A DNA stretch of 64,000 nucleotides from Heteronotia binoei (GCF_032191835.1 NC_083235.1:15872001-15936000); one strand, 5' to 3'; shown: positions 1 through 64,000, counted from the stretch's first letter. The notes: a model not told the origin generated them from the sequence alone. Translations and numbers: made by a program.

Positions 1-76
1 CCTGCTTCAATAAAAGCTCTGACTATTGGGATATTTGGTTAACATAGTTTTTGCCCAGTCATAGACGTGTGATACT

Positions 77-272
77 CAGGGCTTTTTTAGTAGAAAAAGC
101 CCAGCAGAAACTCATTTGCATATTAGGCCACACCCCCTGCCACCATTGTTCCACATAGGGCTTTTTGTAGAAAAAGCCTAGCAGGAATTCATTTACATAT
201 TAGGCCATACACCCCTGAAACCAAGCCAGCCGGACCTGCATTCCTGTGCGTTCTTGCTCCAAAAAAGCCCTG
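77..272. mobile_element. Non-autonomous hAT-type MITE (CAGGGCTTTTT...AAAAAAGCCCTG family; many further copies, e.g. ~8907, 9118-9298, 23969-24163, ~44659, 45521-45628, ~47095)
   Basis: Short TIRs CAGGGCTTTTT/AAAAAAGCCCTG; 8-bp TSD gtgatact (69-76)/atgatact (273-280); internal CTCATTTGCATATTAGGCCACACCCC motif shared by all copies. Confidence 0.8.
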
Positions 273-1128
273 ATGATACTGAGTACAGTAAATTAATCTC
301 CCAAGAAGTATATTGCAAAAAAGGTAAACTTACATTTATTCAAATAGATGCAGTTCACATTGAGGCTGCAGTAAAAAATAAAAAAGAGAGAGAGAAAGAA
401 ATCTCATCTAAAAAGAACTTTCCCTATCACAAATGGCCAGCTTGTCCGGCATCCTGTGTGTGGGAGCAGGAGGGCATTGTCTCTACAGGAGAGAGACCTG
501 CAGAGACCTACGTACGTCTTCAAGGAAGGCCATGTGAGGTGAGAGTGAGAGGACAAAGGAAGAGGCGGGGTCAAAGGGCAGCTGAAGAGAGGCATCCCAT
601 TCAAGGAGATAACACTCAGACACACTTAAAGTGATGTAGCCCCCCTCCCCCAATCCAGGCATGCTGAGTCGCTCCAACCATAACAACAGGTTTTGTCTGG
701 TTAAAAATTCATCTGGGTCATGGATTATACATTACAGCAGTCCACCCAAAGCAAATGCAAGCCTTTTTGTAATGGGAAGCTTTACAGTTTCAAATGCTTA
801 ATAATTCTTTCTGCTGCCACCCATATAAGCTGGAGATAATCCCCAACTGATCCTGTTTGGATCTCTGTAGACCATTACGTGTCGGCTACCAGCAGCACCC
901 TTACATTCCATGAGCAGGGCGGAGGTTTAGAGCCAAGGCTGCGTAAAAAAACAGGACTGAGAGCCTAGACTCCCGGCTGGTCTGATGGAGGGCAAAAGGC
1001 ATGACCTTTCATTCAAACAACAAGGCTCTAAACACCTGCCTCTTGGCCAGGCCAACCTTAGACCAGCTGCCACCCTAGGCAAGGCTAATTTCTGGCACCC
1101 CGCCCCCTACACTGATGACATCACCCAG

Positions 1129-1557
1129 CGGGGTTGCCAAATCCCAGGTGGGGGCAGGGGATCCCCCGGTTTGGAGGCCCTCTCCCCACTTCAGGGTCAT
1201 CAGAAAGCGGGACAGAGGAGGGGAATATCTGCTGGGCACTCCTTTATTCTGCCTCGGCGGGGAGGGCGGGGTATAAATAAAATTTTTATTATTTTATTAT
1301 TATTCCCTATGGAGACCAATTCCCATAGGGCAAAATGGAGAATTAATCTGTGGGTGTCTGGGGTTCTAGGGGGCCTGTTTTTTGAGGTAGAGGCACCAAA
1401 TTCACAGCATGGCATTTTTTATCCAGTACCTCTCCCCAAAACACCCTCCAAGTTTCAAAAAGATTGGACCAGGAGGTCCAATTTTATGAGCCCCCAAAGA
1501 AGGTGCCCCATTCCTTCATTATTTCCAATAGAGGGAAGGCATTTAGGGGAATATTAG
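1129..1557. mobile_element. Fragments of TAGGGTTGCCA-TIR hAT-like DNA transposon family (relatives at ~8690, 10876, 23206, 26339, 41584, 58140)
   Basis: GGGTTGCCA terminus and recurring body (aagtttcaaaaagattggaccagg..., gccccaaagaaggtgcccc). The relative at 46312 has a perfect 8-bp TSD. Confidence 0.65.
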
Positions 1558-1562
1558 GGGAC

Positions 1563-1806
1563 GGCCTCGGCCTCTATGTCCTGTCGTTGGCCCTCCAGAG
1601 GAACTAGTTGGCTACTGTGTGAGACAGGATGTTGGACTAGATGGACCAGTGGTCTGATGCAGCAGGGCTCTTCTGAGGTTCTTATGAAGGCCTCAGCCTC
1701 TCTGCCCTGCTGTCGGCCCTCCAGATGAACTGGCTGGCCACTGTGTGAGACAGGATACTGGACTAGATGGTCCACTGGTCTGATCCAGCAGGGCTCTTCT
1801 GATGTT
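1563..1806 (+). mobile_element. Tandemly duplicated CR1 LINE 3' end
   Basis: Two ~125-bp copies of ...cactgtgtgagacaggat(g/a)ctggactagatgg...ggtctgat..agcagggctcttctg, ending in an ATGTTCTT-like CR1 tail. Confidence 0.65.
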
Positions 1807-2446
1807 CACCTTTTGAAAATATTGTTTGATTTTCCACTGAATAACAACCATACATCATCTCTTATTTATTTAAAACACATATTAGCTGCCTTTCTCCCAT
1901 GCCAAAGTCAAGATGTATTACAACATCAATAAAAACATAATAAAAATATAAATTCAACAACAATAACAAGAATCTATAAGAAGCCACAACTTAAAAACTC
2001 CAAGTAGGACTGCCAATAAATAAAAAACTAGATCAGTCAAATGCAGTCCTAAATAAAACTGTCTTCAATTGCCTCTTGAGGATTGATAGCAAGGGAACCA
2101 GGAGCACCTCCCTGGGGAAGTTGTTCCATAATCATGGGGCTGCCACTGAAAAGGCCCTTTCGTGTGTGCTCACCAGACAAGCTTCTTTAATTGATGGGAC
2201 AGTCAAGAAGACCTCTCCCTACGATCTCAGTTACCAGGCAAGAACGTATGGGAGAAAACGTCTATGATCTATAGACAATAAACTAGTTCCCTTTTGATTA
2301 TTCATATAAAATGATTTGGTCATGGCTGCAATTTCAAAAGCTTTCTGTCCCCATTCTTGAGACATGGAATAAGCAAGAAAAGATATCGCCATGCAAAATA
2401 AGGAAATACGTATCTGTTTTATTGATTAACGTCCTTGTATTGGAAA

Positions 2447-2792
2447 AGAATCTTGAGAGTCCCTTGGACTGCAAGAAGACCAAATCAGTCATTCCAAAGG
2501 GAGATCAACCCTGACTGTTCCCTGGAAGGTCAGATGCTGAAGCTGAAGTTCATATACTTCAACTACCAAATGAGAAGGGAGGACTCACTGGAGAAGTTCC
2601 TGATGCTAGGAAAGACGGAAGGCAAAAGAAGAAGGGGATGGCAAAATATGAGATGACTGGACAGTGTTACTGATGTAACTAACACAAATTTGAGCAGACT
2701 TTGGAGGATGGTGGAAGACAGGAGGGCCTGGCGTGACTTTGTCCATGGGGTCGCAAAGAGTCGGACTCAACTGTGTGACTGTACAACAACAC
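2447..2792 (+). mobile_element. BovB (RTE clade) LINE 3' fragment
   Basis: Typical BovB 3' region (gagagtcccttggactgcaag...gaaggcaaaagaagaagggg...catggggtcgcaaagagtcggac) with (CAA)n tail; translation LRVPWTARRPNQS...MLKLK...EDSLEK.LMLGKTEGKRRRG. Confidence 0.85.
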
Positions 2793-2868
2793 ATTTTTGT
2801 TTTCAGAACTTGCGCTTGAGAAAACACTGTCCCAAGAGCGATACACCCACTGATAACTCTTCAACTCA

Positions 2869-3065
2869 TTTCCCATCATATTCCCAGAGGCAAAGACAGA
2901 ACCTAATTAGAGGCTTTTTTATTAATGAGCAGCAAGGAGAGATGTTTGCTTGGAGGTGCCTCTATGTCTGGTCCTGAGAAACTCCCAACTGATGGGTATT
3001 GCCTCTCTCTGGGGAATGTTCCCAGATAAAGTCCTAGAGTTTCCATGCTAAATACTCCAGATATG
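2869..3065 (+). promoter_or_regulatory. Candidate OR promoter module, copy 1 (paralog of 17030-17230)
   Basis: Non-repeat sequence alignable to 17030-17230; TTCCCAGAGG (2881-2890), CTAATTAG (2903-2910), TTAATGA (2922-2928), TCTCTGGGGA (3006-3015); donor-like CAG|GTAGGA at 3141. Confidence 0.55.
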
Positions 3066-3410
3066 CTGAGGCCACTGCCTTTTCATGAGCCAAGATGGTG
3101 GAATTGAGATTGGTGAGCATGGGAGCTCTAAACTGAACAGGTAGGAATCAAAAGAGGACTGGAAGAAAGATGGTGACCTGTAACACTTCTCCAGATGAGA
3201 ATGTTTCCCACTTTTCCTTTGTACAGATTCTTACAAAACATATGTGAATGATTCAACTGTTAGATCCTGAGGATTCTTGGAGAAAAATTGCAGTTCCCTA
3301 CCCTCCTTGTATATAAGGGCTAGTCTGTCCCCTTAGGTTTCAAAAATGCTTCCAGAAGTTAAAAGTAAGGAAAACAGACCCCGGAGACAAGTTAGGAGAT
3401 GTTCAATATG

Positions 3411-3850
3411 TTATCGAAGGCTTTCATGGCCGGAACCCATTAGCTGTTGTAGATTCTCCAGGCTGTGTGGCCTTGGTCTTGGTCCAAGACAGGGGTGGCC
3501 AAACTTGCTTAACACAAGAGTCGCATAGAATAAACACCAGATGTTTGAGGGCCACAAGACATGAACATCAGATGTTTGAGAGCTGCAAGACAGGGAAGGA
3601 AGGAAATAGATGGAGAGAGGGAGGGAGAGATGGAAAGAAAGCAACTTTAAATGCATTCTCCAAGCCGCCTCCCAGCTGGGCTTCAGGAAGTGATTTAAAG
3701 TCACAAATGCCTTCTCTAAGCTGGCTGATGGGGTGTTGGGGGTTTTAGGAGCCGCACAATATGTGTAAAAGAGCCACACGTGGCTTCTGCGCCACAGCTT
3801 GGCCACCCCTGGTCCAAGACCACAGCCACACAGCCCAGAAAATCTACAAC
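3411..3850. mobile_element. Penelope-like (Poseidon-type) terminal inverted remnant interrupted by a hAT MITE
   Basis: tatcgaaggctttcatggccgg...tgttgtagattctccaggctgtgtggc is inverted against gccacacagcccagaaaatctacaaca; resembles lizard Penelope termini. Confidence 0.55.
3490..3811. mobile_element. hAT MITE (CAGGGGTGGCCAAAC family)
   Basis: TIRs CAGGGGTGGCC/GGCCACCCCTG; perfect 8-bp TSD gtccaaga (3482-3489, 3812-3819). Confidence 0.9.
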
Positions 3851-4107
3851 AACCAATTAGGAGATGTTCGTTTGCTTCTTTTCATCTCAGGGTGGATGGT
3901 GATGGTGAAAAGTGACATCAAATTCCAATTAACTTATGGTGAGTGACCCTGTAGGGTTTTCAAGGCAAGAGGTGAACAGGGTGGTTTTCCATTGCCTTCT
4001 TCTGCATAGCAACCAAGGGACTGGATAAATATATGGAGCAGAGGTCCAACAGTGGCTATTAACCTCATCACAGAGTAGCTATTAGCCACAAACTATAGAT
4101 GGAACCT

Positions 4108-4400
4108 TATCACTGATTTCACAGTAGCAGTTGCTCTGCCCTTAAGCTTCTGGTTTCCCTGGCTCAACCAATCGATTCCCCAACAGTTGCTGTGCGACCA
4201 CGCTTTGACCCACATCTCCCTACAATTTCCCCAACATCTTCCTAATCTTGGTTTTTTTAGAGATCAGGAAGATATGGGGGAAATTCGAAGGAGACACAGG
4301 TCAAAATGTGGCCACGTAGCAACTGGTGGGGACTCGATCAGTTGATCTGGGGAAAACAGAATTCTGAGGGCAGAGCGACTGCCACTGCAGAATCAGTCAT
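4108..4400. mobile_element. Old fully palindromic MITE (Harbinger-like lineage)
   Basis: Arms of ~140 bp are reverse complements with many mismatches (cagtagcagttgctctgccc... vs ...gggcagagcgactgccactg); terminus actgatt(t/c) resembles the 28-kb element; TSD not resolved. Confidence 0.65.
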
Positions 4401-5875
4401 AGTCTGGGGCAGTGATGCTCTGTATTCTTGGTGTTTGGGGGCAACAGGAGTGGGGGCTTCTGGAGTTCTAGTCCCACTGATGGACCTCCTGATGACACCT
4501 GTGTTTTGGCCACTGTGTGATACAGTGTTGGACTGGATGGGCCCCTGGCCTCATCCAACATGGCTTCTCTTGTGTTCTTATGACTTCCTTGGTGGTCTCC
4601 CATCTGAATACGAACCTGGGTTGACTCTGATTAGCTTCCGAGATCTGACAGCATTGGGCTAGCCTGGGCCACCCAGGTCAGGGTATTTTAGGATCAGGAA
4701 GCCATAAAAGCAAGAGCTGAGAGGGATCTGACTTTTTCAAGTGCTTTATTACAAACTCCAAGGAATTTATAATAAGCTTGCCCTGTCCAAAATGGTCCAG
4801 CTATACTGCTAGACATGAAGTAAATATTGGGAGTTAACTAATTAGTTAGTCCAGTATCCCATCTCAAACATAGCAGATTGCATCTTGGGTACATGCAGTG
4901 GAAGCCCTTTGCCCTCCATGTGCTGGCAGAGTTACAAAGTTACACAGAGCTGCTTTTCAGTTTCAAGACTAACAATAGTTCTTTTATCTGGAAACTACAT
5001 TCTAGATGGTGAACAACGTTCCCTCTTAGCTGCAGAGTCTTGTGAGCAAAAATTCTACTTTGTGAGCTACTGGCAAAGTTGTGAGCTCCTGCATAAATTA
5101 TTGTGCTCTGGGGTCAGCCTTCCTGAGCGAAGACAAAAATGTGTGAGCTAGAGGCTAAAAATCTGTGAGCTAGCTCACCCTAACTCAGCTTAGAGGGAAC
5201 ACTGATAGTGAAGCTACCTTGGATGGGTCCAGATTTAGGGAGACATCCAGTCTCCATTGTAACAAAAAGAGAGAAGCATTCTGTGTTGTGTGTGCATGAG
5301 TGAAGGCAGTGTGAGAGGGCAGAACAGAAGGAAGGAAGGCAATTTCCCTGTAATCTATCAGTTTACATCAAAGGGACAGAGACGGGAGAATACGCAGGAA
5401 GAAAAACCACAAGTTGCTGGTCTATCTCACCCTTGGAGGCTGAGGCTTGAGAGAGTATCTGGGCTTTCCAACAGTAAGTTCATTTTACTTCAGCATTATA
5501 AAGAATAGGGTGGGCCAGTAAATGGAAACCATCAATCTTGCATAGAAAAGATGTTTTAGCAGAAGTCTCTTTCTCTCTCCCATGGAGATATCTAGTTCTC
5601 ATGGATCTCATTCATAAGATTTAAGACTGTGTCTGCCTTTTCTCTTATAGTAAGCACTAAACAACCAAGGCATATGTCCAAATATGATATATAACCCAAA
5701 TCAATCAAAACAAATATGTGAATGCATCAGAACACATGAAGGTGGCTTATCATACTTATCATCCGACTCTTGGTCTCTCAGGGCCAGTCTTATCTACTCA
5801 GACTTGCAGTGGTTCTCCAGGGTCTCATGCAGAGGTCTTCCATGTCACCTACTGCCAGGTCCTCTTAACTGGAGA

Positions 5876-6199
5876 TGGTGGGAGGATCACGCAATTAGCA
5901 CACCAACTTGATTCCCTATAATTCTGATGACAGAAAAGAACACAGGCTTCTCACACCCGTGTGTAACCACATCCTTGTTCCCTGGACAAATTTATCCCAG
6001 ACGAATGCTAGCTTGCATTAATCCTTGTAAACGCCGCTGCCTTGTGTTGGGCAGATGTTTCCTGTTATGCTTTAAGTGTGGGTGACTTCAGTGTACTTTC
6101 AGCATGTATAAAATAAAGGAACCTGGCTCAGAAGGCAGGCTTTTTCTCCCCTGAGCAGGCTTTTTCTCCCAATACACGTGTCGAGTGATCATCCCTACA
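5876..6199. mobile_element. Solo LTR (324 bp)
   Basis: TG...CA ends, terminal inverted similarity TGGTGGGAGGATCAC/GTGATCATCCCTACA, perfect 5-bp TSD GGAGA (5871-5875, 6200-6204), internal TATAAAATAAAG. Confidence 0.75.
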
Positions 6200-6233
6200 G
6201 GAGATGCCGGGGATTGAACTTGGATCTTCTATT

Positions 6234-7589
6234 CAGGGGTGTCAAAAATAGAATCATAGAATCGTAGAGTTGGAAGGGACCTCCAGGGTCATCTAGTCCA
6301 ACCCCCTGCACAATGCAGGAAACTCACAAATACCTTCCTCTAAATTCACAGGATCTTCATTGCTGTCAGATGGCCATCTAGCCTCTGTTGAAAAACCTCC
6401 AAGGAAGGAGAGCTCACCACCTCCCAAGGAAGCCTGTTCCACTGAGGAACCGCTCTAACAATCAGGAAGTTCTTCCTAATGTTGAGCCGGAAACTCTTTT
6501 GATTTATTTTCAACCCGTTGATTCTGGTCCTACCTCTGGGGCCACAGAAAACAATTCCACACCATCCTTCAAGTACTTTTTTTTTTTTATCCTTCAAGTA
6601 CTTAAGAACATAAGAACATAAGAGAAGCCATGTTGGATCAGGCCAACGGCCCATCAAGTCCAACACTCTGTGTCACACAGTGGCAAAAAATTTTATATAC
6701 ACACATACACTGTGGCTAATAGCCACTGATGGACCTGTGCTCCATATTTTTATCTAAACCCCTCTTGAAGGTGGCTATACTTGTGGCCACCACCACCTCC
6801 TGTGGCAGTGAATTCCACATGTTAATCATCCTTTGGGTGAAGAAGTACTTCCTTTTATCCATTTTAACCTGTCTGCTCAGCAATTTCATCGAATGCCCAC
6901 GAGTTCTTGTATTGTGAGAAAGGGAGAAAAGTACTTCTTTCTCTACTTTCTCCATCCCATGCATTATCTTGTAAACCTCTATCATGTCACCCCGCAGTCG
7001 ACGTTTCTCCAAGCTAAAGAGTCCCAAGCGTTTCAACCTTTCTTCATAGGGAAAGTGCTCCAGCCCTTTAATCATTCTACTTGAAGAAGTATATGTGGCC
7101 CGGGGGCTGAATCAGGCCCCAGGAGGGCTCCAATCAGGCCTCCAAGCAACTGGCTCTTGTCTGCTTCCTTCTCCCCCTCGCTTGCTTCCTTCTGCATCTC
7201 AGCTCGCTTTGCAAGGCTTGCTCAATCACATAGGATCTACTGAGCAAAACCTTGATTTTCTCCATTGGTTGAGGCTCCTCTCCCTTCTGGTCCCCTGGGG
7301 AAGGAAGGAAAGAGCCTGAGCTTCCTTTGCCCAGTTCCCGGGGTCCCATGGGAGAGATACAAAGAAAGCACCTTTAAAACCAACAAGTGCTAATGTTTTC
7401 AGCATGTTTTAAGATTTTTAAAAAAAATCTTTAGTCATGTTTGTCTGCATCCTTTAAAAAGTTTATATCTCTGCTACCTAATCTTAAATAGGTACACACA
7501 TGGGCCAGCCCGACATAGTCTGGCCTGGCCCAACAAGGTCTCATTTATGTCAGATCCGTCCCTCATAACAAATGAGTTCAACATCCCTG
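6234..7589. mobile_element. hAT MITE (CAGGGGTGTCAAA family) interrupted by nested CR1 fragments
   Basis: Starts CAGGGGTGTCAAA at 6234, resumes at ~7092 and ends ...AACATCCCTG at 7589; colinear with the complete copy 45123-45742. Confidence 0.8.
6248..7088 (-). mobile_element. Two nested CR1 LINE 3' fragments (different subfamilies)
   Basis: CR1-A with (ATTCTATG)n tail at 6248-~6600, resuming ~7079; CR1-B with (TTCTTATG)n tail at 6604-7078. Minus-strand ORF2 C-termini ...YEERLKRLGLFSLEKRRLRGDMIEVYKI... and ...[16 protein letters not shown].... Confidence 0.85.
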
Positions 7590-9539
7590 TTCTACATACC
7601 AAGCAGATGCTTTACCACGTCCAAACTGTTAGTGATATCTAAGCACACTCACAGCTTCTTTGGCGGTACTTAATCTGTAGAGTAAAAGTGTAGATACTGA
7701 ACATCTATTGCAGCACTCAAGGAGAACATTTTTTTTTTTTTTGCAGTGAACAGAATTGCCTATTGTTCAGATAAAACCAAGAGCTACAAGTAAAGTTTAT
7801 GAATGAATTAATTCAGCTGTGTTGTATACTATCTAATTTCTTGGTTGAAGGGGGTATTTGATATATTTTCACTCCTTTGAGACTTAAATCTTCAGATCCA
7901 CAAAATTGTTTCCATAGGTTGCAGTGTCATAAAAGAAACACACTGGCTTGTGTTACAAAAGTGGGAATGAAGGCCTTGCAGTAGGAGAGGAAAAGAAGCA
8001 AGATGGGGGCATTATGATCCTGTTGCGCATCTAGTCTAGGCTTCCCAACCCCCCCAGTCCCAACAGGGGAACCCCTGGTTTCCCAGGATCCAACCTGCCC
8101 CCAGTCAGCTGTCTGGTGGGGGAAGGCCTGCCCCTGCAGCCTCCACGTGTCTTGAGATCTCTCCAGGTTTAGAAGCCTGCAAACACCTTTTTAAAAAGTG
8201 TGTGTGTGCCTTTAAATTTAAGCAGGAAGTGAAAACTGCATTGGGAAGGGCCAGCAGCAGAACCCTGTAAAAGAGAGAAAGTGAAGCCCAGTCCCTGCTT
8301 GCTTTCGCTTTGTATAGGAACCAGAGCCAGTAAGTGTGTGTGTGTGAATGAGAGAGAGCAGTAGCACAGTCTCTGTGCTTGTCTTTTGGATTCATTTCAG
8401 TCTTCTTTTATAGTAATCTGTTTTATGGGATGGAGGAAAACGCCATCTCTCTGTCTTTTCAATTGCCTGTATGAAGTTGGTTGGAAATACAGCTGCTCTT
8501 GTGCATACAGCCCCAGTGAGATCACGAAATTGTGTGCTTGCAAACAAACTCTGTTTATTTTGGCTGCTTTGTTAGTGTGGGTTCACTTTCATCTACTGGA
8601 ATTACAACACCTGTTGGGGACGAGGAAATGAAGACTATCCAGGGAAATTGCACTGTGGTGTTTTTATTTATTTTAGGGAATGGGAAAGTCTCCTGGCTCC
8701 ACTCTCCAAGTCCCCAAGTATTTTCTGAGTTGGATTTGGCAACCCTAATCTAGGTAGTCCAGAATTGCAGGCAGACTAATCCACAGAGTTTATCTCATAC
8801 TACCTGACAATAAGAACAAAGGGAGGTTTTCTCCTTCTGGGAAATTTCAGTGAAGGCATGAGCCCTGCTACCTTTTCTCCAAGTTATATAGCATATAAAT
8901 TTTTCCAGGGCTTTTTTGGTAAGAAAAAGCCCAGCAGGAACTCATTAGCATATTAGGCCAAACCCCTTGATGGCACCATTGTTTAACATAGGGCTTTTTG
9001 TCGAAAAAGGAATTCATTAGCATATTAGGCCACACCCCCTGACACCAAGACAGCCGGAACTGCATTCCTGTGTGTCCCTGGATTTTTCCTTTTCCCAGAC
9101 TAGTATTGGGGCTGGCAGAGCTTTTTTTGTAGCAGGGACTCCTTTACACATTAGGCCAGACACCCCTGATGTAGCTAATCCTCGTGGAGATTACAGTAGG
9201 CCCTGTACTAAGAGCCCTAAAAGCTCTTGGAGAATTGACTACATTGGTGTGTGTGTGGCCTAATATGCAAAGGAGCTCCTACTGCAAAAAAAGCCCTGGG
9301 AACTGGGTACAAATAACAACCTATTCTAGATAATGCAAAGATGGTCTTTAGATAAAGATGTAATAATGTAAGATGTAATACATCAGGGATGTGTGGCCTA
9401 ATATGCAAAAGAGTTCCTGCTACAAAAAAAAAAAGGATTTTCCTTTTTCCAGACTAGCATCGGGACTGGGTACAAATCATAACCTATTCTAGATGAGCCA
9501 AAGATAGGCTTTAAATAAAGTAAAGATATAATCATCCCC

Positions 9540-9552
9540 CCTCTCACCACAG
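9540..9552 (+). other. Probable splice acceptor upstream of OR1L-like CDS
   Basis: Pyrimidine tract cccccctctcaccacAG ending at 9552, 66 nt before the ATG; vertebrate ORs typically have spliced non-coding 5' exons. Confidence 0.5.
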
Positions 9553-9618
9553 GTGCATGAAGACCAGAGGTCTCTACATGGAAGTCCTGGTGCCTTAATG
9601 CAAAAGATTTCTTAACTC

Positions 9619-10545
9619 ATGATTGCACAGAACCAAACAACTGAGTTCGTTCTGCTGGGTATCTCTGACAAGCCACAGCTGCAGACACCCCTCTTTGTCC
9701 TCTTCCTGACCATGTACGTTGTGACGGTAACAGGGAACCTTCTCACTGTGGCAGCCATCCAATCGGACCACCACCTCATCCATACTCCCATGTACTTCTT
9801 CCTCAGTTGTCTGTCCTCGGTGGATGTCGGCTTTACCTCAGTAATTGTTCCCACAATGCTACTGAGCTTAGGCCAAGGAGGGACCATTTCTTACACAGGT
9901 TGTCTTACCCAAATGTACTTCTTTTTGGCCTTGGGGAACACTGATAGCTACCTGTTGGCGGCCATGGCCATCGACCGCTACATGGCCATCTGTAACCCTC
10001 TCCATTATGCCACAGTTATGAGCCCTCGATTATGCTTCCTGCTGTTGGCAGGGTCTTGCTTGGTCTCCCATCTCCACTCCCTCCTGCAGACAATGCTTGT
10101 CTCTTATCTAACCTTCTGTGCTTCCAACAGGATCCCCCATTTCTTCTGTGACATCCAGCCCTTACTGAAACTCTCTTGTTCCGACACCAGCATCAACGAA
10201 CTGGTGGGCATGACTGAAGCTTTGGCCGTCATCATGACCCCCTTCCTGACAATCACGATCTCTTATATCCGCATCCTCATGACCGTGTTGAGGGTACCTT
10301 CAGTCTCAGGAAAGCTCAAGGCGTTCTCCACCTGTGGATCTCACCTGACCGTAGTTACCCTCTTCTATGGGAGCATCGTTTGGGTGTATTTCCGGCCTTT
10401 GTCTGGTTACACGGCTGTCAAGGACAGGGTTGCTGCTGTCATGTACACAGTTATCACCCCGATGCTGAATCCTTTCATCTACAGCCTGAGAAACAGAGAC
10501 ATGCACAATGCGCTCAAGAAAGTGGTAGGGAGAAGAAGAAATTAG
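9619..10545 (+). CDS. OR1L-like: Olfactory receptor, class II, family 1 (OR1L-like), intact 308 aa
   Basis: 7TM OR motifs: N-glycan site [81 protein letters not shown] and [12 protein letters not shown] closely match recalled mammalian OR1L sequences. Confidence 0.95.
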   Translation: MIAQNQTTEFVLLGISDKPQLQTPLFVLFLTMYVVTVTGNLLTVAAIQSDHHLIHTPMYFFLSCLSSVDVGFTSVIVPTMLLSLGQGGTISYTGCLTQMYFFLALGNTDSYLLAAMAIDRYMAICNPLHYATVMSPRLCFLLLAGSCLVSHLHSLLQTMLVSYLTFCASNRIPHFFCDIQPLLKLSCSDTSINELVGMTEALAVIMTPFLTITISYIRILMTVLRVPSVSGKLKAFSTCGSHLTVVTLFYGSIVWVYFRPLSGYTAVKDRVAAVMYTVITPMLNPFIYSLRNRDMHNALKKVVGRRRN

Positions 10546-11899
10546 GACAGGGATATGAGACTGGGGAGATATTAACTGGTGAAGGAATGGAAGAACCTGA
10601 AAAGCTTATTCATAGTTCATCAGAGAACACTAGCATGACCCTCCTAATTATCTGGTTTCAAAGCTGGGATACCCCCACATCAGAAGCTATGCAGCTAGAA
10701 CTGCCAACCTCCAAGTGGGGCGTGGAGACCTCCAGATTTCAGAGAACATAGAATCACAGAGGTGGAAGGTATCTCCAGGGACGTCTATGTTAGAAGAACA
10801 GACTGGCAGTGGCTCTTGCTCAGTCCTCCAAGACTACAAACACCATAGAGCAAGCTAGATAGATAAGTTGATAATAGGGTTGCCAAGTCCAATTCAAGAA
10901 ATATCTGGGGACTTTGGGGGTGGAGCCAGGAGGCATTGGAGGTGAAGCCGGGAGCAATTGACAAGTGCGATTGAACTCCAAAGGGAGTTCTGGCCATCAC
11001 ATTTAAAGAGACCACACACCTTTTAAATTCCTTCCCTCCACTGGAAATAATGGGTAGGGACACCTTATTTGGGGACTCATAGAACTGGACTCCCTGGTCC
11101 AATCTTTTTGAAACTTGGGGGATGTTTTGAGGAGAGGCACTGGACACTATACTGAAGCTTTGGTGCCTCTATCTCAAACAACATCCCCCACTTTTCCAGA
11201 AAGAGTGGCAAAATGGCATCCAACTCCAGCTAACAGGATATGATTGAGAAACAATATGGAGTACACCCAACATGAAATCAAAAATTTACATTGTAAGGCT
11301 GCAATCATTGAAGCTTCTTTGGGGGTGGTATTTTTCACCACTTACTATGCACTCTATTGATCATCCTCACAACAATGTTGCAAAAACTTATTTATTATTA
11401 GCTAATTAATTAAGGGGAGATTGTGGGATTTAGAGTTTAAATTGATTGGTTAACTATTAGAATTGGCAGATATGGATAAAATTAAGGGGAAATAGATTGG
11501 CAAGGGCGGAGAGGGTTGGGAACTAAACATCTGTAGGGTGGTGAGCTGCATTTTCACAACTGGTTTGAGGCTGTGGCAGAGACCAGTGGGGGGATGACCG
11601 GCCTGAGGATTCCAGTACTCCTGGGGAGGGGAACAGACATTGCTATAAGGGAAGGCGACTGAGACATGGAGGTGCTCGGCCCCCTTTCAGTCTGTGTCCC
11701 ATCCCGACAGTGGCAAGTAGAGAGGTCAGATTGAATTATTCACCTCCATCATTGGTGTTATACAATGCCAGGTCCATAAATAATAAGACCTCAGTTCTCC
11801 AAGAGTTTTTGCTTGAGCAGGACATGGACCTGGCTTGCGTGACTGAGACCCGGGTGTGAGACGGAGAGTCTGTAGCTTTCTTCCAAATGGCTCCCCTGG

Positions 11900-14800
11900 G
11901 ATACTCAATCTTCCACCAATCACCGACTAGCGGGTGGGGGGGGGAATGGCCCTATTCATACGAGAGGCTTACTCCTTTCGGGCTCTCCCAGACCCAGAGA
12001 TCAATGGTATTGAATGTGCCAGTCTGGCATAGGACATTGGGGAGGGGTTGGCGATATGGCTGGTGTTCCGTCCGCCTAATGCACCAGCCAGCACCTTACC
12101 ATCCCTGATGGAGGCCGTAGCAGGCTGAGCATTGGAGTACCCAAGGCTAGTGATCCTGGGTGACTTCAATGTCCATGCTGATGATACAACCTCCAGCCAA
12201 GCGATGGACCTAGTGTCATCCATGGCGACACTGGGGCTCTCCCAATTTGTTACATTGCCCACCCACCAGGCGGGGCACATGTTAGACTTGATCTTCACGG
12301 CAGGGGTTTTGGTGGATGATATTATTGCTAAAGCAGTGCCATGGTCGGCCCACCTCGCTCTTAAGGCTCGTGTGGTTGTCCCACTCCAAGCCTTTTTAGG
12401 CGACAAGCATATTTTGGCTAGCTCGCAGAGCCTGATGGACCCAGAGAAGTTCCAAAGGACTCTACGGGATCCCTTGCCCCCTGGCAATTCTCTTGATGAC
12501 CTGGTTGAGTCTTGGAATGGCCGGCTCTCCAGAGCCATCAATGAGATCGCACCTTGGTGCCCTCGGCGCCCTCGGATTAAGCTGGCGCAGTGGAATTGTG
12601 GCAGCTGAAACGAGGGCTCAGACGGCTAGAGAGGCAATGGTGGCATTGTTGAGACGAACATCTTATAGAGAGTTTATGAGATCCTATGAGATGGCAGCAC
12701 CTGGAATTGTGGCAGCTGAAACGAGGGCTCAGACGGCTAGAGAGGCAATGGTGGCATTGTTGAGACGAACATCTTATAGAGAGTTTATGAGATCCTATGA
12801 GATGGCAGTCAAAGCCACAAAGAAAACTTTCTTTGCGGCCAAGATTGTGTCTGCAAATTCGCCTGACACAATTGTTTAGGACAATTAGGACTCTCACAGC
12901 ACTGCCGCAAGGCAGGCCAAATGCTTGGGAATTGGAGATAGGCTGTGAGGATTTTGCGAAATTTTTTGCAGATAAAATCTCGTCACTCCGTCGTGACCTC
13001 CCCACCACATTGGAGACAGTATGTGAACTCGAGGCTCCATGCCTATCTTCAGGACCAGTTCTGGATTGCTTCGGCATGCTCAGTCTGAAGGCAGTTGACA
13101 GAATCTTCCTCACTGTACACCCAACAACGTGATTTGGACCCTTGCCCTTCCTGGCTAATTAAAGCTTGCCAGAGGGAGCTTAGATGTCCTATACGGGACA
13201 TTGTAAATAGATCCCTCTCGGAGGGGCTTTTTCCAACGCCTCTTAAAGAGGCTGTGATCCATTCCATCTTGAAAAAAGTTACATCAGATCCACCCAAATT
13301 GGCAAATTACTGGCCGGTCTTGAATTTACCCTTTTTGGGTAAAATTATTGAGAGGACAGTGGCGCTACAGTTACAGGGGTTTCTGGATGATGCTTCCATT
13401 CTAGACACCCACCAATCTGGCTTTTGGTCAGGTCATGGGACGGAGACAGTGCTGGTCACCCTAGTGGATGACCTCCAGGGGCATCTGGATTGAGGTGGCT
13501 TGGCGGTGCTGATGTTGTTAGACCTAGCGGCTGCGTTCAATACGGTCGACCATTGGCTACTGACCCGCCGCCTTGCCGACACGGGCATTTAGGGGTCAGC
13601 CTTGCAATGGCTTTCCTCTTGTCCTTCTTTCGAGGACAAAGGGTGGCAATTGAGGGAGACCTGTCCCAGAGGCACCCGCTTAATTGTGGGGTGCCACAGG
13701 GGGCGGTGCTCTCCTCGATGTTTTTCAACATCTACACATGCCCCCTTACCCAGATTTCCTGGGGGTATGGTTTGGGTTGTCACCAATATGCTGATGACAC
13801 CCAACTTTATCTACTAATGGATGGATGACCTGACTGTGTCCCAGAAAATCTAGATCTGGCACTGCAGGCTGTGGTGCGGTGGCTCAGGCTGAGTAGGTTG
13901 AAGATGAATCCAGTGAAGACTGAGGTCCTTTGCCTGAGTCGGGGCGATCTGGGAAGGGAAATCCCCCTACCAGCGTTTGACGGTGCATCATTGAAAATGG
14001 CGCACAAGGTCAAGAGCTTGGGGGTGCTACTGGAGCCTGCCCTGTCAATGGAGGCCCAGATAGCAGCCACTGCTAAATCCACTTTTTTTTCCATCTTAGG
14101 CGGGTGAAGCAGTTGGTCACCTTCCTGGACCACAACGACCTGGCAATAGTGATCCATGCATCGATCACCTCGAGGTTGGACTACTGTAATGCCCTCTACA
14201 TGGGGCTGCCATCAGCTATTGCAGATCGCAGTGGCCGGGCTGTTATTGGGGCTCCCTAGATGGGAGCACATACAGGTCAGGCTGCAGGAACTGCACTGGC
14301 TGCCAATAGTGTACCAGATTTGTTACAGGGTGCTGGTTATTACCTTTAAAGCCCTATATGGCCAAGGACCTGCCTACCTTAGGGACTGTCTCTCCCCAAA
14401 TATCCCCCAAAGGGTGCTGCGATCTGGTTCGCAAAATCTATTGGTAATCCCGAAGCCGAGGGAGGCCATACTGAAAGTCACCAGAGAAAGGGCCTTCTTG
14501 ATTGTACCCCCCCCAATGGTGGAACCAATTGTTAGAGTGTCAAGCTATGTGAATCTTTCTTTCTTGTACTAATCTGATGCTAATGAAATATTGCAATTGA
14601 ATGTATCTGTAAAGCTTCACGAATGCTACTAACCAAAGCCAAGATGGGCACATCAAAGCAGGGAATATTTAGGGGGTAGTTTGCTCCTCTCACTTTTACT
14701 AACAAATGCAGGAATTTGCCCTTTGAAGATAAAGCACCTCCAGGGAAGGTTCCTCGGCCTGACCCCAAGGAAGGAAACCACAAAGAGATAAGGGAATGCC

Positions 14801-15265
14801 GTGTGAATCTTCACACGGGAATGTAGCATTGTTTAGAGAATGTACTTTTGTTTAGAAAACGCTTTGATGTGTCACCTTAAGTAATGCCTTTCACTGTTAC
14901 TGTGTATCAGTTCCAATCTTCAGCTCAGCTCTGGACTATTGAATAAATCATACTTTGTTTCAAATCAAAGACTGGTTACTTTGAGATCCAATAGCTTGAC
15001 ATTGAGGAGGTGTGGGCCTTGCAGAGCCTTGCCCAGTTCTGCAGGGCCTGAAAGACTACTCTTTTCCAGCTGGCCTATACTTAAGAAGGAATCCATTGTA
15101 GAAGGAATACCATTGCCACGGAAAAACTGTATAACATCAAGATTTAGCTCCAAACTAATTTAGTTGGTTTTAATGTTTGATTTGCAATATATGATTTAAT
15201 GTATGATTTATAATATGCATGTATGATCTGCTTTGGCGGGGAGGGCAGGATATAAATTAAATAAT
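11900..15265 (+). mobile_element. Degraded L2-clade LINE (APE endonuclease + reverse transcriptase)
   Basis: EN motifs ILGDFNVHAD and GHMLDLIF; RT motifs GVPQGAVLS and YADDTQLY; many stops and frameshifts; L2-type 3' end continues after the LTR at ~15002-15265. 5' boundary uncertain. Confidence 0.85.
14538..15001 (+). mobile_element. Solo LTR (464 bp) inserted in the L2 3' region
   Basis: 10-bp terminal inverted repeat TGTCAAGCTA/TAGCTTGACA, 5-bp TSD tagag/ttgag, AATAAA at 14942-14947; host L2 is colinear across it. Confidence 0.8.
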
Positions 15266-15437
15266 ATTAGTATAAAAACTGTGGTCAAGTGGCAAATTTC
15301 TTGCACAATTGGTGGGGATGTCCTGTTATTAAATTCTTTTGGTTGCAGGTATTAACAGCAATCGGAGAAATACTCTCAGTAGAGATTCCTCTCACAACAG
15401 AAGCATTTTTTCTTGACTTTTGGGCACCACGCACATT

Positions 15438-15738
15438 AAGGTAAAAGTAGTCCCCTGTGCAAGGACCAGTTGTTTTCGACTCTGGGGTGACGTTGCTTTC
15501 ACAGCATTTTCACAGCAGACTTTTTACGGGGTGGTTTGCCGTTGCCTTCCCCAGTCATCTACACTCCCCACCCCCCAGCAAGCTGGGTACTCATTTTACT
15601 GACCTCAGAAGGGTGGAAAGCTGAGTCAACCTCGTGCCGGCCGCCTGAACCCAGCTTCAGCCAGGATCGAACTCAGGTCATGAGCAAAGCTTAGGACTGC
15701 AGTACTGCAGCTTTACCGCTCTGCGCCACAGGGCTCTT
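15438..15738 (-). mobile_element. Sauria SINE
   Basis: tRNA-related head (gagccc.gtggcgcagag.ggtaaagctgcagtactgcagtcc), BovB-like 3' part, ACCTTT-type tail on minus strand. Confidence 0.85.
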
Positions 15739-15989
15739 CTACCATGCACATTAGACTCTCACAAAAAAGAGATCACTCTGATCCTAGTTTCCATAGCTAA
15801 GACTTGCTGCTAAGTGGAAAGCTAAAAATGCTTCCACAATTCAGTCCTGGTGTATTAAAATCTGGGACTGCTTCATACAAAGTAAACTAACCTTTTCCCT
15901 TAATTACTCTTCGCCACATGTGTATGAAAAAACAATAGTTCAACCTTGGTTTCCTGTTATTTCGTATTTAATGGATAATGGATTTAATG

Positions 15990-16260
15990 CCGACATAGGA
16001 GTCCAGAGGATTGCCTTGCAGTGGTTTTCCTCCTTTCTCCGTGGTCAGGGACAAAGGGTGGCCCTTGGTGAGCAGACCTCTTTGTGATACCCACTAGAGT
16101 GTGGTGTACCGCAAGGAGCTATTCTCTCACCAATGATATTTACCATCTATGTGTGCCCCCTTGCCCAGATTGCTCGAGGTTTTGGGCTGGGCTGTCACCA
16201 ATACGCGGATGACACCCAGCTCTATCTGTTGATGGATGGCCGCCTACTTTGCCAACTCCC
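15990..16260 (+). mobile_element. L2 LINE RT fragment
   Basis: GVPQGAILSPMIFTIY...CHQYADDTQLY, homologous to 13690-13820. Confidence 0.8.
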
Positions 16261-16269
16261 ATGCGCCGG

Positions 16270-17027
16270 CCCTGGATGGGAGACTGTCCTTGAAATACCC
16301 AATCAGGAGGACGAAGCAGGCTTTCAGCCACCTCTCTGAATATCCTCCAGGCCTCCAGTAGGGGTCAGTCACATCAAAACACAGAAATTCCAAGAGAGAG
16401 AGAGAAAAGTTATCAAAGACAACGCAGGCTAAGTTTCAATCAGCTGGCCTCGAGATGTGCGCATGAACAGAGAAGCTTAGCCAAAACTTGAGACCAAGTG
16501 CGTAACTAAAAGTAGACATCTTATACCCCTTAAAAAGCTGGTTGTGAGTGATTAATCAAGGCTAGGTATCCCAAACACTTGGATGAGCCAAGCCATCTTG
16601 CACCTGGCATCCGGTGGCAGGGGGGCACAGTCAACAACCATCTTCCTTATCTTCACACCCCTTCCAACCCTCCCAGCAATTAACACAGAACAATGGTCAC
16701 ATTCAACAGCCAGTTTCGTTATAACTTCCCTTCCAGGAAGCCCCACCAAACAATGGGCACATCCACAAACCAATTGCCCTCTCAACACCCCTCCTCCAGC
16801 CTAGAAATAGCAGCTCTCCAGCAGCCCTGGCCTCACTCAATGCACAGCAGCCAAGAAGGTCAGAGCGCCTGCTCTGGCTGCAACGCCACTGAGGATGTTC
16901 TCCGCAGCTGAGAACAAAACGTCTGGAAGAAAAACTTTCTCCAGTAGAACACGGCACTTGAGCCCAAAAGATTCTACAAACCCTAATGATGTTGCCAGTC
17001 GTGAAAACCTGAAATCTTTCTAATAAT
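16270..17027 (+). mobile_element. Penelope-like element 3' end (pseudo-LTR region)
   Basis: Terminal signature ...acggcacttgagcccaaaagattctacaaaccc...gccagtcgtgaaaacctgaaatc plus an embedded hammerhead motif; 5' boundary uncertain. Confidence 0.6.
16886..16926 (+). ncRNA. Minimal type I hammerhead ribozyme relic (one core mutation)
   Basis: CCA-CTGAGGA-T-GTTCTC(CGCAGCT)GAGAAC-[A]AAAC-GTC-TGG: stem I CCA/TGG, CUGANGA box, perfect 6-bp stem II, palindromic ACGT stem III, GUC site. GAAA is now AAAA at 16916, a CpG-type change. Confidence 0.7.
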
Positions 17028-17029
17028 AC

Positions 17030-17230
17030 TTTTCCATCACATTCCCAGAGGAAAAGGAAGAACCTTATTAGCTGTCTTAGTATTATTCTGAAGTCAGGGG
17101 AGAGACACTTCCTTGGCTTCATCTCAGAGTCCTCCCTCTCCCCCAAAGGAGATTACCTCAGCCTGATCTCTAGGGCATGTTCCCAAAATAAAGCCCAAGA
17201 GTTTCCCAGGTCCTTAAATATCCTAAACGC
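17030..17230 (+). promoter_or_regulatory. Candidate OR promoter module, copy 2 (paralog of 2869-3065)
   Basis: TTCCCAGAGG (17042-17051), CTTATTAG, TCTCTAGGGC (17167-17176) followed by ATGTTCCCA as in copy 1; donor-like GTAAGT at 17552 and AAG|GTAAGG at 17604. Confidence 0.55.
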
Positions 17231-19100
17231 ATCAAGGTTTCGGGCATACACTGCTCCTGATTTCAACCCAAATCTCTCCAGTCCAATAGCACTCTCTCAC
17301 GCTGGCTCTCAAAATGACTTTCCTCTCATTGAATTATTTCCCTATGCAGCAAAGAACCTCTGGTTAAGAATCTGAAGTCTCACAGGCATCTTTATGGTAA
17401 AAGCTGGAAGAGAAGACTCGATAACGACAGGGCAATTCAACATATGGAAGAACTAGAATATGAATGAGGGAAGCTATTCCTGCTTCCCTTCACCTTATCT
17501 TCCCGCAGCCCATTGTTTGAAGTTATTTTCTCGCACCCGGAAGCCGGTACAGTAAGTCAGCCCAGCTGAGAGAGAAATTCTTAACACGCTGGCTAAAAGC
17601 AAGGTAAGGCACATGAGAACATAACAAGAGCCCTGATGGATCGGACCAGGCCCGTAGCTACAGGGGGGCCCGGGGGTCAGGCCTATCCTTTCAATCCCCC
17701 CTTCCAACTGTAGGGCCCATCCATTGGAGGGCCCCCAATCTGACCTTTTCGTTCACCCCCTCTCTGAACAGGTAGTAGCATTGCTGCTGGCCTCTTCACT
17801 TTCTTCTCTCTTTCCTAACACATCATGCAGAGCAAAAGGGGGGTGGGCTGAGTTAGCTTGTGAAACTCAAGGCAGCTTACAGTGCCGAGAGCCCAGGGCA
17901 ACCAAATAACAAATCCTGCTGTGGGCCCCACCAAACATGAAATCCTGGCTACGGCCCTGTTTTGAAATGAATTCACAGGATAGCCTCTTGCTTGGAATCT
18001 GAACATTTTCCTCCGCCTCATGGATGACCACCCAAAACCCACCTGGAAATGGGAGGTTATCTTTTTTTCAATAAATTAGTTTGCTCTGGAGGCATTTCTC
18101 ATGAGTCATGAAAAATCGCTCAGCTAAACCCTCCAGCAGTGCTGCTTTAAATAACTTTCGGCACGCTCCATGTCACCACCCGCCAAAATTAGAGCTGACC
18201 AACCAGGCTGGCCTCCCCAGATTACGAAGAGAGAGCCCTCCCCTGCCTGCGCAGCAATCCGGCCCCTTCAGGTGAGTCTTTGGCCGCATTTGTGAGCTAC
18301 TGCATAAATTAGTTTGTTCTGGGGGCATTTCTCATGCTCCAAGACAAAAGTGTGTGAGCTGGAGGCTAGAAAACTGTGAGCGAGCTCACACTCAGCTTAG
18401 AGTGAACACTGCATGCCAGCATTGAAACTTTTCAGTGCGAGAGATCCAACCAGCCCAAGCAGGCCTCACTCGCCTGGGGCTCTCCTGGGCCACTCCCCCC
18501 CCCTAGTCAAAAGGCCAGCAAGTAGGCAATTGCCTAGGGTGCCAGCCTTCTGGGGGTGCCAAATCGGATGCCCCCCCCCCACATGACTCAGTGAAGGAGG
18601 TCTCCCATCCAAATACGTGCCAGATTTGGCTGAGCTTAGCTTCTGAGATCTGTCAAGATCAGACTTGCCTGGGCTGCCCAGGTCAGGGAGCAATTTCAAG
18701 TTCTGTGCTTTTCGTTTTCCCCACAATTCATGATCATTAGTTTATGATCGTTAGTTATCAGTGCCAGGGGGAGGCAGAAATTAACCTTGCCTGGGGTGCC
18801 AGATAATCTAGGGCCAGCCCTGAGCACATGTGCCAAAAAAAAAAACCACCCAGAAAAATTAATCTTCAATGTGAGGGTGAACTGACAGAAGTCTGTTGGG
18901 GGGGGGAGGAGACAAAAAAAATGCAAGTGTGAACTGACTGCACCAATCGCAACAACACCCATAGAAACCCAAAAGGTAGCTGCAGTCCAGAAAATGCCTT
19001 TGCATGATTAGATACCCCCCCTCCCCAAGAATTTCTTTTAAAGTGTTCATGTGACCCATTAGTAAGGCAGGTCTCAGTCGTCAAAAGTTTAGATTATATT

Positions 19101-19504
19101 CTTCCTAGACGCACAAAAAAATATTGTTATATGCAATTACTATTGCGAGAATCCTTTATGCAAAATATTGGAAAGTATCAAAAGTACCAGATAGAAATGA
19201 ATTTATACAGAATTTGCTAGAAGTCGCAGAGATGGATACTCTTACTGTAAGACTAAGAGGAGGTAATCTACAAGACTGTAAAAAGACTTGGAATAATTTG
19301 TATATTTGGATAAATAACAAGAACTGATAAGGAAATAAGTTGTATATTGCGAAACTACCCTCTATGCTCCTTGGGTTGAGGGGGTGTTGGGTGTTGGTGT
19401 TGGGTTTGGTGGTGGATAGGTTTTATTACTTGTATACATATTATGTTGTTGGTTACTGTTTATGGATATATGGAAATGTCAATAAAACCTGATTTTGGAA
19501 AAAA
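19101..19504 (+). mobile_element. 5'-truncated L1 LINE 3' end
   Basis: ORF2 C-terminus (MLYAITIARILYAKYWK...EVAEMDTLT...W), AATAAA and poly(A); 18-bp TSD aaaagtttagattatatt (19083-19100, 19505-19522). Confidence 0.85.
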
Positions 19505-20610
19505 AAAAGTTTAGATTATATTATAGCCCTCTTAGATGATCTGATTTCAAGGAATCAATTTTCATGGATACAGAACATTTCATTTTAGAATCTTTTCTAC
19601 TTGATTATTATTACTTGAAAGATCTAATTTGGATTCAGCAGAGAAATTTAAATTCAGATAATACCGTCTAAAAAGCAGTGCTCCCCAAATAGTATAAGAT
19701 CTTTATTGAGCCCTGGACTCTCTTCCTTGATTTCAGTTTTCTATATTAAAAAATACACAATATGTTTGTCCCATGTGGTTATAAGCTATGGAGATAAAGG
19801 TCTGAAGACTATAGAAGATGTAGTTTTGAGCAAGATTTGACATATGAGGAAATTACCTTTAAATTGGACCTTTTAGTAACCATAACAAATGGAATAGGAA
19901 GTTACAGATAAATGTCAGACCAGAGGAGTGAAAATGGTTATTCCACATTGCTTTGCCTAGATTTATGTCCACAAGATTAAGGGAGCATTTTTAACGAGTG
20001 CTTGGAGATCTCCCATCAAAATACTAACCAGGATTGACCCTGTTTAGCTTCTAAGATCTGTTGAGACTAGGCTAGCCTGGGCTACTCAAGTCAAGTAGTA
20101 TATGAAATCATTTTTGGAGATATGGATCATTTGCTGCTGGGTTTATTTCTACCTTTTGAGGTGTGCAAAAACACAAAATTTGGAAGATTTCTGTAAACCA
20201 TTTCATTAATGATAGGTTAAATATTAGTTTACCTCATGATTCAAAAATTATATTATTCAAGATTATATCATTTTGACATATTTGGAATCTTGTGTTAATC
20301 CTTCTTGAGGCTGCTAAAATAATCCTTGCTACTAGATGGAGGCAGACCCTTCAGCTCCAAGAGCTGCATTGAGCTTTGCCTGGGTGGGTGGGGAATGATG
20401 TGGAATATAAGTCAAATAAACAATATTTTAAATACATTTATGGAATGTTGGGCTCCGTTCATAATGTTCTAGAAATATAAGAAAATAGAGGAAATTTCTC
20501 TTTATGTTTTCTATGAGCTACTATCTGTGGTACTGGTATTTAAATTTGAAGAATTACAGAAGGTTGGTTATCATAAATTGTGGTTTACTTATTAACTAGC
20601 AGGAATAGCT

Positions 20611-21090
20611 NNNNNNNNNNNNNNNNNNNNNNNNNNNNNNNNNNNNNNNNNNNNNNNNNNNNNNNNNNNNNNNNNNNNNNNNNNNNNNNNNNNNNNNNNN
20701 NNNNNNNNNNNNNNNNNNNNNNNNNNNNNNNNNNNNNNNNNNNNNNNNNNNNNNNNNNNNNNNNNNNNNNNNNNNNNNNNNNNNNNNNNNNNNNNNNNNN
20801 NNNNNNNNNNNNNNNNNNNNNNNNNNNNNNNNNNNNNNNNNNNNNNNNNNNNNNNNNNNNNNNNNNNNNNNNNNNNNNNNNNNNNNNNNNNNNNNNNNNN
20901 NNNNNNNNNNNNNNNNNNNNNNNNNNNNNNNNNNNNNNNNNNNNNNNNNNNNNNNNNNNNNNNNNNNNNNNNNNNNNNNNNNNNNNNNNNNNNNNNNNNN
21001 NNNNNNNNNNNNNNNNNNNNNNNNNNNNNNNNNNNNNNNNNNNNNNNNNNNNNNNNNNNNNNNNNNNNNNNNNNNNNNNNNNNNNNNNNN
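20611..21090. other. Assembly gap (480 N)
   Basis: Run of N. Confidence 1.
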
Positions 21091-21227
21091 AACAAATGGC
21101 TATGTGTTCAAATTACAAACTATCATTTATATGGCAAAGATGTGCCTTTAACTGCACTCACTTTCACTCCAGATACACGGCAGATGACAGGGCCCTACTG
21201 TGAGGAAAATGCCGTTTAACTCTGCCT

Positions 21228-22176
21228 ATGGATACGAAGAATCAAACCACAGAGTTCATCCTGCTGGGCATCTCTGACCGGCCAGAGCTGCGGACCCCCC
21301 TCTTTTGTGTCTTCCTGGACCATGTACGTTCTGACGGTGACAGGGAACCTCCTCACAGTCATCGCCATCCAGTCAGAATGCCCAACTCGTGCACAACCCC
21401 CATGTACTTCTTCCTCAGCTGCCTCTCTATGGTGGATGTGTGCTTCACCTCAATCATCATTCCCACGATGCTGCTGAGTCTACTGAATACACAGGGCCAA
21501 GGCGGGGACCATTTCTTACACTGGTTTGTCTTACTCAGATGTACTTCTTTTTGGCCTTGGGGAACACAGATAGTTACCTCTTGGGAGCCATGGCCATCGA
21601 CCGCTACGTGGCCATCTGCGACCCTCTCCATTATGCCAAAGTTATGAACCAACGGCTATGTTTACTACTCTTCACGGTGGTCTTGCCTCATCTCCCATCT
21701 CCCACTCCATTCTCCAGACCATCGCTCACTTCCTTCCTTATCTTCTGTGGCTCCAACAGGATCCCCCCATTTCTTCTGCGACCTCCAACCCTTTGCTGAA
21801 GCTCTCTTGCTCTGACACGAGCACTCAGGAACTGCTGGCAATGACTGAAACCTTAGCTGTCATCATGACCCCCTTCCATGTGTATTGTAGTCTCTTATGC
21901 CCGCATCCTTGTGACCGTGCTGAGGGTGCCTTCAGCCAAAGGAAAGCGCAAGGCATTCTCTACTTGTGGGTCTCACCTGACAGTAGTCAGCCTCTTCTAT
22001 GGGGCATTACCTGGGTTTACTTCCGCCCCTTATCCCAGCTACGCAGCGTCAAAGACAGAGTGGCTGCCCTCATGTACACAGTGATCACCCCAATGCTGAA
22101 CCCTTTCATCTATAGCCTGAGAAATAGAGACATGCAAAATGCCCTCAAGAAAGTGGTGGGACGAAAGATGAATTAG
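21228..22176 (+). pseudogene. OR1L-like: OR1L-like olfactory receptor, frameshifted as assembled (possibly an intact gene with sequencing errors)
   Basis: Close paralog of 9619-10545 from MDTKNQTTEFILLG to [28 protein letters not shown]; about 10 single-base indels; no substitution-derived stop seen in the corrected frame. Confidence 0.9.
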
Positions 22177-22178
22177 AG

Positions 22179-22698
22179 CAGGGATGTCAAACTCATTTGT
22201 TATGAGGGCCAGATCTGACATAAATGAGACCCTGTTGGCCGGGCCATGTCAGGTTGGGCCGAGCCATGTCAGGCCAGGCCATGTGTGCACCTATTTAAGA
22301 TTAGGTAGCAAAGATATTAACTTTATAAAGGATACAAACACAATTATATATATTTTAAAAAACTTAAAATATGCTTAAAATGTTAGCACTTGTTTTAAGG
22401 TGCTTTTCTTTGTATTTATCCCATGGGATCCAGGGAAATGAGCAAAGGAAGCTGTGGCTCTTTTCTTTCTTCTCCATGGGACTGGGGGGGGGGGAGGAGC
22501 ATCAGCCAATGGAAGGAAGAGAGGTTTGGCTCAGTAGATCTGCTGTGCGATTGAGCAAGCCTTGCAAAGCAAGCTGTTATGCAGAAGGAAGCAAGATATA
22601 AGGAGAAGGGAGCAGAAGACAACCAGTTGTTCAGGGGCCTAATAGGAGCCCTCCAGGGGCCTGGATTCGGCCCCCGGATTGCATGTTTGACACCCCTG
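22179..22698. mobile_element. hAT MITE (CAGGGGTGTCAAAC family) immediately after the OR stop codon
   Basis: TIRs CAGGGATGTCAAAC/GTTTGACACCCCTG; 8-bp TSD aattagag (22171-22178)/aattaggg (22699-22706). Confidence 0.9.
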
Positions 22699-23968
22699 AA
22701 TTAGGGAATGAGAAAAAAGGCTAGGCCAAAAACAAAAACAGAAACAAACCAGTGGGGACATGTTGCCCTAAGCAGGAAGAAAACTGAAAAGGAGAAAGTT
22801 TTCCCCTCCTGGAGACCACAGGAAGCTTTCTTTCTTTCTTTTTTGCTGCCTCTTGCCCAAGTTGAAGGAACCACCCCATAAGTCAAGTTCATCCTCCTCC
22901 TCCATGTGGAAACACAAATCAGCAGATGCAGTTCATGGATCTCCAACATGGTGGTCCAAAAGCATCATGAAGTCACGGCTGATTTATGGTAACCCCACAC
23001 GGTTTGCAAGGCGAGAGACAAACACAGGAGGTTTGCCTTTGCCTGTTTCAGCATAGTAAGCCTTAACTTCCTTGGTGGTCTCCCATCCAAGTACTAACCG
23101 GGAGCAACTCTGCTTAGCTTCTGAGATCTCATGAGAACAGGCTAGCCTAGGTTGTCCAGGTCAGGGCAGCTATAGCATTACAACAGGTAACTTGGTCCTA
23201 ACTTAGGGTTTGCCAGGTCTGTGTTGGAAAATGCCTGGAGACTTTGGGGGTGGATCTGGGAGAGGGCAGGTTTGGGGAGGGGAGGAGCCTCAGCAGGGTC
23301 TAATGCCATACCCTTCAAAGTAGCCATTTTCTCCAGCGGAGTTGCTCTCTGCCACCTGGAGATCAGTTGTAAAACTCTAGGCCTCACTTGGAGGCTGCCA
23401 AGCCTATTTCTAGCTCCATTTCCTGACATTCTTCCCTTTGCTCTGCTTTCTTCTTCCTCCTCTCCCTCTGTAATTTCCATATCTTTCTTTTGTCTAACTG
23501 TAGATTGTAGCTCTATGGGGCAGGGAGCATTGGCTTCTATTATTCCTTATGCATATGTAAAGAATGTATCTTATTTTATTGATACAAAACAATATACATT
23601 CAATAACCAATCAATATACATTCAATTACCAATCCAGTTCACTTCCTTAATTGGCTGCATGACTTTAGACCCAGTAAGTTTGGATGGAACTGACTCCACA
23701 TATGCAGACAAAGCTATTGGCAGGGCTTTTTTTTTTTTGCAGGAACGCACAGGAATGCAGTTCCGACTGGCTTGGCCAGCGCTCTGGCTCAAAAATAATT
23801 CTGGAAGGCAGCCATGGGTTCCTCCTTTACCTGACGTCTCTGTTCGGAGCAGATGTGAAGTGCTGGTGAGGGCGGGAAAAAGGAAGGAAAAGAGTTCTAT
23901 CTCAAGAAAAGCATATTGCTAGTGAATATCTGTGTTGGGATGGGGATGGGGCTGTTGATACATAACAC

Positions 23969-24163
23969 CAGGGCTTTTTTTGTGCAGCACACACAGGAAC
24001 GCAGTTCTGGCTGGCTTGGTGTCAGGGGTGTGACCACATATGCAAATGAGTTCCTGATGGGCCTTCTTCGCAAAAAAGCCCTATACAAAACAATGAAGAT
24101 GTCACGGGAGTGGCCTAATATGCAAATGAGTTCTGCGGGGCTTTTTCTACAAAAGAAGCCCTG
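23969..24163. mobile_element. hAT MITE (CAGGGCTTTTT family)
   Basis: Perfect 8-bp TSD cataacac (23961-23968, 24164-24171). Confidence 0.85.
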
Positions 24164-24509
24164 CATAACACCCATCTGTTCACAAAGTTACTCACCTTAT
24201 TCTATTTGTTTTCTCTACTTCCACTAATCATTAGTGGCAAGCGATGAACATACTTCTGGTGATATCAGGGTTTGTGTGGCCTAATATGCTAATGAGTTCC
24301 TACTGGTCTTTTTCTATTTAAAAAGCCCTGGCTATTGGGATAGAGAGGTCCAGTTCTGCCCTCTCATAGTGCAAAATATGGTGGGAGAGTTGACAGTCAA
24401 CCCAACATGGAGATGGGTGCCAGCAAAACAATCAGCACAAAAATACAGAGAGTTGACAGAGCACTCACTATCATGCTTGCATGACTGAGCAAGCTCTGCT
24501 CTATTGACC

Positions 24510-24790
24510 AGAAGAAGAAGAATTGCAGATTTATACCCCGCCCTTCTCTCTGAATCAGACTCAGAGCGGCTTACAATCTCCAATATCTTCTCCTCCCACA
24601 ACAGACACCCTGTGAGGTGGGTGGGACTGAGAGAGCTCTCCCACAAGCTGCCCTTTCAAAGACAACGCCTATGATATCTATGGCTGACCCAAGGCCATTT
24701 CAGCAGCCGTAAGTGGAGGCGTGGGGAATTCAAACCTGGGTCTCCCAGGTAAGAGTCCACACACTTAACCACTACACCAAACTGGCTCTC
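24510..24790 (-). mobile_element. Squam3-like tRNA-derived SINE (other copies ~29640-29770, 31640-31920, 32195-32470, 43450-43650, 47890-48165, 57433-57716)
   Basis: Head gagagccagtttggtgtagtggttaag with A/B boxes, body cagccccacccacctcacagggtgtctg, (TTC)n tail. Confidence 0.8.
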
Positions 24791-25118
24791 TTAATACCTC
24801 AATAGTGTTTTTCTTTACTTTTGTTATTTTAAAAATTGAATTATCTGTTAATATTATCGGGGTCGAAGCCTTTGCATGTAGAGGATCAGGGAACGTGGTT
24901 AAAGGAGTTTTTGTGCATCAGCGAGTCCTGTGCCAGACTGTCTCTTCTGGGACGTCTTGCCAACCCTTGATCCGTTGGCATGGGGATGAGAGCCAACATG
25001 TCCTTCCTCTGGCCTTCAAAAAACTAAAAACACCATGTGCAACAAATTTTGGTTTTAGTAGTTTTACTTATGTATATTGAGAAAAATTATACAATATAAT
25101 AAATAGTATGTTACAAAA

Positions 25119-25362
25119 GCTGGCTCAAATACTTTGGCCACCCAATGAGAAGGGAGCACTCACTGGAGAAGATCCTGATGCTGGGGAAGACAGAAGGCAA
25201 AAGAAGAAAGGGATGGCAAAAGATGAGATGGCTGGACAGTATTACCGATGTAACTAACACGAATCTGAGCAAACGTTGAAGAATGATAGAAGACAGGATG
25301 GTCTGGTGTGACTTGGTCCACGGGGTTGCAAAGAGTCGGAGTCACCTGTGCGACTGAACAAC
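25119..25362 (+). mobile_element. BovB LINE 3' fragment
   Basis: Same 3' sequence as 2447-2792; 11-bp TSD atgttacaaaa (25108-25118, 25363-25373). Confidence 0.85.
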
Positions 25363-26503
25363 ATGTTACAAAACTACTGTATTTTCTATAAACCATCTAT
25401 GACAAATAGTATCAGTGTTCAATAATTACAGGAACCTTATCCACACTGTAACAATGGAGCGTAAAATAATGATTCTCATATGTGTAGCCAGAGAATATAA
25501 CCCCCTATGTAGTCCCATTTCAAACCAATGTTCTTTATCAAGGGCTTTGTAAATTTGTTAGTCCTTTATCTCTTGTCCCACTGACTCAAGAAGACTGCAT
25601 TGCTGTTGGATCACATTGAACTGTGTTGCTCCATTGTCTAATTTTTATTTATATATTTGATTTGATTTTTAGCCCACCCTTCCCGTAGGACAGCCTCAGG
25701 GCGGGTTACATCATAAAAACAATCAACAGCAAAACCCCCCAAAAAACAATAAAAGACCAATTTAAAATATATAAAATCTAAAACTACAGAGTGACAATAG
25801 AGACTAAAATGGCAGGTTCTGCCTCACAGATGTGGCCTTCCTATTGTCCAGGTCCAGCAGATCTTATAGCACTGGGATGGAATGAAGGGGGGAGGCCGGT
25901 AATGAGTGACATCCATAGCTGAAAGCCTGGCGAAAGAGCTCTGTTTTATAGGCCCTGCCTATAATCTCCTTCAGTATAAGTAAATTAATTTTCTCTGATA
26001 ACTATGGGGTAAACAACTGTAGCACTCATTACATGGCAGAATGCTGTGGCAGAACAGTTTCCCGATAAGCTTCCTCTGGCCTTGGCATGTGCCAGGATTT
26101 TGATTAAATCACAAGTTTTCTTGCTGATTGTGAGTACTTTTGCATAGCTGTGGGCTCATATTAGTTCTTCCATTCATTACTGCTTGCATAAGGTATTTCT
26201 TTTATCTTTGACAGTTAGTTAAAGCAGAAGAATGAGATTTATTGCCTTTAATTAAGATTAACATGTTAAATTTGGCCTTCATGCCATGCCTGAAAAGATA
26301 ATAAGTATATAGCAGAAGTATCTTATCTGACTTAGAACTAGGGTTGCCAGGTCCAATTCAAGAAATATCTGGGGACTCTGGGGTTGGAGCCTGGAGACTT
26401 TGGGGGTGGATCCAGGAGACATTGGGGGTGCAGCCACGAGCAAGGTTGTGACAAGCATAATTGAACTCCAAAGGGAGTTCTGGTCATCACATTGAAAGGG
26501 ACT

Positions 26504-26564
26504 AGATTCAGATGGGCAACCGTGTTGGACTGAAGCAGTAGAACAAAGGTGCTACTTGACTCTG
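26504..26564. mobile_element. 61-bp Penelope-terminus-like micro-insertion
   Basis: 14-bp TSD cattgaaagggact (26490-26503, 26565-26578); insert resembles reptile Penelope termini (gatgggcaaccgtgttgg...agcagtagaacaaa). Confidence 0.5.
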
Positions 26565-26649
26565 CATTGAAAGGGACTGCACACCTTTTAAACATCTTCC
26601 CTCCATTGGAAATAATGAGGGAGAGGGGCACCTTCTTTTGGGGCTCTAG

Positions 26650-27105
26650 AACCAACAGGTTGAAATTAAATCAGAAGAGTTTTTGGCGAAACATTAGGAA
26701 GAACTTCCTGACGGTTAGAGTGGTTCCTCAGTGGAACAGGCTTCCTCAGGAGGTGGTGGGCTCTCCTTCCTTGGAGGTTTTGAAACAGAGGCTAGATGGC
26801 CACCTGACAGCAATGCTGATTCTGTGAACTTAGGCAGATCGTGGGAAGCAGGGCAAGAAGGGTTGCATCAGTGCTTAGTTCTCACGGCTCTTTCATACAT
26901 GTCCAGGGAAATGTTGATCGCTACTTTGGGACCAGACAGCATTTTCCCTCCAGGCCAGCTTTGCCGGGGATCCTGGAGGGATCTTCAGGGCATGGAACGG
27001 GTGTCACTGGGAGTGTTGAGGGGAGGTATTTGTGAATTTCCTGCACTGTTCAGGGGATTGGACTAGATGGCCCTGGAGGTCCCTTCCAACTCTATAATCC
27101 TATGT
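26650..27105 (+). mobile_element. CR1 LINE 3' end
   Basis: ...[38 protein letters not shown]... followed by CR1 3' UTR and ATTCTATG-like tail. Confidence 0.85.
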
Positions 27106-28015
27106 TGTGCTTAGGTATCATGCTAAAGATCAGTGAGAAACGTGTGAATGAATTGGTTTTTAAAAGCTGGTGTACTGTTTGAGGTGCTGTAATAGGTGAT
27201 ATATACAATACTATTGTATATAGTATTTTATATATAGCTTGATAGTTGGTCTTGTTTGCCTGCTTCCCTTAAGCATTCAATCATCCCTGCCTGATCAAAC
27301 CCAGATGGCAAGTGATGATGTAATTAATCCCCTCCCCATGTTCTGGAGATGTTGGCTCTGTTGAAATCCCAGTGGTGCCTCTCCCGAAGGCCCAAGCCTA
27401 ATGTAAGCCTCACAGAGAGCCAGAAACCTATGCCGCATTTCCATCTGCCAGAGAGAGGAACCTTCCCAAGTCCCTCCTTGTCCCAGTTATTGCTGAGGAA
27501 ACAAGAAGATCTCCGTTACATTCTCTCTCTTGTTGATCCACCCATCAATGCTGTCTTTTCCATTCTGTTCATCTCTTCATCATTCTTCTCCGGCACTACG
27601 AGTACTTCTTTCCACTGGGATCTCTCTCTGTCTTGCCACACTGCCTCTTTCGGCTGGGCATTTCACCCCTTCCCGTTCTCCTAGTCACAAAGAAGGCATC
27701 CATCACCATTGATGGGAAAGGAGAAAGCGGCTTTTAGGGCATCTTGTTTGCTGTCACAACATCTCTGTTTCCCGTTCTTAATATTACAAACAGCCCTTAC
27801 GAAAGGGACGTTCACTAGTCTGCCCTCGCGCCTCACACGTCTTCTCACAGTTAGAAGAAGGGAGCTGTCTCCTGAGGTTGATAGAAAGAGACAAGGAAAC
27901 ATCTGCTTCTAAAATCAGTGCTGGGCAACCTGGTAAGTTGTGGATATTGGGAATGAGTTCTATAGATCCATGGATGTGTCAATAGAACAGAGGGTCAAGA
28001 GTCATTGCAGACATT

Positions 28016-28727
28016 GGGCGTTTTCGCACTGACCTTTTACTGGCGCGACCACCCTCCTCACGCCGGCAGATCTGCAGGGATTTCGCACCAGAAGCGCCAG
28101 CGCAGCCAAAAGAGCCGGCTACTTCCGTCGCGAAACCCGCTCAAACGTTGGGCGTTTTCGCACTGACCTTTTACTGGCGCGACCACCCTCCTCACGCCGG
28201 CAGATCTGCAGGGATTTCGCACCAGAAGCGCCAGCGCAGCCAAAAGAGCCGGCTACTTCCGTCGCGAAACCCGCTCAAACGTTGGGCGTTTTCGCACTGA
28301 CCTTTTACTGGCGCGACCACCCTCCTCACGCCGGCGGATCTGCAGGGATTTCGCACCAGAAGCGCCGGCGCAGCCAAAAGAGCCGGCTACTTCCGTCGTG
28401 AAACCCGCTCAAAACGTTTTCCTGCTTCTTGGCGGTTTCCGTTTGAGCGGGTTTCGCGACGGAAGTTGCCGGCTCTTTTGGCTGCGCCGGCGCTTCTGGT
28501 GCGAAATCCCTGCAGATCCGCCGGCGTGAGGAGGGTGGTCGCGCCAGTAAAAGGTCAGTGCGAAATCAGCCGTTTTCCTGCTTCTTGGCGGTTTCCGTTT
28601 GAGCTGGTTTCGGGACGGAAGTTGCCGGCTCTTTTGGCTGCGCCGGCGCTTCTGGTGCGAAATCCCTGCAGATCCGCCGGCGTGAGGAGGGTGGTCGCGC
28701 CAGTAAAAGGTCAGTGTGAAATCAGCC
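28016..28727. repeat. CpG-rich palindromic PIF/Harbinger-like MITE with multiplied arms (3 x 134 bp forward + 2 x 156 bp reverse)
   Basis: Units start at 28016, 28150, 28284; reverse-complement units at 28416 and 28572; termini GGGCGTTTTCGCACTGACC/GGTCAGTG(C/T)GAAATCAGCC; flanking 3-bp ATT (28013-28015, 28728-28730). Confidence 0.85.
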
Positions 28728-28946
28728 ATTGTAAATCTAATGCAAATGGTTGTGCAGGCCTTAATATAAGAAAAACCCTTTTGGAGCACACCAAAGGGGC
28801 CACTGGTTCCACAATCCTGTTTCCAGCTGTGGCATACCAGAATGCTTCACAAGGCATCCATGGTGCTCCACTGAGCACTTCCTGGAAACTGGCATTCAGG
28901 GGGGAACTGCCCCTGAACATGGAAGTTCTTTTTCAGTGTTGTGCTT

Positions 28947-29418
28947 AGAATCATAGAAGGGGCCATACGGTCCAACCTCCTGCTCAATGCAGGATCAGCC
29001 TAGAGCAGGGGTGGCCAACAGTACCTCTCCAGATGTTTTTTGTCTACAACTCCCATCAGCCCCAGCCAGCATGGCTGATGGCTGGGGCTGATGGGAGTTG
29101 TAGGCAAAAAAACATCTGGAGAGCTACCGTTGGCCACCACTAGCCTAGAGCATCCCTCACAAGTGTTTGTCCAGCTGCTGCTGAAAGACTGCCAATAAAG
29201 GGAGCTCACCACCTTCCTAGGCAGCTGGTTCCACGGGTGAACAACTCTTACGGTAAAAAGGTTTTCCCTGATATCCAGCCAGTTTCTTCCTACACTTAAT
29301 TTAAACCCATTATTGTGAGTCCTCTCCTCCGCTGCCAACAGGAACAGCTCCTTGCCATCCTCTAAGTGACAGCCCTTCAGATACTCCAAGAGAGCCATCG
29401 TGTCCCACTTCAACCTCC
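28947..29418 (-). mobile_element. CR1 3' fragment containing a 137-bp palindromic hAT MITE (29006-29142)
   Basis: LEYLKGCHLEDGKELFLLAAEERTHNNGFKL on minus strand; MITE has 8-bp TSD gcctagag (28998-29005, 29143-29150). Confidence 0.8.
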
Positions 29419-29972
29419 GGGGCGTTGATCTTGTTTACTCCTTCTCTCTAAGTATGGTCTGCCCGAAGATCCCTCTTCACCCGAAGTATTAGATGAATCT
29501 TCCCCTTCGGTAGTATCTATTTCTTCATGCCTAGTCCTATCCGCCCATGTGACTCTCTTAAATTTCTTACTGTTTTCCTCTTGAGTAAACCATTTATATA
29601 CATTGGATTGTGAGTAATCCCGTTCATCCCTTTCATTGTGAGAGCCCTCTCAGCCCCACCCACCTCACAGGATGTCTGTTGTGGGGGGAGAAGATATGGG
29701 AGATTGTAAGTCACTCTGAGTCTCTGATTCAGAGAGAAGGGAGGGTATAAATCTGCAGTCATCTTCTTCTTATCTTATGTTGTTATGTGCTGGGCATGCC
29801 ACAATATGTGATATTCTTCAGGGATGGCTTCTACTAGAGTGGCAAATTCCAGAAATTAAATAGTGGTCTTTGTTTTATTTTCATTCAGGCACTTTTATTC
29901 CACTTAATTAAGACTCTGATGGACATGTAAGAAAGGACTTTCCCTCTGTCTCTGCACAGACCTCTTCATGCA

Positions 29973-30908
29973 ATGGAGAAAGAAAACAGGACCATGGTTT
30001 CTGAATTCATACTCCTTAGCATCTCATCCAGGCAGGACTGGAACAGGCTATTATTCCCTTTCTTTTTGACCATGTACGTCGTCATAGTACTGGGAAATCT
30101 CACTATTGTCTTGGCCATAAGGATGGATGGTCAACTCCTCCACATCCCAATGTACTTCTTCCTCAGTAACCTTTCCGTGGTGGACATCTGCTTCACAACA
30201 GCCACTGTGCCCAAACTGTTGGCTAATATGCTCTCTGAAGTGAGGAGGATCTCCTATGGTGGATGTTTGGCCCAGATGTACTTTTTTGTCGCCTTTGGCA
30301 TCACCGACAGCTTCCTCTTGGCATCCATGGCAATGGACCGTTACGTGGCCATCTGTCACCCACTGCACTATGCCACCATGATGAGCAACCAGATCTGCCT
30401 CCTGCTAGTGGCTGCCTCCTGGTTGGTTTCTCACCTCCACTCTCTCCTCCACACCATCCTGATGTCCCGTCTCTCTTTTTGTGCTACCAAGCAAATATCC
30501 CACTTCTTCTGCGATGTCTTCCCGCTGCTGAAGATCTCTTGCTCCAACACACACTTGAATGCTTTGGTGGTGCATACAGAAGGAGCTTTAGTGGTCAACA
30601 GTGCTCTCGTGGTCATTGTCCTCTCCTATGTCCGTATTCTGGTGGTCATCCTGAGGATTCCTTCTGCTAAGGGAAAGCAAAAGGCCTTCTCCACTTGTGG
30701 GTCCCACTTGACGGTGGTAGCCTTATTCTACGGCACCGTCATCTGGGTCTACTTCCAGCCTTCGTCCAGCTTCTCTGCTGAGAAGGACACTCTGGCTGCC
30801 ATTATGTACACTATGGTCACACCTATGCTGAATCCCTTCATCTACACTCTGAGGAATGACAAGATGAAGAAGGCCTTGAGGAGGCTTTTTGGCCAGAAGA
30901 TAAACTAA
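29973..30908 (+). CDS. OR1Q1-like: Olfactory receptor, class II, family 1 (OR1Q-like), intact 311 aa
   Basis: Motifs [49 protein letters not shown]; LLKISCSNTHLNALVVHTEGALVV resembles recalled mammalian OR1Q1; acceptor-like ctctgtctctgcacAG at 29959. Confidence 0.95.
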   Translation: MEKENRTMVSEFILLSISSRQDWNRLLFPFFLTMYVVIVLGNLTIVLAIRMDGQLLHIPMYFFLSNLSVVDICFTTATVPKLLANMLSEVRRISYGGCLAQMYFFVAFGITDSFLLASMAMDRYVAICHPLHYATMMSNQICLLLVAASWLVSHLHSLLHTILMSRLSFCATKQISHFFCDVFPLLKISCSNTHLNALVVHTEGALVVNSALVVIVLSYVRILVVILRIPSAKGKQKAFSTCGSHLTVVALFYGTVIWVYFQPSSSFSAEKDTLAAIMYTMVTPMLNPFIYTLRNDKMKKALRRLFGQKIN

Positions 30909-31265
30909 ACAGCCACTTCAGTGAATGTCAGTTATTCCATTAGTGCGGAAGCGTCTGTGGAGATTTTGTTCTTACTCTGCTGTAAATCTTCTGTGAATCC
31001 TACTTTGTTCGTTGAGATGTGTGAAAATAATCCTATGCCCACATTTCTCCTGATCATGTGAGAACTCTTCTTCAAGCACTGTGAGGCTAGCATTACAGAA
31101 CCTCTTTGTGTGTGGCGGCAGCCATTTTCTTGGGCTCATGGCAACAGCCTGCTTGTGATGAAATGGAGACTCTTACTAAGTTGCATTTTGCAGGTAGAGG
31201 GGGTGGGAATCAATTTCATACCATTTCTATTGTGGTGTTCAGAAGTCCATTCTATGTTTTTTAGC

Positions 31266-31472
31266 AGCAGAAAAGAGCAAGAGCCCAGTGGCACTTTAAA
31301 GACTAACAACATTTGTGGCAGAGGATGAGCTTTCGTGAATCACTGTTCACTTCTTGAAGCATCTGAGGTAGGGAGCCATGACTCACGAAAGCTCCTCTAC
31401 TGAGTCTGAGGTGCTTCTGGACTCTTGCCCTTTCTACCGCTGCAGACAAACATGGCTACTACCTATCTTGAT
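31266..31472. mobile_element. Penelope-like (Neptune-type) inverted terminal remnant with two degenerate hammerhead motifs
   Basis: agaaaagagcaagagcccagtggcac...gagctttcgtgaatcactgttcacttc is inverted against ctgaggtag...gactcacgaaagctc...ctggactcttgccctttct. Confidence 0.65.
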
Positions 31473-34151
31473 CTTTCAGAGGTGGTTTGTCATTGCCTGC
31501 TCTACATTGCAACCTGGTATTCCTTGGTGGTCTCCCACCCAGGGGTGGGATTCTTGCAGGAGCTCCTTTGCATATTAAGCCTCACACCCCTGATGCAGCC
31601 AATCCTCCAAGAGCTTACAAGGCTCTTTTTTGTAAGCTCTTGGAAGAAGAAGATATTGGATTTCTATCCCGCCCTCCACTCCGAAGAGTCTCAGAGTGGC
31701 TCACAATCTCCTTTACCTTCCTCCCCAACAACAGACACCCTGTGAGGTGTGTGGGGCTGGAGAGGGCTCTCACAGCAGCTGCCCTTTCAAGGACAACCTC
31801 TGCCAGAGGTATGGCGGACCCAAGGCCATGCTAGCAGGTGCAAGTGGAGGAGTGGGGAATCAAACCCGGTTCTCCCAGATAAGAGTCCGCACACTTAACC
31901 ATTACACCAAAATGGCTCTTGGAGGATTGGCTACATCAGGGATGTGTGGCCTAATATGCAAAGGAGCTCCTGCTAGAATTCCACCCCTGCTCCCACCCAA
32001 ATACTGACTAGGGCCGACCTTGCTTACCTTCCAAGGTCTGACAAGATCAGGCTAGCCTGGGCTATCCAGGTCAGGGCTTTTTATTTTATGTTATTATTTT
32101 ATTAGCGACAGGATACCAAAATCTTGAGCTCCTGCAAATCAGGTTTTACTTATGGCTTTCTCTACAAGTTGGAACTAGAGTAACTTTGAAGAAGGAGGAG
32201 GAGGAGAAGCTATTGGATTTACATCCTGCCCTCCAGTCCAAATCTCAGAGCGGCTCACAATCTCCTTTATCTTCCTCCCCCACAACAGACATCCTGTGAT
32301 GTATGTGGGGCTGAGAGAGCTCTTAAAGGAGCTGCTTTTTCAAGGACAACTCTGCGAGAGTTATGGCTGACCCAAGGCCATTCCAGCAGTTGCAACTGGA
32401 GGAGTGAGGAATCAATCCCAGTTCTCCCGGATAAGAGTCAACACACTTAACCACTACACCAAACTGGCTCTTAGCTCTGATCCTTATACTGGTGAGCCTC
32501 ATTCTTCTTTCTCCTTTCTGTATGTTGTTTTTCTAAATAAATTTATTTTGTTGTCAAAGACCCGCAGCATGTTTCTTGGTAACTACAGCTGCTTACCCCT
32601 ATCCAGTTGGCCTGAGGTTCAGAAGATGATGTTGTAAAACTTGACTCTGCAGTGTTTATGCTATGGGGTCTTACAGCGTTCTCTTCTGTCCCTGCATGCA
32701 TTTCAATCTCTACATGAAAGCAGACATCATCTGGAGATGTGGAGTGTCGTGAGAATTTTGGATTGGGGTCCTAAAAACCGTATGCTTATGCTCTATGTAC
32801 TATGAATGTATTAGACCAACTTTAAGTGAACCAAACTCCCAAAATGCTTTTCGGCTATCTGACCTCTCAGAGACTGCAGCTGCCAAAAGTTGTGTGTAAT
32901 TATCTGTTCCCAGGAAAAGATAAGGAAAGACACCTAAGGGTAACAAAACAGTTACATTGAGACATCCCTCGGAAATGCAAGAATTTAATGGATTTATGTT
33001 ACCAAATGGCCTGAACCTGTAAACATGCAAACAACTGAAGGTATGGAAACAAGTGTCTTGTCGGGATGGACCTGTTGTTACCAAAGCAAGCAATGGGCAT
33101 CAGAATTTACAGTATAGCTAAGATAGAAGGACTGCTGTATAAGTGTTTTGTTGAATTAGCTGGGCAACAGAGGGCTGCCCACCCTGAAATTCTGTTCTGT
33201 GTTAAAGGTTAACTTTATTTCCAAATAAAGTTTACATTGTTGTGTGAGTTTAGCATTGCTTGTTTCACTTCTAGCTAGCCTTAGATCAAGCCCACCCCCC
33301 ACCACCACCACCCCTGGGCCACACACCAGTACCGGTCCATGGCTGTTCAGCAACCGGGCCACACAGGAGGTGAGCAGCAGGTGAGCAGCACGGCCGGATC
33401 TAGGAGTGGGGAATCTACACCAACCGGATGACTGCCTGACTGAAGAGCCTTGCTTGGCTCCCCCCCCCCCCCGCCCCTGCTTTCCAGGAGTCAGGCAGGT
33501 GCTGGAACCTCTGGCTGCCAGGAGGAGGCATTGGGACTACTCAACTTGGTGGGCTGCTGCTGTGGTGTGTGCTGCCCTGTGTGCATGCAAGGAGGACGCT
33601 TAGGGGCAGGGGCAGCAGTGTGACTGCGCAGAGAGCGTGAGGGTGGTGCCTCTGTGCCTGCCCCCTTCCTCTCTTACAGAGTGCTGCTTGCTTCCTTCCT
33701 ACTCCTTCAGGCAGGCTTCATGCTCTGTGTCCTCCCCTAACCTTTTCCGCAGCTGCCCCTAGCTGGTGGAATGAGTTGCCGGACAACGTTAGGGCTCTGT
33801 GAGAGCTCTTACAGTTCCGCCGGGCCTGTAAAACAGCACTCTTCCACAGTGCTTTTCCATAATGACAACTTCTCCAGCAACGGACTAGGCCCATACGCCA
33901 GACTAGGCCCATACGTCACTCTGGACTTCCCACCACACTATGGCAATTTGGGGTCCCTTTGGAACATCTAATACTGACCATCCAGTTTTGCTGCTGCCAT
34001 CGGAATTTAACTGCTTCATGAACCATTGTATTAGCACCTATTGTTATGCTGTTTTATAACTGATGTTTTAAAATCGTTTTATGTTTCATGCTTTAATGGT
34101 GTTTTATCCTGTTGGTCATTTTTCGACCCCAACCTGTAAGCCGCCCTGAGC

Positions 34152-34493
34152 ATCGGCTTGGCATGCAGAAAGTCTCAGGTTCAGTCCCCAGCATCTCCAG
34201 TTAAATAGATCAGGTGGTAGGTGATGCGAGAGACCTCTGCTTGAGACAAGTCTAGAGAGCTGCTTCCAGTCTGAGGCTGTGATCACACCCACTGAATAAT
34301 GCACTTTCAATCCACTTTCAATGCACTTTCCAATTGGATTTTACTTGTGAGAACTGGCAAAATCCAGTTGGAAAGCGCATTGAAAATGGATTGAAAGTGC
34401 ATTATTTAGCGGGTGTGATCGCAGGCTGAGTAGACAACACTGACGTTGATAGACCAAGGATCTGATTCAGTAGAAGGCAGCTTCATGTGTTGA
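34152..34493 (+). mobile_element. 5'-truncated tRNA-derived SINE carrying a nested palindromic MITE
   Basis: Colinear with the 50368 and 52967 copies once 34275-34429 is removed. Confidence 0.75.
34275..34426. mobile_element. 152-bp hairpin PIF/Harbinger-like MITE
   Basis: Arms are reverse complements end to end (GGCTGTGATCACACCC.../...GGGTGTGATCGCAGGC); 3-bp TSD TGA (34272-34274, 34427-34429) confirmed by the host SINE sequence. Confidence 0.85.
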
Positions 34494-36929
34494 AGCTGTG
34501 AAATATCTTGAATGAGTGCTTAGCAATAGCAGTGGGCTGGGTGAGGACCACTAACGTGAAGTTCAGTCAGATAATGTGAAGATATTGTTGGTCAGTAGGA
34601 GAGCTGATTAGAGAAATGGAATTCATCCTGTTCTGGACAGGGTATACTCAGCTTTAAAGAACCAGATTCAGTGTTGGGGAATATTATTACATTTATTGGT
34701 TCAGACAGATGCTCAGATCTCTCATATGAAGACTGCAGTGCCTTTAACCAGCTTTGGCTGTTTCATCAACTGCAGCTTTTCCTTAAAAAAAAAAAAAAGT
34801 CAGATCTTGGCCCTGGTTATCCATGCTGGGATCATGTCTTTGATAGGCGGCGGTCAGATGACAGTCTTGGTGCAGTCTGGCTGTGCCTCAATTTTATCTG
34901 GTGTTATTTGTTCTGGAGAGGTTTGTCCAGGGCCCTTTTTTGTAGAAAAAGCCCAGCAGGAACTCATTTTCATATTAGGCCAGGGCTGGTGCATGGGAGT
35001 AGGCAAAGTAGGTAGTTGCCTGGGGCGCCACCTGGCCTAGGGGCACCACTGGGTGCCTCCTCCCAGATACATTACTCTGGCTCCTGACCACTGTCACCTT
35101 GTTTTCTCCCATTACCAAGCTGCCCTCAACAAAGCAAAGCCACCCCCATCTCCCCAATGTGCGACTTGGTCTCCCACCTCATCCTATCCCGCCACCCTCT
35201 TTCCTGGTGTGGCCAGCAAGCACTTATTCTCACAATTTTTTTTATAACATATCACATTTAAAAAAAAATTAAAATTAAAAATCAGTAAATTAAAAATGTG
35301 AAAAGTTTCAAGTTTGGTGCTCTTCATTTTCCCTATATTTTTTGATAAAGGGGGGGGGGGGCGCTAGCGGATGATTTGTCTAGGGCACCAGAAAGCCTAG
35401 CACCGGCCCTGTATTAGGCCACACCCCCTGACATCACCATTGTTTTGCAAGGGAATTTTTTTGTAGAAAAAGTCCAGCAGAAGCTCATTTGCATATTAGG
35501 CCACACCTCCTGGTGCCAAGCCAGCTGGAACTGTGTTCCTGTGCATTCCTGCTCAAAAAAAAAAAGCCCTGGGTTTGTCCAAACATGCCACTCTTGGCCT
35601 CTCAGTCCAAACATCACCACCTCTGGCCTCTCAGTGGTCTGGAGATCAATTGTCATTCTGGGAGATTCCCAGGCTCCATCTGGAGTTGATAAAGGCAGAC
35701 AGGAGCCATGACAAAGTAGCTAAGATGTAGCAATACAGTAAACCCTATGTTGGTTCATTAAACACTAGAAAACAGCTTTCAATAGGTTATTACAAAATCA
35801 TACAATGATCCATCACTTTTCCATACTATTAAGGTCAGTCCAATATCTTGAAGATAATCTGTGCTCTCAGATCTTGCAATACTTGTCTTACAAAATGCTT
35901 GTGTAGTCCCAATAGCCAATAAAAGTCTTATTCAAATCTTGAGATGTTGTGAAGTTCTTCATTACTTGCTTCTCAATGATAAGTCATGGACCTGGAGAAT
36001 CAGGCCTCTGATGGTATGGTTGACTAAATCACTGTTTCCGAAGTCTTTATTGAAGAGGCATCATCAAAGGTCCTTCTAATTCCAAAAGGACAGACGTGTC
36101 TCAAGCAAGTAACATTGATACTTGCAACTTAAAATGCATTCTCCAAGCTGGTGGCTGGCTTGGCTTGGTGAAGTGATTTAAAGAGGCAAATGCCTTCTCC
36201 AAGCCAGCCAATGGAGTGGTAGGGCTTTGAGAGCCACACAATATGTGTGAAAGAGCCACATGTGGCTCTTGAGTCACCGTTTGGCCATCACTGTTCTAGA
36301 ATATTCCTTCCACTCATGACTACTGAGGTAAACAAAGGCAGCAACTTTGTGGTCTTCCTCCCCTTCACTAAGCCTTCAGCTGGAAGCCATTTATCTGAAG
36401 CGACAGCCATCGACCCAAAATGGCAAAACAGTACTGAAGAAATAAATCATTGAGCTTGACCAAGTGATGAAAACTCCTGCAGCAATACCAAATTCCTTTG
36501 AAACATCACCCAACTTCAGTGACTTTGATACTATCCATGATTGCTTTTCCATAAGTGGGAATAAAAACCTGAAGCCCGCTTAAGAGTCCTTGTAGAACAC
36601 AACTTCTTTCCTCCCACTAATTGGGTACAAAGAAACTGGGTACACTAATTGGGTACAAAGAAATCATCCTTCTGGGATTGATAATAAATCCCTCTGGGTA
36701 CAGTTTTCAAACCACTTAAACAAACCTACGGCTTTCCTCATGAAGGGCTTGATCAGGAAGTAGTGACATAAGTAGGGGGTGTTCGATCATCGCTTGGGAG
36801 ACATTATGATGTCCTGAAGCAGCTTAAGAAACCATAAAGCCAAGCAATCTGAGGAAGCTAACCATGTGAGAACTGGCAGAAGAGACGCGCGTTTTCTCCC
36901 TGTTCAGGTAGGATGGTGACATGCTAAGT

Positions 36930-37756
36930 CAGGGGTGGCTAAACTTGCTTAGTGCTACATAGAATAAATGTAAGATGTTTGAGAGCCACAAGACATGAAC
37001 ATCAGAATTTGAGAGCCAAAAGACCTCACCTGGAGTATTGTGTTCAGTTTTGGGCACCACATTTTAAGAAGGATATAGACAAGCTGGAATGGGTCCAGAG
37101 GAGGGTGACGAAGATGGTGAGGGGCCTGGATACCAAGTCCTATGAAGAAAGGTTGAAGGAGCTGGGCATGCTTAGCCTGGAGAGGAGATGGCTGAGAGGT
37201 GATATGATCACCATCTTCAAGTCCTTGAACGGCTGTCATATAGAGGATGGTGTGGAATTGTTTTCTGTGTCCCCAGAAGGTAGGACCAGAACCAACGTGT
37301 TGAAATTAAATCAGAAGAGTTTCCAGCTCAACATTAGGAAGAACCTCCTGACGGTTAGAGCGATTCCTCAGTGGAACAGGCTTCCTCAGGAGGTGGTGGG
37401 CTCTCCTTCCTTGGAGGTTTTTCAACAGAGGCTAGATGGCCATCTGACAGCAATGAAGATCCTGTGAATTTAGGGGGAGGTGTTTGTGAGTTTCCTGCAT
37501 TGTGCAGGGGGTTGGACTAGATGACCCTAGAGGTCCCTTCCAACTCTATGATTCTATGAAGGAAGGAAAATAGATGAGGGGAGGGAGGGAAAAGAAAGCA
37601 GCTTTAACTTTAAATGCATTCTCCAAGCTGATGCCTGGTTTGGCCTGGAGAAGTGATTCAAAGAGACAAATGCCTTCTCCAAGCTGGCTAGCAGGGCAGT
37701 GGGGGCTTCAAGAGCCACATGACATGTGTGAAGGAGCCACAGTTTGGCCATTGCTC
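36930..37756. mobile_element. hAT MITE (CAGGGGTGG family) interrupted by CR1
   Basis: Perfect 8-bp TSD tgctaagt (36922-36929, 37757-37764); colinear with 3490-3811. Confidence 0.8.
37021..37558 (+). mobile_element. Young CR1 LINE 3' fragment (open ORF2 C-terminus)
   Basis: [23 protein letters not shown]...[19 protein letters not shown]...[10 protein letters not shown], 3' UTR, ATTCTATG tail. Confidence 0.9.
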
Positions 37757-39829
37757 TGCTAAGTAATGAAACAGTGGCCTTTTCCTGTCTGACTCCTCGG
37801 CTTTGTCTTCCATAAGGTGGTCAGATGGCCCAGGGAACACGACAAGAAACCTCCTACCTAACTCTATGGGGTGATCTGGAGAAGGTGGGCAGCTTTGCTC
37901 TAGATTAAGGTGGGGTAAATGGGTTGAAATGATCTGGTCCATTAGAGAAACCAGAGATAGAAAAGTCTACCAAGTCATCATCTGCAATAAAATGATTTCC
38001 TAATTTCAACCTGGACTGTAAATATCCCATGCCACCTTACAGGAGTCCAGAGCGTGGTAATACTTTTAACGTACCGTTGAGAGAGAGAGAGAGAGAGAGA
38101 TGAAGGACAGGTCTTTATATTACAATTACTGTGGGGAATGCAAGCATTACGGGACATCTCCTGAAGAAAACATATAAAGTGTGGACATCATACAAGATGT
38201 CTGAGAGCTCTAGGTCAGGGTAAAACTGGAGGTCTAAAAGATGCCTGTAAACGTTCATAGGAAAGACACGCTTTCAGCAGCATCATTTCTGCTCTTCCAT
38301 CACCAGCACCCTCAATTGACCGAAAGCCTTCTGCTCCCTTAGAAGATTCATTCTCCATTGTCTCTAGAAACATACAAGGTGCCACCTCATTCTTCAAATT
38401 CCTTACCAAAACTCACCTTTTCAGAGAAGCTAGGTGCTAGTGGAAAGGACCATCAAGTCACACTTAACTTATGGTAGCCCTGTAGGGTTTCCAAAGCAAG
38501 AGACAAGCAGAGAGGCCATTGCCTGCCTCTGTGTTGCAACTTTGGACTTCCTTGGTAGTCTCCTATCCAAATACTAACTAATAATTATCCAAAATAATAC
38601 AAATTCAAATACCAATACGGATAATAAGCTACTGCTTAGCTTCCAAGATCAGATGAATTTGGGCTATCCTGGATGATTCAGATCAGGGCTCAGTGAAGCT
38701 TAATCCTTTCTAATAGTCCCCAATGGAAACGCATAACCTCATTATACTCAAAGAATCACAGAGTTGGAAGGGACCATAGAGGCCATCTAGTCCAAACCCC
38801 TGCCCAATGCAGGATCAGCCTAGAGTCTAAGCTATGGAGTCTTGTGAGTGAACATCCAGCTTTGAGAGCTACTGGCATTCAAGTTGTGAGCTACTGCACA
38901 AATAAGGTTGCTCTGGGGCCATTTTCCCTAAGACAAATATATGTGAGCCGGAGGCTAAAAAAACCTGTGAGCTAGCTCACACTAACTCAGCTTAGAGGGA
39001 ACAGTGCTTCTGAGATGTGACAAGATCAGTCTGTAGTATATTTATTATATATATTTATGTATGCAATGGAACGGCATGCTCCTCCCCTAATATCTGTGTC
39101 ATTTTAGTTTGTTTATTTATTTTATTCAATTTTTAGCCCGCCCTTCCCGTAGAACAGGCTCAGGGCAGGCTACATCATAAAAACAGTCAACAGTAAAAAC
39201 AGTAAAAGACCAATTTAAAATATATAAAATCTAAAATTACACAGACTAAAATTACAGACTAAAAAGTTTGGTCCTGTTAGGTACAGCTCTTGTTTCAGTT
39301 TCCAGTTTTGTATGTTAGCAGAAGTTGTTGGGGCTGCCTCCTTGCAAAATTCAGGGCTGATGCTTTAAGCCAGCGTCTCTCTGCTGAATGGACCTGAGAA
39401 CGGATGCCTGAGCGAGTACTCTAACCTGGGAACCCACAGCCAAAGGGGGACATTACACAGCCTAGCCTGGGCCAGCCTTTGGAATTTAGACCACCATAAG
39501 AAGGGATCTGATGGTGCCTGGATTATGGAACTCCCTCTCTTGTGGTAATTCTTAGTATGAAAACAGATCCAGGGCAAAGACTTAAATATCTCTCCCCCTC
39601 CGCCCCTTTAAACCATAGTCTCCATGGGTGCTTTCAGCTAAAAAAAAAAAAGTGAAGGAAAGCTGGATCAACACGTAGCAGGACTTCATTTTGATATTAC
39701 TCTGCATTGGCAAACCATCGCTGAATGTCTCTTACCTTGAAAACCCTACAGGGTCACCATAAGAACATAGTGACTTAAAGGCACTCTCTACTGCACCACC
39801 AGCTTTCTCACTGAAGAGATTTTTTCACA

Positions 39830-40780
39830 TAGAATCATAGAGTTGGAAGGGACCTCCAGGGTTATCTAGTCCAACCCCTTGCACAATGCAGGAAACTCAC
39901 AAACACCTCCCCCTAAATTCACAGGCTTGCTGTCAGATGATGAAGAAGATATTGGATTTATATCCCGTCCTCCACTCCGAAGAGTCTCAGAGCGGCTCAC
40001 AATCTCCTTTACCTTCCTCCCCCAGACTAGGATGGCCATCTAGCCTCTGTTTAAAAACCTCCAAGGAAGGAAAGCCCACCACCAAGGAGAGCCAGTTTGG
40101 TGTAGTGGTTAAGTGTGTGGACTCTTATCTGGGAGAAGCGGGTTTGATTCCCCACTCCTCCACTTGCACCTGCTAGCATGGCCTTGGGTCAGCCATAGCT
40201 CTGGCAGAGGTTGTCCTTGAAAGGGCAGCTGCAGTGAGAGCCCTCTCCAGCCCCACCCACCTCACAGGGTGTCTGTTGTTGGGGAGGAAGGTAAAGGAGA
40301 TTGTGAGCCACTCTGAGACTCTTCAGAGTGGAGGGCGGGATATAAATCCAATATCTTCATCTTCTTGAGGAAGCCTGTTCCACTGAGGAACCGCTCTAAT
40401 GGTCAGGAGGTTCTTCCTAATATTGAGCCAGAAATTCTTCTGATTTAATTTCAACCCATAGGTTCTGGTCCTACCTTCTGGGGCCACAGAAAACAATTCC
40501 ACACCATCCTTTATATGAAAGCCCTTCAGATACTTGGAAATGGTGATCAAATCACCTCTCAGCCTCCTCTCCAAGCTAAATATGCCCAGCTCCATCAACC
40601 TTTCCTCATAGGACTTGGTCTCCAGACCCCTCACCATCTTTGTCGCCCTCCTCTGGACCCCTTCCAACTTACTTATATCCTTCTTAAAATGTGGTGCCCA
40701 AAACTGAACACAATACTCCAGGTGAGGTCTTACTAGAGCAGAGTAAAATGATACCATCACTTCACATGATCCTGGAGTAA
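39830..40780 (-). mobile_element. CR1 3' fragment with two Squam3-like insertions (~39940-40025 minus; ~40087-40365 plus, full length)
   Basis: [19 protein letters not shown]... on minus strand; SINE head with A/B boxes at ~40090 and TTC tail at ~40365. Confidence 0.85.
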
Positions 40781-41175
40781 TTCTTGTCATGTGTCTTTTT
40801 AGGCAGACCATTTCTCACTGTCAGCTCAAGTACCTGTGGAAAGTGAGTTCCGTCCTCAAGATGTACAGAAATTTATCTGTTTTAATGGTGTATGTTTTTA
40901 TGCTGAACTGTTCTTTAAAAAAAAAAAAAGTAATCATATATCTGTGCCATCAAGTTACAACCAGTTTAGGGTAACATCTGAGTGGGGTTTTCAAAGCAAG
41001 AGATGAGCAGAGGTGGATTGCCATTACCTGCTTTTATGCAGCACCCCTGAACTTCCGTGGTGGTCACCCACTCAAGTATAAACCAGGGCTGGCACTGCTT
41101 AGCTTCTGATCAGCTTGGGCTAGTCTGGGCTATGCAGAATGGATTTTAATTAATGTACTTGAATGTTTTATTTAA

Positions 41176-41467
41176 GCAGCCCCGTGGCGCAGAGTGGTAA
41201 AGCTGCAGTGCTGCAGTCCAAGCTCTCGGCTCATGACCTGAGTTCGATCCTGGCAGAAGCTGGGTTCAGGAAGCCAGCTCGAGGTTGACTCAGCCTTCCG
41301 AGGTCAGTAAAATGAGTACCTGGCTTGCTGGGGTAAAGTGTAGATGACTGGGGAAGGCAATGGCAAACCACCCCGTAACAAAAAGTCTGCCATGAAAACG
41401 TTGTGATGCAATGCGACCCCAGAGTCGGAAACAGCCGGTGCTTGCACAGGGGACTACCTTTACCTTT
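41176..41467 (+). mobile_element. Sauria SINE
   Basis: Head gtggcgcagagtggtaaagctgcag, ACCTTT tail. Confidence 0.85.
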
Positions 41468-41939
41468 TAAAATGTTTTATTAATTTGGAAGCTGCCTCAG
41501 ACAGGTTTCTGGAGGGGTGGCATGAAAATGTTCTCTCTCTCTCATGGCCTGACCACTTGATATGTAGTTGTGAGTGTTGGCAGTAGGGTTGCCAAGTCCA
41601 ATTCAAGAAATATCTGGGGACTTTGGGGGTGGAGCCAGGAGCACAGTTGTGACAAGCATCATTGAACTCCAAAGGGAGTTCTGACTATCACATTTAAAGG
41701 GATTGAACACCTTTCAAATGCCTCCCCTTTTTAAAAAATAATGAAGGATAGGGGCACCTTCTTTGGGGCCTCATAGAATTGAACCCCCTGGTCCAAACTT
41801 TTTGTAACTTTGGGGGTATTTTGGAGAGAGGCACTGGATGCTATGCTGCAAATTTGGTGCCTGTACCTCAAAAAACAGCCACCTGAGCCCCAGATACTCA
41901 CAGATCAATTCTCTATTATACCCAATGCATTGCTGTGGA

Positions 41940-42379
41940 GAACCAAGTTTGACTCTAATCTGGGGAACCAGATTTGATTCCACACAAAATGTTCCCTCTA
42001 AGCTGTGGAGTCAAGTTTTGTACAAAAATTCTACTTTGTGAGCTACTGGCATTAAAATTGTGAGCGAGCAATTTGGCTACTGCAGATCAGTGTGCTCTGG
42101 GGCCATCCTTCCTCAGCTAAGGCAAAACTATGTGGAGGCTAAAACACTGTAAGCTCACACTAACTCAGCTTAGAGGGAACGCTAAGTCCTCCACATGGAG
42201 CTAGCTGGGCAATCTTGGGTCAGTCTCAGTTCTCTCAGAGCTGTTCTCTCAAGAGTAGTTCCTGTCAGAGCTCTCTCAGCCCCACCTACCTCACAGGGTG
42301 TCTGTTGTGAAGAGAGGAAAGGAAGCCGCTGTGAGACTCTGAATGAAAAGTGGGGTATAAATCCAACTCTTCTTCTTCT
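41940..42379 (+). mobile_element. Squam3-like SINE (interrupted by a hAT MITE at ~41990-42183) ending 18 nt upstream of the OR5C1-like ATG
   Basis: Degenerate head gactctaatctggggaaccagatttgattcc, body, tail ...ataaatccaactcttcttcttct directly before ccttcctaacAG. Confidence 0.75.
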
Positions 42380-42396
42380 CCTTCCTAACAGATCCA

Positions 42397-43320
42397 ATGG
42401 CACGTTACAACAGCACCCGGGTGACTGAATTCATCCTCCTGGGTTTCACTTCCAGACGTGACATTCAGCTCCTTCTCTTCAGCATCTTTCTACCCGTCTA
42501 CCTCCTCGGTCTGGTGGGGAACCTCTGCTTGGCCATCCTGATCCGGGCCGAACGGTCCCTGCACACGCCTATGTACTACTTCCTGAGCCATCTGGCCCTG
42601 ATAGACTTGTGCTCCTGCTGCACCGTGGCCCCCAAGATGCTCCTGGGTCTCTGGAAAGGCCAAGACACCACTCCTGTCCCAGCGTGTGCCCTTCAGATGT
42701 TCTTCTTCGCGGCTGCCTCAGACGCCGAGTGTTGCCTCTTGGCCGCCATGGCTTATGACCGCTACGCAGCCATCTGCCGCCCACTCCACTACGGAATGGC
42801 CATGCCGCAGTCCCTCTGTCGCCTCCTAGTGGCGGTGTCCTACACAGCAGGGGTGGCCTCCGGAGCCATCCACTCGAGCATGGCCTTTCGCCTGCCCTTC
42901 TGTGGAGCCCGCACTCTGGACCACTTTTTTTGCGACATCCCTCCCGTGCTAGCTTTGGCCTGCGCCAACACTAACCTGAACCAGCTCCTGCTCTTGACGG
43001 TCTGTGGGGCGATCCAGAGTGTCACTTTGGCGGCCATTATGGTTTCCTATGGAATGATCCTTTGTACGGTGGGGCGGGCAGGGTCTCAAAGAGCCGTATC
43101 CACTTGTGGCTCCCACCTGACAGCTGTGGGGGTGCTATACAGCACCCTCATTTTCATGTACCTGCGGCCTGACGGAACCTACGCCCCCCAGACTGACAAG
43201 ATGGCCTCTGTCTTCTACACAGTGGTCATCCCCACCCTAAATCCAGCCATCTACAGCCTCCGTAACGTTGACGTGAAGCAAGCGGTCCGGAGGAGATTCA
43301 GTAAGCAGAGTAGAACGTGA
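42397..43320 (+). CDS. OR5C1: Olfactory receptor, class II, family 5 (OR5C1-like), intact 307 aa, GC-rich
   Basis: Motifs NST, LHTPMYYFL, MAYDRYAAICRPLHY, STCGSHL, PTLNPAIYSLRN; LPVYL, ACALQMF, ECCLLAAMAYDRY, CG.IQ and TDKMASVFYT.VIP match recalled human OR5C1. Confidence 0.93.
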   Translation: MARYNSTRVTEFILLGFTSRRDIQLLLFSIFLPVYLLGLVGNLCLAILIRAERSLHTPMYYFLSHLALIDLCSCCTVAPKMLLGLWKGQDTTPVPACALQMFFFAAASDAECCLLAAMAYDRYAAICRPLHYGMAMPQSLCRLLVAVSYTAGVASGAIHSSMAFRLPFCGARTLDHFFCDIPPVLALACANTNLNQLLLLTVCGAIQSVTLAAIMVSYGMILCTVGRAGSQRAVSTCGSHLTAVGVLYSTLIFMYLRPDGTYAPQTDKMASVFYTVVIPTLNPAIYSLRNVDVKQAVRRRFSKQSRT

Positions 43321-43710
43321 AAGGAGGAGGACAAAGGGTCTTCAACTACACACAGTCCTCTTTTCAGAATTTAGCAGACAGAATTGCTTTATTAAGGAGG
43401 AGAAAGATGTGGGATGGAGTAGGAAACTTTAATTCAATTTGATGTAGATGTTAAGAGCAACAGACTGTAATCTGTAGAACTGGGTTTGATTCTCCACTCC
43501 TCCTCCACATACAGCCCCAGTTGAGTGTTCTTGGGTCAGTCACAGAGCTGTTCTCTCAAAAGCAGTTCTCTCAGAGCTCTCTCAGCCCCCCTGCCTCACA
43601 GGGTGTCTGTTGTGGGGAGAGGAGGGGAAAGGAGATTGTAAACTGCTCAGAGACAGCGAGAAAAAGGCAGCAAAAGGGTTAATATTTCCCTCTCCCTCAT
43701 ACCATTTATA

Positions 43711-44100
43711 AGAGCCTTGTGGCGCAGAGTGTTAAAGCTGCAGTACTGCAGTCCTAAGCTCTGCTCACGGTGGAAGTTTGATCCCCGGTGGAAGCTCACG
43801 GTCTGAGTTTGATCCCCGGTGGAAGCTGCAGTACTGCAGTCCTAAGCTCTGCTCACGGTCTGAGTTTGATCCCCGGTGGAAGCTGGGTTTTCAGGTAGCC
43901 AGCTCGAGGTTGACTCAGCCTTCCATCCTTCTGAGGTCGGTAAAATGAGTACCCAGCTTGCTGGGGGGAAAGTGTAGATGACTGGGGAAGGCGATGGCAA
44001 ACCACCCCGTAAAAAGTCTGTCGTGAAAACGTTGTGAAAGCAATGTCACCCCAGAGTCGGAAATGACTGGTGCTTGCACAGGGGACCTTTCCTTTCCTTT
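43711..44100 (+). mobile_element. Sauria SINE with internally amplified head
   Basis: Repeated agctgcagtactgcagtcctaagctctgctcacgg and gtttgatccccggtggaagct blocks; (CCTTT)n tail. Confidence 0.85.
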
Positions 44101-45122
44101 CCATACCATTCTCCTCTCTAGTAAAGCAATCCAGACAGCTGCATTTGTAAAAGAAAAAGTCGTTTAGGAAAGCATCTTGCAAAACCGCTAGAAAAATCTT
44201 GGCTCTTTTCCTGTCTTCTCCATTTTAATTTCACTTTATTTTTTTAGTGTTTTATTTCACTCTTAAGTTATTTCTCGGATTTAAGCAAATGTTATAGCAA
44301 ACATCCGCACAATGTAAAAAAAATGCAATAAAATATGAGATTTCAAGAGCTCCCACTGCTCCTATTTCACTGACATTACCTGTTCATGACAAAGCACGAG
44401 CCGACTTTTGTCATTCGTTTGGAGACATTTTATACCGCAATCCTGATCACAGTTATGAAGTTCTAAGTCCATTGATGTCAATGGACTTAGAACGGCTTGA
44501 GTCTCCTTAGGACTGCTCTGTCATAGCTTTTTTTTAAAAAATAGCATGTGTACATATAGCGCCCCACCTACACATATTTCCTTCCCATCTCCTTTTCACT
44601 GCTTATTTAGGTCATAAACATTGCCAACTGCGTATGCACTGTAACTGCACTATAAGCAGGGCATTTTTATGGCAGGAACTCCTTTGCAAATTAGGCCACG
44701 CCCCCTGATGTAGCCAATCCTAAAAGAGCTTACAGGGCTCTTAGGACAGGGCCTACTGTAAACTCCAGGAGGATTTGCTACATCAGGGGGGAGTGGCCTA
44801 ATATGCAAAGGATACAAAAAAAAAAGCCCTGCATGGTAGTCAGAGAAGTGCCTTCAACAGTGGGTTGGGGCTTTTTTTGTTTTGTAGACATGCATCAGGA
44901 ATCTGTGAGCAAACATTTTTGGCATTTTTGACCTCTGTGATTGCTTGTGAGTCAAGTTACGGATCTCCTTTTCTCTCGGTTCTTTGATTAGCATTCGCAA
45001 CAGCTTTGGGGCTGCACAGCTCTGGTGACACTTCCTTTCTTGCAATTTACACAGCAGCTGATATTGATTCTTCCACAAAGTCATGAAGGATTGAGTCAGG
45101 TATAGGGTGTAATGCCCTATAG

Positions 45123-45742
45123 CAGGGGTGTCAAACATGCGGCCCGGGGGCTGAATCAGGCCTTTGGAGGGCTCTTATCAGGCCCCCACGTAACTGGTTT
45201 TTGTCTGCTTCCTTCTCCCTCTCTCTTGTTTCCTTCTGCATCTCAGCTTTCTTTGCAAGGCTTCCTCAATCACACAGGAGCTAAAGAGCGAAACCTCAAT
45301 TTTCTCCATTGGTTGAGGCCCCTCTCCCTTCTGGTCCCCTGGGGAAGGAAGGAAAGAGCCAGAGCTTCCTTTGCCCAGTTCCCTGGATCCCATGGGAGAA
45401 ATGTAAAAAAAGCACCTTTAAGACCAACAAACGCTAATGTTTTAAGAAAGTTTTATTTTAAGGTGGGTTTTTTTGTGTGTGTTTGTTTGTGTTCTTTAAA
45501 AAGTTTATATCTCTACTACCCAGGGCTTCTTTTGTAGAAAAAGCCCAGCAGGAACTCTTTTGCATATTAGGCCACACCCCCTGATGACAAGCCAGCTGGA
45601 ACTGTGTTCCTGCTCAAAAAAAGCCCTGCTGCTACGTAATTTTACATAGGTACAGACATGGCCCAGCCTGACATGGCCTGGCCCAACCAGGAATCATTTA
45701 TATCAGATCCGGCCCTCAAAACAAATGAGTCTGACACCCCTG
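45123..45742. mobile_element. Complete hAT MITE (CAGGGGTGTCAAAC family) with nested 108-bp hAT MITE (45521-45628)
   Basis: Host has perfect TSD ccctatag (45115-45122, 45743-45750); nested element has TSD ctactacc/ctgctacg. Confidence 0.9.
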
Positions 45743-46311
45743 CCCTATAGTCCACCCTCTGAAGCAGCCTTTTTTATCCCTTTGGAAGGGATATCTGTCA
45801 TCTGGGATCAGCTATAATTCCATGAGATCTTCAAGTCCCACCTGGACATTGGCAACCTTAGATCCCTCTCCTGCAGCCAGATGTGTTACAATCTGTCCGG
45901 GGCTGGATTGACAGTGCCAAGGAAGCACTGGCCTATGAGCCGCCATGCCTTTAGGGGCCCCGGGCTGGCTCCCCCCCCCCAACTGCTTGCAGCCCTCCCA
46001 GCCTGCACGCACTGAGCCTTTCTTTGCCCAACTTGCCTGGTGGGGCTGCTGCTGGTGTCCTTGCCAAGTTTGCCTCTCTCTGCCTCTCCCCTGCAGCTTT
46101 GTCAGAGAGGCTTTGGAGAAGGTGCCTGCAGGCTGCAGCAAGGCCATGGGTGGTGGGGCGGTGCTCTGACGGAGATATTTTGCAAGGAGGGCCCTGAGAT
46201 TTCGACTGCCTAGGGGCCTCTGCCGGGGTTAATCTGGCACAGAGTCTGTCCTACCACCTCAGTATCCTGCCATCTCATTGCCATCACATTCTGCTGCAGG
46301 CCTGGGGAAAT

Positions 46312-46746
46312 TAGGGCTGCCAACCCCTCCAGTCCGGGTGGGGAATCTCTGCCCCAGAGGTTCTCAACCTGCCGGCCCACATTGGGCCAGCAGGGGGAAC
46401 CTCCCCCAGCGTCACTGGCACAATGATGTCACCCGGAAGTGATGTCATCAAAATGGCGCCACCTGTGCGGGGCCGCTCTAGGCGTTTCCGGGAAAACTCT
46501 GGTTTCCCCGGACTCTCTAGCTATTTGGGAGGTAAAACTCTATGGTACAATAGGTACCATAGAGTTTTAACCTCCCAAATGGCTTGAGCGTCTGGAAAAA
46601 ACCATAGAGTTTTCCCAGAAACGCCTAGAGCAGCGCTGCACGGGCGCCGGCATTTTGATGACGCCCCTTCTGGGTGACATCATTTCTTCATGCAGCGCAC
46701 GCACGACTGTCCCTCGCTGGGGGATGAAGAGGACTTGGCAACCCTA
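46312..46746. mobile_element. Internally palindromic hAT MITE (TAGGG(C/T)TGCCA TIR)
   Basis: TIRs TAGGGCTGCCAA/TTGGCAACCCTA; perfect 8-bp TSD ggggaaat (46304-46311, 46747-46754); long internal inverted repeat centred at ~46551. Confidence 0.85.
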
Positions 46747-48217
46747 GGGGAAATCATTAAGGTCTGCTTTCAGATATTACTGACAGAAGCAATGGAACTA
46801 GGGTGATAACTACTTTGCAGCTGTTGAGATACCATTACAGTTCAGGTCTTCTTCTCCATAGTGCAGCTTTTGCTAGCCCCCCCACCTAAATGTGTAGGAA
46901 TTACCAGGCCTCAGATTCAGTGGGAGCTCACAGGAGTTCAGCTCCTGAACCTTTCTGAGAGTTCCACCTCCTGAGACTTCCACCTCCTTGTCCATTGAAT
47001 AGTAGGTGCAGCTGCATAACAATCCCTGGATGAGCTCCACCACCTATTTCTCTACAAAATGTCCCCTGAGAATTACTATTCTTTTAAAGTATCCAGGGCT
47101 TTTCTTGTAGCAGGAGCTCCTTTGCACATTAGGCCACACCCCCTGATGTAGCCAATGCTCTAAGAGCTTACAGGGCCTACTGTAAGCTCCAGGAGGCTTG
47201 GCTACATCAGGGGTGTACGGCCTAATATGCAAAGGAATTCCTGCTGCAGAAAAAGCCCTGTGTATCAATCATCTACAAATTAGAAAGTCTGGAAATTCTG
47301 TAACAGAGCTAGCAGTGAATACTCATGGGTTCACCTCACAGATGTTAGAAGCAGAGGTAGAAAGAGAGGTGTGATGTGATAAGGGCTGCTTGGAGGCAGA
47401 GTACATAAACAGAGTGTTGCCCTTGCCCCAGAAGTTCACCATGCTGGAAAAGTCAATGTCTGGCATATGAAGAAGAAGAGAAGAAGACCTTAAAGGGAGC
47501 AGCAAGAAGAAAATTAGATAGGATAGTGGTCAGCACCTTCTCTCTCATGTAAAGTTTCATTCCTTCTCCATCTCCAGACAGCTAGTCTCAGAACTTTTTT
47601 TGGTAGAAAAAGCCCAGCAGTAACTCATTTGCATATTAGGCCACACCCCTTGGTGCCAAGCCAGCTGGAACTGTGTTCCTGTGTGTCCCTGCTATTTTTT
47701 TTTTTAAAGCAACCCCTGGCTATTCTTAGGACAATTTCCTCCTTCTTTGAAGTTTCATACGTGGTTTCTCCCTCTCTCTCAGCTAGAGATATAGGTTCCT
47801 ATCTATATCTAGATAAGAACCTATCTCTCTCTCTCTCTCCTCTTTCCTATCCAATATATTAGTTCCTAAAAAACCTTTATCTATTCTAGAGTCAGTTTGC
47901 TGTAGTTGTTAAGTGTGTGGACTCTTATCTGGGAGAACCGGGTTTGATTCCCCACTCCTTCACTTGCAGCTGCTGGAATGGCCTTGGGTCAGCCTTAGCT
48001 CTCGTAGAAGTTGTCTTTGAAAGGGCAGCTTCTGTGAGAGTTCTCTCACTCTCATCTACCTCACAGGGTATCAGGGGGGTGGGTGGGTAAAGGAGATTGT
48101 GACCACTCTGAGACTCTGAGATTCAGAGTATAGGCTGGGATATCAATCCAATCTTCTCCTTCTTCTTTAATCAGATTGTGCCCCATTGCTGTGTTAAATA
48201 TTCTGCCAACAGACATG

Positions 48218-48919
48218 GGGTGCGGTCACACTCACCATTAAATCCATCTGCAACGCGCCTCTATTATAATCCGCACAACCAATTTTCCGATCAGACAACA
48301 GCCAGGCTCCCATTCTATCCCATGTGGGTCCCATCGCTGGTCGATCAGAGTGTTCTACCGGACCTTGTTTCATGAGACGTCAATCTGCATTAGCGCAGGC
48401 ACAGTGATGCCCGCTATCTGCAGCGCGTCGCTTTGAAATGGGTCGGATCACTAACAGTTTTGCTAGTCCGCTGGCACTACTTTTCCAGCACGAGCACTAC
48501 GCATGCAGAAAAAAACCCAGGAATTCAAATCAGTTCACATCTAGTTTCAAAAGTGAGTTTTGTTTCTGGACATAGGGGCGGGTAAACGATTTATCGAGCC
48601 AACATTCGCTCGCTCATTCACTGGCGCAGTGATATCACTTGCTGGGGGCTTTGGGAGGGAAGCGGTGGTGCGCTTCCAATGGGTCGCCAACGATGGAGCG
48701 TTCAAACAGAGAAATTCCGCTCAGGAACCGTCAGAAGAATTTTGTTTCTGATTTAAAGCAGTATCAAATTAGTCCGCGCCCCAGTCGTCTCAACGCGGGA
48801 CTCGAACGAGCTAACCACCATTCGCAGATGCTGACGTTTGGACAACCGCTTAAAATCCGACATGCTTCCAGACTCCACTCATGCCCGTAGCGGGATTTTA
48901 TGAACATCTGACCTCACCC
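48218..48919. mobile_element. CpG-rich 702-bp non-autonomous PIF/Harbinger-like element
   Basis: TIRs GGGTGCGGTCACA/TCTGACCTCACCC (11/13 match); 3-bp TSD ATG (48215-48217, 48920-48922). Confidence 0.7.
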
Positions 48920-50367
48920 ATGACCAGTCAGAGCCAGCTCCACCCTCCATGCTGCGCTGCCTCTTTTCTTTTCTGGGGGTGAAGCAGTACCAGCCCCACC
49001 CTGCAGGTCATTCAAGTAGAGATCGATTCCACTGGGAATCAAGGGCAGGTGTGTGAGTTTCGTGGTATGAGCATCTGATGAAGGAAGTTGTGACAATGGA
49101 GAGCTGATACCCCCCCCCCCCACCCCACCATCTTGTTGGTCTCTAAGATGCTGCTAAACTTGAATCTAACTCTAAGAGATAAATAAATGGCAGTAGGGGC
49201 CGTTTTGTAGAAAAATAGGTGGTGGTGCTCATTAGCATAACTTATTAGCATATGCCGCCCCCGCCCCCAGCCAAAAGCAACCTGATGCAAGAAAGGAGAG
49301 CCCTGGACAAGCGAGGCCTGCTTGGGCTGGCTAGAGATACAGCCAGCCCAAGCAGGCTTCACTCTCCTTGGCCGCCCCCACCCCCAGTCAAAAGGACAGC
49401 AAGCCACCCGCTGCCCAAAATCACATAAGAAGTGGAGAAAGGGTGGTGTGGGCTTCTCCAGGGGTTCATGAGGGGTGCTGGGGGTGTGGCAAAGCCCCTG
49501 GTGACTGGCTGGCTGCCCACTCTCCTAATCCAGGGATTGTTATACAGCTGCGCCTACTATTCAATGGACAAGGTAGGTGGGCAGGAAGAGCGGGAACCAT
49601 CAGGAAGGTTCAAGAGCCGTGCTCTGTGAGCTCCTGCTGAATTCATGGCCTGAATAGCAGTCACAAGAAAGACCGGTGTAGAAGGAGGAAAGGAGAAAGA
49701 GGATCTCAGATGGCTTTCAAGTCTATACCATCCCTAAAAGCCCATCAATTTAAAATGGGATTGCATGCTCATTAGTTCTTCCATCTAATTGTAGTTGCAG
49801 AAGTGGCTTCTCTGTTCTCTTGAGAGGCGCTCCCAGATGAAAGGTGGTTAAGCGCTATGACATCATAGAGTCAACCAGGGAAGAAATACCTCCCCTCCCA
49901 CCAAGCTACAAGCAGAGGAGCTGATCTTGTGCTATTTTGAAGAGGACATACCACCTCGGACAGCCCAGATCATCTCTTTGCATCCTGAAGAGGAGGAACC
50001 CAGATCCTACCCAGTGAACAGGTGCTTCTAAGTCACCTTCCCATCCTTTAACTGAGTGGCCAAATGAGTGAGCAAAAGTAGTATCCAGTGGCTGGCAGTT
50101 CAGATAAGAAACAGGCGGGATTTTGTGTATCCCAGATACACAAGCAGAGAGTCGTATTCTCAAACCCTACCTCACTTTCCAAGACTGTATTGGGAACTGG
50201 GGAGTGGCTCAGAGTTAGAGCATTTACTTTGGATGTAGAAGGTCAGTCTTTGGCATCTCCAGTAAAAGTCCAGGATCAGGAAAGACCATTTTTGTTTGTT
50301 TGTTTGAGGCCCTGGAGAGCCATTGCCAGGTAGAACTGACAACACAGAATGTGGGAGACCAGTAATC

Positions 50368-50587
50368 GGGAGGGACGTTGGCTCAGTGGTAGAGCATCTG
50401 CTTCGTAAGCAGAAAGTCCCAGGTTCAATCCCTGGCATCTCCAGCTAAAAAGAGTCCAAGCAAATAGTTGTGGAAAACCTCAGCTTGAGACCCTGGAGAG
50501 CTGCTGCCAGTCTGAATAGACATTACTGACTTTGATGGTCTGAGGGTCTGATTCAGTATAAGGCAGCTTCATATGTTCATATGTTCA
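50368..50587 (+). mobile_element. tRNA-derived SINE with well-preserved cloverleaf-like head (preceded by a degenerate copy at ~50196-50365)
   Basis: A box TGGCTCAGTGG, B box GGTTCAATCC, arm TCTGC-TTCGTAA-GCAGA, followed by SINE body and CR1-like (ATGTTC) tail. Confidence 0.8.
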
Positions 50588-51561
50588 ATCCCCTGTAGAC
50601 CAGTAGATCCATAGCTCCATTGTGCCCACAAACATGGATCCTGGTGCCCAGTGCCCACTTGTGTCTTTCCTCAAAGTAAAGAGCCAATCCTGGCTTTCCT
50701 ACACTCATTGGAAGTGGTTCAGAAGACCTCAGGAGGCATCACCTTGGGGTCTTCTAGGAATGTCAATACAGAAATGATTGCCTCCATCGCAGGATAAGAT
50801 TTGAGGCTAGTAGCATCTTAGTGCAGGTAATGGCAAACCACTTCTGAATGTCTCTTGCCTTAACTGGATGACCCAGGCTAGCCCAATCTTGTCAGAGCTT
50901 GGAAACTAAGCAGCGTTGGCCCTGGTTAGTCCTTGGAAGGGAGACTTCCAAGGAAGTCCAGAGTTCCTATGCAGAGGAAGGCAATGGCCATGTGGCCAAG
51001 AGGCGCTGCCTGTTTATACAGGAGCATCCCAATAGCGAGAGAGAGAAAGTGGGGCTCCTAATCCTGGAAACAAAATGGAGTCTGATCAGAAACAGGTCAA
51101 GGAAATATTCCATTCAAAATGGAGTAGACCCAGCAGAGAGCTTTTTCTGGTCATCACCTAAAGGCACCCTCTTAGCATGGCCCTCTCCTTTCCTCCCCCT
51201 TCCAAACGGAATGCATAAGGACAATGAGGACTCCTGGTAGGTATTACTCATGACTTAATCCTCAGCTACTGATCAACGGCCCATCCCTCAGGTGTATTAC
51301 TTCTACGCAGCCTTTTCCATTTACTTCTATGCTAATGCATACCCTGTTGCTCAAGGTCTTTGTCTACCACTCTGAGTTCCTTCCTGGGTGTCAAAATCCA
51401 ACTGGTTTAAACCTACCAAGCTGCATCCTGGCCCATCCTTATAGCAAATACAGTATAATCATGATATATTGTTTCCAACTGGAAATCCATTCAGGTACAC
51501 CATTAAAGCCCATTACCAGCTATTCAGGTCACCATAGTTACTAAAGGGTCTCCACCCTTTA

Positions 51562-51855
51562 AAAAGGTAAAGGTAGTCCCCTGTGCAAGCACCAGCTGTT
51601 TCCGACTCTGGGTTGACATCACATCACGACGTTTTCATGGCAGACTTTTTACGGGATGTTTTGCCACTGCCTTCCCCAGTCATCTACACTCCCCCCCCCC
51701 CCCAGCAAGCTGGGTAATTTTATCGACCTTGGAAGGATGGAAGGCTGAGTCAATCTGGAGCCGGCTACCTGAACCAGCTTCCACTGGAATCAGGTCGTGA
51801 GCAGAGGGCTCCGACTGCAGTACTGCAGCTTTACCACTCTGCTCCACGGGACTCC
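51562..51855 (-). mobile_element. Sauria SINE
   Basis: Same family as 15438; flanked by ctccacc(c)ttt duplication. Confidence 0.85.
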
Positions 51856-52499
51856 TCCACCTTTTACAACCCTATATAACTGGGTGAAAATCCCACTAGG
51901 TGTGCGTTCCATAGGGCGCCATTTGCAGTCTGTACCCCCCCCCCCTTACTCTTTGTAATTGGGTCTATAGGCTTGCTACGCTGGTCGTGCTTGCTCTTCT
52001 CTTCAATTTCCCTGCTGAACAGATGTCTTCTCTCTTGGACCAGGTAGTATTACCCTCCTCAACAATCCCTCAATTCCTCTATCGATAACCTCTACCCTTC
52101 CTAGCCTCTGAATTGTCTGTGTTGTGTATTTGTGTGCGCGAATGTATCCTTTTTTGCATATTTTAAGTAAACATTATAAAAATATATTTTTGTCTGTAGT
52201 ACTCCTGTTTAAAAACCCAACCTCCATATTATTGAAGAAAAGATCCTTTGCTCCTAATCCGCTCTACCTAGTCTCCGTACTGCTAATTTCCCATTCTAAA
52301 AGGCGACATAAGCATTTCCCGTAACAGCCAACTCCCTCTGTTTGTCTCTGCCTTAACCTGGATGCCCAGGCCAGCACAGTCTTCCAGATCCTTGAAGCTA
52401 AGCAAAGTCAGTCCTCGTTAGCACTTGGAGGGGAGACAACTACAGAAGACAAGGATTGCTATGCAGAGGCAGGCAAGGGCAAACCACCTCTGAACATCT

Positions 52500-53215
52500 C
52501 TTGAAAATACACCACTGTCCAGATGCATCCTATAATAAACTAATGAGGGAATTATTAACCACGCTTCTAACAGTTGCCAAACATTTAATTGCTTCTAAAT
52601 GGAAATGCAAGAAACCCCCTACAGTTAAGATGTGGTTTAATGGCTTCCAGGACCACCTTATATTAGGCAAGATGGTAAATCAATATTTCTCAACTGGCCC
52701 TGGGAAATATTGTGATACATTTGTGCAGATGTGGCTCCCAATAGTTATTGAACACCTTATTGAACATCTTATTGAACATGACATGCTTTCAATCAATCCA
52801 TATTACTCCGATCTTTTAAATTATCTGAAAGCATAGTTTAAAGTATAATTGGAGTCACGAACCTTTTAAGACATTATACCGCTTTAATTGAAATGCTATG
52901 AAAGTGGTAATTGCCTGTAATAAGATTGTTGCTCAATTATTTTATGATGTCTGAATGTAGCATGTAGGAGAGGGACGGTAGCTCAGCGGTAGAGCATCTG
53001 CTTGGTAAGCAGAAGGCCCCAGGTTCAATCCCCGGCCTCTCCAACTAAAGAAGGGTCCAGGCAAATAGGTGTGAAAAACCTCAGCTTGAGACCTTGGAGA
53101 GCCGCTGCCAGTCTGAGTAGACAATACTGACTTTGATGGACTGAGAGTCTGATTCAGTATATGTTCATAGAACATAGAATCCTGTTTATTAATTAAAGGT
53201 TAAAAAAAAATTAAA
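52500..53215 (+). mobile_element. L1-clade 3' fragment interrupted by a tRNA-derived SINE (52967-53180)
   Basis: LLTVAKHLIASKWK.KKPPTVKMW resembles L1 ORF2 C-terminus; A-rich end ~53200; SINE homologous to 50368. Confidence 0.65.
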
Positions 53216-53579
53216 ATAAGAACATCAAAAGTGGTCACCATAAGTCACCTGTGATCTGATGGCGTTTTCTGTCACCACCCTCAAGAAGATCAGGACATCT
53301 CTTCTCCTTCCATTTCATCCTCTCAACAGCCCTGCAAGGTAGTTTATATTGAGAGAGAGTGACTGGCCTCAGCTGACCCAATGACTTCATGCCTGAGTGG
53401 GGATTCGAACCAGGGTCTCACTCCTTCTAATCCAGTATGCTAATTACTGTGTCGCACAGGGTCCCACTCCCTAGAATACAACTGTGATTTGAAAACATGT
53501 CCCGCTGTAGACATGCATTCGATTCAGTGTTCATCACAACCACCTCATCTCTTCTTCTACTTCCGAGGTTCCCAGGCTG

Positions 53580-54518
53580 ATGTCGAACAGAACATCCGTC
53601 ACTGAATTCATCTTGATTGGCGTGTCAGACGCCCGTGATTTCTACAGCTCCCTCTTTGGTCTCTTTCTGCTGTTGTACATAGCTAACATCTCCGGAAACT
53701 TAGTGGTCGCAGCAGTCACCCTGTGGGACCCGCATCTCCAGACGCCCATGTACTTCTTCATCGGCAACCTGGCTTTCATTGACATCTTCTACTTCTCCAC
53801 CACCGTGCCCAAAATGTTCATGGGGCTGATGTCCCACAGCAACCGCATCCCCTATGCGGGCTGCATTGTCCAGATGTTCTTCTTCCACTTCCTGGGCAGC
53901 ACCGAAGCCATGCTTTTAGCCATCATGGGCTACGATCGCTACCTGGCCATCTGCCACCCGCTCCGCTACCCTGTCTTGATGAGCCACCAACTGCGATGGA
54001 TCTTAGCTGCTTGCGTGTGGGCCGCTGGCTTCTTCCACTCTCTTCTCCATGCCATCATGATGTCCCGCCTCTCCTTCTGCCAAGACAACCGGGTGGAGCA
54101 CTTCTTCTGCGATATATCTCCGCTCCTGGCCCTCTCCTGCTCAGATACTGGGGTCAATCAGGCCTTGTTAGTCGGGGTGACTGGCTCCATTATCATGGGC
54201 TGCTTTGCCTTAACTTTAACGTCCTATGGTCTCATCCTGCAGGCTGTGGTGGCTATGCGCTCGTCGGAAGGCCTCCGACGTACCTTTTCCACTTGCGGGG
54301 CCCACCTCACCGTGGTGGCCCTCCATTACGGCTGCGCTGGGGCCATGTACCTGCGACCCCACTCAGAAAACTCACTAGAAACAGACAGAGCTGTGACAGT
54401 GCTTTACACGGCAGTCACACCCGTTCTGAACCCACTGATTTATACGCTGCGGAACAAGGAAGTCAAGGCCGCCCTGCGAAGGGCTGTCAGCAGGAATGCC
54501 CGCTGTCAGAGAGGGTAA
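53580..54518 (+). CDS. OR12-like: Olfactory receptor, class II, family 12-like, intact 312 aa, GC-rich
   Basis: Motifs NRT, LQTPMYFF, FFFHFLGSTEAMLLAIMGYDRYLAICHPLRY (OR12-type), STCGAHL, PVLNPLIYTLRN; acceptor-like ttcccAG at 53575. Confidence 0.93.
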   Translation: MSNRTSVTEFILIGVSDARDFYSSLFGLFLLLYIANISGNLVVAAVTLWDPHLQTPMYFFIGNLAFIDIFYFSTTVPKMFMGLMSHSNRIPYAGCIVQMFFFHFLGSTEAMLLAIMGYDRYLAICHPLRYPVLMSHQLRWILAACVWAAGFFHSLLHAIMMSRLSFCQDNRVEHFFCDISPLLALSCSDTGVNQALLVGVTGSIIMGCFALTLTSYGLILQAVVAMRSSEGLRRTFSTCGAHLTVVALHYGCAGAMYLRPHSENSLETDRAVTVLYTAVTPVLNPLIYTLRNKEVKAALRRAVSRNARCQRG

Positions 54519-54682
54519 AAGGGGGTGGGGGAGATGTCTGAATGTTGTACTAATACAGTGACTTGGTAGTAACTTAGTTTGCTTTCTGTGAGGTTCTTTT
54601 GCCTCGGAGTAGCCAATAGGGTAGGACAGGGGTGGCCAAACTTGCATAGTGCAAAAGCCACATAGAATACGTCGGGTGTTTG

Positions 54683-54869
54683 NNNNNNNNNNNNNNNNNN
54701 NNNNNNNNNNNNNNNNNNNNNNNNNNNNNNNNNNNNNNNNNNNNNNNNNNNNNNNNNNNNNNNNNNNNNNNNNNNNNNNNNNNNNNNNNNNNNNNNNNNN
54801 NNNNNNNNNNNNNNNNNNNNNNNNNNNNNNNNNNNNNNNNNNNNNNNNNNNNNNNNNNNNNNNNNNNNN
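54683..54869. other. Assembly gap (187 N) inside a hAT MITE
   Basis: Run of N flanked by CAGGGGTGGCCAAAC-family sequence. Confidence 1.
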
Positions 54870-56080
54870 GAGGTGGAAAGAAAGTACTTCAACTTTAAAT
54901 GCATTCTCCAAAACCACCTGCTGGCTTGACTTGAAAAAGTGATTTTTAAAGAGAGAAATGCCTTTTCCAAGTTGGCTGATGGGTACAAGGGGAGGTCCTT
55001 CTGACTGTCCCATCAATCCAAGAAACTCATCTGGTGGGCAGATGAGAGAGGGCCTTTTCAGTGGCAGCACCACAATTATGGAACAACCTCCTCTGTATCC
55101 CTCACTGTCAGTCTTCAGGAAGTAGATGGTGATGGGTTTTATTTAGGACTGCATTCAACCAATTTTGTTTTTATTTATTGTCAGCCTGAACTGAGAGTTT
55201 ATATTATTGTCTTTTAGGCGAATCATGACTTCTGTTTTATTTATATTGTAAGCTGCCTTGAGTGCCACACAGTAGAAAGATAGCTAAGGAACATTTTAAA
55301 TAAATAAATTCTGAACCAGGCCTGTGATCAGAGACCCCTATCCAGAAGTCTGTTCAGGTTGAAACTGAAACACCCAGAATTGATTGACTGGAAAAAAATT
55401 AACCATTTATATGACCATGGCAAAGTTATCTGCATAATAGTGCAGAATCTGAATTTCAAGAAAAATTGAACATTTTTTTTTCATATGTCAACCAAAGTTA
55501 GGTTGCAAAGCTTTAAAGACTAAAATAAGAATAAAATGACAATCCAAAAAGATTAAGAGACAGAATTGAGTAGCATATATCCAAAATGTTCATGATTATA
55601 ATGACCTAACATGAGAAACACTAGAATTGTCAAGAATGTTAGAAATGTAAATGTATTTATATGTAGTTTGAGACCAAAATCAAAAGTACATAAATAACTT
55701 GCACTTAATAATGTAAGATCTGTTCCGCAGTTTTATAGATAGAAAAACATTATCAGCTACGATTTATTAGATAATATTGATGGCTTTCATCACTTACTGC
55801 TTTTATTGGCAAAAATATCCTTGTTAATGTATAAATGAACCGTTGTGGTATTTCTGTCTTATCTTACCTTTTTAATGCTTCTTTTCTAAGTTTGTTTTTT
55901 AATGTTTGCTTATATATAAAAATAAAAATATATTATATTATTATATTCAAAAGCCTGTTCAATATTCATTCCCCTCACATATCAGGACATAGTTGTAACC
56001 CTTTAGGATTTGGAGAAAGTTCAAGAAGGTAATCCCTTCTGAGCGTAGAGTGACAGAGCATCTCTGCTTCAAGACTCTTT

Positions 56081-56367
56081 GGTCGTTTTCGCACTCACCT
56101 TCCGCCGGCGCGACCCCCCTCTTCACCGCGCAGGATCTGCGCGGATTTCGCACTAAACACTGCGGAGCAGCCAGAAAAGCCGGAAGCTCCCGTCGCAAAA
56201 GCCGCGCAAACGCCAAACTGCTTTTTGGCGGTTTCAGTTTGAGCGGCTTTTGCGCCGGGAGCTTCCGGCTTTTCTGGCTGCTCCGCAGCGTTTAGTGCGA
56301 AATCCGCGCAGATCCTGCGCGGTGAAGAGGGGGGTTGCGCCGGCGGAAGGTGAATGCAAAAACGACC
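56081..56367. mobile_element. 287-bp near-perfect palindromic PIF/Harbinger-like MITE, relative of the 28-kb element
   Basis: TIRs GGTCGTTTTCGCA/TGCAAAAACGACC; arms complementary throughout; flanked by TTT on both sides; CpG-rich. Confidence 0.85.
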
Positions 56368-56659
56368 TTTGATTAATCCCCAGTTGCAAAGATCTGATGA
56401 AAGGCCCAAGAGATCTCCCTGATTTACTTCCAGTTCCCTGGAGTCACCTACTGAGAACACATCTCTCTCTGAGACAACAATGCTAACAACATCCCAAGAG
56501 CAGCCATGAATCGTTATGGACAGCGATCTCAGCAGGGAGAATGCAATAATTCAAATCAAAAGTTAGAGCTCAACTCAGCAATGGGATATTTCACCATAGA
56601 ATTTCCATCCATAATAACTGTTGCATTTTTTTTACCAGATAATTTAGTGAATGTGTATA

Positions 56660-56957
56660 AAGGTAAAGGTAGACCCCCGTGCAAGCACTAGTCATTTCCA
56701 ACTCTGTGGTGATGTTACTTTCACAACATTTTCACAGCAGACTTTTTACGGGGTGGTTTGCCATTGCCTTCCCCAGTTATCTACACTTTCCCCCCAGCAA
56801 ACTGGGTACTCATTTTACTGACTTTGGAAGGATGGAAGGCTGAGTCAATCTCGAGCCAGCTCCTTGAACCCAGCTTCCGCCAGGATCAAACTCAGGTTAT
56901 GAGCAGAGCTTAGGACTGCAGTACTGCAGCTTTACCACTCTGCGTCACAGGGCTCTT
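56660..56957 (-). mobile_element. Sauria SINE
   Basis: 12-bp TSD tgaatgtgtata (56648-56659, 56958-56969). Confidence 0.9.
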
Positions 56958-59297
56958 TGAATGTGTATACATATAATAATGTTATGGAACTACATATAAT
57001 TAGTTTTGAAATAAGGTGATTATATTTGAGATGGAACCATTACCCCCCCACACACCAATGTTATAATTAAGGACAGTATGGAAACAGTCATACAAGTGCA
57101 CTTTATAACATTCAAAGTGATTCACACACAATTATTGAATAACAATCTTGTATTTGCGAAATCAGTAAATTATATAAGGTAATCCTTAACCTACATAGAT
57201 GATAATTTACTGTTGAAATTACTTATAATATATAACTTTAAAGTAATCAGAACAGATAATGCTTTGATATCTGCACTATTGTTTTGTTCTGTAGTGAAAA
57301 ATTTAGTGACTGTAAACTGTATGGCCAATATGGCCCTGGTCATAGATGCCAGGTGGATAGAAGGTCCATTTAGCCTAGTACACCTTACTTTTAATTCTGG
57401 TATTTAGGCAAAAATTCTATGGTAGACACAGACGAAAAAGAGGAGGAGATTGGATTTATACCCTGCCTTTCGCTACCCAAAGGAGTCTCAGAGTGGCTTT
57501 CAATCTCCTTTCCCTTCCCCTCCCCACAACAGACACCCTGTGAGGTAGGTGGGGCTGAGAGAGCTCTGACAGAAACTGCTCTTGAGAGGAACAGCTATGC
57601 AATAACTTGTAACTGACTCAAGGTCACATCAGAAGGTGCATGTGAAGGAGGGGGGAATCAAACCCGACTCTCCCAGATAAGAGTCCACATTTAACCACTG
57701 CACCAAACTGGCTCTCAATTCACTGCTATGTTGGCTGGGCCCAGCCCTTTTCAATAAAATGAGAAAACATGGGTGCTTCCAAAATCTTGTTACGTACTCT
57801 AGACCAATGTTTCATAATTTTCACTTTCACTGATCTAATGATCTAGTTTCATAATTTTCACTTTCACTAATGCCCACATATAATAAATCACATGGACATT
57901 TGATGACACATCCTACTTAGAATTATAATTTAGAAAAATGGGCCAGTTTTAAGTTATAAGGTCCCCATGGACATAGGAATTCTTTCACCTATATAACTAA
58001 AGGTCACATTATTCAGTTACGACACTTAAAGTGCCTGGGTGTATTTCAATTATCCAGGGTTGAATATCCAAAATGCAGTGGTACCCAACCTTTTTGGCAC
58101 CAAGGACTGGTTTTGCCACCGCTGCCATGGCCCACCGTAAGGTTGCCAAGTCCAATTTAAGAAATATCTGGGGACTTTGGGGGTGGAACCAGGAGACTTT
58201 GGGAGTGGAGCCAGGAGCAAGGGTGTGACAAACATAATTGAACTCCAAAGGGAGTTCTGACAATCACACACAAAAGGGACCACACACCTTTTAAATGCCT
58301 TCCTTCCTTAGGAAATAATGAAGGATAGGAGCACCTTCTTTTGGGGCTCATAGAATTGGACCCCCTGATCCAATCTTTTTGAAACTTGGGGGGTATTTTG
58401 GGGAGAGGCGCTGAATGCTATGCTGAAATTTGGTGCTTTTACCTCAAAAAACAGCCCCTCCAGATACCCAGATACCCACAGATCAATTCTCCATTATTTC
58501 CTATGGGACTAAGTCTTCAGAGGGAATAATAGAGTTCCCAGCAGACATTTCCCTTCCCTCCCTCCACTTTCTGATGACCCTGAAGTGGGGGGAGGGCCTC
58601 CAATCCAGGGGATCCCCTGTCCCCACGTGGGGATTGAGCAACCAACAAAGAGCAATGCAGATACTGGAGCAGAAAAACAAGGTCACAATGAACCTCTGTG
58701 AGAACCAGCCTCCAAATTAATACACTGCAAAATCCTCTTAGAAAAAAATACAAAATATTTCTTAGAATAAAACACGAATTATAACAAACCCAAAAGGAAC
58801 ATATGCCCACACCCGATGTCACCAAAGGCAAAAATATCCAATTTTCTAATGTCCAGTATTTTCCAACAGTAGTGTAGGTGAAAATTCCAAATACAAAGTC
58901 TTTCACACAGAGCGCTGCTCCTAAGAATTCCAATCCAGATTAAAAAGAGTCTTCCACGGAGTAAGGCACAAGAAGTAAGAAGTGACGCGGTAGTACTTTT
59001 TCCCACGTTTCACTATTGCTTCTACGAGCTGTACATAAATGTAAAAATACAAATACAAAAACCATACATGATATACTTAGCAAAGCACCGAATGGCTATT
59101 TTAAAAATGGGACAAACCATACCTTTCAAAAGTTTTTTCTTATTCGTATGCTGCCGCTTACACTAACATCCATTCAGTATGGTCAATTTCCTAGTCCTCT
59201 ACATGAAGCATGCATTTGTTAAATGCCAGTTGCTTGCAATTTAAAGTTCCTTAAAGATACAGCATTCAAATCAACAGTGTTACCTCCCAGGATCAGT

Positions 59298-60554
59298 CTC
59301 TCTCTCTCTCGGCTTGACTTCGCGAACCAAGATTTAAGAAGGGTGCAGTAGTCCACGTCTGCTGCAGGCTCGCTGGTGGCTGACAAGACCAATGCGGGAC
59401 AGGCAGATCCGGCCACAGTGGCTGCAGGGAAAAGTCTGATTTGGGGTTGGTGCTGTAGCAGTGCGATGCTTCCTCAATCCCCTTTTGTCCTCAAGACCAG
59501 CTATGCGTGCGTTCTCAAAGGAAGAGACAGCCTGGTGGATGGTGTGCCTCCATGCTTTGCGATCTGAGGCTAGGTCAGACCACTGGTGATGGTTGATGCG
59601 ACAGGTGCCAAGGGATTTCTTCAAGGAGTCCTTGTACCTCTTCTTTGGTGCCCCTCTATTCGATGGCCGGTGGAGAGTTCGCCATACAGGGCAATCTTGG
59701 GAAGGCGGTGGTTTTCCATCCTAGAAATATGCCCTGCCCAGCGCAGCTGCGTCTTCAACAGCAGTGCCTCGATGCTTGTAACCTCCGCCCTCTTGAGGAC
59801 TTCAGTGTTGGTCACAAAGTCACTCCAGTGGATGTTGAGGATGGTGCGAAGGCAGCGCTGATGAAAGTACTCAAGGAGTCACAGATGACGGTATAAAACC
59901 CACGATTCGGAGCCGTAGATGAGGGTTGTCATCACAACCGCTTTGTAAACATTGATCTTTGTGCCTTTTTTCAGATGCTTGTTGCTCCACACTCTTTTGT
60001 GCAGTCGGCCAAAGGCACGGTTTGCCTTTGCCAGCCTGTTGTCAATCTCCTTGTCGATCTTGGCATCTGAGGAGATGATGCACCCCAGGTAGCTGAACTG
60101 CTGGACTGTCTTCAGAACTGATTCACCCACAGTGATGCAGGGAGGGTGATAATCTTCCTGGGGTGCAGGCTGGTGGAGAACTTCTGTCTTCTTCAGACTA
60201 ACTTCTAGGCCGAATAGCTTGGCAGCCTCTGCAAAACAGGATGTCATATGCTGCAGAGCTGATACCGAGTGGGAGACGAGTGCAGCAGCATCAGCAAACA
60301 GTAGCTCTTGGATAAGTTTTTCCATTGTCTTGGAGTGAGCCTTTAGTCGCCTCAGGTTGAACAGGCTGCCATCGGTGCGATAGCGGATGTAGACACCATT
60401 GTCATCATCTAGATCTACTGCGGCTCTTTGAAGCATCATGCTAAAGAAGATCGTAAAGAGAGTTGGCGCGAGAACGCAGCCTTGCTTTACACCTGTGCCT
60501 ATTGGGAAGGGCTCCGAGAGGTCATTGCAGTGTCTGACTTGGCCTCGCTGGTCT
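59298..60554 (-). mobile_element. Young 5'-truncated RTE-clade LINE (distinct from the BovB fragments)
   Basis: RT: GVKQGCVLAPTLF, YRTDGSLFNLRRL, LLFADAAALV, YLG..IS, LIYGSESW, QLRWAGH; (GA)n tail; 13-bp TSD tcccaggatcagt (59285-59297, 60555-60567). Confidence 0.9.
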
Positions 60555-61399
60555 TCCCAGGATCAGTAATTATATTAAAAAAAACCTCTACACAGCCCAG
60601 TAAATCATACAAAAATCAATAATAGAAAACACAAAAGATCCCAATCATTGTTTAAACCCTTTGGTGCTATGGAGTGCAATAAGAAAATCCACCTCATTTC
60701 ATGTTGTAGTAACCACTTGGTGACATCGACCTTACCCTGTAATTTTATGGGAAATTTTTCAACCACAATCTAAGTGAATTGGGGTCATGTTGGAAATTTC
60801 TGTAGTGTTCCACAAGTGGAGCATCTGTCACCAAATTCTTAATTTAGACATGTTCAAGTACACGTGTATGAATGACACATGTACTTCCCAAGTATATTTT
60901 GGGGCATGGACACAACAAAATATAAATGCACTGTTTGCTAGAACAGGTTGTCGTGTTACGAAGGTATATTTTAAATCCTGTTTCTGGATGCACAAATTCC
61001 CTCAATTCCAAAGAAAGGGGGCATGCAGAACACGCCCCGCATTTAAAGTGACCTCCACTCTTGTTAATTTCACCCTTGTCTCGAGAAAAGTCTGACCTAA
61101 CCAGGACATCACCTAAATTACTAGTTCTTCTATGACCTATTTTTGGGAACTTCTGGCATCCTGGTAGATCTTATACCAGGAACTAGAATTTTTTAAGGAT
61201 GTTTTGAATAGGATATGACAAAGCAGAGTATTGGAAGGTGCATGTTAAGCCCTCTGACACTTTCGATCTAACATTAGGTTGGGAAGGAGACCCGCTCAAC
61301 ATGCAGGACCTAGTCACTTTCTTAATGCACTCACAAGCTTTCTGCAATGTGGCAGCAGGATATCCCCGACCCCAAAGCTGTCCATAAATATGATCCTTT

Positions 61400-63240
61400 T
61401 GTTTTTCAAAATCGGACAGAGTTCTGCTTGGCTCTAACCAGTTGACTAAATGGCAAACTGTTTTTCAGATGTGCCAGATGGCAAGAGTTAAAATGTAGCA
61501 GAACGCCTTTGTCTGTTGGTTTTTTGTAGGGTCTCACTGCTAAAATGTTGGCAGTAGTTTTAAACACCTGAGTATCTAAAAACGTTATAGTTTGAGTGTC
61601 TGTCTTGAAACTGAATTTAATAGATGGGTGAACGTTATTCATCCATTCCACTAAGGGTTGTAATACAGTAGCGTCAGCCAAGACCACCATTACATCATCA
61701 ATGTATCAGTGAAATCACATGGTGGAGGGCCAAAAAGGGGCGACCTCTATATTGTAAAAAAATCTTTTTTCCAGGCTATCCATGAATAAGCACGCCACAT
61801 CAGGAGAAAAGGTGCTCCCCATAGATACACCCTTCATCTGGAGGCAAAACTAATCTTCAAAACGAAAAAAATTACATTCCAATACTATAATAACCCCATT
61901 AAGAAATAGGTGGGTGGAGACATGTCAGTATGAGAATCAAAATAGATTTATGTCTCCACCCACCCTTAATGGAGTTATTAAGATCATATTCTGAGATTCA
62001 GAGTATAAGGCGGGATATAAATCCAATACCTCCTTCTACTACTACTGCTTTGTGCAAGCTTTTTGCGCTGTACTTTTGGTGGGCTGCATAATGGCCCTAG
62101 ATAAGGTACAAAGGACTGCCAACCTCAAAGGTGAGCCAATTCTGACACAACTTGTATCACTACTGTTTCTATCAATAAAGCCAGCTTTCTGACTACACTG
62201 GAAGCCTTCTTTAATTGAGGATAGCCCCAGATCTGACAATAATTAAGAAGTTACATGCCAGTGCCTGTATATAACTTTAAAAGCATTATTTATTATATTT
62301 CTGTCCCACAAATAGGCTCCTTAGATAGTATGGAGTACTGAAATACACAAGTGATGTGTTGCAGTACTTTCTCTATAAATAAGCTAGTCGTATCAGTCGA
62401 TCTAGCCTTTCCTTAACTGTTTCTGCCACTCTGCAAGGATATCCCCATTCAAGGAACTGTCTCTCTGGCCTCTTGCAATCACTTTTGAAATTCTCCTGCT
62501 TAGTCGAGTTGCATTTTATCCTTAAAAACTGGCCATTCAGAAGACTGGTGTGCAAATGCCAAAGGTGCAATGCTCTATAGAGCAATTAAGGATTTCTGTC
62601 CCTAGGTTTTGTAAATGTTCTAACCATTAATTAATTAGTACTATTTTTATACACAATTATATGTTTAAAAAGCAATACTGTTGCTATTAAACTTCCAGGA
62701 GAATTTGATTGAATCATGTAAAGTATTTATCCAAGCAAAAAATTCCTCCACAAAATCACCCTTAAAAATGTGATTAAAATGTTATCTATAAAACATTTAT
62801 GCTACTATATATTGATGGAAAGGGGGGTTGCACTTACATTTGTAAATATATTTTCCCTCCCATTAAGTCATAAAGAGATTGGTCACACGTGGCACAAATG
62901 GGCTACCCATGGCTACACTTCTACTTTGAAAAAAAAGAATGCACCCCCATATCTACAGTAATTTTTTCCAAGTATTAAATCTACCAGCCCCATCAAAAAA
63001 TAAGTTGGAGGCTGTTTTATTGGGCATAGATCCAGGTATTCTCTATAATAACTGGCTTCTTCGGGGGAAATGTTAGTGCATAACATCTGTCATCACCAAT
63101 ACAAAATAAAAGGGGACACACGTTTTATTTTTGCAATAAAATCTTTGCTGTCTCTAATACATGAAAGAGATCCATTCACAAAAGCTTTCAAAAACTGGTC
63201 TATAAATTGAGCAAGCGGCTCAAGAACTGAGCCTGACTCA
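61400..63240 (-). mobile_element. Degraded Penelope-like RT fragments (at least two insertions)
   Basis: GVSMGSTFSPDVACLFMDSLE, YIDD (61694-61705), FLD..V, YKKPTD...LHF.S.H...LK.SLPFSQ; GQFLRIK.NS...GYP (~62450-62545); GSVLEPLAQFIDQFL...IRDSKDF (~63130-63240). Confidence 0.8.
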
Positions 63241-64000
63241 GTTACTATAGGCCAGGGGTGGCCTAACTGCAGCTTGGGAACCACATGTGGCTCTTTCACG
63301 CATATTGCGTGGCTCTCAGAGCCCCCATCACCTTGCCAGCAGCTTGGAGAATACACTTAAAGTTTCTTTCTTTCCACTTCTCTCCCTCCCCTGATCCATT
63401 TGCCTTCCTTCCAGCTCTCAAACGTCTGACATTTATTCAATGTGTCTCTTACATTAAGCAAGTTTGGCTGCCTCTGCTATAGGTCTTCCCAGTGGGGAAA
63501 CCCAGGTTTGTGAATTTTGGGAAGTATACAGAATAGTGGCACCCTGGGATATTCCCGAACTAAAAAATTAGAAGTGGGCTCATCTATAAGACCCAAAATC
63601 AAAGCCTCTCCCACCGCTATCTTAATTACTCCTGTAATATGCATGGTGTGATTCTATCGATCATGATGTAGCAGGAACAATTCTCCAAGTTGCATCTAAT
63701 CCCCCACCCCCACCCCCAGCAAGATACCAAAGGTTTTTTTGAGGGACAAAAGTGCTTACAAAATAAATTAAATCTATGAAATCTCATATAGTACTTGTGA
63801 AACTCAAATAAAATAATGCAGTTATAGCAGGAAGTTAACATTCTAAGTGTTCAAAATTACCATAGTGAGAATATTCATATAGAGTTTTAAAATACATGAA
63901 CAGTAGTGACACAGGAGATCAAGAGTCTGCTTCCCAATGAACAGTTTACCAATTAACCAAGAATAACATCTTGCTCCACCCCAAGCCCAGAAAAGAAGAA

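Follow-up and report, generated by a model that had tools for sequence, protein, structure and literature searches.

In the mouse, the promoters of olfactory receptor (OR) genes carry O/E sites within at most 200 bp of the transcription start and are enriched in homeodomain sites as well as in TATA boxes, the latter at positions -60 to -10 (PMC3247239, PMC12547500). For V1R genes, promoter homology has been described within a receptor subfamily (PMC3247230). OR enhancers are present at about one per cluster, are located in intergenic regions, and carry a composite motif, absent from promoters, in which a homeodomain and an O/E site adjoin each other (PMC12547500, PMC7804114). The extended homeodomain word of the mouse H and P elements is AACTTTTTAATGA (PMC7804114).

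Here, we present the analysis of a 64,000-nucleotide stretch of the Heteronotia binoei genome (NC_083235.1:15872001-15936000), in the following called the window, in which a sequence-only reading had proposed two copies of a ~200-bp module as duplicated promoters of OR1L paralogues. To our knowledge, start sites of squamate OR genes are essentially unannotated, and the gene ranges retrieved for the other species span only the coding sequence. The window was compared with related loci of the geckos Eublepharis, Paroedura and Sphaerodactylus and of the skink Tiliqua, giving five squamate genomes in total; the Gekko japonicus orthologue (protein P0002) lies outside this set. The alignment of the module comprises 11 copies, nine from geckos and two from the skink.

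Self-BLAST of the window, which served as the pairwise alignment of the two segments, yielded two significant block pairs. Block 1 (2869-2910 versus 17030-17071) is identical at 36 of 42 positions (85.7%, E ~4e-8) and block 2 (3006-3044 versus 17167-17206) at 34 of 40 (85%, E ~6e-6), both pairs being separated by the same offset of 14161. The strings quoted in the sequence-only reading were all found in place, and no third copy was detected by self-BLAST in the 64-kb window. An nhmmer profile extended the homologous pair to 2856-3072 (copy A, E=2.4e-54) and 17018-17239 (copy B, E=2e-58). The inter-block stretch of ~95 bp is weakly kept (45%, alignment A3), and so the homology consists of two collinear footprints in a ~215-bp unit and not of one even match over 200 bp. 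Apart from the module, the two upstream regions match each other in self-BLAST only through repeats present in multiple copies (4583-4683 and 5079-5204) and through an inverted match at 7100-7594, which we read as a transposon. The match at 5079-5204 was considered as a second conserved element and dropped, since it is a repeat with four copies.

Copy A is located on the plus strand, and its paralogue-conserved core (alignments A2 and A3) begins just downstream of a lineage-specific, SINE-like insertion (2442-2792) that is absent from the Eublepharis orthologue. The sequences on both sides of this insertion (2320-2441 and 2793-3404) are collinear with Eublepharis (L001 6111-6820), so that the module stayed intact despite the insertion. 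Block 1 of copy A harbors an O/E-like site, ATTCCCAGAGG, at 2880-2890 and a homeodomain-core site, CTAATTAG, at 2903-2910, and is followed by a second homeodomain-type site, TATTAATGAGCAG (2920-2932, plus strand), whose core is TTAATGA. Block 2 (3006-3055, plus strand) starts with the O/E-like site TCTCTGGGGA (3006-3015) and contains TTCCC, GATAAAG and GTTTCC, then a TATA-like box, TAAATA, at 3049-3054. For gene A, a non-coding exon 1 is predicted at 3075-3140 (plus strand, with an inferred start); it ends with CAG, and the intron opens with GT at 3141, a donor (CAG/GTAGGAAT) that the Eublepharis orthologue shares without change. Exon 2 (9553-10545, plus strand) has its acceptor AG at 9551-9552, of which the AG and the next 16 nt are kept in Eublepharis, and includes a conserved 5′UTR. 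The coding sequence (9619-10545) is intact, OR1L-like and 308 aa long. From copy A to its ATG at 9619 we measured 6750 bp, as compared with the ~6.7 kb given before. Copy A is a candidate proximal promoter of this intact OR1L-like gene.

Copy B, also on the plus strand, carries TCCCAGAGGA (17043-17052) and CTTATTAG (17064-17071) in its block 1, and a TTAAATA box at 17214-17220 downstream of block 2. For gene B, a non-coding exon 1 is predicted at 17245-17603 (plus strand, its start again being an estimate) and ends with CAAG ahead of the GT at 17604, with the GT at 17552 as an alternative candidate donor; GT is indeed present at all three positions (3141, 17552 and 17604) formerly named as donor-like. 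The sequence from 17018 to 17608 can be aligned to both Paroedura copies, in which the CAAG/GTAAG donor is kept. Exon 2 of gene B (21173-22176, plus strand) follows an acceptor AG at 21171-21172. Both genes are OR1L-like, as had been proposed, but from its ATG at 21228 the second (21228-22176) is a pseudogene with several frameshifts; because of this, copy B may no longer function. The distance of ~4.2 kb from copy B to this ATG was reproduced as 4198 bp in the assembly, a value that crosses a gap of 480 N (20611-21090) and may differ from the real length. No Rfam family reached the gathering threshold in positions 1-22000 of the window, the hammerhead relic at 16886-16926 included.

Across the aligned copies, the motifs differ in how well they are kept. 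The O/E-like sites read TCCCAGRGGM in block 1 and TCWCTGGGG in block 2, each with one or two mismatches to TCCCNNGGGA and with invariant TCCCA and GGG cores. The O/E label is based on a perfect ATTCCC half-site together with this degenerate match, and the sites are candidate O/E(EBF)-like sites; at this stringency 31 matches were seen in the window with 24 expected, a chance-level density. An ATTA core located 12 bp past the O/E-like site of block 1 is invariant in all 11 copies and places a homeodomain (TAAT-core) site close to the O/E-like site. The TAATTA palindrome, stressed in the sequence-only reading, turned out to be private to copy A; the conserved form is TTATTAG, in which only the ATTA core is invariant. 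The TTAATGA site is found in seven of the 11 copies and was lost from the B lineage of H. binoei, Paroedura and Sphaerodactylus. In all nine gecko copies, the core shared by the paralogues has TTAAATA at its 3′ border; the box is kept in neither of the two skink copies. The Michaloski CNTCTGG motif was dropped as a component of block 2, its shorter form TCTGG being confined, in our reading of the alignment, to the window and Paroedura copies.

The splice signals are conserved as well. Donors are kept within each lineage (3140/3141 and 17603/17604 in the window, GCT/GTAAGT in the skink), and a conserved exon-2 acceptor is located 55-66 nt ahead of each ATG, and the sequence predicts a downstream non-coding exon with a donor, and an acceptor near the ATG. 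We consider it probable that the two segments represent a subfamily-specific proximal promoter of OR1L-like genes that, like its mammalian counterparts, precedes a first exon without coding sequence. In the ~215-bp core, block 1 contributes an O/E(EBF)-like site together with a homeodomain ATTA core and block 2 another O/E-like site; the core further contains a second homeodomain site, of the TTAATGA type, and the TATA-like TTAAATA box, and the cognate factors may bind to these sites. Transcription would start ~25-35 bp past TTAAATA, and a short non-coding exon 1 would be spliced across a transposon-rich intron of 3.5-6.4 kb to the acceptor 55-66 nt before the ATG. The promoter copies would have been duplicated together with their genes before gecko diversification and would have been under purifying selection since then. 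The earlier proposal that the segments are duplicated OR promoters whose blocks mark functional sites is supported in part: there is one module per gene, in sense orientation, block 1 is conserved beyond synonymous sites, and the conservation stops at the TATA-like box, with donors and acceptor following. The O/E match, in contrast, is degenerate, and the TAATTA site was not upheld.

An alternative that we rate as unlikely, and still as the strongest competitor, is that the module lies downstream of the true start, either within a longer 5′UTR first exon or as an intronic, enhancer-like element (intron 1), and that the core promoter is to be sought farther 5′. It draws on two NCBI gene models, each of which opens with a coding mini-exon: in P0004 of Eublepharis (a Gnomon model) the ATG falls within the module, in the stretch that separates the two blocks (L007 10001-10021, donor 10021/10022), and in P0005 of Paroedura it precedes the module by 151 bp (L002 10001-10012). 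Should these models be backed by RNA, the start of transcription would lie 5′ of block 1, and the absence of the TATA-like box from the skink copies points in the same direction. However, the two models conflict with each other, their donors (GAC/GTCTCT and AAT/GTTGGG) are weak, the Eublepharis donor is missing from the other copies, and in the Paroedura model the splice enters the coding exon past the native ATG. Paralogue similarity stops ~25 bp before block 1 and ~10 bp past TTAAATA, which favours the promoter reading. Further arguments against a start upstream of the module come from its borders: none of the 24 columns upstream of block 1 is invariant between paralogues, transposon sequence adjoins copy B 12 bp ahead of block 1, and the paralogue-conserved core has no conserved donor at its end. 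Among the sequencing runs, none contained more than 0.11 of the sampled words from the stretch. The Logan contig L009, considered as a spliced transcript, proved to be genomic sequence.

The conservation of the module was judged against the coding exons of the same genes. Alignability between orthologues was dropped as evidence of constraint in itself, since the unique intron backbone of the window gecko and Eublepharis likewise aligns at 72-76%. Between paralogues, block 1 is 0.72-0.88 identical versus 0.49-0.69 at fourfold-degenerate sites of the same gene pairs; for A-type versus B-type copies the values are 0.81-0.86 and 0.58-0.63. Across nine copies, 17 of the 42 block 1 columns (40%) are invariant, as compared with 17% of fourfold sites (Fisher p=0.006), and the block has stayed nearly free of indels from a time before geckos and skinks separated. 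Paralogues from the same species are no closer to each other than paralogues from different species, and gene conversion was therefore ruled out as the source of the similarity. These data bear on the idea that the module is a functionless, neutral remnant of the tandem duplication. Genes A and B are tandem paralogues with coding exons that are 79% identical, and some non-coding similarity could survive between them; yet block 1 clearly exceeds the fourfold sites, the paralogues cannot be aligned over the remainder of their upstream regions of 4-7 kb, right up to the ATG, and the same footprints are still present in the skink copies. A neutral remnant is thus very improbable.

The profile search detected 12 copies of the module in the window and ~150 kb of distinct sequence from the four other lizards. 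All 12 are in sense orientation (+) relative to the OR genes, and 11 precede an OR1L-like coding exon by 1.3-6.7 kb; the remaining one, from Eublepharis (L007 7573-7787), is not paired with a coding exon. The same search found no copy upstream of the three other ORs of the window, nor in the 10 kb upstream of the Hemicordylus gene (L005). The copies of the different gecko families are orthologous by position. Furthermore, A-type copies precede A-type genes and B-type copies precede B-type genes, and the duplication is therefore older than the split of the gecko families. The comparison with other squamates placed the module upstream of OR1L-like genes in five genomes, and its designation as non-repeat holds for the window and the ~150 kb of related loci, where copies dispersed in both orientations were not encountered. 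That the module is an unrecognised interspersed repeat, close to both genes by chance, is accordingly the least credible explanation and has hardly any probability left, even though the region is transposon-rich, repeats adjoin both copies, the Eublepharis copy stands alone and the count covers these sequences and not the whole genome, because the genuine repeats of the window are found on either strand and also at a distance from genes, whereas the module copies keep strand, gene and orthologous position.

With the subfamily promoter as the preferred explanation, the study provides, for one squamate OR subfamily, a sequence-defined promoter candidate and predicts the first exon, donor and acceptor that go with it. 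It suggests that lizards share the mammalian type of layout, with O/E-like and homeodomain sites preceding a non-coding exon, as well as promoter homology specific to a subfamily, and that both can persist for about the age of crown squamates. The candidate can be used for annotation and for the design of reporter or 5′-end experiments; it is of the expected kind and leaves the general view of OR regulation unchanged. A further and quite speculative idea, to which we give little credence, is that the 42 bp of block 1, with the O/E-like site, the fixed 12-bp spacer and the ATTA core, act as a subfamily "address" that sets the timing, place or frequency of OR1L-like receptor choice in squamate olfactory neurons. 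If so, the orphan Eublepharis copy would be an extra choice element, and lizards would possess a compact, deeply conserved cis-code for receptor choice that is open to mutagenesis.

Among the known systems, OR enhancers such as the H, P and J elements and the Greek Islands share the same two motif classes with the module (PMC7804114), and the TTAATGA core of its second homeodomain site equals the 3′ part of the H/P word. In contrast to these enhancers, the module is present once per gene and in fixed orientation, a TATA-like box and a donor follow, and 12 bp separate its O/E-like site from the ATTA core, in place of the composite motif. Within-subfamily promoter homology, as in V1R genes, offers another parallel, the block being common to one subfamily and absent from the three other ORs of the window. 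OR family 262 is reportedly another such case, described by Hoppe et al. in 2003, and the same likeness applies to it. There is also a resemblance to the proximal promoters of mouse class II OR genes (M71/Olfr151, MOR23), which likewise span at most a few hundred bp directly upstream of a non-coding first exon (PMC12547500, PMC3247239). These also carry one or two O/E-like sites, homeodomain sites with a TAAT core and often a TATA-like box, lack a CpG island, and are separated by an intron from a coding exon located kilobases downstream. Unlike them, the module belongs to a squamate lineage and its O/E sites are degenerate, and it contains a 42-bp block that has hardly changed between paralogues whose separation predates that of geckos and skinks.

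The window carries four intact olfactory receptor (OR) coding exons on the + strand (9619-10545, termed gene A; 29973-30908; 42397-43320; 53580-54518), a frameshifted OR pseudogene (gene B, 21228-22176) and two N runs (20611-21090 and 54683-54869). The gene A protein, whose exact sequence is recorded in assembly GCA_032191835.1, is 90% identical to 'olfactory receptor 1L6-like' of Gekko japonicus and 89% to that of Eublepharis macularius, and the coding exons of genes A and B match at 79% in a self-BLAST of the window. Upstream of each of these two genes lies one copy of a real, conserved, gene-associated and non-coding module (copy A, 2856-3072; copy B, 17018-17239). The sequence-only reading had described two homologous segments of about 200 bp, each ahead of an OR1L paralog. 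The strings it quoted are present where it placed them, the homology is confirmed and OR1L-like sequence follows both copies, but the second gene is a pseudogene and the similarity is confined to two footprints inside a unit of about 215 bp. In detail, self-BLAST aligned block 1 (2869-2910 vs 17030-17071) at 85.7% over 42 bp (E about 4e-8) and block 2 (3006-3044 vs 17167-17206) at 85% over 40 bp (E about 6e-6), with identical offset, while the roughly 95 bp separating them are only about 45% identical between copies A and B. The same search found no third copy in the 64 kb, and the remaining matches between both upstream regions were multi-copy repeats and one inverted match. The latter (500 bp, 79%; 7100-7594 vs 22677-22174) and a four-copy repeat of 125-180 bp (5079-5204, 18290-18411, 38826-39006, 41988-42183) are read as transposon copies. 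Lineage-specific insertions adjoin both module copies without breaking either: a SINE-like insert (2442-2792) stops 75 bp 5′ of block 1 in copy A, and transposon sequence (16760-17017) 12 bp 5′ of block 1 in copy B. Rfam families gave zero matches across positions 1-22000.

Loci of the closest proteins were taken with 10-kb flanks from Eublepharis (L001, L007, L008), Paroedura picta (L002), Sphaerodactylus townsendi (L003), the skink Tiliqua scincoides (L004) and Hemicordylus capensis (L005). BLAST located the module 5′ of OR1L-like genes in Eublepharis, Paroedura, Sphaerodactylus and Tiliqua, and an nhmmer profile of the aligned module core detected 12 distinct copies in the window and fetched loci (E 1e-36 to 1e-66), including those in L001 (6300-6498), L007 (7573-7787, 9932-10149, 20212-20431), L002 (10152-10370, 14819-15036), L003 (4573-4797) and L004 (8340-8546, 16303-16515). 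All are on the same strand as the OR genes and, except for L007 7573-7787, lie 1.3-6.7 kb from an OR1L-like coding exon downstream, the distance from copy B to gene B spanning an assembly gap. By nhmmer, the module is absent 5′ of the window's three other ORs and from the Hemicordylus locus. Copy A aligns best with the copy before the Eublepharis gene A orthologue (76% over 391 bp), and copy B with those before B-type genes of Paroedura (77%) and Sphaerodactylus (67%), over about 410 bp. The OR proteins cluster in the same way; duplication of gene and module therefore predates the split of these gecko families, and the module was already present in the ancestor shared by geckos and skinks. The orphan Eublepharis copy (L007 7573-7787, equal to L001 15489-15703) lies 2.4 kb 5′ of the B-type gene's copy, and the stretch separating the two is free of OR coding sequence; this orphan may act as a solo or an alternative promoter, or be all that remains of a gene since lost. 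In L008, a C-terminal OR fragment (13974-14344; 83% to 815-1185 of the genomic Logan contig L009) lies 3 kb 3′ of the Eublepharis C-type gene and begins a 350-aa gene model running off the locus.

Motif anatomy was read from two alignments of module copies (A2 and A3). Block 1 comprises ATTCCCAGAGG, 12 bp and an ATTA; about 10 bp further 3′, TATTAATGAGCAG occurs in 7 of 11 copies and is lost in the B lineage (window gecko, Paroedura, Sphaerodactylus). The homeodomain site proposed earlier holds as this invariant ATTA, but its CTAATTAG form is limited to copy A, most other copies reading TTATTAG or TTATTAA. Block 2 comprises TC(T/A)CTGGGG, a few variable bases, TTCCC, ATAAAG and GTTTCC, and is followed by a TATA-like TTAAATA in all nine gecko copies, where skink copies read TTTGAAC; paralogue similarity stops about 10 bp 3′ of this box. 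One mismatch to the EBF/COE (O/E) consensus TCCCNNGGGA (PMC2394523) is present in copy B's block 1, and likewise one in copy A's block 2. The O/E-like sites that had likewise been proposed are conserved, but matches of such stringency are not enriched in the whole window (31 seen vs 24 expected), so the label is based on conservation rather than motif score. In the extended homeodomain word known from the mouse H and P elements and P3 promoter (PMC7804114), the TTAATGA core forms the 3′ part, the agreement being limited to 7-8 bases. Elsewhere in the window, an interspersed repeat family (10867-11106, 26339-26651, 41560-41800, 58137-58377; fragments 1460-1544 and 8690-8747), which the loci of the other species lack, has TAATTGAAC immediately ahead of TCCAAAGGGA, so that a homeodomain core adjoins an O/E-like 10-mer. 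This layout resembles the mouse Greek-Island composite motif but lies within a transposon, and caution is advised for motif-only calls in Heteronotia binoei OR clusters.

No upstream sequence other than the module is common to the paralogues, and a conserved acceptor 5′ of each ATG implies an upstream exon. Eublepharis conserves the gene A acceptor (CCACAG/G, 9552/9553) along with the 16 nt that follow it, and the gene B acceptor (CACTCCAG/A, 21172/21173) is retained by six of the seven B/C-type sequences. Copy A is followed by a donor, CAG/GTAGGAAT (exon end 3140), identical in Eublepharis; downstream of copy B, the two Paroedura copies remain homologous as far as 17608, CAAG/GTAAG (exon end 17603) included, and skink copies show GCT/GTAAGT placed much as the lineage A donor. 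Judged from these sequence features, the module probably acts as promoter for an OR1L-like subfamily, with a predicted non-coding first exon downstream. Transcription would start about 25-35 bp 3′ of TTAAATA. This exon would be about 60 nt long in lineage A and reach up to about 350 nt in lineage B, with an intron of 3.5-6.4 kb and then exon 2 after it. The earlier idea of duplicated OR promoters is partly supported. In public sequencing runs, at most 0.11 of the words sampled from 2700-10600 was present in any one run.

The main alternative, a start site upstream of block 1, is unlikely. It would follow from two NCBI models, if these are RNA-based: that of Eublepharis has a short coding first exon with its ATG between blocks 1 and 2 (L007 10001-10021), and that of Paroedura one with its ATG 151 bp upstream of the module. 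However, the donors of both first exons are weak, that of Eublepharis lacks conservation and the models contradict one another, so we give them little weight; moreover, the Paroedura model joins the coding exon 3′ of the native ATG. It splices to an AG at the end of codon 4, before AAYCAAAC, replacing the first four residues; this AG is kept in the aligned gecko OR1L-like coding exons (window 9628-9630; L002 11913-11915; same position elsewhere), and Gekko 'isoform X2' may use the same splice. In the Eublepharis B-type gene, the conserved exon-2 acceptor is lost (CAG to CAC; L007 about 13775, 13826-13829), and the NCBI model chose a new CAG immediately 5′ of the ATG.

That the module is a neutral remnant is very improbable and fits the data poorly. 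The unique backbone of the 6.7-kb gene A intron is itself collinear with Eublepharis at 72-76%, interrupted by lineage-specific insertions; orthologue alignment alone therefore does not indicate constraint, and the paralogue comparison is the informative one. Nine intact genes and their matching modules were compared, with fourfold-degenerate sites as yardstick. Between lineages, identity was 0.49-0.69 at these sites, 0.72-0.88 in block 1 (only two copies carrying small deletions fall below this), 0.55-0.78 in block 2 with the TATA-like box, 0.39-0.60 in the spacer and 0.11-0.5 in sequence 3′ of the core. Across the nine copies, 17 of 42 block 1 columns were invariant vs 13 of 76 fourfold sites (Fisher p=0.006), with 0 of 24 invariant 5′ of block 1 and 5 of 107 3′ of the core. 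Gene conversion behind the A/B similarity was rejected, since copies A and B (0.83) are no closer than copy A and B-type copies of other species (0.81-0.86). An unrecognised repeat is hardly credible in view of the copies counted in the window and fetched loci.

In mouse OR promoters, O/E sites cluster within 200 bp 5′ of the start site, at a mean of 1.38 per promoter, and enrichment is seen for TATA-like boxes (at -60 to -10) and for homeodomain sites (PMC3247239). About 300 bp of promoter are enough for OR-like expression, and the M71 promoter requires both O/E and homeodomain sites (PMC12547500). The composite formed by neighbouring homeodomain and O/E motifs, in contrast, marks enhancers and not promoters (PMC12547500, PMC7804114), and gecko block 1 lacks this adjacent layout. 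Resembling the mouse promoter layout without that of the enhancers, the module is most probably an OR proximal promoter. Its limitation to one OR subfamily parallels the V1R genes, in which promoter homology is specific to the subfamily (PMC3247230).
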